The position numbers and the translations under genes are program-made. From the NCBI GenBank assembly GCA_903944345.1, contig CAJARJ010000020.1:18110-82109 (forward strand): a DNA stretch of 64,000 nt, written 5' to 3'. Positions 1 to 64,000 of this stretch are shown here, one piece after another. How positions within the stretch are numbered: the stretch's first letter is position 1; the number at the start of each line of letters is the position of its first letter. The notes below the pieces were generated by a model, which was not told the DNA's origin, did no database searches, and saw nothing but the letters and a program-made list of their open reading frames with translations. This stretch comes from Candidatus Omnitrophota bacterium (GTDB taxonomy: Bacteria; Omnitrophota; Gorgyraeia; Zapsychrales; Fredricksoniimonadaceae).

Positions 1-813
1 CCCCAGTTCATCCGCCGCCCGCTTCAATTCATCCGGCTTCATCGGACGATAATGCCAGATCGGCACATCTTCCATAAAAGAGATCCCTTTACCTTTCACT
101 GTGTGTGCCACGATCAAGGACGGTTTTCCGGACATTAACGGAAGCCGGGCAAACAACGCACTCAGCGCATCAACATCATGCCCATCAACCTCAGTTACCG
201 CCCAGCCAAAGGCCTTCCATTTCTCTGCCATCGGCTCCATCGGGATGATCTTATCCAAATGATCCATCGCCTGAAGCTTGTTATAATCCACAATGACCGT
301 CAAATTATCAAGCCCAACCGAAGGAGCGAATAAGGCCGTTTCCCAAATACTGCCCTCTTGACACTCCCCATCCCCAATCACTACAAAAACTCTGTATAAT
401 TTTCCATCCTTTTTCCCCGCCAACGCGACTCCGGCACCAAAGGGAAGTCCATGGCCCAATGCCCCAGTCGATGCTTCAATCCCGGGAACCTTATGCATAT
501 CCGGATGCCCGCCAAGGATCGTACCCTTACGTCCGAAAGTATCCAAATGCTCCAACGCAAAAAAACCAAGATCCGCAAGGATCGCATATAACGCCACCCC
601 GCCATGACCCTTGCTTAATATGAACCGATCTCGATCAGGTGCCTTAGGATGTTGCGGATCGACCCTGAGAACTCCATAATAAAGAACCGTCAAAACATCC
701 AGCATGGAGAATGAGGTCGGGAGATGCCCTCCGCCCCCATTGCACATGGTTTTAAAAATACTTTGACGCAACTGACGGGCCTTTGCCCCCAACTGCTCAA
801 TTGATAACAGCAT
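1..813 (-). CDS. Transketolase, N-terminal (TPP-binding) subunit of a split transketolase; the 3' end runs off the window
   Basis: Absent from the ORF track because it is open to the window edge. My translation from the ATG at 813..811 reads MLLSIEQLGAKARQLRQSIF...SKGHGGVALYAILADLG...GIEASTGALGHGLPFGAGVALAGK...VVIGDGECQEGSIWE...HTVKGKGISFMED. The SKGH and GDGxxxEG signatures are typical of transketolase N-terminal sections. Confidence 0.85.
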   Translation of the reverse strand, partial: MLLSIEQLGAKARQLRQSIFKTMCNGGGGHLPTSFSMLDVLTVLYYGVLRVDPQHPKAPDRDRFILSKGHGGVALYAILADLGFFALEHLDTFGRKGTILGGHPDMHKVPGIEASTGALGHGLPFGAGVALAGKKDGKLYRVFVVIGDGECQEGSIWETALFAPSVGLDNLTVIVDYNKLQAMDHLDKIIPMEPMAEKWKAFGWAVTEVDGHDVDALSALFARLPLMSGKPSLIVAHTVKGKGISFMEDVPIWHYRPMKPDELKRAADELG

Positions 814-2443
814 GTTTACCTCTCTTCATGAACGCATAAAACCGCCTGATAGGAAGAAAAAACCGGAAAACCCCCGGACTGATCACCATCCAACGGATAA
901 TCCATAGAAAACGCATCTGATACTTGAACATCTCAAGATCAAAAAAGCGCGGATCAGATCTATCGATAAAGGTCCTTTGAAAGCAGTGCTTACAAATAAT
1001 AAATCCGCGCCAGGCAGATGCAGAATGACTCAAATCCAGATAACAATTCTCATTCAGTCCACCGCAAAAACTGCAATGGATGTTCAACACATGCCGACCA
1101 TCTGGTCTTTTGCCCAGCACAAACACCTTGGCATAAAGAGCTCTTGTGCGATATACGCTCTCAAAAATGGCCTTCTTGTACATATAATCATATTCATCTT
1201 CAGAAAGCTTCGTCATATTATAGTGCCTGCTGCTCGGCGACATATGATGTGTCCGACGATCATCAAGCTTTCCGGACCTCACAAGATCATGATAAAGAGT
1301 TGTTCCTGGATAAGGATGGATGGGCGCAAATATAATATCAATCTTGGGGAACTTTCTGGCAAACGCGATCGTCTCTCCCAGCGTCTCCAATGTTTCCGCA
1401 GGATCACCAAAAATAAATCCCCCCTGAATACACAGTTTCGCCTTGATGCAGCCGAGTATCCCCCGCTCGATCTGAGCAGGAGATATCCCTTTCTTCATAC
1501 TCTTGAGGACCGTCGGACTGGCGCTCTCAAAGCCCATGCTCAACAAATAACAACCAGAATCTTTCAACATCGCCAGCAAATCATCATCCAGCGAAGGCAC
1601 TCGCGCCTGACAAAGCCATGGCAGTCCCAGAGTTTTTAGTTCCCTGCACGCTTCTTTAGCCCTCTTCTTGTCCGTAATGAACATTTCATCGGCAATATAA
1701 AGGATATTGACCTTATATGTCTCTACTAAATAACGAATCTCCGCCATAAAATTGGCGATCGATCTGACCCTATAATTACCGCCCGTGATACGGAAACAAA
1801 ACGTACACTGGCTTACACAATCCCGGCTAGACACGGGAAATGCCGGTCTTCTGACAAAATCATTCCCTTGAATGGCACACAGCTCCTGTTCAACATGATT
1901 AACATACTGATCAAGAAAAACACCGTACTCAAATCCCTCGTAATCCGGAAAAGGCAATTCATCTAAAACCTCGATCAACGGGGTCGGCGGCGTCTTTACC
2001 ACCCGTCCATTCTCGAGAAAAGCGATTCCTGTAACACGATGAAAATCCCCTCCGCTGCCAAGTGCCTTTAACAGCAGATCTGTCGTAACCTCTCCCTCTC
2101 CAAGAACAAGAACATCAGGTCTTAATTCAGGTAATATGAAATCAGGGTCTGCTGAAGCGATCGCTCCCCCCAAAAAAATACAGGCTTTAGGGGCTAATTC
2201 ACGAACTGTCTGAATGATCGCTATCATCTGGGGCATATGAATAAAAAGCCCTCCGGTCCCTACTGCATCATAATTGCACGCCAAAAGAACATCTTTAAGC
2301 TTGGATTCCGGATAATGATTTAAATTCAACGCATCAACAGAATATCCCTTCTGTTTCAAATACGCCGATATATACATCACCCCCAAAGGAATGTGTTGAT
2401 AATTCTCCCGGCCATAATTAGGGACTATCAGCAATATTTTCAT
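797..2443 (-). CDS. B12-binding-domain radical SAM enzyme
   Basis: The N-terminus follows the cobalamin-binding pattern (MKILLIVPNYG...IPLGVMYISAYLKQKGY). It is followed by the CxxxCxxC cluster motif (RDCVSQCTFCF). Confidence 0.8.
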   Translation of the reverse strand: MKILLIVPNYGRENYQHIPLGVMYISAYLKQKGYSVDALNLNHYPESKLKDVLLACNYDAVGTGGLFIHMPQMIAIIQTVRELAPKACIFLGGAIASADPDFILPELRPDVLVLGEGEVTTDLLLKALGSGGDFHRVTGIAFLENGRVVKTPPTPLIEVLDELPFPDYEGFEYGVFLDQYVNHVEQELCAIQGNDFVRRPAFPVSSRDCVSQCTFCFRITGGNYRVRSIANFMAEIRYLVETYKVNILYIADEMFITDKKRAKEACRELKTLGLPWLCQARVPSLDDDLLAMLKDSGCYLLSMGFESASPTVLKSMKKGISPAQIERGILGCIKAKLCIQGGFIFGDPAETLETLGETIAFARKFPKIDIIFAPIHPYPGTTLYHDLVRSGKLDDRRTHHMSPSSRHYNMTKLSEDEYDYMYKKAIFESVYRTRALYAKVFVLGKRPDGRHVLNIHCSFCGGLNENCYLDLSHSASAWRGFIICKHCFQRTFIDRSDPRFFDLEMFKYQMRFLWIIRWMVISPGVFRFFLPIRRFYAFMKRGKHAVIN

Positions 2444-2518
2444 ACACTACTGTCTTTCCCTTACTTGAAAGATTCTCAATATCTTCTCCTGTCCTCCGAC
2501 ACAAGCACCCCCAAAACT

Positions 2519-3826
2519 CTATCTATCTACCTCCGATGGGATACAATAAAGAACAGTCTCCCATTTTTCATAAGAATACGTCCTGCAATAAAACCTGTAA
2601 TCCGGACACATGGACATTAAACGAAGTGGCATTTCAAAAAAGTCCCGATTCCTGTGATAAATACTAAATGCTACCTGGGGACGGAACTTCTTGATCAGGA
2701 CATCCATTCCTTCCAGGATCGCATCCTCCCCTCCATCAGTGTCAACCTTAACAAGATCAACCCTTTCAAGGGAAAGAATGCTTACAAGATCCCGCATGCG
2801 GATAGCCCTGAACTTCTTTGCCCCACCATTCCCGAACCCGGAGGAGTCGACCACGGTATCATTCTGCAAGCCATCCCGACACGCCGTATGTACGTCTCCG
2901 ATGCAGGTCAATTCCACTTCTGCTAGCGTTTCCGAAACGGCACGATCGATAAACTCAAGTCTCCCAGGGAAGACCTTTCCCCATTCACGTACATATGGTG
3001 ACAGCTGCTCATCCCCCGTCGGATCGATATTAAATATTTTTTGAACATCAAAAGACAAAAAATATGGAATTTCAAACCCGCGCCCCACACCAAAGTTCAA
3101 AACAACCGAAAGATTATCCAACTTGATATAATCGATATACTGCGGAAGTTCAATAAGACCGCGATAATAATTCTTCCACTGGCTCACAGCATCACCGAAC
3201 ATAACATTATGGTAAAGATCCCTCGAGAGATCATCAGACAACCGCCGGAAAACCTCTGATATCTGTTGCAGATCAGTCTCTCGAAGATCCATGGAATCAT
3301 CAATAAGATAGCTAATGCCCAGCTTGCGTTCCCGGCTTAAATGATAACCGGTTTTTTCGAGAGCTGGAATAAACCGCAATATCCCGTTCTTGCCAGAACG
3401 ACGAATCCGCCAATGGCTAGCGATGAACCTTGAAGCATCTTTAGTCACCCGCCCATGTACCTGAATATACTTACCCCACATCTGTTCATCAAACTGACCA
3501 TAACGCTCTTGAAGCTGATTTTCAACCAGACGAAAAATGGTATCATGCGTTCCCCAGTAATCCTCCGTGTTATAAACATGCAGGATCTTTCGTCCAGTCT
3601 TAACATTCAGGATATCCGGCTTCGTCGACAGAAGAACGCTGTCTGCCATCAAATCAGAGATGCTCTGCCGATACCCCCTGAATCTAGTTTCGGGATACAA
3701 GTACGAAAGAATCCTTATCAGCTTCTGATTCTCTTCCAGCGGATGCAACGGATCATCATAAATATAATATTCACGAAGCTCTTTAAGATCAGAAAGTTTT
3801 CTTGAAATCATAACATCCCTTATCAC
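2519..3826 (-). CDS. FkbM-family methyltransferase-like protein
   Basis: The C-terminal half has a nucleotide-binding-like stretch (VLNFGVGRGFE). It also has the FkbM-type motif LVKVDTDGGEDAILEGM, compare KiDvEGaE. Confidence 0.55.
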   Translation of the reverse strand: MIRDVMISRKLSDLKELREYYIYDDPLHPLEENQKLIRILSYLYPETRFRGYRQSISDLMADSVLLSTKPDILNVKTGRKILHVYNTEDYWGTHDTIFRLVENQLQERYGQFDEQMWGKYIQVHGRVTKDASRFIASHWRIRRSGKNGILRFIPALEKTGYHLSRERKLGISYLIDDSMDLRETDLQQISEVFRRLSDDLSRDLYHNVMFGDAVSQWKNYYRGLIELPQYIDYIKLDNLSVVLNFGVGRGFEIPYFLSFDVQKIFNIDPTGDEQLSPYVREWGKVFPGRLEFIDRAVSETLAEVELTCIGDVHTACRDGLQNDTVVDSSGFGNGGAKKFRAIRMRDLVSILSLERVDLVKVDTDGGEDAILEGMDVLIKKFRPQVAFSIYHRNRDFFEMPLRLMSMCPDYRFYCRTYSYEKWETVLYCIPSEVDR

Positions 3827-3859
3827 TAACGACCACGCCTCTTTTCAACGCACCATTAA

Positions 3860-4927
3860 TCAGATAAAATTCACATGTGCCGGCGGACGTTTAATCTCCC
3901 ACAAATAACGGTTCACCTCATCCATCCGGCAGTTCAATCGGCAGTGCGACGCATCGAAATCCTGCTCGACCCACCGCAGGGAATCCTTGCGCTTTGGCCC
4001 AGTCCAGATCTCTTCAAAGGTATTCTGATAAATATTGCCGTAAGCAAAACGCTCATCGCCCAGATAAACACTGCAGCCCCACACATTCCCGCCGGCATCG
4101 ATATACGACCAGAACGGAAGCGCTATGCAGCGGTTATAAGGCTTGTGCCCTTCATCCCATTTCTTCATGGTGTTCAGACGAAAAATGACCTGAAAGTCTG
4201 ATGCATTCTCTTTCATCAGTTCGTCCTGAAGATACAAATAATCACTGTATTTCACCTGGCTATAAACATTCGTCTGACTTTGGGGATGCTGGGAATACGG
4301 CTTGATCACCAGATAATCCAGTCCAAGGTTCCGGGCCAATCGTGCCAGCGCCACGGCCTCATGATGATTGTCAGGCAAAAGCAGAAGCTGCATGCCGATT
4401 GTGCAGGAATATTTGTTCTCCCGTCGGATCCTCACCGCTTCCTTCAGATTCTCCATCAGACGGGGAAAGTCATTCTCGGTCGTGCGATGAATCTTGGCAT
4501 ACGTGGATGCCGTTGCCCCGTTGATACTGATCTTAATCCATTCCGTAACGCCCAGAATCTTTTCCGAGATTTCCTTCTTCATCAGAACACCATTGGTCGT
4601 GAAAGCCGTATCGATCCCGCTCTTTTTAGTATGCTGCGTAATCTCCACCATATCTTTGTGCAGAAAGGGCTCGCCCTCGCCGGCAAACATCATGCTCCGC
4701 AACCCCAGTCGCCCCAACTCCGACAGTCTTTCTTTCAAAAGCCCTGTTTCCAGAAACCGCCGCTGGTATTCCATGAAATCAAGTGCACAATACACGCACC
4801 GGTGATTACATGCTCCCGCTGGACTTATCTCCATATAAAGCGGATACATCGTCTTCCCCGCCTTCCATTCCGCCAGGCGATCCACATGGTACATCAACTT
4901 GTGGCTGTCGATTTTGTACTTGTCCAT
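3860..4927 (-). CDS. Radical SAM protein with a Cys-rich SPASM/twitch-like C-terminus
   Basis: GACNHRCVYCA is a CxxxCxxC motif. C-terminal cysteines are present (CIALPF...WGCSVY...HCRLNCR). Confidence 0.75.
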   Translation of the reverse strand: MDKYKIDSHKLMYHVDRLAEWKAGKTMYPLYMEISPAGACNHRCVYCALDFMEYQRRFLETGLLKERLSELGRLGLRSMMFAGEGEPFLHKDMVEITQHTKKSGIDTAFTTNGVLMKKEISEKILGVTEWIKISINGATASTYAKIHRTTENDFPRLMENLKEAVRIRRENKYSCTIGMQLLLLPDNHHEAVALARLARNLGLDYLVIKPYSQHPQSQTNVYSQVKYSDYLYLQDELMKENASDFQVIFRLNTMKKWDEGHKPYNRCIALPFWSYIDAGGNVWGCSVYLGDERFAYGNIYQNTFEEIWTGPKRKDSLRWVEQDFDASHCRLNCRMDEVNRYLWEIKRPPAHVNFI

Positions 4928-4935
4928 AACACCTT

Positions 4936-5874
4936 TCAGGAAAGAAGCCTGGTAATATCCTTTAATACCGCCTCAGGCTTGGCCAGTGTGGTGCAGCCAT
5001 CCTTGAAATGAGGACAAATGTTCTCCCGACACGGAAAAAGCTCACAGGAAAAATCCTTGGGATAGAAAGCCACCCCACGTTCATACAAATAGTTTTCCTG
5101 ACAATGCGTTGGTCCGAAAATCACCACAAACGGCTTCTTGAGCGCGATCGCAATATGCATGCCAAAAGAATCGTTGGTCACAAGCAAGCGACATGAATTG
5201 ATCCATTCAAAATAAGCTTCCATATCATTCTGGCCTTGTTGCCAAGATACGGAAAATTTCTTCCCAATCTGCTTCTCGAGTTTTTTCCAATACAACATGG
5301 GCCAGCCCTTTAGCGGCCACTTGTTACCAACAAGATAGTTAAAACCGATATCGAACTTTTCCTTGCCCTTTAGCTGATGCCCGAAAACATATTCCTCACC
5401 CTTCCAATGGGCTCCCACCATGTCAAAAAGGCCTTCCTGCCAATACGCCTTACGGTGACGTTTGCGTTCCAGATCACGACACACATCCAGCACCGCATGT
5501 GTTCCGTCATAGGCTGCCGCCTGACCAGATCGACGATCAAACCGAAAACCATACCGGCGCCAGGCGCTAATAGAATCCGCCAAAGCGCATAATCCCGGAA
5601 CCTTTTCCAGATTGATGACCGTGTCGAACTCCTCCGCCTGCAACTGCAAGACCGAGCTTAAGTCATACCCGAGAATACGATTGATATACGGATTGCCCTT
5701 CAAAATCGGGAAAGCCTTCTCATCGACCAGCCAGGTCACATGAGAATCCTTGTATAGATTAAGAAGAACGGTCGTACGCAACACATCCCCATAGCTCGTG
5801 AAATTGCTAATATCCGCATCCAGAGTCTCGGAATACCCCACCTTGATAATCAAGACCTTATGTTTCTTTTCCAT
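4936..5874 (-). CDS. Glycosyltransferase family 9 (heptosyltransferase-like)
   Basis: KVLIIKVGYSETLD lies at the N-terminus and NDSFGMHIAIALKKPFVVIFGPT near the C-terminus; both are GT9 hallmarks. I trimmed the start to the ATG at 5874 (MEKKHKVLII) to limit overlap with the upstream gene. Confidence 0.7.
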   Translation of the reverse strand: MEKKHKVLIIKVGYSETLDADISNFTSYGDVLRTTVLLNLYKDSHVTWLVDEKAFPILKGNPYINRILGYDLSSVLQLQAEEFDTVINLEKVPGLCALADSISAWRRYGFRFDRRSGQAAAYDGTHAVLDVCRDLERKRHRKAYWQEGLFDMVGAHWKGEEYVFGHQLKGKEKFDIGFNYLVGNKWPLKGWPMLYWKKLEKQIGKKFSVSWQQGQNDMEAYFEWINSCRLLVTNDSFGMHIAIALKKPFVVIFGPTHCQENYLYERGVAFYPKDFSCELFPCRENICPHFKDGCTTLAKPEAVLKDITRLLS

Positions 5875-6763
5875 CAGACCTCGCCTTGTTCTCATCAAAC
5901 CGAATATCAACTGATGTATACCCGAACTGCTGGTAATGGTTATTCTTGATCTTCACATCACACTCGCTGCACAAACCAAAATTCGGACACGGCAGATGCG
6001 TGCTCGGGAACTCAAAATGCGAGGCTGTGATATTCCCTAACGCGCGCTCCCGACGGTTGAAATACAAATCCGAATGACAAAGATAAACCATGCCATCCGG
6101 CGCCACGGGCATAACTGTATTGCGACATGTGACCTCAATGCCCTGCCGCCTTCCATCTACAGATCCCGGATATTTGAGCTGACCATACATCTTGCCGTCA
6201 TAAAGCCCCAAAAAATCCTTAGCGCGCAATTCTACGCCTTTTTCTTTTGCGTAAACCTTCATAAAAGAGATCTCATCCTCAGACAAAGCAGGATGCGTTA
6301 AATAATACAATCCGATACTGAGAATATCATTCAGACCCGCAATGCGATCCACCAGCTCTTTGAAATCATTCTGCCCTTTGTGAAAACTCACCCGAATTGT
6401 CGGGTATGGTGCCGGACGCTTATTCCAGTCCAACGTCTTCAACTTCAGGAAATATTCCCGGTTCAGAAACGGCGGCAACGCGGTCATGATATCGACCTTA
6501 TGCCGCACATTCTCCATAATCTCGGCAATCCCCTTGTAGAGGAACGGTTCCCCGCCCTGAAGCGAAATAGGCACATCTGTGGGAAGTTCGAGCCGGTTCA
6601 ATGCTTTTATCCACTGATCAGGCGACAAATAAGACGCATCCGGCTGTCCAATAAATTTCGATCCATGATGACTCGTGATGCAATACGGACACTTAAGAAA
6701 ACACTTATCCGTCAGATAAATACCAACGTAATCATAATCTGGAGGGAATATTATTTTTTCCAT
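5858..6763 (-). CDS. Radical SAM protein (SPASM-like C-terminus)
   Basis: YLTDKCFLKCPYCI is a CxxxCxxC motif. The C-terminal Cys cluster is LCHSDL...PCPNFGLCSECD. The start is placed at the ATG at 6763 (MEKIIFPP), which has an AGGA-type RBS upstream; the ORF-track start is 6859. Confidence 0.7.
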   Translation of the reverse strand: MEKIIFPPDYDYVGIYLTDKCFLKCPYCITSHHGSKFIGQPDASYLSPDQWIKALNRLELPTDVPISLQGGEPFLYKGIAEIMENVRHKVDIMTALPPFLNREYFLKLKTLDWNKRPAPYPTIRVSFHKGQNDFKELVDRIAGLNDILSIGLYYLTHPALSEDEISFMKVYAKEKGVELRAKDFLGLYDGKMYGQLKYPGSVDGRRQGIEVTCRNTVMPVAPDGMVYLCHSDLYFNRRERALGNITASHFEFPSTHLPCPNFGLCSECDVKIKNNHYQQFGYTSVDIRFDENKARSDGKET

Positions 6764-6901
6764 GATCGAGCCTATCCTGTCCCGTGTGTCCTTATCATCA
6801 AAAAATACTTTACCAGGCCTCAAAATACAAAAACGGCAGTTCCAGCCGCGACCAGACACTTCAGAGGCCGTTTGGCAGAATCTTTGTTATCCTGTTAATC
6901 T

Positions 6902-7465
6902 TCATACACCTGCCACCATCGACTGCCCCACTAGTGCTGAACTTCTGGCCAACTCCTCAATAACATTAACCACACGCAAAACTTCAGACCCATCGGAAAC
7001 AGCTTGCTCACGGCAAACAAGCACAACACCATCCATCATCGTCTTAACCAAGGCTTCTGTCCGCATCATTTCAACACCATCCCCGTACGATTCCCGGGCT
7101 GTCAGCTCAATAAGCCCCGCCAGATCCGAATCGCCCAAAATATAAAATTTCCGCACACCCGTGTCATGCTCAGCTTTAAGAAGCGCCGCAAGACTCTTTT
7201 TAACCAACCCGATAGAATGAACCGTTTTGATCGTATACCGCACCGACTTTTGCATCTTCTCCGCAAAGCCCTTGGGGGTCAACAAATACTCGACTTTCTT
7301 CTTGTTGAGCTGGCGGATACGAATATAGCCCTTGGTGACCAGGCGGCGGATCAAAAGATTGGTCATGCCCAGAGACAAGTTCATCCGCCGCGAAAGAACG
7401 CGTTGATTGGCCCCCAGGTCACCACCAATAATATTGATCAGTTCAAATTCGCGTTCATCCAGCAC
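6902..7465 (-). CDS. Winged-helix (MarR-like) transcriptional regulator with an uncharacterised C-terminal domain
   Basis: The N-terminal 70 aa (FELINIIGGDLGANQRVLSRRMNLSLGMTNLLIRRLVTKGYIRIRQL...YLLTPKG) follow the wHTH recognition-helix plus wing pattern. Confidence 0.55.
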   Translation of the reverse strand: MLDEREFELINIIGGDLGANQRVLSRRMNLSLGMTNLLIRRLVTKGYIRIRQLNKKKVEYLLTPKGFAEKMQKSVRYTIKTVHSIGLVKKSLAALLKAEHDTGVRKFYILGDSDLAGLIELTARESYGDGVEMMRTEALVKTMMDGVVLVCREQAVSDGSEVLRVVNVIEELARSSALVGQSMVAGV

Positions 7466-7508
7466 AGATAAAACCTGTTGAAAGTGTTGAAACTTCTAAA
7501 AAAGACCG

Positions 7509-7529
7509 ATTGTTCATTTACTGAACAAT
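7509..7529. promoter_or_regulatory. Perfect 8-bp inverted repeat (ATTGTTCA-N5-TGAACAAT), a candidate operator upstream of the wHTH regulator gene
   Basis: Read directly from the sequence. It lies 44 nt upstream of the regulator start codon (7465), in the 223-nt intergenic gap. Confidence 0.3.
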
Positions 7530-7688
7530 TATAGGCACTCCCCCAGGAAAGTCAAAGCTTTAGAAATACAAAATTTACAAAGTCAAAACGGCATGATTGA
7601 AATAGCGGGAAAGTAAAGGAATAAATGCCAGAACCGCAATGCGCCCGGAAAGAATCGGTCGCCATGATTACTAAATTATCGCTTAGAG

Positions 7689-9134
7689 TCATAGACAACA
7701 GGAATAATTCCGAGCTTTGGCGTCAAATGTTTTATTGTAAGAGTTATAAAAAGCGACGATCTGCTCGATATCCTCCCCCGTAAACTCATTCGTTCTGTAC
7801 CCTAATGATGGTCCTGTTTGGTGCGCTCTAAGAAAATCCGAAAAATTTCTTCTATCCGTCGTGATGCCATATTCTTCGGCATCAAGATTCCAGGGAGAAC
7901 ACGGTTCCATTTCAATACAACAGGCCTTGATATTGATTTGTTTAAATTGCATCCTGAGCAGCCTGATTAGTTTCAAAGTTTCTTTAATGTCATCCCTGGT
8001 TTCAGAAGCCAACCCGGCCGTGAAGAAAACCCGTACTTTAATATCTCTCAAAAAAACATATTTTAGAGTGTCCAGCAGCTCAGTATTGGAATAATAGTAC
8101 CCTTTATTTTGCCTTCTCACCCTTTGAGAACCGCATTCAGGAGAAATTTCCAGAACAGAAGAACATAAGTCAAATGTCATGGCAAACTCATCTATGAATT
8201 GTCTGGAAGGAAGGGCCCAACATTCGAACCCCAAGTTCAGTTTAAGCCCCTCGGCCCGAATCTTTCTAAACAGCTCAATATAGTAATCACCTTTGGGAAG
8301 CGGGTCAAAGCAAGTATGCCATCTTGTGATCCCATATTCATGGCTAGCCCTCTTCAGTTCTCGGACAACCGCACCTTGACTTATAAAAATAATTTCTGAA
8401 CGATGATTGATTATTTTCTGTGCGACCCTTGAACCTCCGCAAAAAGAACAGTTCACAAGACAGCCGCGGCCGCAGTTGTAATAAAAAGTAGCCGGAACAT
8501 TTGATAATAAACCGTCTGCCTTGTTCAAAGGATCCTCAACTCTTAAATAATAATCATAATTCTTGAGGAATTTAAAGTTGGCGAACTCCATAGCATCGAT
8601 AATTTGCTGAGTCGTATTGTACGTTAACCTACTTGACAGAACGGCTCCCCCCTCGCGAAAGAAAAGATTGGCAACCAGATGAAAATCTTTATTTCCAGAG
8701 AAAATCCGGACGAGCAAATCAAGCAAAGGCTGTTCGGATTCCCCGGTTATAATAAAATCAATTTCAGGGAAGCTGGCCATAATCTCCGCGGCATAATAAG
8801 ATGCGGTAAACCCTCCGAGAATGATTCTTGAGCAAGGAATCGCTTCTTTCAAAAGCCTGCAAAGCTCCATCACTTTTACGGATTGACTATGCCAATGAAG
8901 ATTTAGACAGAATACAGTGCGTTTGTTTTCAATTAAATAAGCAGCCAAATCAAAATCCGGATTTAAAATTCTCTCCAACTCCACATTTAAGATCTCACTC
9001 AAGATATAATTTCTGTCAAGAAAACTTGCCAACCCAACCATGCCGATGGGAATTAACGGCGTATATACTGTTTTATCATCCTCAGCAGATGTATGAATAA
9101 AAGTAACCGTATTATCAGTCCTCATATCAGCCAT
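7689..9134 (-). CDS. B12-binding-domain radical SAM enzyme
   Basis: The N-terminal layout is B12-binding-like. The radical SAM motif is CGRGCLVNCSFCGG. Confidence 0.8.
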   Translation of the reverse strand: MADMRTDNTVTFIHTSAEDDKTVYTPLIPIGMVGLASFLDRNYILSEILNVELERILNPDFDLAAYLIENKRTVFCLNLHWHSQSVKVMELCRLLKEAIPCSRIILGGFTASYYAAEIMASFPEIDFIITGESEQPLLDLLVRIFSGNKDFHLVANLFFREGGAVLSSRLTYNTTQQIIDAMEFANFKFLKNYDYYLRVEDPLNKADGLLSNVPATFYYNCGRGCLVNCSFCGGSRVAQKIINHRSEIIFISQGAVVRELKRASHEYGITRWHTCFDPLPKGDYYIELFRKIRAEGLKLNLGFECWALPSRQFIDEFAMTFDLCSSVLEISPECGSQRVRRQNKGYYYSNTELLDTLKYVFLRDIKVRVFFTAGLASETRDDIKETLKLIRLLRMQFKQINIKACCIEMEPCSPWNLDAEEYGITTDRRNFSDFLRAHQTGPSLGYRTNEFTGEDIEQIVAFYNSYNKTFDAKARNYSCCL

Positions 9135-9299
9135 AAATCCTTAATAAGTCTCAACAGGAAGACGTCAGGGCCCCCTTCTTGCCACGCGGAAAGCAATACA
9201 TATTGAATTAAATTATAACGAAGAAAGTTAAGAACTGATATTATAATCTCATGTAATGTGGCTCTCTCAGACAATTCCGATACCAAAACCTGAAATCCT

Positions 9300-11480
9300 A
9301 TGCCTGCATTAAAAGCCCTTTACCATTATTTGAGTAGCCCGCCCATCAAAACCTGGCCCTGGCTGGGAGTCCTGTTTCTAGCCTGGATTTTTATGTACCG
9401 CGGCTTTCTGGACGGCACCTTCTTTGCCTCGATGGAAACAACCCCCCAGTATTTCTACGCTCTCTATTTTACCGACTGCCTTTCCCAAGGCATCTTTCCT
9501 CTATGGGATCCTTACCACAACTGGGGAGTCGCCGACAATATCGACCCTCTCTGGGTGGGACTCTATAACCCGTTTTATCTCTTAATCCTGCTTTTACGTC
9601 TGGCCGGAGTCTCTGCCGAAACCTCCTATGCCTTCTTCATGCACTTCTATGTTCTTGCAAGCATCCTTGGTTTTTATCTTCTGTGCCGCCAGCTCATGAA
9701 AGACACCACCTCGGCTCTTCTGGCCGCAGCCGCATTGCTGTTCTCTTCTTTGAGCATCATTCCTTTTTTGACCATCTGGCCGCAACTGATCTTTACCCCC
9801 ATAGTCTGGTTTCTGTACTTTCTTGTTATCTTTTGCAAAGCGGCGAACAATAACGGACGTCGAATGGCTGCAATCGGAATAACCTTCTGCTCCATGATCA
9901 TTGTTTCAACCTATATCCCTCTTTTTGCCCTCACATTTTTTTGTTGTCTACTGCTTGGTTTTCTGCTCTGTGCACCGCGCCAGACTTTTTCTTTTCTTGG
10001 AACGATACTCTCTTTTGTCCGCCAGAACGCTCTTGTGTGCGTCTTTCTGCTGGGCAGTTTCCTGCTGGCCTGCGTGCCGATTGTCCGCTGGTATCTGTCT
10101 TCAAAAGATCCGGGTTTTCTTATGGATATTGCCCGGGGAGGCACCTCCGATGGGCCGTCGGGCATTTCCCTGATCGGGCTTAACCTCAACACCATCTGGG
10201 GGGAAGGCTCCTGGATGGAGCTTTTCAGCGATCAGGAAATAGGCGCCCAACTCTATACCCAGGTTTCATTTACAATCTTCTTTTTTCTTTCGCTGGCACT
10301 GCCCGTGGCTGTTCCGGCTTTATGGCGCGCACTGTTTGTCGCGGCCTTCCTTCTTCTGCTGTTTCTTTCGGCCAATGTTTTCCCGCTTCATCGCTGGGCT
10401 TATGAACACATCTTTTTCGTCCGCTTCTTTCGTAATTATTTCTACCTGGCTCCCTGTCTTTTGGGATCGTTGATCATCCTTGCACTGCTCCCGCTGAAAT
10501 CTTTTCTTTTAACTCAAGGCGCCCGGCGCCCGCTACGCCTTATGTGGGTCACCCTCCTCCTTGTTGTCTGGATCATTTTTCTTAAGCAATTTTCCAATGT
10601 CCACCCTATGACTTACTGGACAGCAGGCATCCTCCTGCCAACCTTGTCCCTTATCCTTCTTGACATCCTGCCATTCAACAGCCGGGCCGCCCGATTTCTA
10701 CTGTTGAGCGTGCTGATCGCCCAGCCGGCTGCCGTGTTCTTTCCCGATTTCTTTAACAATTTCTACTCACGCCAACCCCTGAAAGAATTTGTCGGACACA
10801 ACAACCAAATGAGCTACACCCGCCCCGACAGAGATAATGATCCTTACCGCCGCGCCGCCCATGTCACTGAAAAAATGGCCCGGGACGATTCCGGATTCTC
10901 CGAACAAGGTTACATGGGCAGTGCCTATGCCCACGCTCTGCTGACACATATCCCTTACCCCGTTCTTCAGTCTTATGTCAAAAACAAGTTTGTCCTTTAC
11001 GATCGCGTGGAATATTCCGATCCGGACAAACCCGACTGGCAAAAGCTTGCGCACTCACTAACAGGAGAATCCTCAATAGCAATCGCTGGCTCGGCACAAG
11101 GGGCAGGCGGCAACCGGCAACCTGGCGCTCGAGCAGAAATCCTCTCGCAAAATTCCCCCGGATTCGAGGTAACCGCATTCGATGTCAATAAGATCATCGT
11201 GCAAACAGACTTCTCCGCAGACAAATTCCTGGTCTATAACGACAACTACCACCCCGGCTGGCGGGCCTATATTGATGGAAAGAAATTCCCGCTTTACCGT
11301 GCAAACCTGGCGTTTAAAGGCATCTGGATTCCCGGCGGGAAACATACCCTGAAACTCGTTTACGGAGCCTGGTGGGAACCGGCGCTAAACTGGAGCCTGA
11401 TAGGATTATTTCTATTGTTTATGTTATTAACCGCAAGAAATACTGTTTTGATTGAAAGCAAAAATGAAGAAGCTTGCTAA
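9300..11480 (+). CDS. YfhO-like polytopic membrane protein (putative GT-C type glycosyltransferase)
   Basis: It has at least 12 hydrophobic segments. The extracytoplasmic C-terminus carries the YfhO-type motif YNDNYHPGWRAYIDGKKFPLYRANLAFKGIWIPGGKHTLKLVY and a final TM segment. Confidence 0.55.
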   Translation: MPALKALYHYLSSPPIKTWPWLGVLFLAWIFMYRGFLDGTFFASMETTPQYFYALYFTDCLSQGIFPLWDPYHNWGVADNIDPLWVGLYNPFYLLILLLRLAGVSAETSYAFFMHFYVLASILGFYLLCRQLMKDTTSALLAAAALLFSSLSIIPFLTIWPQLIFTPIVWFLYFLVIFCKAANNNGRRMAAIGITFCSMIIVSTYIPLFALTFFCCLLLGFLLCAPRQTFSFLGTILSFVRQNALVCVFLLGSFLLACVPIVRWYLSSKDPGFLMDIARGGTSDGPSGISLIGLNLNTIWGEGSWMELFSDQEIGAQLYTQVSFTIFFFLSLALPVAVPALWRALFVAAFLLLLFLSANVFPLHRWAYEHIFFVRFFRNYFYLAPCLLGSLIILALLPLKSFLLTQGARRPLRLMWVTLLLVVWIIFLKQFSNVHPMTYWTAGILLPTLSLILLDILPFNSRAARFLLLSVLIAQPAAVFFPDFFNNFYSRQPLKEFVGHNNQMSYTRPDRDNDPYRRAAHVTEKMARDDSGFSEQGYMGSAYAHALLTHIPYPVLQSYVKNKFVLYDRVEYSDPDKPDWQKLAHSLTGESSIAIAGSAQGAGGNRQPGARAEILSQNSPGFEVTAFDVNKIIVQTDFSADKFLVYNDNYHPGWRAYIDGKKFPLYRANLAFKGIWIPGGKHTLKLVYGAWWEPALNWSLIGLFLLFMLLTARNTVLIESKNEEAC

Positions 11481-12231
11481 ATACATTTCAGGCTCTGCAG
11501 GTTTTATGCTTCTGTGTGCAGGAATCATCATCTGGCTGACCGGCGACTTCAAAAAAGCCTATATCCGCAGAGCTGACGTGACTACCGCTTGGAGCGAAAA
11601 CTTCATTACCGGGCTGCAATCCGGCTCGGAGATATCCCCCAGAACGCTGAAGCTGGCAGCCTTGTACTATAAAAATCTCTCTGCGGCTCTGCCGTCACTC
11701 CCGGGGCCGTATGAAGCCATTGCTTATTGTTACGCGAAGCTGGGTATGAACCAGGCTGCGGAACGCTATCTGGAACAGGGCCGACAAGCCTGCCCGGATT
11801 GTTTCTGGTTTTCTTATAATTCAGCGGTTCTTGCTCTGCGCAACAAAAACAAGCGGGCCGCCGAGGAGCATCTGTCCAGGGCCTTAACAGTTTCCGGAGA
11901 ACGCCTGCTCAAAAGCGTGATCCGCGCCCCTCTGTCCCGATTACCACAAGAGCAACGACAACTCCTCTACCAGCAAGCCATCCTTTTTGCCCGACAGGTG
12001 CGCGGCGAAGCAATGACTGTCCTGATTGGTCTGCGGCTGGAGCGGAAAGATCCGACAGGCGCACGTACCCTTGCCGAACAGGCGATGGCCGACCCGATGG
12101 TTGATAACAAAACCTTCTTCTTGCGCGTCCTTATTGATCAATCCTCTGCCTCGGTGCAGGACAAACAGCCGGATATTGTGATCCATCCCTGGGCAAAAAC
12201 AATACCGGTCGGCAAAGAAAACCATTTCTAG
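11452..12231 (+). CDS. Membrane-anchored helical-repeat (TPR-like) protein
   Basis: An N-terminal TM segment (FMLLCAGIIIWLTG) is followed by Ala/Leu-rich helical hairpins (AIAYCYAKLGMNQAAERYLEQG). The function is not assignable. Confidence 0.35.
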   Translation: MKAKMKKLAKYISGSAGFMLLCAGIIIWLTGDFKKAYIRRADVTTAWSENFITGLQSGSEISPRTLKLAALYYKNLSAALPSLPGPYEAIAYCYAKLGMNQAAERYLEQGRQACPDCFWFSYNSAVLALRNKNKRAAEEHLSRALTVSGERLLKSVIRAPLSRLPQEQRQLLYQQAILFARQVRGEAMTVLIGLRLERKDPTGARTLAEQAMADPMVDNKTFFLRVLIDQSSASVQDKQPDIVIHPWAKTIPVGKENHF

Positions 12232-12242
12232 GTCTGATGCCT

Positions 12243-13136
12243 TCAACCCTTTTGTTTGCGTACCAGAACCCAAAGCACGTTCCGTGGCAATAGCCAATCC
12301 AGCGGCAGAGACACAGCAGCAATGGCTCCTTTGGGAGCAAACGGACGATACAGCCATTGCGGAGTTTTCCTGATCCTCAAGTGACGATACAGGCTCGGGA
12401 TAACCAGCGGGATCGTGTCAAAACCCGAGTCGACAACCGTCAGTCCAAGCTGGCGGCAGAAAGTTTCGACCGATTTCATATCGAAATGCCACAAATGCCT
12501 GGGAGGATCAAGAAAGAAGTTGCAGGCCCCAAAGAGTTTACTCGCCGAAGATGAAATGTCCGGCAGAACTATATAAAAGCTGTTGGCCCCGTGATCGATC
12601 ATTCTGTTTACAAAGACTTCCGGCTCCCTGATATGCTCCAGAACATGCCGTAACACAACCAGTCCGTCTTTCATCCCGGGAAAACCTTCCAGAGAGTAAT
12701 TATTGTAATCAATAGAATAATACGGGATATCCGCGGTTTCCAGTAAACAGGGCTTCTGCCCACAGGAGTCTGCGGCGGAAACCCTGGCTCCGGAGGCGCG
12801 AATAATCCTGGCGAAATCTCCTGTGCCACAGCCGATATCCAGAAACTCGCCGGGTGAAAAACTCCTCCGGATACGGGCCAATTCCCGGCGCAGAAGAAAA
12901 TTCTTCAGAAACAGGTGCAGATCCGAGGTGGCCTGACGCATCATTCCGCCCATTTCATTCTGATAATACTGCGCCAGATCTTCCGGAAACGGCGCGGTTT
13001 TCTTGACCCCGCAGGAATCGCATTCCAACAGGCTAAAAGGTGTTGCGGTCACCAGATCACACGTCTGCAGAAACACCCGGCTAAACCGGCCCTGACGGCA
13101 GATTGGACAAATGCTGTTATCTGTTGCATCGGCCAT
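12243..13136 (-). CDS. Class I SAM-dependent methyltransferase with an N-terminal zinc ribbon
   Basis: CPICRQ...CDSCG forms a CxxC pair. Motif I is LDIGCGTGDFA. Confidence 0.75.
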   Translation of the reverse strand: MADATDNSICPICRQGRFSRVFLQTCDLVTATPFSLLECDSCGVKKTAPFPEDLAQYYQNEMGGMMRQATSDLHLFLKNFLLRRELARIRRSFSPGEFLDIGCGTGDFARIIRASGARVSAADSCGQKPCLLETADIPYYSIDYNNYSLEGFPGMKDGLVVLRHVLEHIREPEVFVNRMIDHGANSFYIVLPDISSSASKLFGACNFFLDPPRHLWHFDMKSVETFCRQLGLTVVDSGFDTIPLVIPSLYRHLRIRKTPQWLYRPFAPKGAIAAVSLPLDWLLPRNVLWVLVRKQKG

Positions 13137-13163
13137 GACTCATACTCCTTGTGCATATCCCTG

Positions 13164-14039
13164 TTATTTATAAAACACCCAGAAAGAAAACCCGATCCAG
13201 CAAAGCACACTTGTTATCAAAGGAAAATCCGCAAGCAGAATTTCGTCAACATCTTCGGTCTTGCCGACAACGTGAACCAGATACAGATATCGAAACACTC
13301 CATAAACAACAAAAACCAGCGAATAAATCATCCAGTAACCATGCACCCTGGCGACTATGTCCGGAGATATTGTGTACAGCCCGTAAAAAACAATAGCCAG
13401 TGTCGCCGAAATCATGATCAGTTGATCGAGAAAATATATCGTGTAGTGCCGTAAAGCGCCCCGGTGCTCCTCTGCTCTGTCTCCCAGCGTTCTCATCTCC
13501 GATCTTCTTTTGGTGAAACCAAGAAAAAGTGACAGCAGAAAGACACAAAGCTGCAGCCACCCCGAGGGGAGAACCCCAACGACTACCGCGCCTGCCCATA
13601 TCCGTATACAAAAACCAAGCGCGATACAGCCCACATCCAGCAATACCAGTTTCTTCCAAAAGAAAGTGTACATAAAATGCAGTAACAGATACAACCCTGC
13701 CAGACAGAAAAACAGGCCACCAAGAAACAGCGAAAGCAGCAATCCGCCGCACACAAGAACAACCCCTAGCAAAACAGCAATGCGTCGGCTGATCCTGCCG
13801 CTGGCAATAGGCCGTTGACATTTCTTCGGATGGGCCCGGTCCCTGTGCATGTCTTCCAGATCATTGACAACATACACCCCGCTGGAGACAAGGCAGAACG
13901 CAACCAAAGCCAGCAAAGCGGACGAAAAAGATGACAGGCTTACAAAGCGGCCGGAAAAAAGAAGCGGCGCCAGAACAAAAAGGTTCTTGATCCACTGTTT
14001 GGTGCGCATTAGCCTGAAAACATCCATCAAAAAACTCAT
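13164..14039 (-). CDS. UbiA-family prenyltransferase, decaprenyl-phosphate phosphoribosyltransferase-like
   Basis: KQWIKNLFVLAPLLFSG and the Asp-rich motif NDLEDMHRDRAHPKKCQRPIASGRIS (NDxxDxxxD followed by RPIASG) resemble the DPPR synthase subgroup. The start is trimmed to the ATG at 14039, which forms an ATGA overlap with the upstream stop and has an AAGGGGGA RBS. Confidence 0.7.
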   Translation of the reverse strand: MSFLMDVFRLMRTKQWIKNLFVLAPLLFSGRFVSLSSFSSALLALVAFCLVSSGVYVVNDLEDMHRDRAHPKKCQRPIASGRISRRIAVLLGVVLVCGGLLLSLFLGGLFFCLAGLYLLLHFMYTFFWKKLVLLDVGCIALGFCIRIWAGAVVVGVLPSGWLQLCVFLLSLFLGFTKRRSEMRTLGDRAEEHRGALRHYTIYFLDQLIMISATLAIVFYGLYTISPDIVARVHGYWMIYSLVFVVYGVFRYLYLVHVVGKTEDVDEILLADFPLITSVLCWIGFSFWVFYK

Positions 14040-15208
14040 TCGTCCCCCTTTTTTGCTCCGGCAGGAACATTTTGAACATAGGACAATATCTCTTTCACTG
14101 CCTGTAGTAAGCGCACGGTAAGTTCCGGCGATCTCAGGCAGGGATACGTCCCATGACATTGCGGAACAGCATAACCAAAGAAAGTACAAGGTGAGCAAAG
14201 AAGACCGGAATCCACAAAAAATGTCCTGGTGTTTTCCGGAGCCCATTTATTCCTGTTCCCTGGACCAAAGACAGCCACAGAAGGAACCGACAATGCCGCA
14301 GCGATATGTAGCAGCCCCGAATCCTGACCGATAAAACAACGAGCCCCGGCGACCAGGGCCACACTTTGGGCCAGGCTGGTCTTGCCGACAAAACTGACCA
14401 CGCCAGGACTCTTCATCTCATCTAATAGCTTCCCCGCGAATACCTTCATGTCCCCGCCTCCGAGCAAGACGACATTCAGTCCACTGTCAATAATCAGTCG
14501 CCCCATCAATACGAGCTGTTCCGAGGAAAAACGCCTAGCCGCGGAACTTCCTCCCAATGCCAGCGCCGCGTACGGCCGGGACAAAGATGCTTTTGCCCAG
14601 GCAATGTCGGGGGCAGAGACAGCATATGATCCTTCCAGATGCAATCTCCCCCGTAACCCCAAAAGGGAAAAAAGCCGGCTAAAATTATGCAGCTCATAAG
14701 CTTCGTGAGAATATTCAACGGCTGTATAAAAAAGACCCGCCCGTTCAGGACGAGTGCCAAAGCCGATCGTCCTGCGGGAGCGAATCAGGCGACTTAAAAC
14801 AGCACTCAGACAGTGCCATTGCTCGGTATCAACAACCCAGTCATATGAATTCCGGCCAACCGCCGTTAACTCACCTAAAACATCGTAACAAAAAATCTGA
14901 CCGCAAAGTCCGGGCTGCGAACGAAATACAGCCACGTTCCTCTTTTCGCACAAAATGTCAAGTGTGTGTCCCCCACGCTTTAACTCGCGCAGGACTGGCA
15001 ACAGCAAAACCGCATCCCCAATACCGCCAGGCCGAATAATCAGAACTTTCATCGGGCCCGAGGGAAGAACGGAAGAATCCGTCCGACTCCTCCCTAAACA
15101 ACGACAAACAATGGATCCCAGGGTGTGATCAAGCAGCTTGATCCCTTTAAGCGGCCAGCTCCCCTGCGAACGAAAAATATCCCACAGAGTAATCGGCCTC
15201 ATAAACAA
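14036..15208 (-). CDS. Glycosyltransferase family 9 (heptosyltransferase-like)
   Basis: The supporting motifs are KVLIIRPGGIGDAVLLLPVLRELK and GQDSGLLHIAAALSVPSVAVFGPG. Confidence 0.7.
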   Translation of the reverse strand: MFMRPITLWDIFRSQGSWPLKGIKLLDHTLGSIVCRCLGRSRTDSSVLPSGPMKVLIIRPGGIGDAVLLLPVLRELKRGGHTLDILCEKRNVAVFRSQPGLCGQIFCYDVLGELTAVGRNSYDWVVDTEQWHCLSAVLSRLIRSRRTIGFGTRPERAGLFYTAVEYSHEAYELHNFSRLFSLLGLRGRLHLEGSYAVSAPDIAWAKASLSRPYAALALGGSSAARRFSSEQLVLMGRLIIDSGLNVVLLGGGDMKVFAGKLLDEMKSPGVVSFVGKTSLAQSVALVAGARCFIGQDSGLLHIAAALSVPSVAVFGPGNRNKWAPENTRTFFVDSGLLCSPCTFFGYAVPQCHGTYPCLRSPELTVRLLQAVKEILSYVQNVPAGAKKGDE

Positions 15209-15217
15209 GAAACCATC

Positions 15218-16693
15218 TTAATCTCCCAGAAGAACACGGGGCAGTTTATGCGTGAGCAGTCCGCGAACATGGTCAAGGGTTGGCTGGCCAAACTTGCGCA
15301 GAATCATATCCTGATAACGGGAAGAACCAAAATACTGCATAAAAGCATTGTCCCGAAAACGCAGAATCTCGGCGGAAGAAAGATATTTGCTGGGCAGCGG
15401 AACCGTATGCCGGTTAAATTGAGAATAACCCTCCCAGCAGGAGGGCAAAGGCAAAGCGTCGCGCACTGCCGTATCATACAAAGCCGCCCCTGGATAAGCC
15501 ATGGTCACATAAAAATTGGCATATTCGCAGTTAAGTTCAACAGCCAGATCCAGAGTCTCCTGCATGGTCGACATATCATCGTCCGGCAGACCAAACATGT
15601 AATTACCAATCACATGAATGCCCGCCTCGTTGGTTTGACGAATGACCTGAAGAATCTTTTCCCGGTCGAATCTTCCCTTGGCAACCCCTTTACGTACTTC
15701 CGTGTTGGCCCCCTCAATGCCATAGGCAATCCAGCGCACGCCCGCGCGAAAAAGTTTACGGAGAATATTTTCATTAACGGTATCAATACGCGCATACACC
15801 CAGATATTAATATCGTATTTGCGCTCGGCCAGACCCAGGCAAACCTCGTCCATCCGGCGGGGATTGACCACAAAAAGCTCGTCAACAAACTTGAAATTTC
15901 TGACCCCGTATTTCCTAACCAGAAGATCAATCTCCTCGAGAACCTTGCCGGCAGAACGAAAACGAATTCCCCCCCCGCCGTAAAGTGCATGAATATTGCA
16001 GTAACTGCAGTTGTAGGGACATCCCAGGCTTGTGTAAACCATGGCATAGGAAGCCCGATCCTCAAGATGCCCGAAACAATGCCAGTTATGCGCGCGGTAA
16101 CGATCCATCGGCAAAAGATCCCAGGCCGCCAGAGGCAGAACATCCAGATCCTGAAGCTGCCGGGCCCAGCCCCGGTCAACAACCTTATCATTCTGCTTAT
16201 ACCAGAGCCCCTGAATGTTACCCGTATCCCCGCCATTCCTGAAGGCCATGACGAGGTCGGTAATACACAAAAATGTTTCACCCCGGCAAAGAAAATCTAC
16301 CGGCTCTTCCCGTAGGGTGCGTTCGGGAACACCGGAAGGATGAATCCCGAAAATAACCGAACGGACATTAGTGGACTGTTGGCGCAGTTCTTCAAGGACA
16401 GCGCGCACCGCCGGCATTTTGGGTGTCGAGGAAACACTTGGGTTGCCGCCTATGGCCCCCACGGCACACAAAAGCGGTTGAAGTTCCACCGCCCGGCGCA
16501 CAGCTTCCCGCGGCCCGAGTTGTTGGGCATCCGCATCAATAATCGCAACCGTAAGCCCGCGCTCGCGCAAATAGGCAGCCAGCAAAGCCAGCCATAAAGG
16601 TGTCTCAACGGCGGCATACTCATTGGCCAAAGCCCCGTAGATCGGCTCCTTGCCGCCGGGATTGACAAGAACAACATCCAGCGGAGATCCCAT
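15218..16693 (-). CDS. B12-binding-domain radical SAM enzyme
   Basis: VVLVNPGG...PLWLALLAAYLRERGLTVAIIDA is the B12-binding-type N-terminus. The radical SAM motif is LGCPYNCSYCN. Confidence 0.8.
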   Translation of the reverse strand: MGSPLDVVLVNPGGKEPIYGALANEYAAVETPLWLALLAAYLRERGLTVAIIDADAQQLGPREAVRRAVELQPLLCAVGAIGGNPSVSSTPKMPAVRAVLEELRQQSTNVRSVIFGIHPSGVPERTLREEPVDFLCRGETFLCITDLVMAFRNGGDTGNIQGLWYKQNDKVVDRGWARQLQDLDVLPLAAWDLLPMDRYRAHNWHCFGHLEDRASYAMVYTSLGCPYNCSYCNIHALYGGGGIRFRSAGKVLEEIDLLVRKYGVRNFKFVDELFVVNPRRMDEVCLGLAERKYDINIWVYARIDTVNENILRKLFRAGVRWIAYGIEGANTEVRKGVAKGRFDREKILQVIRQTNEAGIHVIGNYMFGLPDDDMSTMQETLDLAVELNCEYANFYVTMAYPGAALYDTAVRDALPLPSCWEGYSQFNRHTVPLPSKYLSSAEILRFRDNAFMQYFGSSRYQDMILRKFGQPTLDHVRGLLTHKLPRVLLGD

Positions 16694-17559
16694 TATAAAG
16701 CCTCCAGAATAGTGCGCACAGGCTCCGCCCGGTTAAGCGTATAGAAATGCAGACCCGGAGCCCCGCCAGCCAGAAGCTCGCGGCACTGCTCGACAGCGAA
16801 ATGAATGCCGGCGGCCAGCGTCTTGTCCTTATCACTGGCAATCGGTGCAAAAATATCATGCACTTTCTGCGGAAGTGATGCGCCGCAACCTTTACAAAAG
16901 TTAACCGCGCTTTCGTAATTGGTCACAGGAAGAATGCCGGGAATAATCCGCGCGGTAACGCCCGATATGCGCAGCCTGCGGACATAATCAAAATAAAGAG
17001 CATTATCAAAAAAAAGCTGGGTCATCACAAAATCTCCGCCGGATGCAATCTTGCGGCACAGAATTTCGGCATCGAACTCCGGTGAGGCGGCCAGCGGATG
17101 CCCCTCGGGAAACCCGGCCACACCAATCGCAAAATGATCGCCATAATGTTTTCGGATAAAGGCCACCAGTTCACTGCTGTAGCGAAAATTCTCCGGCCCA
17201 GGCTTCCAGTCCGGATTATCTTTGGGCGGATCCCCGCGCAACGCCAGCAAATTCCTGACATCCCCGGCCTTAAGCTCATCGAGAATCTGGCGAACCTGGG
17301 CACGGGTATGCAAAACACAGGTAAAATGATGCAGTGCCGGAAGATTATATTCTTTCTGAATCGAGAATACCAAAGAAGAGGTTGTTTCCCGGCTGGAACC
17401 ACCAGCTCCATAAGTCACCGAAACAAAATCGAACGGCAGACGAGTCAGTTCACCCAACGCCAGACCAAGCGCTTGCGCACCCTGAGCTGTTTTAGGAGGG
17501 AATATTTCGAAAGAGAAAGTGCGCGTTTTCGCGGCAAAAATATCGGTCAGTTTTTTCAT
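16693..17559 (-). CDS. metF: 5,10-methylenetetrahydrofolate reductase
   Basis: FSFEIFPPKT, VTYGAGGSSRE, LALRGDPP and FPEGHP are canonical MetF motifs. Confidence 0.9.
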   Translation of the reverse strand: MKKLTDIFAAKTRTFSFEIFPPKTAQGAQALGLALGELTRLPFDFVSVTYGAGGSSRETTSSLVFSIQKEYNLPALHHFTCVLHTRAQVRQILDELKAGDVRNLLALRGDPPKDNPDWKPGPENFRYSSELVAFIRKHYGDHFAIGVAGFPEGHPLAASPEFDAEILCRKIASGGDFVMTQLFFDNALYFDYVRRLRISGVTARIIPGILPVTNYESAVNFCKGCGASLPQKVHDIFAPIASDKDKTLAAGIHFAVEQCRELLAGGAPGLHFYTLNRAEPVRTILEAL

Positions 17560-17597
17560 CGAATGGGGATTATATCACGAAAAACATTCTTGCTGCG

Positions 17598-20500
17598 TCA
17601 TCTTGTTTCTCTTTTAAGAGGCCGCAGGAAAAAGACCCGTTCCCCAAAGACCACCTCAACCGCGTGTGCTGCCTGCACATCCGTCAGAGTAAAAAGCCAC
17701 GTCCCGTTATCGTAGGTCAACGCCACCCCTTTGCCATCCACAAGAACGTATTTGACCGACTGCCCGGCTTCCGGAGTCAGACGAAACGTCACGGATTCTC
17801 CTCTGGGAACATTCTGCACGCCGGAAGGCTCAATGGTTCCAGGACCGCTAACCGTTGGCGTCACCGCGAAAGTGATCGAAACAGTCACTTGCCCGCTGAC
17901 TGTCCCGCCGATTCCGCTGCAAGTCAAAGAATAAACTGTTGTCGATTCTGTGGGCGTCACTTCCTCCGTCCCGGCAACAAGTTTGGCTCCTGACCAGCCA
18001 CCACCAGCTGTGCAAACCGTCGTATTGGTAGATTCCCAGACCAACGATGAAGATTCCCCCGGATCGACATTCACCGGATTGGCTGTAAAACTGAAAGTGG
18101 CCGGAATCGCAGTAAAAACAGCCGTGATAGTCTGATTGGATTGCACGTCACTGAACGTATAAGAACTGTTCGTTCCAACCGAAACTCCGTTAACAAGAAC
18201 GTCTTCTATACGATACCCCTCATCCGGCGTCACTGTAAAGACCTGACTTCCCCCTTCAGCGACCGTTGTCGTATCCGGAGCAATCGTTCCATTTGCCCCC
18301 TGGGTAACAGTCAAGGTAAACATGCGCGGTGTAACCGCGACTTCCAAAGACTCGGTATCCGTACCGCCCGGGCCGGAACAGGCCAGGGTGTAGGTGCTAT
18401 TCTGGGCAACAGTGACCGCCTCGGATCCGGCAATGGCCTTTGCCCCAGACCAGGCACCACCGGCGGTACAAGTCGTTGCAGACGTCGAAGCCCAGCTGAG
18501 AGTGGTCACATCCCCCGTAACTACAGTCAAAGGGTTAGCAGAAAAACTGACAACCGGAGCCGGAATCACAATCGAAGAAAATGACGCCGTAATCTGGTGA
18601 TCTTCTTGAACATTCATAAAAGTAAATAAAGAAATCGCGCCCTGAGATACACTGTCCACCTGAACATCTGTCACCTGGTACCCGGCATCAGGAGTAATCG
18701 TGAACGTCTGATCATTGCCCTCGAGCAGCGCAGTTGTTCCCGGGGCAATCACGCCATTATTTCCCTGGGTAACCGTCAGATTATAAACAGGAATATTAAC
18801 CGTAAGCGCAAACGTCTGCTGACTCGAAGTGCTATACCCCGTGCAGGTCAGCGTGTAATTGGCGGTTCCGGCTGCAGAGGGAGTCACCGTCTGTGTCCCC
18901 GCCGTTGCCTTGCTGCCTGACCAGTCTCCGCTAGCCGTACAACTATTAGCATAAAGGGTGGACCAGGTCAGAATCGAAGATTGCCCGACCGAAATTGTTG
19001 CCGGAGCCCCGGAAATTGTAATGACCGGTGCCGGAACAGGGATCAACGAGAAAGAAGCCGTGATGGCGTGATCGGCCTGAACATTGGTAAAAGTATAGGA
19101 GTCAACGGCTCCGAACGAAACTCCATCCACCAGCACATCCTGCACCTGATAACCAGCCTGCGGAGTCATGGTGAATGTTTTGTCGGTCCCGGCTGTAACA
19201 GCGGTTGTACCCGGAGAAATCACGCCATTAGCCGACTGGGTTACCGTTAAGGTATGCGTTGCCGGCGTAACCGTTACCGTAACCATATCCGCGCCCGCGC
19301 CCCCGTCTCCATTGCAAGTCAACGTATAACTGGCGGTGACAGCAGGGGAAACCACCTGGGTGCCAGATGTGGCTTTTGCTCCCTCCCAGGCCCCGCTGGC
19401 CCCGCAAGCATTGGCGTTCGTCGTGGTCCAGCTCAGTGTGGAGGAACCGCCCCCAATAATCCCCTCCGGAGTTGCCGTCAAAGTAACTGTCGGTGGCAAC
19501 GGGGCAAACGTTGCTGTAAGTGTATGATTGGACTGGACATCGCTAAAAGTATACTGATTGGCCGATCCTTCGGGAATGCCGTCCGCAATCACGCTCCCGA
19601 TCCGGTACAAAGGATCCGGAGTAATCGTAAATATCTGACTGGCTCCGTCTACGACAGTGACCGTACCGGGAGAAATCGTTCCGTTAGATCCTTGCGCAAC
19701 ACTCAAGGTATAATTGACAGTCCCCACTGTTACTCCGGCATTTACAGCTGTTGACCCTCCTGGGCCGTAACAAGTCAAGGTATACTGAGCGGTTGCTGCG
19801 GGGACAACGGGATGAGTTCCTGCTGTCGGTTGGAATCCCGCCCAGTCGCCGCTGGCCACACACAGTGTCGCATAATTCGTGGACCAAGTCAGGACTGAAG
19901 AGCCTCCTTCGAGAATATTGACCGGGCTGGCCGAAAAAGTGAGCTGCGGTGGAATCGGCGCGAAAACCGCGGTAATACTCGAATCCACCCTGACATCGGG
20001 AAAAGTATACGAAGTCAGAGACCCGACCGAAATTCCATTAACCAGAACGTCCTGAACCAGATAATCAGCATCGGGGGTAATGGTAAACGTCTGACTACTG
20101 CCTCCGGATACCAGCACTGTACCAGGAGCAATAGTCCCGTTGTTCCCCTGAACCACCTCGAGAGTGAACGTACGCGGATTAACCGTAACCGTTACCGTTT
20201 CGGTATCCGTGCCTGATGGGCCCGTACAGACCAAAGTATACGTTGCGGATGCAGCCGGAGTCATAATAGCCTCCCCGCCGACATCTTTCGTTCCGGTCCA
20301 GGAACCACTGGCCGTGCAGGCGGTGGCATCCGTAGCCGACCAGGTAAGAGTAGAGGAATCCCCGGCAATAATAGTGGCTGGTGCGGCGGTGAAAGTTAAT
20401 ACCGGTGCCGGCGGCGGGATCAAGGAAAAAGAAACCGCAATGGTATGGTTCGCCTGAACATTAGAGAAAATATAAGTCGGAGATGTCCCGACAGATACCC

Positions 20501-23500
20501 CATCGACCAATACATCTGCAATCTGATAACCGTTGTGCGGTGTCATTGTGAAGGTCTGATCCGTCCCCGCATTGACCGTTATCGTGGCTGGTGAAATATC
20601 TCCGTTAGTCCCCACGGTAGCCGTAAGTAAATATGTTTTGGGCTGAACAGTAACCGAAACGCTGGCATTGTCCGAACCGTCCGGTCCCGTACAGGTCAAA
20701 GTATAGGTTGCAGCAGCCGCAGGAGTGACCGCTTCTGACCCCGCAATATCCCTTGCGCCGGACCAGTCCCCGCTGGCCGTACAAGCCGTAGCGTCCGTCG
20801 TCGACCAGGTCAGGGTGGCAAAGTCCCCGGCGATAATAGTCAAAGGATCAACAGTCAATACGATCTCGGGAGGCGTCAGGGGAATCAGGGAAAAAGAAGC
20901 CGTAATACTACGATTCGCCCGCACGTTGGTGAAAGCATACTCGCTCACAGCCCCGCGGGATACTCCATCCACCAGCACATCCTGAATCTGATAACCGCTA
21001 TCCGGCGTGATTGTAAAGACCTGGTCAGCCCCGGCGTCAAGCGTGAGCGTTCCGGGAGAAATCGTGCCGTTATTTCCCTGGGTTACAGTCAGAGTATACG
21101 TCAACGGCTGAACAGTCACTGTCGTTGAATTCTCCCCGCTGCCGCCGGCACCGGTACAAGTCAATGTGTACGTTTCTGTTTGCGCCGGTGTAAGCGTAGC
21201 CGTTCCTGTTGTCGCTCTGGATCCGGTCCATCCTCCGCTGGCCGTACAGGCCGTAGCATCAGTAGCCGACCAGGTCAGGGTGGTTGATTCTCCGGTATAA
21301 ATCGTGGACGGACTGGCTGAAATGCTAACAACCGGCGGCACAACCGGGATCAGGGAGAAAGAAGCCGAAAGCGTATGATCAGCAGAAATATTCGGGAATG
21401 TATACGAAGTTATCGAGCCTTGGGAATTACCGTCCACCAGAACCGCCTGCACCTGATAACCGCTATTGGGTGTTATGGCAAACGTGGGAGAACTGCCGGC
21501 CGCCACGGTCGTCGTTCCGGGTGAAACACTGCCATTGGAGCCCGCACTCACGGTCACGGTATACTCAACAATTTCTTCGGCAACTGTCACCGGAATGGCC
21601 GCAGAAGTGGTCTGTGCTCCATTATTATCAGTCACCTTCAGCCGGGCCACGTAATTACCCAAAGCCGCGTAGGTATGCTGGACAATAGGATTAGTAGCAT
21701 GCGCTGACCCGTCGCCAAAGTCCCAATCATAAGAGGCGATGTTACCATCGGGATCATACGAGTCGGTTCCCACAAAATCGACCACCAAAGGTGGCTCGCC
21801 CGAGGAAGGGAGCGCCGTACCTCTTGCTATCGGAGGAGTATTGGTTCCGGCAAACGTATACGTGATCTTGCTGTAATTGCTGTTGTTATCGATGCTCAGC
21901 GGTAAACCCGTGGCTGAAGACAAAACCGCCATACTTTCCGGATTCAGAAGTGCAAAACTGCTTACTTGAAGAGGACTCGCCGAAGTGTTGTCTACCAAAA
22001 CAAGATAATAATCTTTGGACGTTGTTGTTGCCGGCAGTAGATCGGTAAAATCAAAAAGGAAATCGCCGCTCATCGCAGTCGTCGTTCCGTTAAAAGCATA
22101 ATCCCCACCCTGATAATACAGCGCCCCCGGATACCATTCGGTACGAGTGGAATACGCTGCCCCGGCATCGGCAATCGCCAGTGCCACTTCAATCTGCTGG
22201 CGCTTGGCATGATTCAATGTAAATTTCCCGACCAGCTTGGGCACATAAGTTCCCCCTGATCTGACCGTCATGGCAAAAATTTGCTGTCCTGTAAACATGG
22301 GTTGTCTTCCGGAAGAAGGGCCTCCGCTCACCTGTGTAATCGGCCGAAGCGCATCATAGGACACCCACACAAACCCGCTGTTGCCCCAACTGGTGCCCCA
22401 GGAATTGGCAATTTTGAAAGCTCCCAGTTCATTGGCATCCAGAGTCGAATTGCCATTGACATCAATCCATAAATTATCATTGTATCCGACTATAGTAATG
22501 AAATGACCGCCATCCTGACCATTCTGCCAGGAAATCGCTTCCTGACCAATATAGCTGTTGTCATCCGTCGTAGCCGGATTATCGCGCACTGTGGTCATCA
22601 CCCAGGAATAGGCATAAGTGCCCCCTGTAAGAACATAACCATTATTCAAAAGTTTCTTGACCAGCAACATGCCTTCGTTTGTGCCGACATTATCCACATA
22701 AACAGCCGTATTTGCCCGGGCTTTAAGCGCTTCCCGCCAGGTGGCAGCATCGGTCACCCAGGGAAGATAACTGCTGTCATAAGGAACCAGCGACCAGACA
22801 GGCGCCCCGTGCTGAAGCATCAAAATATAGGCATGAACCGCATAACTTCCGCCATCCGCGCCACCATTGATCATATTGTAAATAAATTTGGGAGAATACT
22901 TGGTCGAATTATCCGCGTTATTGATCGCAATATTTTTTTCGCGGGCGATCATGTAAGACAACTGATAATAGCCGGCGGCAAAAGCCACACAGGAACCAAG
23001 CAAGCCTTGATCCCTGATCGGAGGGAACCATTGCAAAAGACTGTTGTCGGCAGAAAGAGGAAGCGAGGCCCCGACAAGATCGGAGACGGAAGCCGCATTA
23101 TAATTTAAAATACCGGTTGAAGCAGGCGAACTCACAATATCGTCAGCGGTGCTCTCAATCTCCTGGCCAGAAGTAATTGCCAACGCCGAGGGCAAAAGGG
23201 GACGGCGTTGCTGCTGCAAATGAGCATTGACACGCTGCAGTCCAAACGCATTAAGCCTGACATTGGTGACCCGATTGAAACTTTTACGTATGCGGGCTTC
23301 TTCCTCTATTGAATACTTCATCCCGGTCTTGAGGTTCGGATGTGTCTTTGGAGTGTATTTATTGCGGACTGTATTAAGTGTGACAACCTGTGCGCAAGCT
23401 AGCTCGGAGGAACCGCCACCTCCCAAACGCGCCAGCGGAAAACCAGCCGTGAGCAGACAAGAAAAGATCAGCAAACAACGTAATATAGCACCGGGTTTCA

Positions 23501-23540
23501 GCATAATCTTTCTTTCTGCTCCCCAAGAGTTTATAAACAC
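17598..23540 (-). CDS. Giant secreted multidomain protein with a papain-like (C1) cysteine peptidase, a beta-sandwich, a PKD domain and about 8.4 copies of an (InlB-B-repeat-like plus two-Cys Ig-like) unit
   Basis: A signal-like segment is present (LRCLLIFSCLLTAGF). The catalytic residues are in context: Gln/Cys in RDQGLLGSCVAF (Cys184), His in GGHFITIVGY (His346) and Asn in ANSWGTSWGNSGFVWVSY. The PKD motif is DPDGNIASYDWDFGDGS. The ORF-track start is a GTG at 23540; an ATG at 23504 (MLKPGAIL) is an alternative. Confidence 0.85.
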   Translation of the reverse strand: MFINSWGAERKIMLKPGAILRCLLIFSCLLTAGFPLARLGGGGSSELACAQVVTLNTVRNKYTPKTHPNLKTGMKYSIEEEARIRKSFNRVTNVRLNAFGLQRVNAHLQQQRRPLLPSALAITSGQEIESTADDIVSSPASTGILNYNAASVSDLVGASLPLSADNSLLQWFPPIRDQGLLGSCVAFAAGYYQLSYMIAREKNIAINNADNSTKYSPKFIYNMINGGADGGSYAVHAYILMLQHGAPVWSLVPYDSSYLPWVTDAATWREALKARANTAVYVDNVGTNEGMLLVKKLLNNGYVLTGGTYAYSWVMTTVRDNPATTDDNSYIGQEAISWQNGQDGGHFITIVGYNDNLWIDVNGNSTLDANELGAFKIANSWGTSWGNSGFVWVSYDALRPITQVSGGPSSGRQPMFTGQQIFAMTVRSGGTYVPKLVGKFTLNHAKRQQIEVALAIADAGAAYSTRTEWYPGALYYQGGDYAFNGTTTAMSGDFLFDFTDLLPATTTSKDYYLVLVDNTSASPLQVSSFALLNPESMAVLSSATGLPLSIDNNSNYSKITYTFAGTNTPPIARGTALPSSGEPPLVVDFVGTDSYDPDGNIASYDWDFGDGSAHATNPIVQHTYAALGNYVARLKVTDNNGAQTTSAAIPVTVAEEIVEYTVTVSAGSNGSVSPGTTTVAAGSSPTFAITPNSGYQVQAVLVDGNSQGSITSYTFPNISADHTLSASFSLIPVVPPVVSISASPSTIYTGESTTLTWSATDATACTASGGWTGSRATTGTATLTPAQTETYTLTCTGAGGSGENSTTVTVQPLTYTLTVTQGNNGTISPGTLTLDAGADQVFTITPDSGYQIQDVLVDGVSRGAVSEYAFTNVRANRSITASFSLIPLTPPEIVLTVDPLTIIAGDFATLTWSTTDATACTASGDWSGARDIAGSEAVTPAAAATYTLTCTGPDGSDNASVSVTVQPKTYLLTATVGTNGDISPATITVNAGTDQTFTMTPHNGYQIADVLVDGVSVGTSPTYIFSNVQANHTIAVSFSLIPPPAPVLTFTAAPATIIAGDSSTLTWSATDATACTASGSWTGTKDVGGEAIMTPAASATYTLVCTGPSGTDTETVTVTVNPRTFTLEVVQGNNGTIAPGTVLVSGGSSQTFTITPDADYLVQDVLVNGISVGSLTSYTFPDVRVDSSITAVFAPIPPQLTFSASPVNILEGGSSVLTWSTNYATLCVASGDWAGFQPTAGTHPVVPAATAQYTLTCYGPGGSTAVNAGVTVGTVNYTLSVAQGSNGTISPGTVTVVDGASQIFTITPDPLYRIGSVIADGIPEGSANQYTFSDVQSNHTLTATFAPLPPTVTLTATPEGIIGGGSSTLSWTTTNANACGASGAWEGAKATSGTQVVSPAVTASYTLTCNGDGGAGADMVTVTVTPATHTLTVTQSANGVISPGTTAVTAGTDKTFTMTPQAGYQVQDVLVDGVSFGAVDSYTFTNVQADHAITASFSLIPVPAPVITISGAPATISVGQSSILTWSTLYANSCTASGDWSGSKATAGTQTVTPSAAGTANYTLTCTGYSTSSQQTFALTVNIPVYNLTVTQGNNGVIAPGTTALLEGNDQTFTITPDAGYQVTDVQVDSVSQGAISLFTFMNVQEDHQITASFSSIVIPAPVVSFSANPLTVVTGDVTTLSWASTSATTCTAGGAWSGAKAIAGSEAVTVAQNSTYTLACSGPGGTDTESLEVAVTPRMFTLTVTQGANGTIAPDTTTVAEGGSQVFTVTPDEGYRIEDVLVNGVSVGTNSSYTFSDVQSNQTITAVFTAIPATFSFTANPVNVDPGESSSLVWESTNTTVCTAGGGWSGAKLVAGTEEVTPTESTTVYSLTCSGIGGTVSGQVTVSITFAVTPTVSGPGTIEPSGVQNVPRGESVTFRLTPEAGQSVKYVLVDGKGVALTYDNGTWLFTLTDVQAAHAVEVVFGERVFFLRPLKRETR
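17650..21566 (-). repeat. In-frame tandem coding repeat, with a period of about 465 nt (about 155 aa) and about 8.4 copies
   Basis: Nine copies of the A module (YTLTVTQGNNGTISPG...ITASF) alternate with eight copies of the B module (TLTWS.TDATACTASG.W.G...YTLTCTG). Nucleotide strings such as cgaccaggtcagggtgg recur at about 460-nt spacing (for example about 20800 and 21260). Confidence 0.8.
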
Positions 23541-23642
23541 TTAACACCTGCCTGATCCAGGACTTTGCATCCCGGGGCCTCAGACAGACTGACTCGTGAA
23601 AAGCATAGCATAATGGGAAGAGAGGGTACAAGCAGGTATTGT

Positions 23643-23696
23643 AAAAAAATAAACACCGCCTCTGCCTGACGCTTTTACGCCAAACAGAAGCGGTGT
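23643..23696 (-). terminator. Rho-independent terminator downstream of gap
   Basis: On the minus strand an 11-bp stem (CACCGCTTCTG / CAGAGGCGGTG, one mismatch) is followed by TTTATTTTTTT. It lies 54 nt after the gap stop. Confidence 0.55.
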
Positions 23697-23749
23697 CTGA
23701 TCTTTGCCAACTGAAAGGAAATTACATCACAGGAACAAAACCTGCGAAT

Positions 23750-24856
<1,107 letters not shown>

Positions 24857-24992
24857 TCACACAGCCGCGCTCTCCTGGACAAAAGGAATGCGGTACGAAA
24901 TCCTGAAACTGTCCGGCGATTATAGCAAAAACCAGGATTTGGGCAACTGAATTTACATCTTGCCTGTCTTTGAATGTCGGCTGTCTATAGAC

Positions 24993-26270
24993 TCAGAAAT
25001 TAATCAGCAAGCCCGTGCTTTCGCTCAAAGGCTGCTCAAAATAACTCCCGCGATTTTCTTTGTACGAGTTTTCTGCCAGCAGACGAGCCCGGACAACGTC
25101 GGCAGAGCCTGACAGACGGCCCAGCATGTCCTTGTAAACAGCAGGGAAATACTCTTCTTCCCGGGCTGCAACAAGCACGGCGCGCAAAACCTCCCGCTTG
25201 TTTTCAATAATCGATCGATAGGCTTGCGGTAACCGCGGCAACAACAAACAATGCTCCAGGTAATTAATGGCCCGGATATAGACCTGCCGGGCCTCTGCCA
25301 GAGCCAGATGCGAAGAAAGCACCAAAACACGTGCTTCGCGAACAGAATCGGGCAGCATGTCCAACTGCGCCAGGATCCTGTCAGTAACCGGCACCCCGGG
25401 CAGAGACAAACGGATCAGCTTGCCCTCCGAGACCCGCCCGTCGAGCGAAAAATCTTCTGCCGCCTTCTGCCAGAGGGCGACAAACTCCTGCCGCGCCTCC
25501 GCGACAACAGAGGCAAAGGAACGTTTAGGAAAAACTTCGCTGATATCATTGGCTGTGATCACCACTTCCCCGCTGAGCGCGGCGACCTTGTCACCCTCAT
25601 TAAGCTGTGGAAGTCCCAGCAGTCCCACCGCATCACGCACAACATGCACTGACCTACGCCCGTCTTCAAGCGTCCCGGCATCCTGAATGCAGGGCAGAAA
25701 TGAAAACGGCGCTTTGACCTTGCGACAATCGCCAAGCGCCCGCATCAATCCGTTATCCTGCCTGGCCAGCAGACATTCCCGGACTGAAAGCTTGCGCAAG
25801 CGTTCGTTCAGGTTATCAGAGGGTAAATCCAGCCTTAATAGTCCCAGCTCTTCCAGCAACAAGCTCTGCATGGACTGTGTCCGGTAATGTTTAACAATAT
25901 CTGCCAGCGCGGGACTGGAATACGACAAACGCAACAGGTCATACGCACTGACCGGAACCTTATCCAGCAGGCGTCGGGATAAAAGAGGCCGCAGCCCCTC
26001 CTCAATTTCCTGCCGGAACGCCAGCTCACGATCGTCCAGGCGTACCGGCCGCAGCAGCGGGCCAGTCGAAGCCTTGTCCAGCTCGCTCACTTTGGCTTGG
26101 TGCTGTGCGCGGTCAAGGCCCGGTGTCCGATAATAACAAAACCCCCGGTCGTCAATAACCGCCTTGCGTAAACGGGTATCCGCAGGCGCGTCCGGTGCAA
26201 AAATATCAGCGGCCGCCGGCACTCCCACCAAAAGCAGAACCAGAGGGAACCATCTTAGAACAAACAGCAT
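24993..26270 (-). CDS. Secreted protein of unknown function, last gene of the Tra/Pil operon
   Basis: The signal peptide is MLFVLRWFPLVLLLVGVPAAADIF. The start at the ATG at 26270 has a GGAG RBS and overlaps the traU stop by 16 nt. I recognise no motif. Its size and position next to the TraU-like gene recall the PFL_4711-type partner in ICE T4SS, but this is unverified. Confidence 0.5.
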   Translation of the reverse strand: MLFVLRWFPLVLLLVGVPAAADIFAPDAPADTRLRKAVIDDRGFCYYRTPGLDRAQHQAKVSELDKASTGPLLRPVRLDDRELAFRQEIEEGLRPLLSRRLLDKVPVSAYDLLRLSYSSPALADIVKHYRTQSMQSLLLEELGLLRLDLPSDNLNERLRKLSVRECLLARQDNGLMRALGDCRKVKAPFSFLPCIQDAGTLEDGRRSVHVVRDAVGLLGLPQLNEGDKVAALSGEVVITANDISEVFPKRSFASVVAEARQEFVALWQKAAEDFSLDGRVSEGKLIRLSLPGVPVTDRILAQLDMLPDSVREARVLVLSSHLALAEARQVYIRAINYLEHCLLLPRLPQAYRSIIENKREVLRAVLVAAREEEYFPAVYKDMLGRLSGSADVVRARLLAENSYKENRGSYFEQPLSESTGLLINF

Positions 26271-27157
26271 TCTTTCTGTCTCCAATAAATCCAGACATAA
26301 CTGCCGTCCGCCGAACGCCGGCCGTTCTCCCACAGATCCGCCTGCTCTCCGACGCGCAAGCAACGGCTCTTTGACGGAAAGACCATCTGCAACCGATCCC
26401 TCAATTTGTCTGGCGAGAACATGGCCGGCACAATAATCCGATGCGGAACCAGCATGTTCAACGAAGCAATATCCACCGCCCGGTAGGCTGCCACGGCCGA
26501 GCCGACGGCCTCGCTATAATGAACCAGCTGTCCGGTCCGCGGAAACAACGGCCCCCAGCTGCCCAGACATGCCACAGCCGACAAAGGATGCAGGAAGTTC
26601 TCACACACCGGCCCGGCTGCGGCCAGAAGACGCGCCAGAGGATGCCCTGCTTCCCCGCGACCAACGCGCCACTCGGCAGCGTCAATCTCACTTAAATAGG
26701 ACAATGGCCCCGCAAGATCCGGGGGCCCCTCGCACGGCGCCAGAATAAGAGCAGACACCTGATCAGATAAAGGAAAACCGTAAACATGAACATCGTTCAT
26801 TTGCAAGGCCGTGGTGTCGGAGGCGTACGCGCTCCCGCTGTCGGGAGCGGCCTGACATTCCGCCGCCGCAGTAATGGTCTTGTTCCCCAATGACTGCAAA
26901 AACTTTCCCGCCAACGGACGCAATTCGTCAATCATGACCCGGCCCGGCATCTTGACGGTCTCAACAAGCAAGACCGGTTGACGGTAACGCACTCGCACCC
27001 CCACAAAAGGAGGAGTCGACCGCCGACAAACACCGATCACACGAAAATCCACACAATCCAGATCAGCGCGTAATGCCAGCGTGGACAGACTCTCAGCGCA
27101 GACAGGTACGGACAGCACAAGCCATATCAGCACAGAAACATTTATTACCCGGAACAT
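26255..27157 (-). CDS. traU: TraU-like conjugative T4SS periplasmic protein
   Basis: It has a signal peptide. YLSEIDAAEW compares with F TraU YLSEIDPTW. The C-terminal YVWIYWRQKECCLF compares with F TraU GYLMWRKRNCVFL. An AGGAGAG RBS is present. Confidence 0.75.
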   Translation of the reverse strand: MFRVINVSVLIWLVLSVPVCAESLSTLALRADLDCVDFRVIGVCRRSTPPFVGVRVRYRQPVLLVETVKMPGRVMIDELRPLAGKFLQSLGNKTITAAAECQAAPDSGSAYASDTTALQMNDVHVYGFPLSDQVSALILAPCEGPPDLAGPLSYLSEIDAAEWRVGRGEAGHPLARLLAAAGPVCENFLHPLSAVACLGSWGPLFPRTGQLVHYSEAVGSAVAAYRAVDIASLNMLVPHRIIVPAMFSPDKLRDRLQMVFPSKSRCLRVGEQADLWENGRRSADGSYVWIYWRQKECCLF

Positions 27158-27178
27158 AAGAGCTCTCCTGCCGGAACA

Positions 27179-28102
27179 TCAGCCGCAACGAATGATCCAG
27201 AACATGGCCAAAGACGGCTGCATATTATTGTGCGCCTGGCCGCCCCCAGCGTTTTCTGTCGGATGAAGATATGGCACCGCCGGAATATTGTCATAATCCA
27301 GCGACTCCGCGTTCCCTTGCGCTGACCCGCCCCACCCCTGATTCTCGCTGAAAGTGTAATCATACATATTATGCTTGTGAGCGGGCATTTCCGGGATCGT
27401 CAACACATGCATCTCTGCCCCCAGCCGGCCACCTAGTACCGATGCTGACGGATGACTAACCACATTCGCCGCACTGCCCGTCATATTGTCCATTCCAATG
27501 GGCACGCGTCCCCGAAGGTCAGGCAAGGCAAACGTACTTGTTCCGTCTCCAGCACCATAAACTGTACCGATCAACGCAAACAAAAGAGTGTACTGCTCAC
27601 GTGAAATCGTCCGGCCGTCGCAAGGCAACCAACCCTCAGGTATTGTCGTGCCGGGCCAGGGGATCATGCTGCCAATCGGAAGGGCGGCATCAGGATCCTG
27701 GGCAAAACCGATATCCGACTGCACCCGGCCGTCTTGAACAACGCTTATTGGTGTCATACGCGCAACAAAGGCGGACAGCTGCGCAGGAACTTCTGTCTCA
27801 AGCATCATCCCGGCCCCCGATGAAGATAAAACATACTGACCTCCAAAAGGGTTTTTGCCCTCCCACGCCGCAGGCATATAGCCACCCTCCCTTAAATTTT
27901 GCCAATTCTGCGGCCAGACATGCTCTTTACGCTGAAATGCCCTGACAGCCTCGGTGATCCGCCCTATCTCCGCGACCGTGATGCGGGCAGCCTCAAGCTG
28001 GACACCGCGCAGAACACCGGGCACAACAATACTGACCAGAAGCCCCGCAATCAGCAGAGAAATCGACAGCTCAATCAGAGAAAATCCCTTGTCCGACCCC
28101 AT
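27179..28102 (-). CDS. Minor type IV pilin fused to a phage tail-collar (MdpB-like) domain; putative tip adhesin
   Basis: The class III signal is MGSDKG|FSLIELSISLLIAGLL. The C-terminal half reads GWLPCDGRTISREQYTLLFALIGTVYGAGDGTSTFALPDLRGRVPIG...MPAHKH...GGGQAHNNMQPSLAMFWII, which is the Collar/MdpB signature. A GGAGGTGG RBS is present. Confidence 0.8.
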   Translation of the reverse strand: MGSDKGFSLIELSISLLIAGLLVSIVVPGVLRGVQLEAARITVAEIGRITEAVRAFQRKEHVWPQNWQNLREGGYMPAAWEGKNPFGGQYVLSSSGAGMMLETEVPAQLSAFVARMTPISVVQDGRVQSDIGFAQDPDAALPIGSMIPWPGTTIPEGWLPCDGRTISREQYTLLFALIGTVYGAGDGTSTFALPDLRGRVPIGMDNMTGSAANVVSHPSASVLGGRLGAEMHVLTIPEMPAHKHNMYDYTFSENQGWGGSAQGNAESLDYDNIPAVPYLHPTENAGGGQAHNNMQPSLAMFWIIRCG

Positions 28103-28110
28103 ACCACCTC

Positions 28111-28551
28111 CTAGAAAGTCGCCAGCCAGGTTTTGGCCCCTGCGTCATAGGAAAGTGTTTCCGCTTTCCCCCGAAACAATCTGGAAAGACCAGCCGCAGC
28201 ATTATCCGGCACACTCGAAAGCGCAATGTCCACCCGGGTGCGATCCGCTGTATTTGCGTTCACCCGATAATCACCGCCATAACTGTTTGCCCCCGTCGGG
28301 TCAAACGTAGCGGGCAAATACCCGGAACTCTTCATGGCTTCGATACTAATACCTTCATACGTCAGACTCATCACCGACAGATAGTTTTGCGCTGCCAGAC
28401 GCAGGTTATCAACCGACTGGGCCTCTCTTTGCAGACGTGCCTGCGCAGCCATCCCCCCTCCAGCACTAATCATGCCGACGAGCATGGCAATAAGTCCCAA
28501 TGCAATCGAAAGTTCAACAAGAGAAAAACCATCATTTTTGTTTACTCGCAT
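28111..28551 (-). CDS. Type IV pilin (probable major subunit)
   Basis: It has the prepilin leader and N-methylation motif MRVNKNDG|FSLVELSIALGLIAMLVG. It also has the strongest RBS of the operon (AAGGAGGAGCGG-ATG). Confidence 0.8.
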   Translation of the reverse strand: MRVNKNDGFSLVELSIALGLIAMLVGMISAGGGMAAQARLQREAQSVDNLRLAAQNYLSVMSLTYEGISIEAMKSSGYLPATFDPTGANSYGGDYRVNANTADRTRVDIALSSVPDNAAAGLSRLFRGKAETLSYDAGAKTWLATF

Positions 28552-28582
28552 CCGCTCCTCCTTTTTTATTTTAAAACACCCC

Positions 28583-29662
28583 TCATGGGTGCATCATCCC
28601 TATATTTGCCAGATTCCCATACAGCGGCCTGAAAAAGGCAAAAACCAGCAACGCCATCACCCCCGCACACAGAAGGATCAACGCCGGCTGCAAAAAATCA
28701 ACAACCCGCTTGACCCGGGACTCCAGAGAACGCCGGCATAGCTGGTAACCCCGGAAGAAATACTCGTCAAGGCATCCGGATAACTCCCCGACTCTAAGAG
28801 TCTCGCCAACCCAGGAAGGGAAATACGCATCCTGCAAAAACGCGGACGACAGCATCTGCCCGCTGACCAGTCTGGTCCGGCAAGAATTCATGTGATAACG
28901 AGTCCGGCCTCCCGACGCGACAGCTGCCTCCGCCAGAGATTCATCCAGAGTAATTCCGCTTTTAAGCATCAACGACAACAGAAAAAATCCCATGGCCAGC
29001 TCCCGATCCCGAATCAGTCGCCCCACAAAAGGACACCGGGCCTGCCAGCCCGAGAACACAAGCGGCTCGGTTCTTTGCACCAGCCAAAGTCCGCCAACGA
29101 TAAGTAAGACAATTCCCAGCCAAAACGGCCACTGCATCCTCACTGTGCAAGCCAGACGCAACATGCCCCCGGTCAAAGGCCCGGAAAAAGTGCTCTGCGG
29201 CAAAAGGCTGCCCAGCCGCGGAACAATCTCGAACGAAATATAACCGGCAACCAAAAGCAGAATGACCAGCACAAACAAAGGATATCCCATAGCTCCAGCC
29301 AGCTGATGTCCTACCTCGTCGCTGGCATGGTAATATTCCGCCAAAGCCCGGGCTGAACGGGAAATTTGTCCTGCCTTGCCGGCAGCGTTGAGTGCGCGCA
29401 AGGCACATTCTTCGAAAATACCGCACTCCCCCATGGCCTGCCCAAGAGACAAGCCCCGGTCAAGGGAACGAAGCATATGCGCACAGGCCCGCGCCAGCGT
29501 CCGGCTTCCGGAAGCCCCTTCGAGGCAGCGCAGCGCGGCACCAAGCGAGAGTCCGGCAGAAAGCATGTTGGAAAGATCTTCGAAAAAGAACGCGGCCTCA
29601 GCCGCCGACAGCTTCTGCCCGGAATAGAATATCCTTAACCAAGAACCCTGACCGCTTCGCAT
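28583..29662 (-). CDS. Type II secretion / type IV pilus platform protein (GspF/PilC family)
   Basis: It has two repeats of the T2SSF pattern (FFFEDLSNMLSAGLSLGAAL; FFLLSLMLKSGITLDESL) and three TM blocks. The start is set at the ATG at 29662, which has a GGAAGGAG RBS; the ORF-track start at 29854 would overlap the ATPase gene by 220 nt. Confidence 0.8.
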   Translation of the reverse strand: MRSGQGSWLRIFYSGQKLSAAEAAFFFEDLSNMLSAGLSLGAALRCLEGASGSRTLARACAHMLRSLDRGLSLGQAMGECGIFEECALRALNAAGKAGQISRSARALAEYYHASDEVGHQLAGAMGYPLFVLVILLLVAGYISFEIVPRLGSLLPQSTFSGPLTGGMLRLACTVRMQWPFWLGIVLLIVGGLWLVQRTEPLVFSGWQARCPFVGRLIRDRELAMGFFLLSLMLKSGITLDESLAEAAVASGGRTRYHMNSCRTRLVSGQMLSSAFLQDAYFPSWVGETLRVGELSGCLDEYFFRGYQLCRRSLESRVKRVVDFLQPALILLCAGVMALLVFAFFRPLYGNLANIGMMHP

Positions 29663-31245
29663 AACGACAACACTCCTTCCCTGACCAAACGACATGCATC
29701 TGCACGCATAGAAACAAACCCCGCGCGGGCGGCCTGCCGGGGCACAAGTTCGCTCATTAACCCCTGCTCGATAAGAAACCGGTCTTCTTCCTCTATACAG
29801 AAAATCTCGGCCACCACTGTCCTCCCGCTGAAGCCACCCCGGCAAGCGGAGCACCCAGCGGGGACAAAAAATTTCCGGTCACTGTGCAAAAGATATGCCT
29901 CGGCACCCGAAGGGATGCCACGGATATCCCCTTCCTTACGGCATTCCGGGCACAATTTACGCACCAGACGCTGGGCTATCACACAATTTAAAGTTGCGGC
30001 CAGATGCGCCCAATCCACGCCAAGGTCTCGCAGACGAAGAAAAGCTCCGGTCGCACTATTGGTATGCAGAGTAGAAAAAACCCGATGTCCGGTCTCTGCC
30101 GCCCGGACAGCCTCGCGAGCGGTTTTCTCGTCGCGAATCTCTCCGACCAGTACAATATCCGGATCATGCCGCAACAAGGCTCTGGTCACATCCGGAAAAT
30201 CGTATCCCTTGGCGCTGTCAACACTGACCTGGGTGACACATGAAGCCCGTACTTCAACCGGATCTTCCACAGATACGATCTTGATCTCGCTATCTTTTAC
30301 CCGACCGATCATGGCATGCAGTCCAGTGGTCTTACCGCAACCGGTCGGACCGGTGATTAAAACCAGTCCATGCGGACGCCGCAAGACGCGCTCCAGCACC
30401 TTCTGGTGTTCCGGCGAATATCCAAGCGGTTCCAGGGACATGGCTTCCCGCCCGCGTTCCAAAAGACGCAAAACCAGCGCAGAACCATTTAAAGACGGCA
30501 AATGGGAAACACGCACATCGACGACCCGTCCCCTGGCCTCAAATTCGAAACGGGCATCATGGAAACGCAAAAAGTCCCCCGCGCTGATCCCGGCACGCCG
30601 AAAAACCCGATTGACAAAAAATGGATGCTCTCCCAGCGGCCAGGAACGGTGAAAATGCAAAACACCGTCGATACGCAACCGGCTCTCGAAAGAAGACGAC
30701 GAAGGCTCGATATGAATATCTGTTGCTCCGGCAACTACAGCCTCGACCAGAATCCGGGCAACAGGATCATCGTCACCGGAATCCGCCCCTTCCGGTTCAG
30801 GACTGACACCACCGCCTGAAGAAGGCCTCAACAACTGCAAGGCCCGGTCAAGAGCACGCGGGGCGGCAACCATAAAAAAGATCTGCGAACCAAAAAGAGC
30901 CCTTAACTCATCGGTCAGTCCGGTCTGCAGGGTATCAGCCAGCACAAAAAATCGGCGTACGGCGCTCCGGGCCGGAAAAATCTTGCGCTTCCTGAAAAAG
31001 TCTTCCCCCAAAGCAGACAAAGCCTCCTGATCCACGCTCCAGTCTCCGTCATAATACGGCCACCCCGACTGCTCTGCTACAGCCCGCGCCACATCTTCTT
31101 CCCGACTCAAATGCTGTTCGACCAGTATCCGTCCCAGACGCCGGCCGCCGCCCTGCGCTTTTTGCACGGCCAGACACATGCTCAAATCTCCTGGACGCAA
31201 CTTATTGCGGCGTATAAGTATAGATCCAAGCCTTTCAGCACTCAT
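29635..31245 (-). CDS. Type IV pilus / T2SS assembly ATPase (PilB/GspE family) with an MshEN-like N-terminal domain
   Basis: The Walker A motif is GPTGCGKTT. The Asp box and Walker B lie at IVSVEDPVE...VLVGEIRD. The His box is TGHRVFSTLHTN. The tetracysteine motif is CPEC...CSAC. Confidence 0.9.
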   Translation of the reverse strand: MSAERLGSILIRRNKLRPGDLSMCLAVQKAQGGGRRLGRILVEQHLSREEDVARAVAEQSGWPYYDGDWSVDQEALSALGEDFFRKRKIFPARSAVRRFFVLADTLQTGLTDELRALFGSQIFFMVAAPRALDRALQLLRPSSGGGVSPEPEGADSGDDDPVARILVEAVVAGATDIHIEPSSSSFESRLRIDGVLHFHRSWPLGEHPFFVNRVFRRAGISAGDFLRFHDARFEFEARGRVVDVRVSHLPSLNGSALVLRLLERGREAMSLEPLGYSPEHQKVLERVLRRPHGLVLITGPTGCGKTTGLHAMIGRVKDSEIKIVSVEDPVEVRASCVTQVSVDSAKGYDFPDVTRALLRHDPDIVLVGEIRDEKTAREAVRAAETGHRVFSTLHTNSATGAFLRLRDLGVDWAHLAATLNCVIAQRLVRKLCPECRKEGDIRGIPSGAEAYLLHSDRKFFVPAGCSACRGGFSGRTVVAEIFCIEEEDRFLIEQGLMSELVPRQAARAGFVSMRADACRLVREGVLSLCEAVRVLG

Positions 31246-31697
31246 AACTCCACCCTCAGGACAATAGTTTCCCCCTGCGCACCTGTCAGAATTGCACCAT
31301 TTTCATCAAGCGAACTGACTTCAAAACCGCCAACACGCTCTTTTTCCCTTGCCCAAACTTGCTGGGCATCAAACTGAAAACAGCCCCGCCAAATCCCCGC
31401 GATAGAAACAACCGAACGCAAGGATAGCGTCAGCGACTGCGCCCGGGAAACCCCGTCCTTCGCTATATCACTGACCTGCAATGGGATATCCGTCCCTATT
31501 TTTTTTAACTCGTGCTCTACTCTGGCTTTTTCCAGATCAAGCTGCAACAGACGCAAGGATTGCTCTTTATCCTGCACACTGGAAGAATATGCTCTTAAGC
31601 GCGACAAAGATTCCTTCATATCCTCTTCTCCTGCTCTGACCGGACCTGACTGCAGCAAAAATGCTGCCACAATTACGGCTATTCCTGTTTTGATCAT
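31242..31697 (-). CDS. Periplasmic coiled-coil protein, PilP-like by position
   Basis: It has a signal peptide (IAVIVAAFLLQSGPVRAGE), a coiled coil and a short beta-rich C-terminus. It has ATGA overlaps at both ends. The assignment is positional only. Confidence 0.35.
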   Translation of the reverse strand: MIKTGIAVIVAAFLLQSGPVRAGEEDMKESLSRLRAYSSSVQDKEQSLRLLQLDLEKARVEHELKKIGTDIPLQVSDIAKDGVSRAQSLTLSLRSVVSIAGIWRGCFQFDAQQVWAREKERVGGFEVSSLDENGAILTGAQGETIVLRVEL

Positions 31698-32188
31698 CCT
31701 TTCACCTGCTCCCCTTTCACAACAATGACCAGCGTTAATACATCTTTTGTTTGTTTAAACTCTTCGAGCTCGAACAATCCTGAACGCATCCCCCCCGAGA
31801 TCACCGCCAACACCCGGCCCAGCATGGCCCGGTCACGGACAGACCCCAGCGATACCTGCAGGCGCGAAGAGTCCAACCCGTCGGCAGCCTCTGGCGAATC
31901 TGTGGAGGTCTGCCCCAAAGAGATTGTTTGCAGAAACACCGAAACTCCTTCCGCCCGGGTCAGATCCTGCAAAAATAGCGTCAGTCGTTCATGCGCCCCT
32001 GAAAGATCATCCGGTCGGCTGTGCGGTAAACTTTGCAAATTCTTTAAACGGCCCCCATCTTGCTGTAACCGGACACGAATCTCCTGCAAGGAAGTCTCCA
32101 CTGCGCGGACAGACTGGTAAACCCCAAGACCATTGTATAAACAGGACACAACCAATCCGCCGGCAAACAGCACAAGAAACAAGCGCAT
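31694..32188 (-). CDS. Bitopic inner-membrane protein, PilO/GspM-like by topology
   Basis: It has a single N-terminal TM (LFLVLFAGGLVVSCLY), a coiled coil and a small periplasmic domain. The assignment is positional. Confidence 0.35.
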   Translation of the reverse strand: MRLFLVLFAGGLVVSCLYNGLGVYQSVRAVETSLQEIRVRLQQDGGRLKNLQSLPHSRPDDLSGAHERLTLFLQDLTRAEGVSVFLQTISLGQTSTDSPEAADGLDSSRLQVSLGSVRDRAMLGRVLAVISGGMRSGLFELEEFKQTKDVLTLVIVVKGEQVKG

Positions 32189-32210
32189 ACCTTCCCTCTC
32201 TCAACAGACA

Positions 32211-33338
32211 TTAAAATCGCGGCTCAACCCGTACAGAGACCTCGACTGCCGGCCGTCCACCCTGAAAAATGCGGTTCAGCTTTCTTTGATGAAAAAGACC
32301 CTCCCGACCAAAACTTCCTTCTCCGCGCACAACAAGAACCGCACCAAAATGCCCTCCGCCTTGCGCATCAGCCCGCCATTGCAGGCTCGCCACAGTCCAT
32401 TCGGGCGGCATATTCCAGATCAATTGATAGAACAACTCATCAAGATTCACTGCCTGCCGGCGGCGCAAGCGTTCCTGATAGGTCTGCGCCAATGCCGAAC
32501 GCAGCAACACATACTGACTGTCCACCTCACGGCTCAACTCCGCACGTAAACTTTCCAACCGGCCAAGATGCTGACGCATAAAAAGATTACCGACGACAAG
32601 CAGACAACCAGTCCCCGCTACCAGTGCCCCTATAACCCAGGATCTTCGGCGACGCACAGAGGTTTCACGGCGTGAAAGCTCCTCAGGGGGCAGGAACCCG
32701 GTTGCAGGATTCCAGAAGCCCGCCGCCAGAAGCCCCGGCGACCCGGCGTCCATCCGCCGGGTCCGCCATCCGGTCTGTGCGGATATTTGCTCAAGACAGG
32801 GATGATTCGAAATTATGCACCGTTTATCCACAGCTGTGCACAACCTGGCACTGCGATGCAGTTCTTCCACTAACGCAGCAGTCTCCAAAGAAGGAAATTC
32901 ACGCGTCTCAACCACCCTGCCGTCCTCGATCACTGTAAGCAAGACCAAACCGCAGATTTCTTCAAGCACCATAACGACTCCGTCAGGAATACCCTGCTCG
33001 TGCCTGACAAAATATTGAGCGACCGCAAGCCCATACGGCGCGCAGCAGGCAATATTGTTCCCGGGGAACAGAGAAAAAATTTCACGGATCCGTTCAACCG
33101 GCATGGCCGCCAAAGAGAATCCCCCACCAGGCAGGCTTTGCTCCATATAAACATTGCTCTGCCCGGATGAAGTCTTGCTGTATGTCTTTTTATCCTCAAA
33201 AACAACCCCGGTCACCAGAACCTGTACCGGCTCCCGGAGAAATGAAAATTCGTCCTTAACGGCATTTCTGGGTATACGACGCAATTGTCCTTGCGTTTCA
33301 TAAATCACGCTGTCAAAAGTAAATACAAGTGTCATCAC
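32211..33338 (-). CDS. Bitopic assembly protein, GspL / PilM-PilN-fusion-like (R64 PilO position)
   Basis: It has a cytoplasmic domain of about 225 aa, one TM (SWVIGALVAGTGCLLVVGNLF), a periplasmic coiled coil and an alpha/beta domain. It has an ATGA overlap with the secretin gene. Confidence 0.4.
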   Translation of the reverse strand: MMTLVFTFDSVIYETQGQLRRIPRNAVKDEFSFLREPVQVLVTGVVFEDKKTYSKTSSGQSNVYMEQSLPGGGFSLAAMPVERIREIFSLFPGNNIACCAPYGLAVAQYFVRHEQGIPDGVVMVLEEICGLVLLTVIEDGRVVETREFPSLETAALVEELHRSARLCTAVDKRCIISNHPCLEQISAQTGWRTRRMDAGSPGLLAAGFWNPATGFLPPEELSRRETSVRRRRSWVIGALVAGTGCLLVVGNLFMRQHLGRLESLRAELSREVDSQYVLLRSALAQTYQERLRRRQAVNLDELFYQLIWNMPPEWTVASLQWRADAQGGGHFGAVLVVRGEGSFGREGLFHQRKLNRIFQGGRPAVEVSVRVEPRF

Positions 33339-34792
33339 AAGCCCTCCCTTGCGGGCGTCAGCATAATGACCAGTTCACTTCGGACACTCCGGCGGGTATC
33401 ATAAGAAAAGATACGCCCCAGAAACGGCAGACGGCCAAGAACCGGAACCCCGTGATGTCTGACCAGCGTATTGCGGGTAATAAGCCCACCAATAACTGCG
33501 GTCTGGCCAAAACGCAAACGCACCATGCTGCTCATCGATTTGACTGATGTTTCCGGAGCCTCAACCCGCGCGCCCTGGCCTAGCTCAACCGAACGGATAT
33601 CGTCAATCATGCTGACCACCGGAGTCACATTGATAAAAACCTCATCTCCAACAATATTCCCCATTAACTGCAGGGTCACTCCTCCATGCACATCCCCCAG
33701 GGTGACCGCGCTGATGGTCTGCCCCGTCTGGCTCATTGTGATGCCGCTCGAATCAATATAAGACCGGGTTTGCCCGACCTGGATACCGGCCAGGGTATTG
33801 TTCAGCATCGTAACCCGCGGCTGGGACACCACCTCAACCCGGCCAAAAACCTCCAGCGCGCGGATCAAGGATGTCACCCCTCCCTGGATTGCCCCTTGCC
33901 CATCTTCTGCTGACAGTTTCAAATAACCTCCGCCAGCAACATTCTCCCCGGAAAAATCCACCACGGCATTCAGGCTGTCCCGGCCTTTACGCTGAAGTAA
34001 TACGTTCCAGTCAATCCCCAGCTTGTGTTCGTTGGAAAGTTCGACTTCAACCAACTTGATATCGGCAAAGATCTGCCGCGACACCCGGGCATTGATTTCA
34101 TCCATAAATGAAGCCACCCGGCTCAACGCCACCGGCGCATCGGTAACCACCGCCAGTCCTCCGCTGCGATTCAGCGAGAGTGTCCCTGCCGGGGTCAACA
34201 AAGAACGGATATTGCGTTCAATATCATCCCAATACGACAACTCGCCGCTTTTGTTCTCCAGAAAAAGACCCGCCCCCACACGCACTCGTCCGGAGGCGCT
34301 ATTCTCTCCCGTCTGCACGCCTCCAGCCCGGCTTTCATTTGATGTCAGGCTTTCCCCTTTCTGCACAACCGGAGGAAGAAATACAGAGAAAATCCTGGTC
34401 TCGCTGGCCAGGACAACAAGATCTTCGCCCTGCTGCCGGACACCATAACCATCAGCATAAACAACGGCTTCCAATGCCCGTTCGACCGTAACCCCGGACA
34501 ACCGCAGATTGATCTCTTTGTCCCGAACACCCGGGCCGATAATCAGATTCTTACCCGCCGCATCGGCCATCAGCTGTAACACTTCATACAAACGAAAACG
34601 GCCGTTGAGCTTGACCGGCAGCGTCGGGGTTTGCTCCGGCATCTGCGCTATGGATTGACGTTCTTCCTGAATAGCCGCCGGACGGGCAGCAACACGTGCC
34701 CATTCTTCGGCCACAACCTTGTTTTCCTGCATCTCGGCCTTGGCCGGAACACTCAACAACATAAGACCCAAAAGCACCCACCCTGTTTTCAT
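33335..34792 (-). CDS. Secretin (type II/IV pilus secretin family, PilN/PilQ-like)
   Basis: The signal peptide is MKTGWVLLGLMLLSVPAKA. The C-terminal secretin signature is VVSQPRVTMLNNTLAGIQVGQ...TAVIGGLI...VPVLGRLPFLGRIFS...ELVIMLTP. The start at the ATG at 34792 has an ATGA overlap and an AAGGAGAG RBS. Confidence 0.85.
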   Translation of the reverse strand: MKTGWVLLGLMLLSVPAKAEMQENKVVAEEWARVAARPAAIQEERQSIAQMPEQTPTLPVKLNGRFRLYEVLQLMADAAGKNLIIGPGVRDKEINLRLSGVTVERALEAVVYADGYGVRQQGEDLVVLASETRIFSVFLPPVVQKGESLTSNESRAGGVQTGENSASGRVRVGAGLFLENKSGELSYWDDIERNIRSLLTPAGTLSLNRSGGLAVVTDAPVALSRVASFMDEINARVSRQIFADIKLVEVELSNEHKLGIDWNVLLQRKGRDSLNAVVDFSGENVAGGGYLKLSAEDGQGAIQGGVTSLIRALEVFGRVEVVSQPRVTMLNNTLAGIQVGQTRSYIDSSGITMSQTGQTISAVTLGDVHGGVTLQLMGNIVGDEVFINVTPVVSMIDDIRSVELGQGARVEAPETSVKSMSSMVRLRFGQTAVIGGLITRNTLVRHHGVPVLGRLPFLGRIFSYDTRRSVRSELVIMLTPAREGL

Positions 34793-35220
34793 TCGAGCTC
34801 TCCTTGCGTAATTTTCTGCCCCGATCCCGGCATCGGGGTTATGTCTGCGACAATAAACGCCCCGGAATGCGTCGGCGATTGCACCACTGGTACTGACAAA
34901 GGGAAAGCTCCGCTTTTCTTCCATTCCCCCGGGGTGATAATGACCGGCTCGGCATGCCGGGGATAAAAAACACCATCGGCAATATGCGCCGGAATGATCA
35001 CATCCTGAACCAGAGGAGCGCTCCAGCTGCCGTCAAGATACGGGAAATCATTACCGTTTAACCCTTCAACCACGTCTCCTATCTGTGCCGACACACCGGC
35101 TCGATACCCCTGCAAATACGTACCGCGTTCCCTGCGGCTGAAGTTCTTCTGCCCCACGCAACCGGCAGAGGCCAGCAGAACAACCACCAATCCCACCCAA
35201 CATCCCCTAACGTAACCCAT
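34789..35220 (-). CDS. Small putative lipoprotein at the T4SS/T4P junction (PilM or pilotin position)
   Basis: The start is trimmed to the ATG at 35220. The N-terminus is MGYVRGCWVGLVVVLLASAGCVGQ, with a lipobox-like SAGC. No motif is recognised. Confidence 0.4.
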   Translation of the reverse strand: MGYVRGCWVGLVVVLLASAGCVGQKNFSRRERGTYLQGYRAGVSAQIGDVVEGLNGNDFPYLDGSWSAPLVQDVIIPAHIADGVFYPRHAEPVIITPGEWKKSGAFPLSVPVVQSPTHSGAFIVADITPMPGSGQKITQGELE

Positions 35221-37723
35221 GTGGCATCTTTCCGGCGCACACCATAAGCGCCCTGGTGAGGTTCCCATCCTGTTGACGACGAATTTCATCCAGAAATTCG
35301 TTCTCCCTGGCATCGCTGGTTGCCGCCCAATACAAAAAAGGATCAGGAGCCAGACGAATGACCCCGCCGCCTGTACCGGCAAGCAGCAAAGCTTCTGAAT
35401 AGCGCCCCCGCACCGTAACCAGAGAACGCAAAAGTTCCCCGGTCTGCGGACTAAAGGCCAGCTCCCGGCACAACCGTTCAATAATCCCGCTTTCCTGACG
35501 TAAAAATATCTTGTGCGCGCTATTCGCCAGGATGGCCAATCCTGCCGGCTGCTGCAACAAGTCAGCGGTTTCCTGGGTCACCGCCACAGCCGCACAGCGA
35601 TATTTCCGAAACGTTTTGAAAGCCGCCGAAATGAAATCCGCTGTCGATGACGTTTTTAACAACTGCCAGGCCTCATCAATAATCAGAAACTTGTTTTTAC
35701 CGCGCAATTCCTCGGCCGAAACAAAGCCGGTTATCAAAAACATGATATTAAGCAAGGCCACCAGTTGCAGATCCGGGTAACGGGAGATTTGTGCCAGTTC
35801 AAAGACCGTAAAACGTCCTCCGGGTGCAAATTGATTCTGCCCGTCAAAGAAAGCCCCATACTGTCCCCTGCGGGTATAGGGCATAAGTCGCAGGGCCAGG
35901 CGAAACGCCATATCTGCTCCGCTGACCCCGGCGAAACAAACCGAAGGATCTTCCAGAACGGATACCACATCGCTTAGAACCAGCTCCCGACTACTGTTTT
36001 GATCATGCCGGGCATACGCCTCCAGCACAGCCAGATGCAGAACCCCTTTCTCTTCCCGCGAAAGGCGGTCACGTTCGTCCCCTCCGCTGGCCATTAATGC
36101 CAGCATATCTACCAGAAAAGCCAGCCCCTCGGACTGAAGCGTCCTGGCAAAAGGATTTATCAACACCGGGGAAGACATATCGAGTGAAACATAGCTGCCA
36201 CCCAGCACCTCGCAGGTCTTCCGGTAAGAGTGCCCCTTGTCGAGCACAAAGAAATGCGCTCCGGTCCGGTAGTTCTGATGAATAAAATCATTGGTAAAAA
36301 ATGATTTCCCTGCTCCTGAAGCGCCAATAATCACCGCATGCGGATTGGTGTCGGAATCAAACAGATCGAAGAACACCGGCTCCCCCCTGCGGTTAAGATA
36401 AACCGCCGCCGGCGTGCCAGTTCCCTGGAAGGCCCCATATAAAGGAAGCATATCCGCAAGATTGTCCGATAACATTCGCCTTTTACGTCGGATAAAAGGT
36501 TCGCGGCGATGATCATAATTCAATGGCAGGCAAGTCAGAAACAATGACGACCCGATAGCATCTTCCCGCACAGCCTGCATTCCACTGCGGCCCAGAAGAT
36601 GAATAATATGATCGGCCTGTCGCAACGACTCCTGCTCGTCAACACTGCCGCAGACAAAATGAATCCTGGCCTCAAGAACCGACTGTCCTCCCTGAAAAAG
36701 CCGGCTAATGACCGCACTAAGCTCTTCTTTCTTGCCTACGGCCTCCTCGCTGACATCTCCCAGCGAGGAAGACCGACGGATGAAAGCAAAAGCTTTCTGT
36801 GCCTTGAGCTTGGCGAGCGCCCGGCTCTGATCAGGCACAATAAAGTTGAAGACCATAGCCATATCGCCCAGCTCATCCCAGAAGCTTCCTCTGTGCCCGG
36901 CCAGCAACATCCCGGCGAAAGTCTGTGCGGGAAGCTCTTTAATGGTGACCATCCGCAGGGTCGTGCCGTCAAGTTTCAGCCCTTCGGAAGATATTTTCAC
37001 CGGACTATACAAAAGCTGATCCCGAATAAAACCCTGATCCCGAACGGGAGGCGGAACATGCTGCGAACGGCGGGGATTGAGCATTTTATACAAAAGAGCA
37101 GTTATGTCCTTTCCATCCAGGCAGACACAGGCAAGCCCCAGTGAACGCAGACCATTCTCGATCTGGCGAACCTGCCGCAAAAATTTCTCTTTATGTTCCT
37201 GCCATTGAAGAGAAATGACGCGTGACACCTGACGAGTATCACAAAAGAAAGCCTCTGCCCTGACCCCGCCAGGCACATTCCGCCAGGAAGGAAAGACGCG
37301 CACCGAGAAAATCAGCCTGATCCGCCTGACTTTCACTCGGTCCATCGTTTGTCCGTTTCGCGCCAGTGCGACCATGGAGGTCAAACGGCTGTCAAGCGCT
37401 GCGGCCACCACTTCCGAATTCTGCGCGCAACCAAACAAGCGATAACGCTCCAGCAAAGGCTCAATATCATCACTCCCCCATAGAATCACCTGCGCGTGTA
37501 CATCCGACGGAAGAGTTCCGATAAAAGCGGCCAATCCCAAAGAAAATTTTTCCCGCTCCTCGTCACAGGCCAGCTCCACATCACGGCTGACGATTTGCCA
37601 GACCCGACCCAGGCTGCCATCAACATTCAGTAATACGCCCTCAACCTCTTCTGCATAGGGCAAGTAATCAGCCAAAGATGGGCCATCGGCAAAAAGCTTG
37701 TTTATATCCTGGTCTTTCAACAT
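35207..37723 (-). CDS. traC: TraC/VirB4-family T4SS ATPase
   Basis: It is 838 aa. The N-terminus is F-TraC-like (LPYAEEVEGVLLNVDGSLGRVWQI). Walker A is IIGASGAGKSFF and Walker B is FLIIDEAWQLL. Confidence 0.9.
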   Translation of the reverse strand: MLKDQDINKLFADGPSLADYLPYAEEVEGVLLNVDGSLGRVWQIVSRDVELACDEEREKFSLGLAAFIGTLPSDVHAQVILWGSDDIEPLLERYRLFGCAQNSEVVAAALDSRLTSMVALARNGQTMDRVKVRRIRLIFSVRVFPSWRNVPGGVRAEAFFCDTRQVSRVISLQWQEHKEKFLRQVRQIENGLRSLGLACVCLDGKDITALLYKMLNPRRSQHVPPPVRDQGFIRDQLLYSPVKISSEGLKLDGTTLRMVTIKELPAQTFAGMLLAGHRGSFWDELGDMAMVFNFIVPDQSRALAKLKAQKAFAFIRRSSSLGDVSEEAVGKKEELSAVISRLFQGGQSVLEARIHFVCGSVDEQESLRQADHIIHLLGRSGMQAVREDAIGSSLFLTCLPLNYDHRREPFIRRKRRMLSDNLADMLPLYGAFQGTGTPAAVYLNRRGEPVFFDLFDSDTNPHAVIIGASGAGKSFFTNDFIHQNYRTGAHFFVLDKGHSYRKTCEVLGGSYVSLDMSSPVLINPFARTLQSEGLAFLVDMLALMASGGDERDRLSREEKGVLHLAVLEAYARHDQNSSRELVLSDVVSVLEDPSVCFAGVSGADMAFRLALRLMPYTRRGQYGAFFDGQNQFAPGGRFTVFELAQISRYPDLQLVALLNIMFLITGFVSAEELRGKNKFLIIDEAWQLLKTSSTADFISAAFKTFRKYRCAAVAVTQETADLLQQPAGLAILANSAHKIFLRQESGIIERLCRELAFSPQTGELLRSLVTVRGRYSEALLLAGTGGGVIRLAPDPFLYWAATSDARENEFLDEIRRQQDGNLTRALMVCAGKMPHGLR

Positions 37724-37725
37724 CT

Positions 37726-38133
37726 CTATGGCTCCTTGGCCGTATCCGGAACTTGCGGAATAATGACGGACATCTCCTGATCCATTCCCTGTTGTCGATC
37801 AATAAACCATTCGGCCGGGCGCAACATCACAAATGCCCAGTGCCCGCCAACCATTACCTCCCGCTCTCCTCCGGAAACATGCGCGGGCACCCAGACTTTG
37901 ATAACCTTGGGAGGAAGAACAACGGGGACATACGGCTTCACATGCCCTGTATCGACTCCCCAAACCACCGTTTGTGACTCTTTCTCTGCCCCCGAAGACC
38001 GGGCAGCAGCACGATACGTTCCTCCCAAGGTCACAGCGTCTTTCCTGACGACACTCACCGGACCTCGTGCAGACAAAGAGCAGCCGCTAGTCAACAGAAC
38101 GATAAAAATCAACCGAATCCCGAGCCATCCCAT
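37726..38133 (-). CDS. TraV-like outer-membrane lipoprotein (VirB7 analogue)
   Basis: It has a lipobox-like N-terminus (LIFIVLLTSGCSL) and is small. It sits in the position between traB and traC, as in F-type operons. Confidence 0.5.
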   Translation of the reverse strand: MGWLGIRLIFIVLLTSGCSLSARGPVSVVRKDAVTLGGTYRAAARSSGAEKESQTVVWGVDTGHVKPYVPVVLPPKVIKVWVPAHVSGGEREVMVGGHWAFVMLRPAEWFIDRQQGMDQEMSVIIPQVPDTAKEP

Positions 38134-39241
38134 GGATACGAAATCCTTTCTGTACGATCACATACACACGTACTCCCGGTTGAACCATCACTGCCGGAAC
38201 AATCATGTCCAGTTGCTGCTGGTAGTACCGCGACAACTGTGCGGTGCTCTGGGCCATCCCCGAAAAAAGCGCATGTTTGGCCGCATTGCCGGTCAATGTC
38301 CGTGACTCTTTCCCGTCTTGCGTAACGGCAGAGACTTCCCCGTCGGCGACAGCCTGCGAAGCTCCGCCCATAAACCCACTCATAAACGATGCCGCCAGAC
38401 GCCCTGCGGTATTGCGCACAACCACACCTTTAAGCCCCAGCTGCCCCGAACGATCCGTCAAATACCCGAAAACTCCCGACTGTTCAAAACTTGCTCCTGT
38501 CGGAAAAACAGCCGCCAGTTTTTCCGCTTCAATCAAAGCCCGCTCGCTGTTAAGATCGCCCGTCGCCTTGCCCAGAACAAAAGCTCCTTCAAGTGCAATC
38601 GCCGAAGCATTCGGACCGGTAAAGGCTTCATCAAGCCTGATCAGGACGGGCAAAGAATTGTTCCCGTCCGCCGGAGCGTACACTCCGGTCAACAGTGTCC
38701 CCGACACAAAGCTGCCCGCCGGCAGATACACATCCATGGACTCCTGATCGGGTTCCTGCACGGCTACTATGTCAAGCTGCTGGCGTGATTCTGCCCCATT
38801 CTTGTCTGCTGGTTCGCTCCCTTCCCTACGTAACCGTTTGGCAACCGCCTGCAGGCTCAGCACAGCAGTTTTTGTTTTCTTTATCGATTCACGCATCTCC
38901 TCGAACCTGGTGTTAAGTTTTGTAACCTTGCGGGACATTTCGTCATTCTTGCGTGCGACACTGTCATATTGTTTTTCCAGGCGTTCGACATAAGCCTTGC
39001 GATCCACCTCTTCTCCCAGAAACATTCCTCTGCCCGTATCTTTAAGTTGCCCTGTCGAAGAAACAGCCTGTACGACACCATGAGACTCCTGCCCTTTGCC
39101 TCTCTCCTGTTTTGACGAAAAGACAAACATCAGGACAAAAAAAAGAGCCGCTCCCGCCGCAATAATCAGCAGACCGCTCTTCTCACTTCCGGACCCAACC
39201 CTTTCAAACAAACCGCGCAAGCGGGCTAACAAATCTTTCAT
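38087..39241 (-). CDS. traB: TraB/VirB10-family T4SS core protein
   Basis: It has an N-terminal TM, a coiled coil and then the TrbI/VirB10-type barrel region LPAGSFVSGTLLTGVYAP...LPVLIRLDEAFTGPN...GDLNSERALIE...GYLTDRSGQLGLKGVVV, which resembles F TraB. Confidence 0.75.
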   Translation of the reverse strand: MKDLLARLRGLFERVGSGSEKSGLLIIAAGAALFFVLMFVFSSKQERGKGQESHGVVQAVSSTGQLKDTGRGMFLGEEVDRKAYVERLEKQYDSVARKNDEMSRKVTKLNTRFEEMRESIKKTKTAVLSLQAVAKRLRREGSEPADKNGAESRQQLDIVAVQEPDQESMDVYLPAGSFVSGTLLTGVYAPADGNNSLPVLIRLDEAFTGPNASAIALEGAFVLGKATGDLNSERALIEAEKLAAVFPTGASFEQSGVFGYLTDRSGQLGLKGVVVRNTAGRLAASFMSGFMGGASQAVADGEVSAVTQDGKESRTLTGNAAKHALFSGMAQSTAQLSRYYQQQLDMIVPAVMVQPGVRVYVIVQKGFRIHGMARDSVDFYRSVD

Positions 39242-39957
39242 CGCCTTAACACCAGATACAGGGTTGTAGAATCACTCTTACGTCCGCGTGCCTGCAAGAT
39301 GTCTCGCTCAACCGTGCCAAGCAGCAGTCCCGGCAAACTCAACCTTTGCAGAGGAATCACCAATGCCCGACCAAGCAGATTCTCAGCCCGCACCACCCAT
39401 CCTTTAAGTTGGGCTGTCGTATAACTCCTGATCACAGTCAGACGCATGGTCTTATCCTGCCAGAGCAGCTCCGAATCGCTTGACTCCGTCGCGCCAGAAG
39501 GCTTTTGCCCTAAAACCATGGCCTTGAGCATGCCCAAAGCATGATCTTGCCTGAAGGAAACAGCGGCCGTATCTCTGGAGATATAAATACGTTCCCCCGA
39601 AAAAACCTGTTGCTCAAGAGAAAGCTCCGAGGAGGAAAACCTGATCCTGAAAGAACGACCTCCACGATCAATAATCACCAATTCAGAATTATCACAACGC
39701 CGTGGCGTAACAAAAACCCGGCCGGGCGCATGTTCTACCTCGAGCGCTTCGGAACTTCCTGAACGAACCAGGTGCGACACTCCGCCCTCGACAACTATCT
39801 CGGTCATGTGCCCCGGAGTGCACGCAATCAGGCTGCTTCCCTCTTGCTCAATACGTAGCGGCACCTGCGCCTCGGCCAAAGTACAGACAAAACATAATCC
39901 AAGAACAAAACCCAAGACCCTAAAGCGCATCCTCATCTGCCTCCTTTGACCAGACAT
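39238..39957 (-). CDS. TraK-like (VirB9 analogue) periplasmic / outer-membrane core protein
   Basis: It has a signal peptide (VLGFVLGLCFVCTLAEAQ) and is about 240 aa and beta-rich. It lies between the traE-like gene and traB, with an ATGA overlap to traB. The assignment is mainly positional. Confidence 0.55.
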   Translation of the reverse strand: MSGQRRQMRMRFRVLGFVLGLCFVCTLAEAQVPLRIEQEGSSLIACTPGHMTEIVVEGGVSHLVRSGSSEALEVEHAPGRVFVTPRRCDNSELVIIDRGGRSFRIRFSSSELSLEQQVFSGERIYISRDTAAVSFRQDHALGMLKAMVLGQKPSGATESSDSELLWQDKTMRLTVIRSYTTAQLKGWVVRAENLLGRALVIPLQRLSLPGLLLGTVERDILQARGRKSDSTTLYLVLRR

Positions 39958-40507
39958 CCTCTACAACAAGACCATAAATATTCTCTCCAGCCGCCGGGAC
40001 TCGCCGCACAACAACAACATAACGCACATCTTTCATTGCAATTTCTTCCTTGCCCATATAAACCCCGCGCTTGCCGTCGATTTCTACCCGGAATGAGCGC
40101 CCTTCGGAAGCAACCCGTGCGTCATCTGTAAGCGTAAATATCGATGAAAGCCGGTCAGAAAGAATCTTTCCGCGTTCCTCCTGCGAACGGGCGCGGACTT
40201 TGGAAAGCAGCTGTGGTCCCATAAACCGGAAAGCCCGCGAATAAACTCCGTCAATCGTCTCTGGAGTATAATTCATCCAGTCCATTAACCAGGCCGAAGC
40301 GAAAGAAAGAACCGAACTTTCTGGTATCCGGTCGGGATAAGCCAGGCCCGCTTGTGCTGCCCCCGGAATATAATAGATCGGACGGGGCCGAAACGCTGTC
40401 ACCGCCAGCAATACAGCGAATATCACGCTTAAGCTTCCCAAAAGATAAAGAACATAATGCAGTTTTACATTCTCGAATTCCGCTCCGGCATAACGTTCAA
40501 AAAACAT
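39920..40507 (-). CDS. TraE-like (VirB8 analogue) bitopic T4SS protein
   Basis: The start is trimmed to the ATG at 40507, which has an AAGGAAGG RBS. It has a single N-terminal TM (YVLYLLGSLSVIFAVLLAVTAF) followed by a periplasmic domain of about 150 aa. It follows traL. Confidence 0.5.
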   Translation of the reverse strand: MFFERYAGAEFENVKLHYVLYLLGSLSVIFAVLLAVTAFRPRPIYYIPGAAQAGLAYPDRIPESSVLSFASAWLMDWMNYTPETIDGVYSRAFRFMGPQLLSKVRARSQEERGKILSDRLSSIFTLTDDARVASEGRSFRVEIDGKRGVYMGKEEIAMKDVRYVVVVRRVPAAGENIYGLVVEDVWSKEADEDAL

Positions 40508-40793
40508 CCTGGCCTTCCTTGCTATAAATGCTGTAAAAACGCTCGGGCCCCGGCGGCAGCAATCCTCTGAAGCCAACTCCCTGCCGGTACAGCCAATGAA
40601 TCAGATATCCTTCCGGTTTCCCGCGCTTGAACGCGGCCAGACATGGCCAGATGAAAAACAACGCGATCAACGGAACTGCCGGAGAAAACACAATTGCCGG
40701 TACCCCGCACAATAAAAGAATCACAGCGACATCTTCACCCTCAAGGCCCAGAATAAGAAGAGGCCGGTCAATTGTTCTTGGACACGGTTTCAT
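40497..40793 (-). CDS. traL: TraL-like (VirB3 analogue) small membrane protein
   Basis: It is 98 aa. The pattern IDRPLLILGLEGEDVAVILLLCG fits the TraL pattern (xxD.P..ilG...de followed by a TM). It lies directly after the pilin gene. Confidence 0.6.
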   Translation of the reverse strand: MKPCPRTIDRPLLILGLEGEDVAVILLLCGVPAIVFSPAVPLIALFFIWPCLAAFKRGKPEGYLIHWLYRQGVGFRGLLPPGPERFYSIYSKEGQDVF

Positions 40794-40794
40794 T

Positions 40795-41082
40795 TTATCC
40801 TCCGAATATCCCCAGAAAATTGGGCAGAAATACCAGCGCCAGCAAGGCTAAAACACAACCCACCGCGGCCCCGTACTCCTGATGAATAATTTTCCAGACC
40901 CCAATAAGTAAAAATACCAGCGCCAGAACCTTGGAAGCCGGTCCGGTCATAACCTTGACCATAAAATCCGCCAGACCGTTAAATTCCGTCACCGCCCGTT
41001 CCTGTGATCCCGACTGGGCAAAAGCAACCTGGCTCCACAAACTTAAGATCATCCCCGCCAAAACAGGCAACACCTTCTTCAT
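40795..41082 (-). CDS. VirB2/TraA/TrbC-type conjugative pilin
   Basis: It is 95 aa. The signal peptide ends AFA|Q, and two hydrophobic helices follow (VLALVFLLIGVW; VGCVLALLALVFLPNFLGIF). An AAAGGAG RBS is present. Confidence 0.6.
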   Translation of the reverse strand: MKKVLPVLAGMILSLWSQVAFAQSGSQERAVTEFNGLADFMVKVMTGPASKVLALVFLLIGVWKIIHQEYGAAVGCVLALLALVFLPNFLGIFGG

Positions 41083-42344
41083 ACGGCTCCTTTAACTGTC
41101 GGTTGAAAAATCATCTTTGCTCTCGTGAAAAATAAAAGCGCGCTCACCAGGACACACCCAAGAATAACGACAATCCCGACAGCCACTCCCACAGCCACTC
41201 CCAGAGATTCACGAAAGCCCTGCAGATCACTCCGCAGCAAAATAACCCGGCTGCAACTATCCAGAACCGTCAGACAAAACGGGCAAAGTTTGAGTACTAA
41301 CAACCCGCGAAAATACCCCAACAGAATATCCAGATTGCCTTTGAGCATAACAGCCAAAAGAAACACAGGAAAAAAGACATACCAACCGGCAAGCATTCCT
41401 CCCAGAACATAGGGCCAGCCACTCAAGACCATACGAGCCGCCGCAAGAAATTTGTCGAAAAGCTCATATGCCGGAATAACCCCGTCCTGACAAAACTTGT
41501 CCTGACAGGTAAAAACACCATATTCCCCCGGTCTGCGCTGCGTTTCCAGAATCAGAAAATCCCTGACCGAAAGCTCTACAACCGGACTTTGCAGACCAAA
41601 CAGCCTGTGAGCCTTCTCTAATAAGTGATTCTTGCCATCAAGATACTTATATAAAGACTCCTGCAATTCCCCCCAGCGACGCCCATCCTGCGCGGAATAT
41701 CGTGCAACCACCCTGGAATCTCCCGGCCATAATCCGGACGGCATAAGGCTGTTATTTTCCGACACAAGTCTTTTCAGAACAGGAAGATATGTTTCCGAAT
41801 AGAATACTTTCACCTGCTCCTTAAGACCGCCATCAGCAATGCCCTGTGAAAAAAGACGCGCCACCAGAACCGAAAGATTGATTGGCAGAAACGGACTCTT
41901 CAGAAAACCCTCTCCGGCAACCTCTTGAACTTCCATAATATTGATGAGATTATTGGAGAACCCATTCAATAGCTGCACTGTCGTCAAGAAAACCGGATTA
42001 ATCGTCAGCCTGCCCAACCCATGTTTTTCCAACAAGCCCGTTGTTGAAACCTCCCTGAAACCTCGTTCTTCCATAACCGACGGATATCCCGCAAGCTCAG
42101 TCGAGGGCAAAACAAATAACATCCATACACTAAAAAAAATCAAACAAAACATCATAAAAGGACGAATACTCCCCGCGCGGACAGATCGCCACAATGCCAG
42201 AATAAACCCCAGACCAAAAAGACTTTTGCCAAACGCACTTTGCAGAAAAAGAAATTCAATAAGAGCGTGTGAGCGATCCAGGCCTATTAATTCAAAAGCA
42301 TTCTCAACGGGCGTTATGGCTGACAACATCATTAGATTGTCCAA
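41079..42344 (-). CDS. Polytopic inner-membrane protein, first gene of the operon; possible VirB6 / TraG-N analogue
   Basis: It has several TM segments at both ends flanking a soluble loop of about 200 aa. The ORF-track start is a TTG at 42344; ATGs at 42332 and 42329 are alternatives. The functional guess is positional only. Confidence 0.4.
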   Translation of the reverse strand: MDNLMMLSAITPVENAFELIGLDRSHALIEFLFLQSAFGKSLFGLGFILALWRSVRAGSIRPFMMFCLIFFSVWMLFVLPSTELAGYPSVMEERGFREVSTTGLLEKHGLGRLTINPVFLTTVQLLNGFSNNLINIMEVQEVAGEGFLKSPFLPINLSVLVARLFSQGIADGGLKEQVKVFYSETYLPVLKRLVSENNSLMPSGLWPGDSRVVARYSAQDGRRWGELQESLYKYLDGKNHLLEKAHRLFGLQSPVVELSVRDFLILETQRRPGEYGVFTCQDKFCQDGVIPAYELFDKFLAAARMVLSGWPYVLGGMLAGWYVFFPVFLLAVMLKGNLDILLGYFRGLLVLKLCPFCLTVLDSCSRVILLRSDLQGFRESLGVAVGVAVGIVVILGCVLVSALLFFTRAKMIFQPTVKGAV

Positions 42345-42373
42345 TGGTCAATTTAGTTGACAATTACTCAACA

Positions 42374-42401
42374 AATATAGCATAAATTGACATCATGTCA
42401 A
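42374..42401 (-). promoter_or_regulatory. Sigma70-like promoter of the Tra/Pil operon (-35 TTGACA, 16-nt spacer, -10 TATATT)
   Basis: Read on the minus strand. TTGACA is the complement of 42396-42401 and TATATT is the complement of 42374-42379. The -35 element is embedded in the perfect palindrome ATTGACAT-C-ATGTCAAT (42386-42402). Confidence 0.45.
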
Positions 42402-42449
42402 TGATAATTTTGATTGTTTATCAAATAAAAAGACTTCGGAAGGAGTAAA

Positions 42450-43427
42450 TCAGCTCAAACGATGCTGCAGATGCGCAATCCATTCAGGGTGGGCAAGATA
42501 CCACTCAATCGTATTTTTAATGCCCTGCTCAAAAGGCACCGTTGGCTGCCAGCCCAGTTCCGTGCGAATTCGGGCGGCATCAATGGCATAACGACGATCA
42601 TGCCCCTGGCGGTCTTCTACATAAGAAATAAGACTTTCAGATTTTCCAAGAATATTAAGAATCAGACGGACAATATCAATATTCTTCCATTCATTATTCC
42701 CGCCGATATTATAGACTCGGCCCGGCACCCCCTCATGTAAAACCACGTCGATCGCCGCACAATGATCGCCTACATAAAGCCAATCCCGGACATTAAGTCC
42801 ATCGCCGTAAACCGGCAGAGGCTTGTTCTGCAAGGCATTATTAATCATCAACGGAATCAATTTCTCGGGATATTGATACGGCCCGTAGTTATTGGAACAA
42901 CGGGTTATGATGACCGGGAAACGAAATGTTTCATGATAAGCCCGCGCCAAAAGATCACTGCCGGCCTTGCTGGCCGAATACGGACTATTGGGGGCAAGAG
43001 GAGTTTCTTCGGTAAAATATCCTTGCGGCCCCAAAGACCCGTAAACCTCGTCAGTTGAAACGTGAATAAAACGCTGGATAGAGCAGCCCCGGGCACATTC
43101 CAGAAGAACTTGCGTCCCAAGAACATTCGTGCGAACAAAAACCTCCGGCCCCTCAATGCTGCGATCCACATGAGATTCTGCAGCAAAGTGGATGACCTGG
43201 TCAGCTTGCGACATAACCTGCTGCACGGCCACCCGGTCGGCTATATCGCCCTGAACAAAGGTGTAACGAGGATCGGCAGCCACCGCAACCAGGTTATCGG
43301 GGTTCCCCGCATAAGTCAGCAAGTCAAAATTGATCAACCTGTAGTCCGGATAACGCTCAAGCATGTAGCGAATAAAATTGGAGCCGATAAAACCACATCC
43401 GCCGGTAATAAGCAGTGTCTTTTTCAT
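42450..43427 (-). CDS. rfbB: dTDP-glucose 4,6-dehydratase
   Basis: The supporting motifs are MKKTLLITGGCGFIGSNF, YSASKAGSD and HVSTDEVYG. Confidence 0.95.
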   Translation of the reverse strand: MKKTLLITGGCGFIGSNFIRYMLERYPDYRLINFDLLTYAGNPDNLVAVAADPRYTFVQGDIADRVAVQQVMSQADQVIHFAAESHVDRSIEGPEVFVRTNVLGTQVLLECARGCSIQRFIHVSTDEVYGSLGPQGYFTEETPLAPNSPYSASKAGSDLLARAYHETFRFPVIITRCSNNYGPYQYPEKLIPLMINNALQNKPLPVYGDGLNVRDWLYVGDHCAAIDVVLHEGVPGRVYNIGGNNEWKNIDIVRLILNILGKSESLISYVEDRQGHDRRYAIDAARIRTELGWQPTVPFEQGIKNTIEWYLAHPEWIAHLQHRLS

Positions 43428-43430
43428 TCT

Positions 43431-44294
43431 CTACCTCAAGTCTGCCGGGCAAACGCGGCTATTTTGAATATCTGCCAGATACCGGTCAATCGCCGCCTGC
43501 CACGACGGCAGGCCACAGCCCAGCACTCCGGACAATTTACGATTGGAAAGCGGAGAAAACAACGGGCGCCTGGCCATAACAGGAAAAGAACTCATTGGCA
43601 CCGGAACGATTTCGACCTGTAAGCGACGTGCCGCCAGATAATATTTCGCCCATTCATAGCGGGAACAACAGCCGGTACTGGCCAAATGATACAACCCGCC
43701 GACCCTTTTGGCCGCGGCCGCGAGAATCGCATCCGCGACATCCCCGGTATAAGTAGGAATGGAGACTTCATCCTCTGATATGCGCAAAGTTTTCTGACGA
43801 GTCGCCCAATCTTCAAGCTTGTAAAGAAAATTCTGCCTGCCCTCGCCAAAAAGCCAGCTCAAGCGAAACACGGCGGCAAAGTCGCCTCCGGCAGCCAGGA
43901 CATCGCACTCGCCTTGATACTTGCTCGCCCCGTACACACCCAGCGGATTAGGACAATCAGCCTCCGTGTAATAATCGCCCTTTGTCCCGTCAAAAACATA
44001 ATCTGTGCTGAAATGAAACAACATCGCCCTCTGCCGGCGGCACATTTCCGCCAGTTGCGCCGGAGCCTGAGCATTCACACAAAAAGCACGCTCGTTTTCC
44101 TGCTCAGCTCGCTCGACATCATTATAAGCCGCACAATTGATCACAAAATCCGGAAAGAACGACTTCAGCAGAGCATTGAGCTTGTCGGTATCAGTCACAT
44201 CCGCTTGTAATCTGCCGGGCGCGGTAAAAGGCAGCCCGTTACGAAGCAAAACCTGTTGAACGGCCTTCCCCAACTGCCCCTGCGCTCCCAACAC
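43431..44294 (-). CDS. rfbD: dTDP-4-dehydrorhamnose reductase
   Basis: The supporting motifs are GAQGQLG, YGASKYQGE and the RmlD-type C-terminus. The listed start is a GTG. In-frame codons just upstream encode ARFLV (the expected beta-1 strand), so the true start may lie further upstream on a non-canonical codon. Confidence 0.85.
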   Translation of the reverse strand: MLGAQGQLGKAVQQVLLRNGLPFTAPGRLQADVTDTDKLNALLKSFFPDFVINCAAYNDVERAEQENERAFCVNAQAPAQLAEMCRRQRAMLFHFSTDYVFDGTKGDYYTEADCPNPLGVYGASKYQGECDVLAAGGDFAAVFRLSWLFGEGRQNFLYKLEDWATRQKTLRISEDEVSIPTYTGDVADAILAAAAKRVGGLYHLASTGCCSRYEWAKYYLAARRLQVEIVPVPMSSFPVMARRPLFSPLSNRKLSGVLGCGLPSWQAAIDRYLADIQNSRVCPADLR

Positions 44295-44325
44295 AAGGAA
44301 TCTTGCACCACCTGCAACAGCCCCT

Positions 44326-44916
44326 TTACTCTGCAGTCTGGCCTCCTTCTGTCAAAACAGGAGCATACCTGAAATTATTCTCCGCATCTCTCAAGCGTGG
44401 ATAAAGCGCATCTTTCCCGGACAAAACAGGCAGACGCACCGGCCAATCAATGGCCAGCTCAGGATCATTCCATATAATACCGCGCTCCAGAGCCGGAACG
44501 TAGGGTGCTGTGCAGCAATAAATCACCTCAGCCTCACTGGAAAGGACACAAAAACCGTGAGCAAAACCTTCCGGAACATAAAGCATCCGCCCCTGCCGCG
44601 CGTCCAGGCTGACCGACAACCAGCGCCCATACGACGGAGATCCCTGACGAATATCCACCACAACGTCACATATCTCCCCCTTGACAACCATCACCAGTTT
44701 CCCTTGAGCTGAAGGCAAAAGCTGATAATGCAAGCCGCGCAAAACATCCTGACGGCTCACCGAACGGTTAATCTGGGAGAAATGACCGGGGATCCCTTGT
44801 TCCTGAAAAAGCGCTGATTTAAACAGCTCGCAGAAAGAGCCGCGAGCATCTTCATACATCTGCGGCGCAATGCTTATCACTCCGGGCAAAACCATTGCTT
44901 CAAACTGAAAAGCCAT
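44326..44916 (-). CDS. rfbC: dTDP-4-dehydrorhamnose 3,5-epimerase
   Basis: DARGSFCELFK, RGLHYQ and GFAHGF are cupin RmlC motifs. Confidence 0.9.
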   Translation of the reverse strand: MAFQFEAMVLPGVISIAPQMYEDARGSFCELFKSALFQEQGIPGHFSQINRSVSRQDVLRGLHYQLLPSAQGKLVMVVKGEICDVVVDIRQGSPSYGRWLSVSLDARQGRMLYVPEGFAHGFCVLSSEAEVIYCCTAPYVPALERGIIWNDPELAIDWPVRLPVLSGKDALYPRLRDAENNFRYAPVLTEGGQTAE

Positions 44917-45788
44917 TAGCGCTCCTCTGCTATATTCCGCAAATAAATCGCATACTCGCTATGAAAGCTGTCAGCCAGAGACAAAAGTTTTTCTTTGTCG
45001 ATAAAACCCTTGCGGAAAGCCACCTCTTCGATACAGCCAATCTTGAGCCCCTGGCGGTCTTCGATGGTTTTAATAAAAACCGAAGCATCCAGAAAAGAGT
45101 CATAAGTCCCCGTATCCAGCCAAGCATACCCTCGCCCCAAAAGATGGACTTTAAGCCGGCCTCGACGTAAATATTCATTATTGATATCCGTTATCTCTAT
45201 CTCGCCGCGTGCAGACGGACGAATCTGCCTGGCAATGCGAACAACATCGGAATCATAAAAATATAAACCGGTGACCGCCCAGTTGGAACGCGGACGCTGC
45301 GGCTTTTCTTCAATGGAAATGACATTGCGCTCGGCATCAAACTCAACAACGCCATACCGGGCGGGATCCTTGACATAATAGCCAAAAACCGTTGCATCCT
45401 GACAAGCCGCCGCGCGGGACAATAAATCGATAAGGCCATGGCCAAAAAAAACATTGTCTCCCAAGATAAGACAGACACGGGAATCCCCGATAAAATCCGC
45501 CCCGACAATAAAAGCATCCGCCAAACCACGCGGCTGTGCTTGCTGAGCATACTCCAGACGGATACCGTAATCTGCACCATTTCCCAACAAGGCTCTGAAT
45601 TGCGGCAGGGCTTCCGGGGTCGAAATAAGCAGAATATCTTTAATCCCCGCCATCATAAGAACCGAAAGTGGGTAATAGACCATCGGCTTGTCATAAAGAG
45701 GCAACAGTTGTTTGCTGACCACTCTGGTTGCCGGATAAAGCCGGGTAGCCTTCCCTCCGGCCAGAATTATTCCTTTTGTCTGTATCAT
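44916..45788 (-). CDS. rfbA: Glucose-1-phosphate thymidylyltransferase
   Basis: The supporting motifs are KGIILAGGKATRLYPAT, KQLLPLYDKPMVYYPLS and LGDNVFFG. The start is at the ATG at 45788, which has an AAGAGGTGG RBS. Confidence 0.95.
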   Translation of the reverse strand: MIQTKGIILAGGKATRLYPATRVVSKQLLPLYDKPMVYYPLSVLMMAGIKDILLISTPEALPQFRALLGNGADYGIRLEYAQQAQPRGLADAFIVGADFIGDSRVCLILGDNVFFGHGLIDLLSRAAACQDATVFGYYVKDPARYGVVEFDAERNVISIEEKPQRPRSNWAVTGLYFYDSDVVRIARQIRPSARGEIEITDINNEYLRRGRLKVHLLGRGYAWLDTGTYDSFLDASVFIKTIEDRQGLKIGCIEEVAFRKGFIDKEKLLSLADSFHSEYAIYLRNIAEER

Positions 45789-45796
45789 GCCACCTC

Positions 45797-46774
45797 TTAA
45801 CGTCTGCGCTGCCATTCCGTCTCAAGAATACTGCGAAGATCATGCTCCGGCGTCCAGCCCAGCATTTCCCGGGCTTTCAGCGAAGATGCCACCAAAGTCT
45901 CGACATCTCCCGGCCGACGGGAGCCAAGCGTATGCGGAACCTGTCGCCCCGACACCTGTTGCGCCATCTTGATAACGTCCATAACCGAAAAACCGCAGCC
46001 ATTGCCCAGATTAAAAGTCTCGTTCTTAATCCCCCGGTCAAAAGCACGCAAGGCCAGCAAATGCGCCCGGCACAAGTCCTGAACATGAATAAAATCACGA
46101 ACCCCGGTACCATCCGGCGTCTGATAATCTGTTCCGCACACCGTCAGTTCACCGCCTCCCAAAAGAGCACGCATAGCGTTCGAAATAAGATGGGTCGGAA
46201 CCGGACGGCCCTTGGCCGGCCATGCCCTGCGGATATCCCAGCCAGCCACGTTAAAATAACGCAGTACAACAAAATCAAGCAACCCCGCCGCGGCGGAATC
46301 CCGCAAACATCGCTCAACCATGAGTTTGGACATGCCATAAGGATTCTGCGGATCAACCGGCGCCTGCTCGGCAACCGGCAAAACAGCAGGATTCCCGTAA
46401 ACCGCCGCCGTCGACGAGAAAACAATCCGGCGAACCCCGCACTCGGCCATAACTGACAAAAGATTCAACGTTCCCCCGACATTATTCCTGTAATAAAGCA
46501 AAGGACGGGAGACCGACTCGGGAACCACAATGCGGGCGGCAAAATGCATCACCGCAGAAAATTTCCACTTTTTAAAAACACGCAGACAATCCGTCGGGCG
46601 GCACAAATCGCCCTTGACAAACTCCGCTCCGCGCGGCAACCAGCCTCTGACTCCGGTCGAAAGATTGTCCATAATCACAACCGGATACCCCTCTTCCAGC
46701 AGCATTCCGGCCATATGCGAAGCAATGTATCCTGCCCCGCCCGTAACAAGTATTGGATTATTTTCTAGTTTCAT
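45797..46774 (-). CDS. galE: UDP-glucose 4-epimerase
   Basis: ILVTGGAGYIASH and YGMSKLMVE form the SDR YxxxK motif. The protein is of GalE length. Confidence 0.85.
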   Translation of the reverse strand: MKLENNPILVTGGAGYIASHMAGMLLEEGYPVVIMDNLSTGVRGWLPRGAEFVKGDLCRPTDCLRVFKKWKFSAVMHFAARIVVPESVSRPLLYYRNNVGGTLNLLSVMAECGVRRIVFSSTAAVYGNPAVLPVAEQAPVDPQNPYGMSKLMVERCLRDSAAAGLLDFVVLRYFNVAGWDIRRAWPAKGRPVPTHLISNAMRALLGGGELTVCGTDYQTPDGTGVRDFIHVQDLCRAHLLALRAFDRGIKNETFNLGNGCGFSVMDVIKMAQQVSGRQVPHTLGSRRPGDVETLVASSLKAREMLGWTPEHDLRSILETEWQRRR

Positions 46775-46841
46775 AGAACAAATCTAGCATAGAAAAGACT
46801 GATCAACCCGATTTTTTTAACCGTTTGCCCCTGCTGAAACA

Positions 46842-48536
46842 TCATTCAAACTGCCTTAAACGCAACCCGCTCTTGTGCAATACAAACTTGAACAGTGTTT
46901 TAAGAATATTAAGTCCGTAAACAACCGAAGGCCACAGTCTGATAGAAGAGGCTTCATCAAAATAACGAGTCCGAATCGGGACCTCCTCGAAACGCATGTA
47001 TTTAAGCACTCCCTGCACAATAATCTCCGTATCAAACACAAAACCGTCAGAATTGGACTCAAAATTGACGTTGGTAAGATACTTGCGGCTATAGGCACGA
47101 AACCCGGAATGGTACTCGGTCAAATAAATCCCCAACACGACATTTTCCAGCGCGGTCAGCAGGATATTGGCATTATATTTCCAGATCGGCATGCCTCCCC
47201 TCAAAGCCCCGCCCTTCATCATGCGTGAACCAAAAACCGCATCAGCCCGCCCGGCAAGGATAGGTTCGATCAACTGGGGAATTGCGGTTGGATCGTACTG
47301 ATAATCAGGATGAACCATAACCACCACATCCGCTCCGGCTTCCAGCGCCTTGCGATAACAGGTCTTCTGATTTCCGCCATACCCACGGTTGCGGTCATGC
47401 CTGATGACCCTGATGCCCAGCTGACGAGCAACCTCGGACGTATTATCCCGACTGGCATCATCGACCAGAATAATATCCTGAACAATATCTTTGGGAATAT
47501 CCCCATAAGTCACGGCAAGGGTCTTGGCCGCATTGTAAGCCGGCAAAACCACCGCCACCTTGTGCGACGAAGGCGCCTCCGTTTGCTCCGCCCCCTCCTC
47601 GATCTCTTTCAAATACTTGAGTTGACGGCTTTTGCGGGCAAAGGCCACAAGCTGATCTCCCAGGTCCAGACAAATGGCAAAACTGGCCAACCCCGGACGG
47701 TTCCGGACAAAATCCGATAAAGTCTTGAAAGCCGGCTTGTAAACTGCCAGATTCGAGAACCAGTAGCCCAGCGAAAAGGTGCGAGCATGTGAATGTGTGG
47801 CCAGAGAATGAAACCCGGTAGCTGCGAAGAGCTTGCCCAATGTGCGGCGGTTATAATAAAACAAATGCGCCCGCTTGATACCCCACCACCTGGCCTTGAG
47901 CATGCGGCTGACCGTGCTGTCAATGTCCGGCGTCGTGCAACAAAAAACCCCGTCCGGCTTGAGCGCCCGGCGAACGATATAAAGAACTGCCTTGGGATCA
48001 ACCAGATGTTCAATCACGTCCGTCATAACCACAGCGTCAAAAAAGTTGTTAGGAAACGTGCCTTCCTGAAGCACGCCCTGCACAACCCCGTGAAGGCCAA
48101 GAGTCTCCCGGGCATAGCGCACCGCCCACTGGGATAATTCAATCCCGTGAACTTCCCAGCCCAGGCGCCTGGCCTCATCCAGAAGAAACCCGGTGGCACA
48201 GCCTATATCCAACAGGCGTCCGCCTTTTTTATATTTCGCCAGCTGCCGCAGAATCAACCGGGCAGCCTGACGGCGCCCCGCTTCCTCGGCATTATACTGC
48301 TCGTCATTCATCTCCGCATAATCATCATGAATCAACTTGCGATCCAGGCGCGGATTAAGAAACGAAACGCCACAGCGACGACAAGAGACCACGCGTAACC
48401 CCTCTTCCACTTCATGGCCGGTAATCCGGTAGCCACCTGCGGGCTGAGCGGCGGCTTTGGCAGAAACAGCAGGTTCATAAACCACACGAAAACTATCACT
48501 GCCGCATAAATGACACTTGTCCAGATCATCCATCAT
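46842..48536 (-). CDS. Bifunctional zinc-ribbon class I methyltransferase / GT2 glycosyltransferase fusion
   Basis: The N-terminus has CHLCGS...CRRCG and LLDIGCATGFLL. The C-terminus has KVAVVLPAYNAAKTL...ILVDDASRDNT...NRGYGGNQK, which is a GT2 signature. Confidence 0.75.
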   Translation of the reverse strand: MMDDLDKCHLCGSDSFRVVYEPAVSAKAAAQPAGGYRITGHEVEEGLRVVSCRRCGVSFLNPRLDRKLIHDDYAEMNDEQYNAEEAGRRQAARLILRQLAKYKKGGRLLDIGCATGFLLDEARRLGWEVHGIELSQWAVRYARETLGLHGVVQGVLQEGTFPNNFFDAVVMTDVIEHLVDPKAVLYIVRRALKPDGVFCCTTPDIDSTVSRMLKARWWGIKRAHLFYYNRRTLGKLFAATGFHSLATHSHARTFSLGYWFSNLAVYKPAFKTLSDFVRNRPGLASFAICLDLGDQLVAFARKSRQLKYLKEIEEGAEQTEAPSSHKVAVVLPAYNAAKTLAVTYGDIPKDIVQDIILVDDASRDNTSEVARQLGIRVIRHDRNRGYGGNQKTCYRKALEAGADVVVMVHPDYQYDPTAIPQLIEPILAGRADAVFGSRMMKGGALRGGMPIWKYNANILLTALENVVLGIYLTEYHSGFRAYSRKYLTNVNFESNSDGFVFDTEIIVQGVLKYMRFEEVPIRTRYFDEASSIRLWPSVVYGLNILKTLFKFVLHKSGLRLRQFE

Positions 48537-50434
48537 GGATTACTTCTCCTTTGAACCCCGACTGCCTCCGGGGTGATAAAGATTGTACCTATCAACCCCA
48601 GTGTTTCTCGGACTCCCTCATCGTAAATCCCTACCCGCAGGCTAAACGGCTTTCCTGTCATCTCAACAGGAATAGTCAAATATCTATGCTCAACAACCAT
48701 CATTCCCGGCTTCCACTCTGTTGTCGGGAAAAGACGATAACAGGCGGGAAGAACCAACCCGGAAACTCTCTTCCCGTCTTTGTTCAAAAAAGCCAGCGAA
48801 AGCGACAAATCCCTTGAAACTTTTTCCAAGACCCGCCAAACCAGGCGCAAATAAAGCACATCCCCTCGATAATGATAGTCAATTTGATCAAGCGCCAACT
48901 TGCCATCAGAGAAAAATACATCCTGTTCACTCCCGGCCACCGTCCCCTGCCAGACCTCAAACAACCCCTGGGTAAATGAAGACGGAGAATCCTTTGCTCG
49001 ACTAAACAGAACCAGATTATCCCGCACAGCAACAGGCTCCAAAACATTATCTGCAAGAAACTTCCGCAATCGAAAGCTGCCATCCCTGTTATAAAAGGAA
49101 CCAAAAGTCAGGCCGTCGTTAATATTTAAAAGGGCATGGTCCACTGGCTCCGGAAGAAGATAGGCCTTGCTGGACAACGTGAAGTGCCCCGAATAAATAT
49201 GGTGAAAAGAATACAGACTTGGCCGATCGGAAAGTCTGGGCATAAACTCAAAAGTTGTTACCACAGCGCCTGTCGGCGGCAGAAGAGCCAGCATGCGCTC
49301 CATCAAGCAGCAGGCATCTTTCTGCAACAACAAGAATTTGGCGGACAACTCTCCGTACGGCCCCTCTATAGCAAAAAGCAGCACCGTCACCGATAACAAT
49401 ACCGGCAGGATCGCCCGTCGGCTGTTCTGGTTCATCAGACGACGCAAACCAAAAACAAGGGCAACAAAAATAAACGGTATCAACTCGGCCGTATAATGGA
49501 AGTAAAGATTGATCTCCTGCTGACGGTTAGACAAAAGATGCTGCAAGAACAAAGGCAATGACGGCAAAAAATGTAGAGGACCGAACCAGGGGATAAATGC
49601 GAGCGGCGCAAACAACTGATACAACCACCAGAGACGGGAAGACTCAGTCATATACCGCAAGACCTCCCACGGACGTGCCAGCACATTGGCAATAATCTGC
49701 CCGTGACTGTCTCCCAGATGAGAATAGATAGACACAAAATTAATGGTATCCGGATTAAGCGCTGGCACGACTATCCGGATATACCACAAAGCATAAACCG
49801 TCCCTGCAACAATAAGGGGAGACCACCACTGCCACCCGCGCCGGAGCGCCATCGCATAAAAGCCGAATGCCACCAGAACAAGTGACATGTTCTCCTGACA
49901 AAGCAAAACCAGCGCCATTGCCACAAGAAAACAACGAAAACGTTCCGTAAAGAAAAAATAAAACCCCCACATCAAAAAAAACGTGGCGAAAACCGTAAAA
50001 TGGAATTCATAAGCGTTTAAAAAGGCAACCGCAGGATACAGAAAATACGCTGCCGCTACCAAGAACCCCATCTTGGGAGTCAAAAAGCGCGCTGCTGTCA
50101 AATAAAGAGGCCATGCGGTCAGTCCAATCGCAAGAGTTTGCAAAGCAAGCAAAGTTAACGGATGTGGAACAAGTTTGTAAAGTAGCGCCACTGGGTACGC
50201 CAGAAAATGAGCATGGTGTCCGAGAAAGTCTACTCCCAATATGGAACTAAACCGGGTTCCACGATTAATATTGCGAATAATCTGATCATACGCCGCAAGA
50301 TCCATATCCTTGAAATCAAACGAAAAATACCGGACAACAGAAAGAGAAAAGAAATAAAGGATATAAACGGTTATCATCGTCCAGAGAAGGACAACCGGAT
50401 CAAACCCGAAGATTTTATTTTTGCTATTATCCAT
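48533..50434 (-). CDS. Polytopic membrane protein, DUF2079-like (putative GT-C glycosyltransferase)
   Basis: It has about 12 TM segments, an early loop motif DMDLAAYDQIIRNI and a large extracytoplasmic C-terminal domain. It has an ATGA overlap with the downstream MT-GT2 gene. Confidence 0.5.
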   Translation of the reverse strand: MDNSKNKIFGFDPVVLLWTMITVYILYFFSLSVVRYFSFDFKDMDLAAYDQIIRNINRGTRFSSILGVDFLGHHAHFLAYPVALLYKLVPHPLTLLALQTLAIGLTAWPLYLTAARFLTPKMGFLVAAAYFLYPAVAFLNAYEFHFTVFATFFLMWGFYFFFTERFRCFLVAMALVLLCQENMSLVLVAFGFYAMALRRGWQWWSPLIVAGTVYALWYIRIVVPALNPDTINFVSIYSHLGDSHGQIIANVLARPWEVLRYMTESSRLWWLYQLFAPLAFIPWFGPLHFLPSLPLFLQHLLSNRQQEINLYFHYTAELIPFIFVALVFGLRRLMNQNSRRAILPVLLSVTVLLFAIEGPYGELSAKFLLLQKDACCLMERMLALLPPTGAVVTTFEFMPRLSDRPSLYSFHHIYSGHFTLSSKAYLLPEPVDHALLNINDGLTFGSFYNRDGSFRLRKFLADNVLEPVAVRDNLVLFSRAKDSPSSFTQGLFEVWQGTVAGSEQDVFFSDGKLALDQIDYHYRGDVLYLRLVWRVLEKVSRDLSLSLAFLNKDGKRVSGLVLPACYRLFPTTEWKPGMMVVEHRYLTIPVEMTGKPFSLRVGIYDEGVRETLGLIGTIFITPEAVGVQRRSNP

Positions 50435-50449
50435 AAGGAACCCCTGGCG

Positions 50450-52285
50450 TCACTCCTTGTCCGAAACCTTATCCCCGGGAAGAACCACCGTAAACGTAGA
50501 CCCCTCTCCGGGCAGCGAGCGCACCAGGATGTCTCCTCCCTGCTTCTTCACGATCTCCAGACTGATACTCAGACCCAACCCCGTGCCTTGCCCAACGGGC
50601 TTGGTAGTAAAAAACGGGTCGAAAATCCTGCCCAGATCCTCGGCAGATATACCATTGCCGGTGTCCCGTATCTCTACATGCACATTATCTTCCAGCAAAA
50701 ACGTACGAATATAAATTATGCCTTTGTCTTTAATTGCCTGCCCCGCGTTAATCAGAAGATTGACAAACACCTGGGTTACTTTCTGTACATTACAGACCAC
50801 CAGCGGCGTCTGGGCATAGTCCAGAACAAGCTCTATCCGGTGGAGAAACGAATTACGGGTCAATGCCAGGGCATGATCAACCAAAGACTCCACCTTAACC
50901 GGCTCCTGGGTCTGATTGGCATCATCCCGGGCGAATGTGCGCAAATCCATAATAATCTTCTTGATCCGGTCAACCCCGTTACGGGACTGGGACAAAAGAT
51001 CTGTCACATCACCGCGTATAAATTCAATTCCCACGCTGCGCTGGAAGGCCCGCAAGTCATCAACGAAAGCGGATACCTGCTCTTTGCTGCCCTGCTGTGC
51101 CAGTTCTGCAAGCTGATCAGACTTCTCCAGAACACTTGTATATGCGGCGACATATTCCTTGAGCACTTCCAGGTTACTTCCGATAAACCCAATCGGATTG
51201 TTGATCTCATGAGCCACCCCCGCAGCCAGCTGACCGATGGCCACCAGCTTCTCGGAACGAACCAGCTTGTCCCTGGCATTACGCAAATCCTCCAGGGCCT
51301 TGAGCAGCTTGTCCTCATTGGCTTTCTGCCCGGAAATGTCCTTGAGAATATGCACTGCTCCGGAAAAACGCCCGTTCTCCATAATCGGCGCGACTGTCAC
51401 AACAAAAGGCGTGTTGCCTAAAGCGGTCATCTCCACTGAATGCGGCCTATTATCAGAACGCATCTGATCAAAAGGACAACGTTCGTGGCGCTGGACACCA
51501 TCATGCAAAAGATCACAACTCCTGCGACCACGCAAATCATCCAGGCCAAGACCAAAAGCGTCGCAAGCCGCCTTGTTGCAGCGCAGAATACGAGAATCGC
51601 CGTCAGTAACAAGAATCAGATCCGAAATGCTGTCGAAAGTCCGGCTCCATTCTGCTGCCGCTTGCTGTAACCGTTCCTGAGCCTGTCTGACTCCGGTCAG
51701 ATCACGAAAAAAAACAACAACAAATTTCCGTCCGGAAACACTCTTATGCAGGGTTCTTTTGATCAAAACCGGCCTGAGCCCGCCACCAGGCTCCGGCAAA
51801 AGCTCTTCCCCGACACTTTCCTGCCCGGTCAGCAACACCTGCTCATCCTTAATACGCCAGGATTCTGCCTGCTCGACCCCCAAGAGATTTCGTTCATTTT
51901 TTTGAACCAATTCTCCTGCCGAATAACCCATAAAATCACAAAAGACACGATTGAAATACACCCAGCGTAATTCATGATCCTTGACCAGAAAAGGATCCGG
52001 CAACGCGTCCAGAAGGGCCAAAGGAAGCTCTCCGTCGATCAGCCCCTCTCTTTTCTGCTCGACTCTCTCTGAAAAGAACCTCACTGGAATAAGCAGCGCC
52101 AGAAGAAAACCAGACACCAGAAGGAACCAAAAGACACGAACAAAATCCTGTCCCGAAGAAAGTACTGAAGAACCTGCGGAAGAAAAAACATTTAAAGCGG
52201 CACCCGCCAACAAAAGAAACCAAAGCGTGAAAGGAATATAAAACCGAAACAGAAAGGATCGAACTTTCGAACCAGACAGCATCAA
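50450..52285 (-). CDS. Membrane-bound PAS-domain sensor histidine kinase
   Basis: It has two N-terminal TM segments and PAS-like repeats. The H-box is AAGVAHEINNPIG, and N/G boxes are present (NLLINAGQA; DTGNGI; GTGLGLS). Confidence 0.85.
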   Translation of the reverse strand: MMLSGSKVRSFLFRFYIPFTLWFLLLAGAALNVFSSAGSSVLSSGQDFVRVFWFLLVSGFLLALLIPVRFFSERVEQKREGLIDGELPLALLDALPDPFLVKDHELRWVYFNRVFCDFMGYSAGELVQKNERNLLGVEQAESWRIKDEQVLLTGQESVGEELLPEPGGGLRPVLIKRTLHKSVSGRKFVVVFFRDLTGVRQAQERLQQAAAEWSRTFDSISDLILVTDGDSRILRCNKAACDAFGLGLDDLRGRRSCDLLHDGVQRHERCPFDQMRSDNRPHSVEMTALGNTPFVVTVAPIMENGRFSGAVHILKDISGQKANEDKLLKALEDLRNARDKLVRSEKLVAIGQLAAGVAHEINNPIGFIGSNLEVLKEYVAAYTSVLEKSDQLAELAQQGSKEQVSAFVDDLRAFQRSVGIEFIRGDVTDLLSQSRNGVDRIKKIIMDLRTFARDDANQTQEPVKVESLVDHALALTRNSFLHRIELVLDYAQTPLVVCNVQKVTQVFVNLLINAGQAIKDKGIIYIRTFLLEDNVHVEIRDTGNGISAEDLGRIFDPFFTTKPVGQGTGLGLSISLEIVKKQGGDILVRSLPGEGSTFTVVLPGDKVSDKE

Positions 52286-53076
52286 CCCTCGATCATGTTT
52301 TGCAAATCATTCAGAAACGTCATCTGATTGAAATGCCCCAGATGATGAGTCGCGCCCGCTGCCCTGCACTCGGCAATACGAACCTCCAGCGACCGACCGC
52401 CTTTATCCTCGGCATCAAGTCCGGCATCCGCGGACGTCACATACGTCACAAAAATCGTGTTCTTGAGCCGGGCAAAACATCTCATCGCGCCCAACATTTC
52501 ATTTGTCATAATGTCGCCTTCCATCATGACATCAATCAACAACAGATGAGGAACCATCAACAAAGCCTTGGAAACAATATCCAAAGGCGAACTGACAACC
52601 GTCGTCAAACAATCTTCTTTCTGCAACAAGGCCGCCTGCATCTGGGCATTAACATCCTTGTTGGTTCCACAAATCAGCACCTTGCGAAAAAGCCTCGACT
52701 TCTCCACAACATTGGAAACTTCCTCGATCTTGGCCAGGAGCAGTTCGACATCCGACATCTTGGGCACAAAATGATTTACCCCAAGCGACATAAAAGAATC
52801 CTGAAACATCTGTTTGTCGGTAGCAATAATAATCGGAATTTTCGCAGTAAGAGGGTTATCCTTGAGCGCAAGATACAAATCAACACCGTCCATCTCCGGC
52901 ATAACTACGTCAGTAACAAGCAAATCTACCGGCATCGAACCGATAATATTCAAAGCCTCCAGCCCGTTGGCCGCCGTCATAACGACATACCCGTTTTGTT
53001 CCAACTGTTTCTTGATCAAGAACGATGTCACACGATCATCTTCAGCCAGCAATATTCTCTTGATCTTCCCCTTCAT
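52282..53076 (-). CDS. Response regulator with an N-terminal CheY-like receiver, a second degenerate receiver-like domain and no recognisable output domain
   Basis: The receiver motifs are KRILLAEDD, DLLVTDVVMPEMDG and a conserved K. The start at the ATG at 53076 has a GGGAGG RBS. It has an ATGA overlap with the kinase gene. Confidence 0.75.
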   Translation of the reverse strand: MKGKIKRILLAEDDRVTSFLIKKQLEQNGYVVMTAANGLEALNIIGSMPVDLLVTDVVMPEMDGVDLYLALKDNPLTAKIPIIIATDKQMFQDSFMSLGVNHFVPKMSDVELLLAKIEEVSNVVEKSRLFRKVLICGTNKDVNAQMQAALLQKEDCLTTVVSSPLDIVSKALLMVPHLLLIDVMMEGDIMTNEMLGAMRCFARLKNTIFVTYVTSADAGLDAEDKGGRSLEVRIAECRAAGATHHLGHFNQMTFLNDLQNMIEG

Positions 53077-53238
53077 CTGCGCCTCCCTGTCCCCCGATGA
53101 ACTGCATAATACCGTAACTGAACCGGCAAACAACAACCTTGTTTATATCTTACCCTGAACTATCTGCGGAGTCAAACCGTGACTGGAATAATTAACAGCC
53201 ATCTCCCGCAAGGACAAAATGGGCCGGAACCGGAAAAT

Positions 53239-53270
53239 AAAAAAAAGCTCGCCGGAATCTCCGACGAGCT
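53239..53270 (-). terminator. Rho-independent terminator downstream of tRNA-Gln
   Basis: On the minus strand a 10-bp stem (GCTCGTCGGA / TCCGGCGAGC, one mismatch) with a 3-nt loop is followed by T8. Confidence 0.6.
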
Positions 53271-53298
53271 GATATAAACAGACCTGTGCTAGGAATTA

Positions 53299-53369
53299 CT
53301 GCCCCGCATGGATTCGAACCATGGCCCACGCCTCCAAAGGGCGGTGTGCTACCATTACACCACAGGGCA
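53299..53369 (-). tRNA. tRNA-Gln (anticodon UUG), with no encoded CCA
   Basis: I folded it by hand as TGCCCTG TG GTGT AATGGTA GCAC A CCGCC CTTTGGA GGCGT GGGC CATGG TTCGAAT CCATG CGGGGCA G. It has a 7-bp acceptor stem with the U1-A72 pair typical of bacterial tRNA-Gln, a TTCGAAT T-loop and anticodon TTG. Confidence 0.85.
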
Positions 53370-53393
53370 ATCAAATTGACACAACAAAAAAAC

Positions 53394-54254
53394 TTAAAAA
53401 GTGGAAACCGCAAATACCTGCGAATAGGAACCGCGAAACATGGACGCTATCCGCTCGGCCTCAGACTGATCCTTGACCAGGGCAAAGACCGAAGGCCCGC
53501 TACCTGAGAAACAGACTCCGCCGGATGCTGCCTTGTCCATACGGGAGAACAGCGACGACAACTCCGGACGCAAATACCGGATTGGCTTCTCCAGATCATT
53601 AAAGAGCTGCTGGCGCGCCAAAGAAATATTGTTTTTCCGCAAAGAACTGACGAGCATGGTAACAGCGGAACTTTCCTTTGTCAACGAAGCATCCCATGCC
53701 GCATAAACATCTTTGGTCAACAAAGGCGCCTTGGGCGTAACCAGCACATGCCAGAACTTGTGCCGGACAGAAAAAGAGCGAATTTTTTCTCCCCGCCCCG
53801 TCCCCAGTCCAAAAGGCGTCTCATATAAAAAAAAAGCCACATCACTGCCCAACTTGCGGGCCATAGCCAGAAGCTGCGGACGTGACAAGCCGAGTTTCCA
53901 GAAAACATTGAGCCCCGACAAAGCCGCTGCCGCGTTGGAAGACCCTCCGGCCAAACCTGCCGCCACCGGTATTCTTTTTGTCAGAACAAAACGCACACCG
54001 TAATTAACACGGCAGCATTCGCGAACCAACGCCGCCGCCCTGAAAATCAGATTACTCCCGTCGACAGGAACCCCGGGATGATCACATTCAATTACAGTCT
54101 GACCTTCAGACGCCGCGCTCAAAGCCAGGTCATCATGCAAACTTATCCGTTCGAAAAGAGTCTCCAGTTCGTGAAAACCATCCGGCCGCTTGCCAATAAT
54201 GCGTAAAGCCAGATTAAGTTTCGCGTAGGAAGCAATGACCAATGGTGATGACAT
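53394..54254 (-). CDS. ispE: 4-diphosphocytidyl-2-C-methyl-D-erythritol kinase
   Basis: YAKLNLALRIIGKRPDGFHELETLF and KRIPVAAGLAGGSSNAAA are GHMP kinase motifs. Confidence 0.9.
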   Translation of the reverse strand: MSSPLVIASYAKLNLALRIIGKRPDGFHELETLFERISLHDDLALSAASEGQTVIECDHPGVPVDGSNLIFRAAALVRECCRVNYGVRFVLTKRIPVAAGLAGGSSNAAAALSGLNVFWKLGLSRPQLLAMARKLGSDVAFFLYETPFGLGTGRGEKIRSFSVRHKFWHVLVTPKAPLLTKDVYAAWDASLTKESSAVTMLVSSLRKNNISLARQQLFNDLEKPIRYLRPELSSLFSRMDKAASGGVCFSGSGPSVFALVKDQSEAERIASMFRGSYSQVFAVSTF

Positions 54255-55261
54255 CAGGGGCTATCCTGCCGGGCAGGAACCAGCTCCTGCAATTTTTTAA
54301 TAAGCACATCTTGTCCGGGCTCGAGTAAGATCGAGGTCTCCCACGCTTTACGCGCCATATCCGTCTGACCAATTTTCAAATACACATCCCCCAGATGCTC
54401 CAGGATAACCGGATCCTGTTCAATAACGGACGCAGCAGTCAGATGCCGCAACGCCTCTTTATAATCACCTTTTTTATAATAAGCCCAGCCAAGGCTATCC
54501 ATGTAAGCGGCGTTTTTAGGCTCCAGAGACAACGCTTTTTCAATAAAGCTTACTGCTTCATCCAATTGCTGTCCTGCCTCGACCTGGGCGTAACCCAGAG
54601 CATTGAGGCAATCAGCATGCAAAGGATCTGTATTGATACATCCTCTAAAGACCCCGAGCGCCTCGTCCCGACGCCCCGCCTCGATATACAATTCGCCCAA
54701 AGCATACGCCAGATCAAGATTTTCGGGCTCCAGCTGCCAAGCTTTCTCAAACTGCTCAAGAGCGCGCAACGTTTCTCCGCGGGAGTAATAAAGCTGACCT
54801 AAAAAAACATGAACATCCGGCTTGCCCACTGCAGAGCCTGCCAGTTGTTTAAAAAGTATTTCATATTCCCGTGAAGCCTGATCGTATTCTTTTCGGGCGG
54901 AATAAATTAAAGCCAACAAATAATGCGGCTCAGACTCCTCCGGGGCCATCTGCACCGACAATGAGAGTTCCTGGACAGCGCGCTCAATGTTTCCAAGACG
55001 CAGAAAAGCCGCCCCCAGGCGGAAATGCGAGGCATAAACAGAAGAATCCACTCCGACCGCGGATTGGTATTCCCGAACAGCTTGAGCCGTCTGACCAAGC
55101 AAATCGTGCGAGAAAGCAGTCATGAAATGGGCAACTGCCCGGACTTTTTCAGATGGAATCGCAGCTGCCCGAGATTTTGCGGCCTGTGCCGTGCCCAAAA
55201 ACAGGAACAAGAAACAAAGCCCAGCACAAGCACCAGTTCTATAAACCGCGCTCTGTCGCAT
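54254..55261 (-). CDS. Secreted TPR-repeat protein
   Basis: It has a signal peptide (LCFLFLFLGTAQA). Repeated TPR units follow (ALGYAQVEAGQQLDEAVSFIEKALSLEPKNA and others). Confidence 0.75.
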   Translation of the reverse strand: MRQSAVYRTGACAGLCFLFLFLGTAQAAKSRAAAIPSEKVRAVAHFMTAFSHDLLGQTAQAVREYQSAVGVDSSVYASHFRLGAAFLRLGNIERAVQELSLSVQMAPEESEPHYLLALIYSARKEYDQASREYEILFKQLAGSAVGKPDVHVFLGQLYYSRGETLRALEQFEKAWQLEPENLDLAYALGELYIEAGRRDEALGVFRGCINTDPLHADCLNALGYAQVEAGQQLDEAVSFIEKALSLEPKNAAYMDSLGWAYYKKGDYKEALRHLTAASVIEQDPVILEHLGDVYLKIGQTDMARKAWETSILLEPGQDVLIKKLQELVPARQDSP

Positions 55262-55290
55262 CTTATTGTCTCCCGTTACTGTTGCCGGGT

Positions 55291-55392
55291 CTAGCGGGTC
55301 TCGCGCTTCTTGAGGTGACGCAGGGACTTGCGCAGCTTCTTGCGCTTGTGAGTCTTGATTTTTCTTAATTTACGTTTTCTTCCGCAAGGCAT
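55291..55392 (-). CDS. 33-aa highly basic protein, AURKAIP1/COX24-like (bS22-type small ribosomal protein candidate)
   Basis: It is not in the ORF track because it is too short. My translation is MPCGRKRKLRKIKTHKRKKLRKSLRHLKKRETR. The K-T-H-K-R-K-K-L-R-K core resembles the KHKxRK motif of bS22-like peptides. Confidence 0.5.
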   Translation of the reverse strand: MPCGRKRKLRKIKTHKRKKLRKSLRHLKKRETR

Positions 55393-55410
55393 AATGACTT
55401 CCTCTGGTTA

Positions 55411-56286
55411 TTACACAATAAGCTTGTTGATCGAATACTCTATGATCCCCTGCGCCCCGGCATCCTTAAGGGCAGGAATAATGGTCCTGACCACATTCTC
55501 TTCAATGATGGTTTCAACCGCAACCCAACCCGGCTGCGCAAGAGGCGCAACAGTCGGATTCTTGAGCGCCGGCAGCTGAGCGATCACCGACAAAAGATTC
55601 TTTTCCTCGATATTCATCTTGAGTCCGACCATGTTGTTGGCCGCCAGAGCCCCACGCAGCAGCATAACAATCTGATCCATCTTGCGCAATTTCCAGGGAT
55701 CCTGACGAGTCTGCCGATTAGCGATAAAACGGGTCGAGGACTCGCACAACGTCTCAACAATGCGCAGCTTGTTGGCCCGCAGACTGCTTCCGGTTTCGGT
55801 CAGCTCGACAATCGCATCGACCAGACCGGAGGTAACCTTGGCCTCCGTGGCTCCCCAGCTGAATTCAACATGCGCCTTAACCTTGTGCTTGGCCAAATAC
55901 TTTCTTGTAATCCCGACAACTTCTGTGGCGATCTTTTTGCCGGCAAGATCCTGGACAGAATGAATCTTGGAAGCTTCCGGGACAGCCAAAACCCAACGCA
56001 CCTTGCTGGCCGTAGCCTTGGAATAAACAAGTTCCGAGATTACATCAACCTTTGATCCATTCTCCGTAATCCAATCCAGACCCGTGATCCCGCAATCCAA
56101 TGTACCATCCTCTACATAGCGCGACATTTCCTGGGCACGCAACAAGACCGGAGAAATCTCCGGATCATCGATCTGCGGAAAATAAGACCGGCTGGATACC
56201 GTCATGCGGAATCCCGCCCTTGCAAACAACGCCACTGTTGCATCCTGCAGGCTGCCCTTGGGAACTCCCAGCTTCAGTTGCTTCAT
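55411..56286 (-). CDS. hisG: ATP phosphoribosyltransferase (long form)
   Basis: [10 protein letters not shown] and [12 protein letters not shown] are present, with the C-terminal regulatory domain. The start is at the ATG at 56286 (MKQLKLG). Confidence 0.9.
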
Positions 56287-56509
56287 AAAAACTTCTCCAA
56301 TCACCGTTTATCACGAAGTTTTTCCAAAAAGGAAAATTCGAGTTCATCGTTGTCAGACCAGACACGGCTTTCCACCTGTCGTTCAAAGGGCGCTATTATA
56401 ACCAATGAGCACTTCTTCGTAAAGGAAAAAAACTTGTCATCATGATTGAGCACAGGTATAATCCCGTTTCAGCAAAGTTTCCTTCCCAATCAGTCAATGA
56501 GAGGTTTTT

Positions 56510-57988
56510 ATGCTTAAAGTGTTTCGTCAGAAAGGCGTTGCCAAAAAAGTCCTCTGGGTCGTCTCCGGAATCATCATCATTTCATTCGGTTTCGGCTTCG
56601 GCATGTCTCAACTCTCCGACAAGAACAGCGACCTTGCCCCGGCCGGAAAACTTTTCGGTAAAACGGTTTCTCTTAAGGAGTTCCGACGCTACAACGCCGA
56701 CGTCCATAACCAGATGCTGCTTTCCCATGGCGCGGAGATCGAAAGACTTCTTCCCTATATGGATATGAATAACGAAACCTGGACCCGCATCATGCTGGTC
56801 AAAGAAGCTGACCGCCGGAAAATCAAGGTCGATGATCGCGAAGTCATTGCCCTGATCGCCAATCAACCGGTCTTTCAAAAAAATGGCAGTCTCGACAAAA
56901 ATCTTTACAACAAGATCGTAGGCCAAATTTTCCACCGTGATGCACGATCCTTCGAAGAAGGACTCCGCGATGGACTCAAGATCATGAAACTGCTCAAGCC
57001 AGCCACACCTTCCACCGCAATCACGCAGGAAGAAGCCCGCAAGGAATACGAACGCCGCAACCGCAAGATCCAGGTCAGCTATGCCTTAATTGACCCAACA
57101 GAATTCGCCAAGAACATCACTCCCACGGAGCAGGAACTAAAAGATTACTACCAGCAGAATCGCGATGACTTCCTGGTACCAGACTCAATCAATGTCCAGT
57201 ATGTTGCTTTCAAGTTGTCCGACAAAACCTCCCAGTCGCAAAAAGAAAGCTTGCGCGAACAAGCCAACACTTTCTTTGATCAGGCTTCAACCACTGCAGA
57301 CTTTGCCACCGCCGCAAAAGACTCCGGACTTAAAGTTCAGGAAACGGGCTTCTTTAATATGGAACAACTTGGTCCCGTTTCCGAATGGCCACTCGAATTT
57401 GTAAGCCAGCTTTTCTCCGCCAAAGAAGGCCTGCTGCTGGCACCGGTTCCAACACCTGAAGGCTTTCTGGTGGCTAGGCCCCTGAGCCATGCCAAAGCCT
57501 ACATACCGGACTTCACCCAGGCGCAAACCATAGCTCAAACAAAGTTTATTGAAGAAAAGGCTTTAGAACTCGCCGAGGAGAAAGCTCGCTCCCTGCAGGC
57601 TGACATCAAAAAAACTATCTCCGGAGGACTGGCTTTTCCTGAAGCCGCGCAGCAGTCCGGACTTGACGTCAAGAAAACAGCCTTTTTTGCCTTGGGCGAT
57701 TATGTGCCTGAAATCGGTCTTTCGGAAGACTTTACCACCGCCTCATTCCTGTTAACAAACGAGAATAACTTGAGTGATGTGGTCCTGACAAGCAAGGGGC
57801 CGGTTATTATCGCCTTCGAAGCGGAGCAGCCTGCTGACGAAAAGAAATTCTCCGAGGTTCAGGAAGACTTCCTGAAAACGCTGGAAAAGGAACGCACATC
57901 TGAAGCAATAACAACCGTTATTCGGGATTTACGAAACCGGGCAGGACTGGAAAGTTATCTTTCCAAAGAAAAACCAAACACCAGGTAA
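56510..57988 (+). CDS. PpiD/SurA-N-like periplasmic chaperone (membrane-anchored)
   Basis: MLKVFRQKGVAKKVLWVVSGIIIISF is the typical PpiD N-terminal anchor. A long helical chaperone region follows. No clear parvulin catalytic motif is seen. Confidence 0.65.
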   Translation: MLKVFRQKGVAKKVLWVVSGIIIISFGFGFGMSQLSDKNSDLAPAGKLFGKTVSLKEFRRYNADVHNQMLLSHGAEIERLLPYMDMNNETWTRIMLVKEADRRKIKVDDREVIALIANQPVFQKNGSLDKNLYNKIVGQIFHRDARSFEEGLRDGLKIMKLLKPATPSTAITQEEARKEYERRNRKIQVSYALIDPTEFAKNITPTEQELKDYYQQNRDDFLVPDSINVQYVAFKLSDKTSQSQKESLREQANTFFDQASTTADFATAAKDSGLKVQETGFFNMEQLGPVSEWPLEFVSQLFSAKEGLLLAPVPTPEGFLVARPLSHAKAYIPDFTQAQTIAQTKFIEEKALELAEEKARSLQADIKKTISGGLAFPEAAQQSGLDVKKTAFFALGDYVPEIGLSEDFTTASFLLTNENNLSDVVLTSKGPVIIAFEAEQPADEKKFSEVQEDFLKTLEKERTSEAITTVIRDLRNRAGLESYLSKEKPNTR

Positions 57989-57995
57989 GTACTGA

Positions 57996-58316
57996 TCATT
58001 CTGTTGCAGTCGAATCCTGCAACCAAAGTCGATAAGACTCACTTAATGCTTCAATCGGCAAAGCAACGATTTCGGGAACAGAATAGCTATGCAGCCGAGT
58101 CACTTCAACCTGCAATGCTGAGAAACACTCCCGCCTGGTCTTGACCACAAGCAAAACCTCAATGGCATCCTCAACCCGTTCCTGCCAGCGATAAATGGAA
58201 CGAACTCCGCCCAGAAGGTTGCAGCACGCCGCCAGCCTGCGCTCAACCAGGGAACGGGCAATGCGCAGAGCCTCCTCTTCGCCGGAAACAGTAATAAAGA
58301 CCGCAATAAAAGACAT
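57996..58316 (-). CDS. cutA: Divalent-cation tolerance protein CutA
   Basis: The supporting motifs are LAACCNLLGGVRSIYRWQERVEDAIEVLLVVKT and HSYSVPEIVALPI. Confidence 0.85.
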   Translation of the reverse strand: MSFIAVFITVSGEEEALRIARSLVERRLAACCNLLGGVRSIYRWQERVEDAIEVLLVVKTRRECFSALQVEVTRLHSYSVPEIVALPIEALSESYRLWLQDSTATE

Positions 58317-58335
58317 CTTTGCTTTATTCCCGGGA

Positions 58336-59073
58336 TTATCTCACAGCAATGGCATGCAGCAAACGTCCAGCCTGATCGCCCTGACGCCGATAAGAAAAGA
58401 AAAATTCTTTCTCCGCAAAGGTGCAGCGGCCACAATCGGTAATGTTTTCCTGAAAGAATCCGGCTGAGAGTAACTGCCGAGTATTGGCTCCTGCCAAATC
58501 GAAATGCCAGCCATCCGACATTATGAAGACATCTTCGGGAAAGAAGTTGCAGAAATCCTGGCTTACCTGATAATTATTCATGCGGATACAGGGCCCGATA
58601 ACGGCCCGGATGTCGTGGAATTCGCAGTGATAGTCCCTCAACAGAATTTCCAGCGTCCGCAAAGCAATTTGCGCCTTTGTTCCGCGCCATCCGGCATGCA
58701 CCGCTGCAACAACGCCCCTGCGAACATCACATAACAAAAGTGGCAGGCAGTCTGCAGTACGGATCGCAACCGGAAGCCCTTTGACATCTGTAACCACGGC
58801 ATCCGCCTCAACCATTCCGCACTGTCCCGCCTGTTCCCGGGTCACTTGCCAGACTGAATTCCCATGCACCTGGCGGGGAAAAACCATAGACGAAGCCGCG
58901 CCAGGACCTAAAAGAGAAACCAGGGCTTCCCTCTGTAAAACAGAAAAGTCCTGTCCTCCAGAACATGCCTGCTGTGAGGAGAAATCCATGCCACAGTCCG
59001 TAGAAAAAGCTGTCACCGCAGGGCCAAAATCATAACAAATAGCAGGCAAGACTGGTCTCCTCGGCAGAAACAA
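58336..59073 (-). CDS. pgeF: Peptidoglycan editing factor PgeF / YfiH-family laccase-domain protein
   Basis: QVHGNSV, EADAVVT, RTADCLPLLL and HAGWRGT are YfiH motifs. Confidence 0.8.
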   Translation of the reverse strand: MFLPRRPVLPAICYDFGPAVTAFSTDCGMDFSSQQACSGGQDFSVLQREALVSLLGPGAASSMVFPRQVHGNSVWQVTREQAGQCGMVEADAVVTDVKGLPVAIRTADCLPLLLCDVRRGVVAAVHAGWRGTKAQIALRTLEILLRDYHCEFHDIRAVIGPCIRMNNYQVSQDFCNFFPEDVFIMSDGWHFDLAGANTRQLLSAGFFQENITDCGRCTFAEKEFFFSYRRQGDQAGRLLHAIAVR

Positions 59074-59145
59074 CGAATTTCGAGTCCGGATATAAACAAG
59101 CCGCTGTTTAACGCAGCCTCGCTGAAAAAAGGCAAAACCTGCCCG

Positions 59146-59508
59146 CTATTCTCCGATTAATTCCTTCATGTGAGCAAAAAGATCATCAAAATTGACCGGC
59201 TTGACCAGATAATGCATTATTCCTTTACGACGAAAAATTGGCTTATTCTCTTCATGCGAGGTCAAAACAATCACCGGAATACTGGAAATAGAAGAGTCCT
59301 GCTTCATCTCCAGAATAAAGACATAACCATTCATGGTCGGCATTTCGATATCCAGAATAATCAGATCCGGATGATACTCCCGGGCAGCTTCCAGTCCGTG
59401 CATCCCGTCAATTGCGGTCAAAACCTCGAATCCTGCACCGGACAAGCGCGCCTTCATAAGCGTACTGCCAACCGGATCATCGTCCACGACCAGAATCTTT
59501 TTGGCCAT
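59146..59508 (-). CDS. Stand-alone CheY-like response regulator receiver
   Basis: The receiver motifs are KKILVVDDD, DLIILDIEMPTMNG and PVIVLTS...K. The start at the ATG at 59508 has a GGGGAGG RBS. Confidence 0.85.
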   Translation of the reverse strand: MAKKILVVDDDPVGSTLMKARLSGAGFEVLTAIDGMHGLEAAREYHPDLIILDIEMPTMNGYVFILEMKQDSSISSIPVIVLTSHEENKPIFRRKGIMHYLVKPVNFDDLFAHMKELIGE

Positions 59509-59524
59509 ATTGCCTCCCCAGGAA

Positions 59525-59857
59525 TTATTTCTGCTCCGCCTTGCCCAGCAAGGCGTCTGTGATCTTTTGTTCAAAACGACCGATTCTACCGGACACCAGA
59601 CCATCCAGCTCGGCAGGACTCACTCCTGCCGCTTGTAATAATAAATGACAATGGATCAGAATGTCCACCGTTTCTGCTTTCCAATGAGAATCCTTGCGCT
59701 CGATTAAACGACACACCTCGACCACATGTTCCGCCATGGAGCCCAGCGTGAAGATCGCATGCGCGCGGGAAGTCCCATGAAGACGAAGCGCCATTGTTTT
59801 GAGCTTACGCAAACGCAAATTCTGCGAAACAGCGGATTTCATGGCATCTTTCTGCAA
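59525..59857 (-). CDS. Hypothetical all-helical protein (possibly MazG-like fold)
   Basis: It gives only weak resemblance (LGSMAEHVVEVCRLIER...). The coding call rests on operon packing. Confidence 0.3.
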   Translation of the reverse strand: MQKDAMKSAVSQNLRLRKLKTMALRLHGTSRAHAIFTLGSMAEHVVEVCRLIERKDSHWKAETVDILIHCHLLLQAAGVSPAELDGLVSGRIGRFEQKITDALLGKAEQK

Positions 59858-60219
59858 ACCACTTTTTCGAACTTACCATCGGCATCAAAAAAAACATAAA
59901 TCTTGGAACCCCCAAAATACTGAGTAGCCTTGCGATAAAGCCAACGCTCGCCTTCTTCCTGGTCAGATACTAACACCAGGGCCGGACGACCAAAGGTCTC
60001 CTCGAATTCAATTTTTCCGGGGATGTTCTCAACAGAACCACCCTGGCATGCCGCCTGATAAAGAGCCTCAAAGGCTTGATCCTGATCGGCAACCTGCGCT
60101 GACTGGGCATCTTTCTCCCTCGCATATGCCTGAAGGACCAGAGCCTCCTTCATATACTCAAGCTTAACACACGAGGAGCAAAGCAACACAAAAAACAGCA
60201 GAAAAACAGGCATGGACAT
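59839..60219 (-). CDS. Small secreted / lipoprotein-like protein
   Basis: I trimmed the 215-aa track ORF to MSMPVFLLFFVLLCSSCVKLE, a signal-like N-terminus. The longer version overlaps the Smr gene. Confidence 0.35.
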   Translation of the reverse strand: MSMPVFLLFFVLLCSSCVKLEYMKEALVLQAYAREKDAQSAQVADQDQAFEALYQAACQGGSVENIPGKIEFEETFGRPALVLVSDQEEGERWLYRKATQYFGGSKIYVFFDADGKFEKVVCRKMP

Positions 60220-60247
60220 ATTATAGCGTCCAAAAAAAGAAAGGAAA

Positions 60248-60499
60248 CTATTTCCAGCGAAAATGCACAAACAATCGGCCAAAATTTTTATCGTCCTTTT
60301 CAATGCGTTGATAACGGCCTTTGTAATTCTTTTCCAGAAAACGCAGAACCGATTTTTTGAGCTGTCCGCTTCCTTTGCCTGGTATAATCTCGACATATTC
60401 AGCGCGCTTGAGCAAGGCTTCGTCCATAATGTCACGCAACGAAGACTCGATGGCATTGCCGTTGGAAAAAACATCGTGCAAATCAAGCTTGAGCTTCAT
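60248..60499 (-). CDS. Smr-domain protein
   Basis: KLDLHD...VEIIPGKGSGQLKKSVLRFL matches the Smr pattern (LDLHG...iIhGkG...L+..v). Confidence 0.6.
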   Translation of the reverse strand: MKLKLDLHDVFSNGNAIESSLRDIMDEALLKRAEYVEIIPGKGSGQLKKSVLRFLEKNYKGRYQRIEKDDKNFGRLFVHFRWK

Positions 60500-60500
60500 A

Positions 60501-62450
60501 TCATCCGATCCGTTGGCGCTCCTCGAGCAAACGCCTGCGCTCCGTTTCTATATCACGCATGCGCAGCTGAATTTCTTTCAGCCTCCGGGCACATTCAATC
60601 TTTTGCGCCTGATCACGCCCGGTGAATGCGGTGTTCATCACCCGGGATTTGATATAAGTTTCTGTTTCCAGGTCTTTCTCTTCTCTTTCGAGCGCCTTAA
60701 GGTCATTCTTGATCTTCTGCAGGCGCGCCAGGGCGGATTCATGCTGTTCCCGTACCAGGCGAAGATTCTCAGGCTCCTGGGGTTCCTTGCGCGACTTCTT
60801 TTGCTGCTCGTAAGAATCCCGTCCGGCAGCTTTTCCTGCCGAAGCCGTTGCCGAATCCGGAATACGACCCTGCTTTTTGTCCAGATAATAATCCAGGCCG
60901 CCGGAATACTGACGCAACACCCCGTTGTCGACCTCAACAATATGATCTGCTATCTCGCGAATAAAAAAAAGATCATGGCTGATGAAGCAAAGCGTCCCGC
61001 GATAATTACGAAACGCCTGCGTTAACGCCTCAACACCGGAAACATCCAGATGAGTAGTCGGCTCGTCAAGAAGAATAAAGTTCGGCGGGTTAATCAGCAA
61101 CTTAGCCAGAATCAGCCGGCTTTTCTCCCCTCCCGAAAGAATCGCAACAGTCTTGAAAACATCGTCCCCATGAAAATTGAACATCCCCAATAAATTACGC
61201 GCCTGGGTCTGGGGAAAACTGCCCCCGACAGCGCTGACCAACTCTTCAAAAACCGTCCGCCCGGGGTTAAGCACGTCCAACCGTGTCTGGGAAAAATAGC
61301 CCATCTTGACCCCGTGTCCCAGCCGTCGGACTCCGCCATCAGCGGGAATCGCGTCCGCCAGAATTTTCAACAAAGTGGATTTACCCGCCCCGTTGGAACC
61401 AACCAAACAGACCTTCTGCCCCTTGGTGATCTCAAAGTTCAAGTCACTGTAAACATTCTTATCCGGGTAAGCTTTGCGTATATGCTCGAGCGTAATCACG
61501 TTATAACCGCTCTCGACAGTCACAGGAAACTGAAACTCCCGGATGCTCTGCCGCGACCGCGGAAGAACAGCGCTCTCGTCGTCAAGCCGCTCAAGCATTT
61601 TCATCTTGTTCTGAACCGCGGAAGCCCGGTTGGGCTGGGCATGAAAACGCTGAGCAAACCGCTCCAGCTGATCTTTCTTCTTGTCCACAACCTTCATGCG
61701 CTTTTCAAGGGTACGATACTCGACATCTTTCTGTGCTTCGTAGGTTTCATAATTCCCCTTGACCTTGACCATCCTTCCATCTTCCAGAACAATCGTATAA
61801 TTTGTAACATCATTAAGAAAAATCTTGTCGTGCGAGATCATGACAAAAGACCCGGGATACCCGGAAAGAAAGTCCTTGAGCCAAAGCGTCGCCGAAAGAT
61901 CAAGATAATTTGTCGGTTCATCCAGCAGCAGCAGATCAAAATGATATGTCAAAAGCTTGGCCAGCAGCGTACGCATCTGCCATCCACCTGAAAGCTGAAC
62001 AATCGGCTTATGAAATTCCGCCTCGCGAAAACCCAGTCCGGTAAGAATTTTCTCGGCTTTATGCTCCAGATCGTAAATCCCCAGCAGCTCGAGTTTCTCA
62101 AGAACATCGCCATAACGGTTCTCGGCACACAAAGCCGCCTCTTCCATCCGATGTTTCTCGTCAAGCAACAAACGAATCTCGTCATCGCCCGAGGTCACTT
62201 CTTCCATCACGGTACGTGCCGAATCAAAATGCGCTTCCTGGGGAAGATAGCCGATCTTGATGCCTTTCTGGATCGACACCGTCCCGCCGGATGTCTCCAT
62301 GTCACCAAGAATAATATGAAACAACGTCGTCTTGCCCGCGCCGTTGGGACCGGTAAGACCAATTCGCTCGCCGGGAAAAATGCTCAGTGAAACCCGGTCC
62401 ATCAGCATGCGCTGATCAAAATTCTTTGAAACATTGCTAAGTGTAATCAT
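60501..62450 (-). CDS. ABC-F family ATPase (two ABC domains, no TM, C-terminal coiled coil)
   Basis: Walker A occurs twice (GPNGAGKTT; GSNGAGKST). The signature occurs twice (LSGGWQMR; LSGGEKSR). Walker B occurs as LLLLDEPTN and ILLDEPTT. Confidence 0.9.
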   Translation of the reverse strand: MITLSNVSKNFDQRMLMDRVSLSIFPGERIGLTGPNGAGKTTLFHIILGDMETSGGTVSIQKGIKIGYLPQEAHFDSARTVMEEVTSGDDEIRLLLDEKHRMEEAALCAENRYGDVLEKLELLGIYDLEHKAEKILTGLGFREAEFHKPIVQLSGGWQMRTLLAKLLTYHFDLLLLDEPTNYLDLSATLWLKDFLSGYPGSFVMISHDKIFLNDVTNYTIVLEDGRMVKVKGNYETYEAQKDVEYRTLEKRMKVVDKKKDQLERFAQRFHAQPNRASAVQNKMKMLERLDDESAVLPRSRQSIREFQFPVTVESGYNVITLEHIRKAYPDKNVYSDLNFEITKGQKVCLVGSNGAGKSTLLKILADAIPADGGVRRLGHGVKMGYFSQTRLDVLNPGRTVFEELVSAVGGSFPQTQARNLLGMFNFHGDDVFKTVAILSGGEKSRLILAKLLINPPNFILLDEPTTHLDVSGVEALTQAFRNYRGTLCFISHDLFFIREIADHIVEVDNGVLRQYSGGLDYYLDKKQGRIPDSATASAGKAAGRDSYEQQKKSRKEPQEPENLRLVREQHESALARLQKIKNDLKALEREEKDLETETYIKSRVMNTAFTGRDQAQKIECARRLKEIQLRMRDIETERRRLLEERQRIG

Positions 62451-62472
62451 CAGCTCAAACCAGCCCTGTTAG

Positions 62473-63633
62473 TCAGGGCCGCCTCCGACGATCTGCAGGT
62501 GCCGCCGGCCTGCTTCCCGAAGAACGCGGACGCCGGACACCACTTGGGACTCCGGCAGAACGCGGACGAACTGAAGACCGGGCTGAGGGCCCGTGCACGT
62601 CCGAATCACTGTGCCATTCCCGGGTGGCAGCGTTACGCACAACCTGCGTCCGGGAAGAAAAAGCCGGACGTGGCAAAGCTGTTGCGGTCCTTCTCTGCTC
62701 TCGCCCGGGGACTTTCCGCTCAGGACGGGATGGAGCCTTGGTACGGGAGTCAACAGAATAAGGCCTGCGTTCGGAAGAAACCGGATGTGCGCCCCTCACA
62801 GGACGCTCGGCCTGCGGCTTGCGCCCGGAGAAAGCAGGACGTTCCGCTCGCCCGGAACGCTCCACCTGCAACGGCCTGCGAGGTAGGTTACGTACAACAA
62901 GCGGACGCGAAACAGTGTCCGGCTGCGGACGAATTTCGCGCAAACGGGCAATCTCGGCATCACTCAGCCGGCGCCAGGCGGAAGATTCAAGAGCTCCGAG
63001 AGTAACCGGCCCCTGACGCAAACGACTCAAATACACCACCGGATGCCCGACTGTGTCCATCATCAGCCGCACTTGTCGCTTGCGTCCCTCATGAATCGTG
63101 ATCTCCAGTTCACTTTCCTTGTCCCCGCTATGTAAAATCCTGACCGTCGCCGGAGCGGTCTTGAGTCCGCCAATCATGACTCCCTGTTCCAGTCGAGCGG
63201 CAGTCACTGGCGTTAAATGCCAGCGCACGCGGACCAGATAAGTTTTATCAACGTCAAAAGACGGGTGCATCAACTTGTTGGCCATAACCCCGTCATTCGT
63301 CAGAAATAAAAGACCTTCGGTGTCTTTGTCCAATCGCCCGACCGGCCGCAGATGCTGCAAATCCGCCGGAAGCAGATCAAGGACTGTCTTCTGCCCGAAC
63401 TGCCCCTCGCAAGTGGTTATATAGCCCTGCGGCTTGTTCAAAACAACATATTCAAAACGCTTTGAAGCAATCAACCGACCGGAACATAAAACCTCGTCCC
63501 GAACGGGATCGACCTCCGTGGAAGGCTCTGCTTCGACCTTCCCGTTAACCATCACCGCCCCACGCCGAATGGCATCAAACGCCTTGCGCCGCGAAAACGC
63601 CCCGCTGTGAGAAATCATCAATAATAATTTCAT
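62473..63633 (-). CDS. rluB: 23S rRNA pseudouridine synthase, RsuA/RluB family, with an S4 domain and an Arg/Pro-rich tail
   Basis: An S4 domain is present (SRRKAFDAIRRGAVMVNGK). The catalytic motif is GRLDKDTEGLLFLTNDG. It also has a basic low-complexity C-terminus of about 150 aa. Confidence 0.85.
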   Translation of the reverse strand: MKLLLMISHSGAFSRRKAFDAIRRGAVMVNGKVEAEPSTEVDPVRDEVLCSGRLIASKRFEYVVLNKPQGYITTCEGQFGQKTVLDLLPADLQHLRPVGRLDKDTEGLLFLTNDGVMANKLMHPSFDVDKTYLVRVRWHLTPVTAARLEQGVMIGGLKTAPATVRILHSGDKESELEITIHEGRKRQVRLMMDTVGHPVVYLSRLRQGPVTLGALESSAWRRLSDAEIARLREIRPQPDTVSRPLVVRNLPRRPLQVERSGRAERPAFSGRKPQAERPVRGAHPVSSERRPYSVDSRTKAPSRPERKVPGREQRRTATALPRPAFSSRTQVVRNAATREWHSDSDVHGPSARSSVRPRSAGVPSGVRRPRSSGSRPAAPADRRRRP

Positions 63634-64000
63634 TTTGCACGCTGCCTTACAGCTTCATAGATCATGAGTGCCGCCGCAACAGAAACGTTCAGGGAATCGA
63701 TCTTGCCAAGCATCGGAATACAAACACTTTCGTCGGTATTCCGGCGCCAGAATTCGCCTAACCCATCCTGTTCACTGCCCAGAACAACCGCCGCCGGGCC
63801 TCTCATGTCACTGTTAAAATACTTGTCCGTTGCCTGAACAACAGCGGCAAAAGTACGGATACCTTTCGCACGCAAAAAAGCAAGAGCTTCTCCGGCCGAA
63901 CAAGTGACCGTCGGGACTGTAAAAACCGCCCCCAGACTGGCCCTCACCGTATTCGGATTATAAATATCCGTTTTGTCATCGCAGACCAAAAGAGCGTCTG
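63630..64000 (-). CDS. TrmH/SpoU-family RNA 2'-O-methyltransferase; the 5' end lies beyond the window
   Basis: The supporting motifs are YNPNTVRASLGA, VVLGSEQDGL and CIPMLGKIDSLNVSVAAALMIYE. The reading frame stays open to position 64000. Confidence 0.7.
   Translation of the reverse strand, partial: DALLVCDDKTDIYNPNTVRASLGAVFTVPTVTCSAGEALAFLRAKGIRTFAAVVQATDKYFNSDMRGPAAVVLGSEQDGLGEFWRRNTDESVCIPMLGKIDSLNVSVAAALMIYEAVRQRAK

Follow-up and report, generated by a model that had tools for sequence, protein, structure and literature searches.

In the survey in which modular pilins were defined, 1,219 proteins with 264 different architectures were collected, including 29 of the pilin-Peptidase_S74 type, and modular pilins were proposed to be exposed at the pilus tip (Raynaud et al. 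2021, PNAS; PMC8179133). The tail-collar domain, Collar (IPR011083), appears there in two singleton architectures only, pilin-FN3-Collar x3 and pilin-Shufflon_N-Collar; the plain pilin-Collar arrangement is absent from the survey, and the Collar type is never discussed in it (PMC8179133). In the same paper, the minor pilins CofB (ETEC CFA/III) and TcpB (V. cholerae TCP) are described as tip-located trimers that serve secreted proteins as adaptors (PMC8179133); the partner of CofB is CofJ, and that of TcpB is TcpF. Each of these two pilins is the single minor pilin of its system and consists of a pilin module, a linker and C-terminal beta domains with beta-repeat and beta-sandwich/lectin folds. 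For PilV, the tip adhesin of the thin pilus of R64 (IncI1), whose gene comes last among the pilin genes of a pil operon linked to a T4SS, binding to the lipopolysaccharide (LPS) of the recipient cell and determination of the partner by the C-terminus have been reported (PMC12282955).

The protein considered in the present study, designated pilin::Collar, is encoded in a window of 64 kb, i.e., the whole stretch of Omnitrophota DNA that was analyzed. Its ORF (27179..28102, minus strand; 307 aa) has no internal stops, contains verbatim all of the motifs quoted in the original prediction, and corresponds to a putative modular minor pilin made up of a pilin module, a short linker and a Collar/gp12-like module. 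The combination of N_methyl and Collar places it among the modular pilins sensu Raynaud et al. (2021). The start codon is credible: in the sequence TAG-GAGGTGGT-ATG, the upstream pilin gene ends with TAG, and a Shine-Dalgarno-like stretch separates this stop from the start. Because of this spacing, and because 21 nt lie between the stop codon of the gene and the ATG of traU, the gene can be described as tightly packed within its operon. At least 14 independent contigs in ENA, JGI and NCBI assemblies carry the identical protein, the longest of them measuring 630,836 bp; a 90%-identical relative was found on 23 contigs, and the two-module ORF in 11 distinct related genome loci, with full-length orthologs of 30–90% identity in many genomes. 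The pilin-Collar fusion is thereby confirmed as real, being neither a frameshift nor an assembly artefact.

At its N-terminus, the protein starts with the leader peptide MGSDKG (28085..28102, minus strand), which ends at a predicted prepilin-peptidase cleavage site, G/F. The signal sequence MGSDKG/FSLIELSISLLIAGLLVSIVVPG is of class III, with a hydrophilic leader ending in Gly, Phe at +1, a hydrophobic tract of about 21 residues and Glu at +5, and it was recognized by both Pfam N_methyl PF07963 (IPR012902; 22.2 bits, cut-off 21.2, residues 3–26) and NCBIfam TIGR02532 (25.1 bits for the 307-aa protein, cut-off 16.3); residues F7, L9 and E11 are invariant across 14 orthologs. The pilin module that follows (residues 7–133; 27704..28084, minus strand) has the long alpha-1 helix packed on an antiparallel beta-sheet that characterizes the pilin fold, and it matches the adjacent 146-aa pilin with an E value of 4e-8, the match reaching into the globular part. 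Judged by its sequence, this module is a paralogue of the neighboring major pilin. Its best full-family resemblance in NCBIfam is to the T2SS major pseudopilin GspG, and its sequence is closer to T4a pilins and GspG than to T4b pilins. The linker (residues 134–143; 27674..27703, minus strand) is poorly conserved, with a mean pairwise identity of 0.26 among the orthologs.

The C-terminal half was assigned to Collar by Pfam above the gathering threshold (PF07484, E 8.9e-26, 90.1 bits, cut-off 24, residues 144–201), and a Gp10_C match (PF21939, residues 198–305) was obtained at 22.9 bits, below the cut-off of 27; the whole Collar/gp12-like module spans residues 144–305. The original prediction of a normal pilin (residues 1 to about 135) fused to a tail-collar domain (about 141 to 307) is thus borne out on both halves, by the class III signal peptide with the pilin fold and by the Collar match, and within one uninterrupted ORF. 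It had named two findings that would count against it: the lack of a Collar match in the C-terminal half, where Pfam returned Collar at the E value given above, and a frameshift separating two genes, where the fusion proved to be kept across many genomes and assemblies.

The Collar core (residues 144–201; 27500..27673, minus strand; ortholog identity 0.67) aligns to T4 gp12 from residue 341 and to other tail fibres. Downstream of it, MPAHKH of the window protein pairs with MSYHKH of gp12 (residues 442–447), so that the HxH motif H242-K-H244 (27371..27379, minus strand) corresponds to H445-K-H447 and forms a predicted metal site on the trimer axis. In the “knitted” trimer of T4 gp12, Zn is bound on the threefold axis by His445 and His447, to which each of the three chains contributes (PMC3004832). 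The HxH motif is nearly invariant among the Collar relatives; of two divergent orthologs (L014 and L015) that both lack a stretch of about 26 residues of the collar core, L014 also lacks HxH, and the metal site is therefore not universal. Between HxH and GGxAHN lies a hypervariable segment (residues 245–285; 27248..27370, minus strand), for which the mean pairwise identity of the orthologs falls to 0.28, with indels, against 0.61–0.67 in the flanking segments. A surface that determines specificity would be expected to vary in this way, and the segment is a candidate for contacting the ligand. The module closes with a conserved strand (residues 286–307; 27182..27247, minus strand) that carries the GGGQAHNNMQPS motif, lies within the Gp10_C-like match, and has G286, H291 and P296 invariant. 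The window protein and its 90%-identical relative have 32 differences, which are evenly spread along the protein, with no concentration in the variable loop.

An AF2 monomer model built from a 57-sequence alignment had a mean pLDDT of 82.6. The pilin module was modeled as a 52-residue alpha-1 helix with a beta-sheet (pLDDT 84–97), the linker (about residues 134–143) was less confident (pLDDT 63), and the C-terminal beta module was poorly defined only at residues 256–274 (pLDDT <50); in an earlier model from a shallow alignment of 22 sequences, the whole of residues 200–297 had remained below 50, and the deeper alignment improved this region. In the structural comparison of the C-module with trimeric phage fibres, the scores were 7.6 for the cyanophage A-1(L) fibre, 7.4 for T4 gp12 and 6.8 for gp37, and Foldseek together with sequence and profile searches of the PDB agreed on this resemblance to phage fibres. 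Collar with its head domain and the HxH metal site are shared by T4 gp12, the fibres of cyanophage A-1(L) (8kec) and phage Pa223 (9nxk), and the actinophage minor tail proteins; in the phages, however, the module follows a long trimeric shaft on the baseplate, whereas in the window it follows a pilin, in a pilus/T4SS operon free of phage genes. Over 92–100% of its length, the C-module shares 41–43% identity with minor tail proteins from phages of Arthrobacter, Microbacterium and Microcystis, and at least 80% of the module is covered by 316 phage records. About equally similar are the abundant cellular Collar proteins of the “microcystin-dependent protein” type (MdpB-type/COG4675), which share the same Collar and Gp10_C-like module and are the most numerous relatives of this half; they have no pilin module, and many of them have tandem Collar domains or are PEP-CTERM-anchored. 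The earlier designation of the C-terminal half as MdpB-like holds at the domain level and should not be taken as anything beyond a domain-level label.

The gene is embedded in a cluster of about 25.0–42.3 kb on the minus strand. The cluster opens with an F-like T4SS part (35207..42344), in which Pfam and NCBIfam identified, in the direction of transcription, a 421-aa multi-TM TraG_N-like membrane protein, a 95-aa VirB2/TrbC-like pilin (both of these assignments are weak, below the cut-off), TraL, TraE, TraK-like, TraB, TraV and TraC proteins. The pilus part follows, beginning with a secretin and four unannotated accessory genes (31242..35481, minus strand), in the order accessory protein of about 143 aa (~143–230 aa), secretin (Pfam Secretin; phmmer 1e-31 with R64 PilN), 375-, 164- and 151-aa proteins, an order like that of R64 PilM-N-O-P. 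Next come the assembly ATPase (T2SSE) and the T4P platform (T2SSF; 28583..31245 for both, minus strand), assigned by Pfam and matched by phmmer to R64 PilQ (2e-37) and PilR (2e-4), the major pilin candidate of 146 aa, equivalent to PilS (28111..28551, minus strand; N_methyl 23.2 bits; 53–58% identical in related loci), and pilin::Collar itself. TraU (Pfam E 3e-28) and a 456-aa TraH-like protein are encoded directly downstream (24993..27157, minus strand), the latter matching the Pfam-TraH protein of a related locus (L019) with an E value of 8e-35. Thus, pilin::Collar is encoded together with the ATPase, platform, secretin and major pilin of a T4P machinery, and, with only two pilin genes in the operon, it is the last and apparently the only minor pilin gene of the pilus part. 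On one side, the cluster borders on rml-type sugar-nucleotide genes; on the opposite side, GAPDH, a 1980-aa surface protein and MTHFR are encoded. The remainder of the 64 kb carries metabolic or envelope-biosynthetic genes.

The R64 order PilM-N-O-P-Q-R-S-(T-U)-V is matched by the pilus part of the window, with similar gene sizes, and in both cases the gene compared is the last pilin gene in a pil operon linked to a T4SS. Recognizable sequence similarity is limited to the generic secretin, ATPase and platform; none was detected for the PilV, PilS and PilM/O/P equivalents, and by phmmer the accessory proteins have no recognizable resemblance to those of R64. Between pilin::Collar and R64 PilV, BLASTP gave an E value of 0.08 for a match confined to the helix, hhalign gave a probability of 2.2%, and Pfam found no Shufflon_N (PF04917) in pilin::Collar. 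Hence the original prediction that the gene occupies the position of PilV is right as to gene order and does not extend to detectable homology. Its remark that no shufflon is visible agrees with our repeat search, in which no sfx-like repeat set, alternative 3′ segments or recombinase (Rci) were found at the locus, where the gene directly abuts traU. The R64 operon includes PilT and PilU, which are missing from the window operon, and no retraction ATPase (PilT) was found elsewhere in the window; the T4SS is F-like (TraU, TraH, TraL), in contrast to the MPF_I system of R64. A further difference is that the cluster is chromosomal, with neither relaxase nor coupling protein nearby: domain scans of the 64-kb window, in which linkage of these two would mark a conjugative T4SS, found no relaxase, coupling protein, VirB11 or integrase, so that a conjugative role in this genome is hypothetical. 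No PLSDB plasmid contained a full-length match to pilin::Collar, and the best plasmid matches of the ATPase were generic GspE proteins of 32–36% identity. The host system is a chromosomal F-like T4SS/T4P hybrid cluster of Omnitrophota-type genomes, not an IncI-like plasmid.

A scan of genomes with the linked TraU as the query yielded 13 loci. Ten of them are labelled Omnitrophota/Omnitrophica (including one Candidatus Omnitrophus), the others Planctomycetales, Candidatus Elulimicrobium and “bacterium”; one locus (L009) lies on the same contig as that (L001) of the homologue P0002. In all 11 distinct loci that include the upstream DNA (TraU 33–54% identical), an ORF of 288–331 aa with the pilin motif and Collar directly precedes traU, and the synteny ATPase-platform-pilin-(small gene)-pilin::Collar-TraU-TraH-like is conserved. 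The small gene, often present as one extra gene between the two pilin genes of the related loci, could be a further minor pilin; the additional gene of some related loci is a small gene or a pilin. The flanks of the related loci contain core housekeeping genes, some recurring between genomes, and no recurrent T4CP or relaxase was found in them.

An exhaustive HMMER search with the pilin half alone returned 186 representative clusters, mostly of proteins of 250–340 aa. Among the 150 members of this pilin family that were scanned (149 relatives and the query), Collar was detected in 19 by Pfam and in about 30 by a custom HMM, and in three of the set, proteins of 1190–1491 aa, the C-terminus is formed by Peptidase_S74, known from tail spikes and fibres as an intramolecular chaperone. 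Fusions with fibre modules are recurrent in this pilin family. The relatives differ in their genomic contexts. One lies in an F-like cluster that also has TraF-like and TraH genes (L019), and the S74-type relatives are encoded in T4P clusters without Tra genes. In another relative, P0154, the gene of a type IV coupling protein comes directly after pilin::Collar and is accompanied by toxin-antitoxin modules and two integrases, which is a mobile-element setting.

Taken together with the described systems, these data suggest that pilin::Collar is probably a bimodular minor type IV pilin acting as a homotrimeric tip adhesin, with the layout of CofB/TcpB and a tail-fibre head. The layout of these pilins, a single minor pilin with a pilin module, a linker and C-terminal beta domains, is reproduced in the window protein, whereas their C-terminal domains are not Collar, and CofB and TcpB match the window protein through the pilin module only. 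Since the sequence of the N-module is T4a/GspG-like and not T4b-like, the analogy is organizational and does not rest on homology. The Streptococcus sanguinis pilin PilB (pilin-vWA) likewise combines a pilin module, a short linker and an unrelated functional module serving adhesion; it belongs to the T4aP of a monoderm, in contrast to the T4SS-embedded pilus operon of Omnitrophota in the window. Modules of the gp12 type form obligate trimers, with the HxH metal site holding the chains together, and because, in addition, only a single minor pilin is encoded, priming and capping of the pilus by a homotrimer is the most economical model. We infer the tip location, the trimeric state and the ligand of pilin::Collar from these analogies, the trimer from the homology to gp12 only; gp12 is also the only source for assuming that the C-module would bind a receptor (LPS or glycan).

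According to this model, a prepilin peptidase encoded elsewhere would cut after Gly6, and three copies of the mature protein would nucleate pilus assembly and remain at the distal end, like CofB and TcpB in type IVb pili. The C-terminal modules would intertwine into a metal-clamped homotrimer resembling the tip of a phage fibre, and the hypervariable surface would bind the partner cell at an LPS-like surface glycan or at some other receptor of its envelope. Attachment, possibly followed by retraction, would bring the cells into contact, upon which the co-encoded T4SS could engage. The partner could be a conjugation recipient, as in the role of R64 PilV; this would fit P0154 with its coupling protein and integrases, and the P0154 context argues for a conjugative ancestry. 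Since R64 PilV binds recipient LPS, a convergence between an LPS-binding fold of phages and a mating adhesin is plausible. Omnitrophota are uncultured, ultra-small bacteria that are thought to be host-dependent, and the partner could alternatively be their host or prey cell; with an arrangement that is chromosomal, lacks a T4CP and is widely conserved, a domesticated contact apparatus is conceivable. In a more far-reaching version, which we regard as possible but doubtful, Omnitrophota would have domesticated a conjugation-type T4SS and an accessory pilus with a fibre-like trimeric tip into a chromosomally fixed, vertically inherited docking device for host or prey, possibly delivering or acquiring macromolecules, not transferring plasmids, with the loop of residues 245–285 setting its specificity.

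Given the modular pilins already described, the architecture is conceptually unsurprising. What seems to be new here is a modular pilin with the receptor-binding head of a phage fibre, without a shufflon, in a T4SS-embedded operon conserved across a candidate phylum. No paper was found in a full-text literature search for “minor pilin” together with “tail collar”, and in the main survey of Omnitrophota genomics, T4aP, Tad pili and giant ORFs are discussed with no mention of conjugation or type IV secretion. The protein would be a concrete example of a pilus borrowing the partner-recognition hardware of phages, and with a C3-symmetric tail-fibre tip carried by three pilin stems, it would be understandable that a single minor pilin both primes assembly and confers specificity. 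It is also a defined and expressible candidate for the partner-selecting molecule in Omnitrophota, and its C-module, once labelled, might serve as a probe for finding partner cells, used in the manner of a phage receptor-binding protein.

Alternatively, the tip trimer could be an adaptor for a secreted partner protein, as in the CofB-CofJ and TcpB-TcpF pairs, the pilus being a secretion or presentation device like the T2SS pseudopilus. The service of CofB and TcpB to secreted proteins, as presented in the modular-pilin survey (PMC8179133), is a precedent for it, the GspG resemblance of the N-module and an operon with a secretin, one ATPase and no PilT would suit it, and small conserved unannotated genes adjoin pilin::Collar in the related loci. 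We nevertheless consider it unlikely: Collar/gp12-type modules in phage fibres bind their receptors directly, the hypervariable segment fits the recognition of a variable foreign surface, and no candidate for the secreted partner was found in the window operon.

A quite improbable alternative to the tip adhesin is a lectin anchored in the membrane or at the surface, for which the pilin-type signal would provide export and anchoring only, with no assembly into a filament. The complete pilin globular fold, paralogous to the neighboring major pilin, the invariance of E5, and the fixed position in the pilus operon of 11 distinct related loci all speak against such a protein, even though domain scans found no prepilin peptidase (Peptidase_A24) gene within the 64-kb window and many cellular Collar proteins that are not pilins, some of them PEP-CTERM-anchored, are among the nearest relatives of the C-module.

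Chance placement of a prophage or tailocin tail-fibre gene beside the pilus genes, which the strong similarity to phage minor tail proteins and the NCBI name “tail fiber protein” of P0002, a 42%-identical full-length homologue in an Omnitrophota MAG, might bring to mind, is extremely improbable; it is refuted by the gene content of the window, which includes no phage structural genes, and by the conserved synteny of a gene that is translationally linked within the pil/tra operon and has 133 N-terminal residues of pilin. The joining of a pilin gene and a separate Collar gene by a sequencing or assembly error has a practically negligible probability, being refuted by the independent contigs and the orthologs, with further full-length database proteins sharing the pilin-Collar architecture and no point found in its support.

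The public annotation of the family is inconsistent. On the contigs that carry the identical protein, it is labelled only as [quoted passage not shown], and across the family the names “tail fiber protein”, “prepilin-type ... protein” and “microcystin-dependent protein/PulG” are in use.

The pilin::Collar gene belongs to a hybrid cluster on the minus strand (window positions 24993-42344), in which genes of an F-like type IV secretion system (T4SS) are interleaved with a complete type IV pilus (T4P) operon. The T4SS set comprises TraL, TraE, a TraK-like protein, TraB, TraV, TraC, TraU and a TraH-like protein, together with VirB2-like and TraG_N-like ORFs, for both of which the assignment is weak. 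The surroundings of the cluster are chromosomal, with housekeeping genes, and the 64-kb window contains no gene for a relaxase, a coupling protein, VirB11 or an integrase. The same T4SS/T4P hybrid cluster is kept in Omnitrophota-type MAGs and is not mentioned in the main Omnitrophota genomics paper.

A different setting was found for P0154, the 303-aa pilin::Collar gene product of contig ENA ERZ1426828. Its gene is directly followed by that for a 640-aa type IV coupling protein (T4SS-DNA_transf/TrwB/TraG-D_C), and RelE/MqsA/PIN toxin-antitoxin genes and two tyrosine recombinases also follow. This contig thus represents the mobile-element form of the system.

Note that the starts of three window pil genes taken from a mechanical ORF listing, namely those of the T2SSF platform protein (28583-29854), the secretin (33335-34924) and a "230-aa" ORF (34789-35481), run into the upstream genes. 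Since these proteins are shorter in the public gene calls on a relative with a 90% identical pilin::Collar (359, 485 and 143 aa, respectively), their true starts are probably located further downstream.

In related loci, one to three additional small genes separate the major pilin gene from pilin::Collar (L001, 9469-10011; L010, 8532-8990; L019, 8613-10026), some of them with pilin motifs and those of L019 with weak Bundlin hints. The window has no such genes, and the gap between its two pilin genes is 8 nt.

The most divergent pilin::Collar orthologs were those at loci L014 (1216-2085) and L015 (595-1461). Their collar cores are devoid of a stretch of about 26 residues, equivalent to residues 164-189 or thereabouts, and the L014 ortholog is also missing the HxH motif, so a metal-free or otherwise remodelled form of the Collar module may exist.

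Pilins of the same family are also joined to regions of approximately 1000 aa with Peptidase_S74, the intramolecular chaperone of tail-spike/fibre proteins, at the end (P0174, P0175 and P0242; L018, 8554-12486, and L020, 10001-14476). Each of these is, in effect, an entire tail-fibre-like protein with a pilin for its stem. The T4P clusters that encode them contain no Tra genes, and an STT3/PglB oligosaccharyltransferase gene adjoins the L020 fusion.

Just past GAPDH and adjoining the Tra-Pil cluster, the window encodes a 1980-aa protein (17598-23540, minus strand) with a papain-like Peptidase_C1, PKD domains and six InlB B-repeats (Flg_new_2); this candidate secreted or surface protease-adhesin is conserved at 86% in the related contig L002. 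Elsewhere in the window, three B12-binding radical SAM genes and one SPASM radical SAM gene (797-2443, 3860-4927, 7689-9134 and 15218-16693) are interspersed with glycosyltransferase (GT9, GT2), methyltransferase and UbiA genes, and this may be an unusual region for envelope-glycan or lipid modification.

Follow-up and report, generated by a model that had tools for sequence, protein, structure and literature searches.

R64, TP114, and PAPI-1 are known cases of a T4SS accompanied by an accessory type IV pilus, and a PilV-type adhesin of these pili chooses the recipient and stabilizes mating (PMC9045228, PMC5297154). In the F-type system of pED208, TraV's C-terminal domain (V150-N204) consists of two antiparallel strands plus a loop and is packed between C-terminal domains of TraK, and each outer-ring unit of F-type systems has a pair of TraV C-terminal hairpins in different placements (PMC8770708). 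In the bundle-forming pilus of EPEC, the secretin BfpB is a lipoprotein whose LG domain, composed of an acylated cysteine, a helix, and a binding region of two strands, replaces a pilotin (PMC12531336).

The 64-kb stretch of DNA analyzed here (the window) carries a chromosomal locus, probably of an Omnitrophota bacterium, where F-type tra genes and type IV pilus genes form one minus-strand operon of about 17.4 kb, from 42344 to 24993. The genes are co-directional, tightly spaced or overlapping, and flanked by housekeeping genes. Just upstream of the first gene lies a sigma-70-like promoter match (42374..42401, minus strand; TTGACA-16-TATATT with TG, 11/12 matches), which is a pattern match only. 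All the genes described below are on the minus strand. The first encodes a 421-aa polytopic membrane protein of TraG_N/VirB6-like type (41079..42344; hydrophobic segments 58-86, 312-358, and 376-413), kept at the same position in the related loci L004-L006 and L010. We attribute to its family the weak Pfam TraG_N matches (0.021) of two members of a pooled scan, whose output does not specify the members. It is followed by a TraA/VirB2-type conjugative pilin of 95 aa (40795..41082; Pfam TrbC and NCBIfam TraA_gammapb, both 4e-4; signal peptide and two hydrophobic helices), a VirB3-like TraL (40497..40793; Pfam TraL 1.6e-6; TIGR02762 31.7 bits, cut-off 30.95), and a VirB8-like TraE (39920..40576; Pfam TraE 1.8e-7) whose true start probably lies downstream of the first start codon in its ORF (the L010 orthologue was called at 195 aa). 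Between TraE and TraB is a TraK-like (VirB9-like) outer-ring subunit (39238..39957). TraK_C was matched by five members of the pooled scan (best 6.7e-6), which is the number of TraK-like sequences entered, and the N-terminal part of the protein matched VirB9/TrwF at 0.03. The VirB10-like TraB (38087..39241) matched Pfam TrbI (6.3e-23) and the NCBIfam F-type TraB (1e-17). The next gene encodes a TraV-like outer-membrane lipoprotein of 135 aa in the VirB7 role (37726..38133; lipobox LLTSGC; Pfam TraV 0.0028). Here too the five members matching Pfam TraV in the pooled scan (best 8.3e-5) equal the number of TraV-like sequences entered, and the window protein matches a “TraV family lipoprotein” annotated on the Pseudomonas plasmid L021. 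The assignments of TraK, TraB, and TraV are each weak alone and are mutually consistent, in agreement with the outer-membrane core set of the original prediction. TraC, the VirB4 ATPase (35207..37723; TIGR02746 5e-117; Pfam TraC_F_IV and P-loop_TraG), a second TraV-like lipoprotein, TraU (26255..27157; Pfam TraU 3e-28; 44% identity to TraU of L020), and a TraH-like protein encoded by the last gene (24993..26363; phmmer 5e-28 to an L020 gene carrying a weak Pfam TraH match) complete a reduced F-type T4SS gene set. No coupling protein (T4CP), relaxase, integrase, prepilin peptidase, or retraction ATPase was found in the 64-kb window.

The type IV pilus module (27179-34792) sits between traC with its adjoining lipoprotein gene and traU. 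It was counted as nine genes from the secretin to the adhesin-pilin, eight of which are itemized here, and it encodes a secretin, three alignment proteins, a c-di-GMP-type ATPase, a platform protein, a pilin, and a tail-collar adhesin-pilin. The secretin (33335..34792; 485 aa) has a short N0-N3-secretin architecture and is full, neither truncated nor degenerate: the matches cover positions 1-165 of 169 of Pfam Secretin (99.8 bits, cut-off 27.5), 2-287 of 290 of MshL (3e-54), and 120-511 of 513 of NCBIfam PilN (8e-45, with a score under the equivalog cut-off). Its N terminus (MKTGWVLLGLMLLSVPAKA/E) is an ordinary signal peptide, and there is no C-terminal S domain, as only 5 residues separate the end of the Secretin domain from the stop. 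The closest solved structure is BfpB, both by sequence (2.4e-14) and by the fold of the homologue P0016 (1.2e-19). The ORF lister proposed longer ORFs for the secretin (33335-34924) and for the lipoprotein (34789-35481); the shorter starts are supported by homologues of 485 and 143 aa (P0010 and P0002, respectively) and by the signal peptides. The original prediction of two conduits encoded back to back thus stands insofar as the core set and the secretin share an operon, but the secretin is not a lone conduit, since it opens a type IV pilus module.

The gene following the secretin, kept at its 3' side in all related loci, encodes a 375-aa bitopic protein (32211..33338) with a cytoplasmic domain, one transmembrane segment at 233-254, and a periplasmic domain. 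It occupies the position of BfpC/PilO2 and shows no sequence similarity to R64-type PilO2; its position and topology suggest a role in pilus assembly. A 164-aa N-terminally anchored periplasmic protein (31694..32188) may, by its topology, have a PilN/PilO-like role, and a 151-aa secreted periplasmic protein with a signal peptide (31242..31697) may have a PilP/BfpU-like one; neither matched a Pfam or NCBIfam family. The extension ATPase of the GspE/PilB family (29635..31245; Pfam T2SSE 3e-97) has an N-terminal MshE-type c-di-GMP-binding region, scoring just under the cut-offs of MshEN (22.4 against 23.1 bits) and NF053729 (37.9 bits against 38). The GspF/PilC-family platform protein (28583..29854; Pfam T2SSF 1.4e-32) probably has an internal start giving about 359 aa, the length of its L010 orthologue. 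The major type IV pilin (28111..28551; 146 aa) has an N_methyl motif and a short leader, MRVNKNDG/FSLVE, and its L011 orthologue shows a weak PilS match. The last gene of the module encodes a pilin-like adhesin joining a prepilin N terminus to phage tail collar and Gp10_C domains (27179..28102; Pfam Collar 8.9e-26, N_methyl, and Gp10_C), an architecture also present in L011.

Exactly at the boundary between the T4SS and the pilus module lies the gene of a 143-aa lipoprotein, which we call TraV2 (34789..35220). As originally predicted, it overlaps the end of traC and forms an ATGA junction with the secretin gene: its ATG at 35220 precedes the traC stop (TAG, 35209-35207) with a 14-nt overlap, and its TGA (34791-34789) overlaps the secretin ATG (34792-34790), with AAGGAG upstream. 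The N terminus (MGYVRGCWVGLVVVLLASAGC) is a signal peptide with lipobox Cys21, followed by a helix (29-55), a conserved β-hairpin (about 65-101), and a disordered tail; AF2 modeled the hairpin with a pLDDT of 94-98. The gene is coding and conserved. We found 9 homologues by word search and 115 cluster representatives by an HMM search of 1.84 billion proteins, and the order traC-lipoprotein-secretin recurs in L006 and L010-L013. In the alignment of 9 sequences, the lipobox cysteine, P77, and H89 do not vary; in that of 91, P77 is again invariant and H89 nearly so.

TraV2 and the TraV-like lipoprotein encoded two genes upstream are remote paralogues. The comparison of the two families with hhalign gave 96% (E 4.8e-9); when the signal peptides were cut off and the alignments deepened, the 44 columns of the hairpin gave 95.3% (E 2.2e-8). 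A phmmer search with the window TraV-like protein as the query retrieved the L020 member of the TraV2 family at 4e-4. Among 350,542 PDB chains searched with Foldseek, the top two matches to TraV2 (probability 0.99) were chains 46 and 55 aa long, from 7oko and 7spb, which are outer-ring entries of pED208 and contain TraV; their E-values were poor (0.18-0.25), because the hairpin domain is tiny. The lengths of these chains fit the TraV C-terminal domain, an assignment made by length and not from the chain records. The link to TraV is transitive, via the neighboring TraV-like family and the fold match, since the direct HMM comparison with canonical F and pED208 TraV was not significant and the Pfam TraV model did not match TraV2. 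No resemblance of TraV2 to PilM of the R64 type, to PilL/TcpQ, or to the N terminus of PilN was seen.

Members of the TraV2 family also follow traC/virB4 in T4SS loci where no secretin was annotated or detected. Their starts overlap the preceding gene in L020, which is a complete F-like set with T4CP, TraF, and TraH, in L017, and in the Pseudomonas megaplasmid L021, and a 7-nt gap separates the two genes in L018. This argues that the lipoprotein belongs ancestrally to the T4SS, so that by descent it is not the secretin's own, contrary to what had been supposed. In a set of relatives with a secretin, the hairpin has become part of that protein: it is fused to the N terminus in 16 of the 34 secretin cluster representatives. 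The fused secretins form one clade (at least 58% identity to P0016, against at most 54% for the unfused ones), and L004 and L005 carry no separate lipoprotein gene between traC and the secretin. The fused hairpin retains a strongly conserved motif, W..P.V..V.MPAG...GV[FY].P..DE.V...PG.W, and has lost the N-terminal helix. About half of the fused forms lack the lipobox cysteine, which weakens the idea of a lipid anchor for the secretin. In the AF2 model of the natural fusion P0016, the hairpin region has a pLDDT below 50 and is undocked, so the model points to no partner. The fusions argue for an adaptor role of the lipoprotein, one of the two roles in the originally proposed “pilotin or adaptor”, and leave either side as its partner.

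We consider it reasonably probable that TraV2 is ancestral to this T4SS lineage, that the pilus module became nested behind it within the F-type operon, and that its hairpin, later fused to the secretin, has a tethering role. According to this scenario, TraV2 would always have followed traC/virB4 in the lineage, the pilus module would have inserted directly behind its gene, and the fusion would have arisen subsequently in one Omnitrophota clade. Anchored by its lipid in the outer membrane, TraV2 may use the two-strand hairpin as a tether that fastens the secretin either to that membrane or to the outer ring of the T4SS; in F-type systems, this element wedges between TraK C-terminal domains and forms the belt of the outer ring. 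By analogy, TraV2 could work like BfpB's lipidated LG domain, and the pilus could bind target cells and draw them towards the T4SS, as the conjugative pili of R64, TP114, and PAPI-1 do.

A function in the outer ring of the T4SS only is an unlikely alternative. Each TraK dimer has two non-equivalent positions for the TraV C-terminal part, and the lipoprotein might, for example, fill one of them; its place next to the secretin would be a by-product of the site at which the pilus module inserted, and the fusions would be neutral gene mergers. The conserved position behind traC in secretin-free T4SSs, the two differently placed TraV hairpins of each F-type unit (PMC8770708), and the undocked hairpin of the AF2 model agree with this. 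Neutral mergers, however, fit poorly with a fusion clade that persists down to 58% secretin identity and strongly conserves the hairpin motif while losing the helix, and, with no free copy between traC and the secretin in fusion loci, a hairpin still serving the ring would drag the secretin along. We give a still lower probability to a dedicated pilotin, without any part in the T4SS, that binds the secretin and takes it to the outer membrane by way of the Lol pathway. A lipoprotein of the outer-membrane type whose gene lies directly upstream of the secretin gene and is translationally coupled to it, as well as the hairpin-secretin fusion across a whole clade, would suit a pilotin, and, since the window secretin has nothing but an ordinary signal peptide, another factor must direct it to the outer membrane. 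Against this, the family follows traC/virB4 in loci without a secretin, and lipidation is not the conserved feature, as the cysteine was lost in many fused forms. A classical pilotin was rejected: none was found among the Foldseek matches, the C-terminal S domain to which classical pilotins bind is missing from the secretin, and the protein is instead a paralogue of TraV.

Very improbable, in our view, is a true hybrid machine, in which the T4SS itself took over the secretin as its outer-membrane channel, and the secretin does not belong to a pilus standing beside it. The fusion of a T4SS core lipoprotein hairpin to the secretin would favor such a machine, as would L003, L005, and L006, which keep the secretin and the three alignment genes by the tra genes and have no pilus ATPase, platform protein, or pilins in the locus. 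Yet TraB retains the VirB10/TrbI C-terminal domain, and the pilus set is complete in the window, L004, L010, and L011. The pilus-less loci are fragments of metagenome-assembled genomes; they also lack TraU nearby, and L003 and L006 carry inserted toxin-antitoxin-like genes, which makes rearrangement or relocation the likelier cause.

Returning to the proposed adaptor, TraV2 shares with F-type TraV its nature as an outer-membrane lipoprotein and a C-terminal two-strand hairpin whose loop has a conserved proline, glycine, and histidine. Unlike F-type TraV, it is encoded after traC and not between traB and traC, it shares the operon with a conventional TraV-like gene, and in it a 27-residue helix takes the place of TraV's N-terminal cone-binding domain and long linker. 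The T4SS of Pseudomonas megaplasmids (e.g., NZ_CP018048 and pQBR103-like records), which is uncharacterized, presents the same order of TraV family lipoprotein, small gene, VirB4, and TraV2 family member with an overlapping start. These loci differ in being on plasmids with a coupling protein and in having no secretin/pilus module in the 18-kb stretch examined. The family member on these megaplasmids is annotated only as a hypothetical protein.

Compared by layout, TraV2 resembles the LG domain of BfpB, with an acylated cysteine, an α-helix, and two β-strands joined by a linker, and the LG domain sits N-terminal to the N0 domain, as the hairpin does in the fused relatives. In contrast to BfpB, which works with BfpG, TraV2 is a separate polypeptide in the window, the hairpin alone is fused in relatives, and no N0-like BfpG/TcpQ partner gene is present. 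The pilus genes of R64, TP114, and PAPI-1 form an operon of their own next to a T4SS of the I or G type, whereas those of the window lie inside an F-type tra operon, between traC and traU. The window also differs from these systems in lacking PilL/TcpQ, PilM, prepilin peptidase, lytic transglycosylase, and a shufflon, in its chromosomal location with neither T4CP nor relaxase within 64 kb, in a secretin below the PilN equivalog cut-off, and in the phage tail collar domain of the adhesin. As in R64/IncI1 (pilL-V), TP114/IncI2, and the PAPI-1 ICE, the T4SS and the type IV pilus are encoded on one element, and the genes keep the same order of secretin, bitopic assembly protein, small protein, ATPase, platform protein, major pilin, and adhesin-type minor pilin.

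All the genes of the operon, which runs from 42344 to 24993 on the minus strand, are co-directional and overlapping or closely spaced, and a near-consensus promoter-like site lies ahead of them (42401-42374). The operon begins with a TraG_N/VirB6-like membrane protein and a TraA-type pilin, followed in order by TraL, TraE, TraK-like, TraB, TraV-like, and TraC proteins. Directly after TraC come a 143-aa lipoprotein (34789-35220, hereafter TraV2) and a 485-aa secretin (33335-34792), then a 375-aa bitopic protein, two small proteins that are periplasmic or anchored, a GspE/PilB-family ATPase whose N-terminal region is of the MshE type (29635-31245, minus strand), a GspF-family platform protein, a 146-aa pilin, and a 307-aa pilin with phage tail collar and Gp10_C domains (27179-28102, minus strand). 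TraU and a TraH-like protein are encoded by the last two genes. A full type IV pilus module (27179-34792) is nested within an F-type tra operon. The original prediction of two conduits in one operon holds to this extent, but the secretin does not stand alone as a second conduit, since it opens this full module. The operon encodes no prepilin peptidase or retraction ATPase, and the 375-aa protein showed no similarity to R64-type PilO2.

The T4SS outer-membrane core set expected upstream, TraB with the TraV-like and TraK-like proteins, was also found. TraB matched TrbI (6e-23). In a pooled scan of orthologues in which five TraK-like and five TraV-like sequences were entered, TraK_C was matched by five members (best, 6.7e-6) and Pfam TraV (PF09676) by five (best, 8.3e-5), each assignment being weak singly. 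The N-terminal part of the TraK-like protein matched VirB9/TrwF at 0.03. All of the F-type core (TraA, L, E, K, B, V, and C, plus TraG_N) was detected, several members weakly, and among the F-specific proteins TraW, TrbC, TraU, TraN, TraF, and TraH, only TraU and the TraH-like protein were found in the window. The 27179-28102 pilin combines a prepilin N terminus with a phage tail collar domain (8.9e-26) and a domain like the C terminus of T4 Gp10, an architecture that recurs in the related locus L011 (11126-11956); its product looks like a phage receptor-binding module serving as a pilus adhesin. The pilus ATPase scores at the curated cutoffs (22.4 versus 23.1 for MshEN and 37.9 versus 38 for NF053729), and its putative MshE-type c-di-GMP-binding region hints at c-di-GMP control of pilus extension.

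The gene boundaries proposed for the lipoprotein were correct when read directly on the minus strand. The traC gene (35207-37723) ends with a TAG at 35209-35207 and the lipoprotein ATG is at 35220, giving a 14-nt overlap, while at the other end the lipoprotein TGA and the secretin ATG overlap as ATGA (34792-34789), with AAGGAG upstream. Longer versions of both ORFs were present in the mechanical ORF list; the shorter starts are supported by homologues of exactly 143 and 485 aa and by the signal peptides. The N terminus of the lipoprotein, MGYVRGCWVGLVVVLLASAGC, comprises a signal peptide and the lipobox cysteine. In the lipobox (LLASAGC), this cysteine is invariant in the nine-sequence alignment and nearly so across 91 sequences; together with the motifs GYRxGV, GNDFPY, and W..P.VQ.V.IPAH...G.F.P.H.E....P..W, it is invariant or nearly so in the nine close homologues. 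A profile search of 1.84 billion representatives gave a family of 115 clusters. None of the nine close homologues matched Pfam, and none of the 39 distant members tested matched Pfam or NCBIfam. The lipoprotein gene is real, coding, and conserved, as had been predicted.

Judged by profile comparison and structure modeling, the lipoprotein resembles the 135-aa TraV-like lipoprotein of the same operon (37726-38133, minus strand), encoded two genes upstream, and has a TraV-type C-terminal hairpin. The TraV-like protein carries PPKVIKVWVPAHVSGGEREVMVGGHWAFVMLRPAEW, whose counterpart in the lipoprotein is APLVQDVIIPAHIADGVFYPRHAEPVIITPGEW. Profile-profile comparison of the two families (hhalign) gave a probability of 96% (E = 4.8e-9). 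The match dropped to 55% (E = 1.2e-4) with small alignments stripped of signal peptides and lipoboxes and was 95.3% (E = 2.2e-8, 44 columns) with 72 versus 9 mature sequences. The AF2 model, built on the 91-sequence alignment, showed a helix (residues 29 to 55) and a β-hairpin (about 65 to 101) with a pLDDT of 94 to 98. The top two Foldseek matches among 350,542 PDB chains, 46 and 55 aa long, came from 7oko and 7spb (probability, 0.99; TM-scores normalized to the target, 0.56 to 0.61; E values of only 0.18 to 0.25). Both entries are pED208 F-type outer rings that contain TraV, and the matched chains were taken as TraV from their lengths. TraV's C-terminal domain (V150-N204) consists of two antiparallel β-strands and a loop, and it lies between the TraK C-terminal domains, forming the belt of the outer ring (PMC8770708). 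The next fold matches were Legionella Dot/Icm outer-membrane cap chains (6x62_AC, 7muq, and 9ngu; probability up to 0.93), and a similar hairpin may also be used in type IVB core complexes.

The proposed comparison with TraV was thus positive for the family of the operon and negative for canonical TraV, to which the lipoprotein family HMM gave no significant match. The curated model PF09676 was not matched by the lipoprotein and was matched weakly by its neighbor at 37726-38133. The hhalign comparisons of the lipoprotein family with single F-plasmid TraV, Yersinia PilN, PilL/TcpQ, and R64-type PilM aligned signal peptides or nothing. Against PDB sequences, the sole match of the lipoprotein profile was a seed storage protein (E = 0.64), and the TraV-like profile had none.

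Distant members of the family are found directly after traC/virB4 in T4SS loci that lack a secretin. One of them, L020, has a complete F-like set: TraG_N, T4CP, pilin, TraL, TraE, TraK, TraB, TraV, and TraC are followed by the lipoprotein (with a 14-nt overlap, as in the window), an unassigned 195-aa gene, TraU, an unassigned 191-aa gene, TraF, and TraH. Its TraC and TraU are 43 to 44% identical to those of the window, and two further loci, L017 and L018, have a similar arrangement. Because the family follows traC/virB4 in such loci, the lipoprotein is best regarded as a T4SS component by ancestry, a second TraV, and not as the secretin's own lipoprotein, as first proposed. In the Omnitrophota lineage, the pilus module would have been inserted between the lipoprotein and traU. 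In PLSDB, 133 of the 136 records with a family member are Pseudomonas megaplasmids, where the homologue is encoded immediately behind VirB4, with an annotated “TraV family lipoprotein” three genes upstream. There, as at 9001-9387 of locus L021 (NZ_CP018048.1), it overlaps the end of virB4 and is annotated as a hypothetical protein; the 135 other PLSDB records include NC_009444 of P. fluorescens SBW25. This homologue appears to be an unrecognized second TraV-like component of that T4SS lineage.

The secretin is intact, as predicted, with no sign of truncation: Pfam Secretin (PF00263) was matched with 99.8 bits (cutoff, 27.5) over profile positions 1 to 165 of 169. The PilN and MshL models aligned to it nearly end to end, with scores below their equivalog cutoffs (153.4 versus 287.65 bits for TIGR02520 and 184 versus 250.2 bits for TIGR02519), so that by sequence the secretin is kin to both PilN and MshL and a curated member of neither. 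For the N0 and N1/N3 types of ring domain, a homologue with 53% identity, P0016, was modeled in place of the window secretin; its AF2 model has βαββα-type domains at 89 to 166 and 200 to 281 (pLDDT, 73 to 89). In a Foldseek search, P0016 matched BfpB and PilQ over the full length, as well as structures of the XcpQ and GspD N domains. Among solved structures, the closest relative of the secretin is BfpB, a lipoprotein secretin. PilN, BfpB, and TcpC are all lipoproteins, whereas the window secretin is not: its signal peptide, MKTGWVLLGLMLLSVPAKA/E, is of the SPase I type (AKA/E), without a cysteine.

The hairpin motif occurs at the N terminus of the secretin itself, as W..P.V..V.MPAG...GV[FY].P..DE.V...PG.W, in 16 of the 34 cluster representatives of close secretin homologues (10 identified by regular expression and 6 more from printed N termini). 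These fused secretins lack the lipoprotein helix, and the cysteine is gone in about half of them (a lipobox cysteine was read from the N-terminal sequences of 9 of the 16). They form one clade, with at least 58% identity to P0016 versus at most 54% for unfused secretins, and in two related loci, L004 and L005, the fused ORF directly follows traC with no separate lipoprotein gene between them, which indicates a single fusion event. The fused form has persisted over considerable divergence with its motif conserved, and this is Rosetta-stone evidence that the hairpin acts while physically associated with the secretin. The hairpin region of P0016, a natural fusion, had a pLDDT below 50 in the AF2 model, which did not reveal the docking site; the partner of the hairpin could be the N-domain ring of the secretin, the TraK C-terminal domains, or both. 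Right behind the signal peptide (residues about 20 to 35), the window secretin carries an [AK]EEWA[RK][VI] motif shared with five homologues (P0020, P0023, P0025, P0031, and P0037), all carriers belonging to one subgroup of unfused secretins. One possibility is that the separate lipoprotein docks at this motif.

The lipoprotein had been put forward as a pilotin or adaptor, and these two roles fare differently. A classical pilotin (PulS/OutS, AspS, MxiM/InvH, or PilF/TadD) would fit the lipobox, but the lipoprotein does not have a pilotin-like fold, no pilotin is among its Foldseek matches, and the secretin domain stops at residue 480 of 485, leaving no C-terminal S domain. The lipoprotein also showed no similarity to R64-type PilM, PilL/TcpQ, or the N terminus of PilN. 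The adaptor role agrees with the fusion of the hairpin to the secretin in relatives. It is also favored by analogy with BfpB, whose N-terminal LG domain consists of an acylated cysteine, a helix, and a two-strand binding region (PMC12531336); the window lipoprotein has this layout in a separate chain. The adaptor would be lipid-anchored in the outer membrane, where its TraV-type hairpin would make a belt-like contact and so attach the secretin to the membrane, to the outer ring of the T4SS, or to both.

A plasmid or ICE fragment was considered as the origin of the region and rejected on the basis of the housekeeping flanks, which comprise rmlBDCA, GAPDH, MTHFR, HisG, a SurA-like gene, an ABC-F protein, and RluD-like genes. 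In L010, a locus with 85 to 90% identity, the same operon again lies between rml genes and GAPDH, and an identical lipoprotein is present on a 630-kb contig. Plasmid searches at the DNA level with the region, in near and distant modes, found nothing. The closest secretins in species-representative genomes are from Candidatus Omnitrophota MAGs (46 to 54% identity), and the traC-lipoprotein-secretin core is kept in the more distant loci L004, L006, and L011 to L013. A screen of nearly all non-overlapped ORFs of 120 aa or more in the 64-kb window revealed no coupling protein, no relaxase, and no integrase. Neither a coupling protein nor a relaxase adjoins the cluster in L005, where a phosphoglucose isomerase gene lies upstream. 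Canonical conjugation is unsupported, because there is no T4CP or relaxase nearby. The GC content of most of the T4SS and pilus operon (26000-40000) is 0.53 to 0.57 versus 0.49 to 0.52 at 40000-46000, which comprises the upstream end of the operon and the rml region, which hints mildly at acquisition of the cluster.

In L003 (1427-3479; locus cut at the secretin), L005 (11341-13347), and L006 (11317-12953), the secretin and alignment genes lie next to tra genes. No pilus ATPase, platform protein, pilins, or TraU are shown in these three loci, and small toxin-antitoxin-like ORFs stand in that place in L003 and L006; this pattern could stem from relocation, from decay, or from the secretin being put to another use. 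The GAPDH gene of the window (23750-24811, minus strand) is 93% identical to that of L003 (6717-7772), from an Omnitrophota MAG whose secretin is 47% identical, which could reflect strong conservation or recent transfer of gap. Just past GAPDH, downstream of the operon, lies a 1,980-aa protein (17598-23540, minus strand) in which a papain-like peptidase C1 region is combined with PKD domains and five divergent InlB B-repeat domains; it may be a large protease-adhesin that is secreted or located on the surface. Five radical SAM genes lie on the minus strand (797-2443, 3860-4927, 5858-6859, 7689-9134, and 15218-16693). Three have B12-binding domains, and scattered among the five are genes for family 9 glycosyltransferases, methyltransferases, and a UbiA prenyltransferase. 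This region may be a lipid or glycan modification cluster.

We infer a mechanism in which the adaptor serves a pilus tipped with the tail collar adhesin, and this pilus would catch target cells for the T4SS in the manner of R64, TP114, and PAPI-1 (PMC9045228, PMC5297154). A bolder reading would make the T4SS and the pilus a single, physically joined envelope machine, with the TraV-type hairpin tethering the secretin subunits into the TraK/TraV outer ring of a T4SS without a coupling protein. With this chromosomal device, Omnitrophota nanobacteria would seize a host or prey cell by means of the pilus and its tail-collar adhesin and then use the T4SS channel beside it to exchange DNA or proteins. 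The hairpin family, unannotated behind virB4 in Pseudomonas megaplasmids, would provide a large, uncharacterized T4SS lineage with a general second outer-ring lipoprotein. We consider it improbable that all these elements are correct together. The locus is a concrete candidate for a cell-contact apparatus of Omnitrophota. The Omnitrophota literature searched discusses T4a, Tad, and T2SS-like systems, pili, and giant proteins and makes no mention of a T4SS.

T4SSs accompanied by an accessory type IV pilus are already known, and the locus is a variation on this pairing. The two machineries are usually held to be separate, at most cooperating, as with the thin pili of R64, TP114, and PAPI-1. The R64-type thin pilus differs in having PilL (with a TcpQ domain), PilM, the prepilin peptidase PilU, and a shufflon-diversified PilV, genes of which none was found in the window operon. 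A second TraV-like lipoprotein after VirB4 is widespread and unannotated in a divergent lineage of F-like T4SSs, with large Pseudomonas plasmids among its members. The unexpected element, relative to known pairings, is that a TraV paralogue of the T4SS stands at the boundary of the modules and is fused to the pilus secretin in relatives. This fusion of a core-complex lipoprotein motif to a secretin is an evolutionary trace suggesting that the T4SS and the type IV pilus may be physically coupled.
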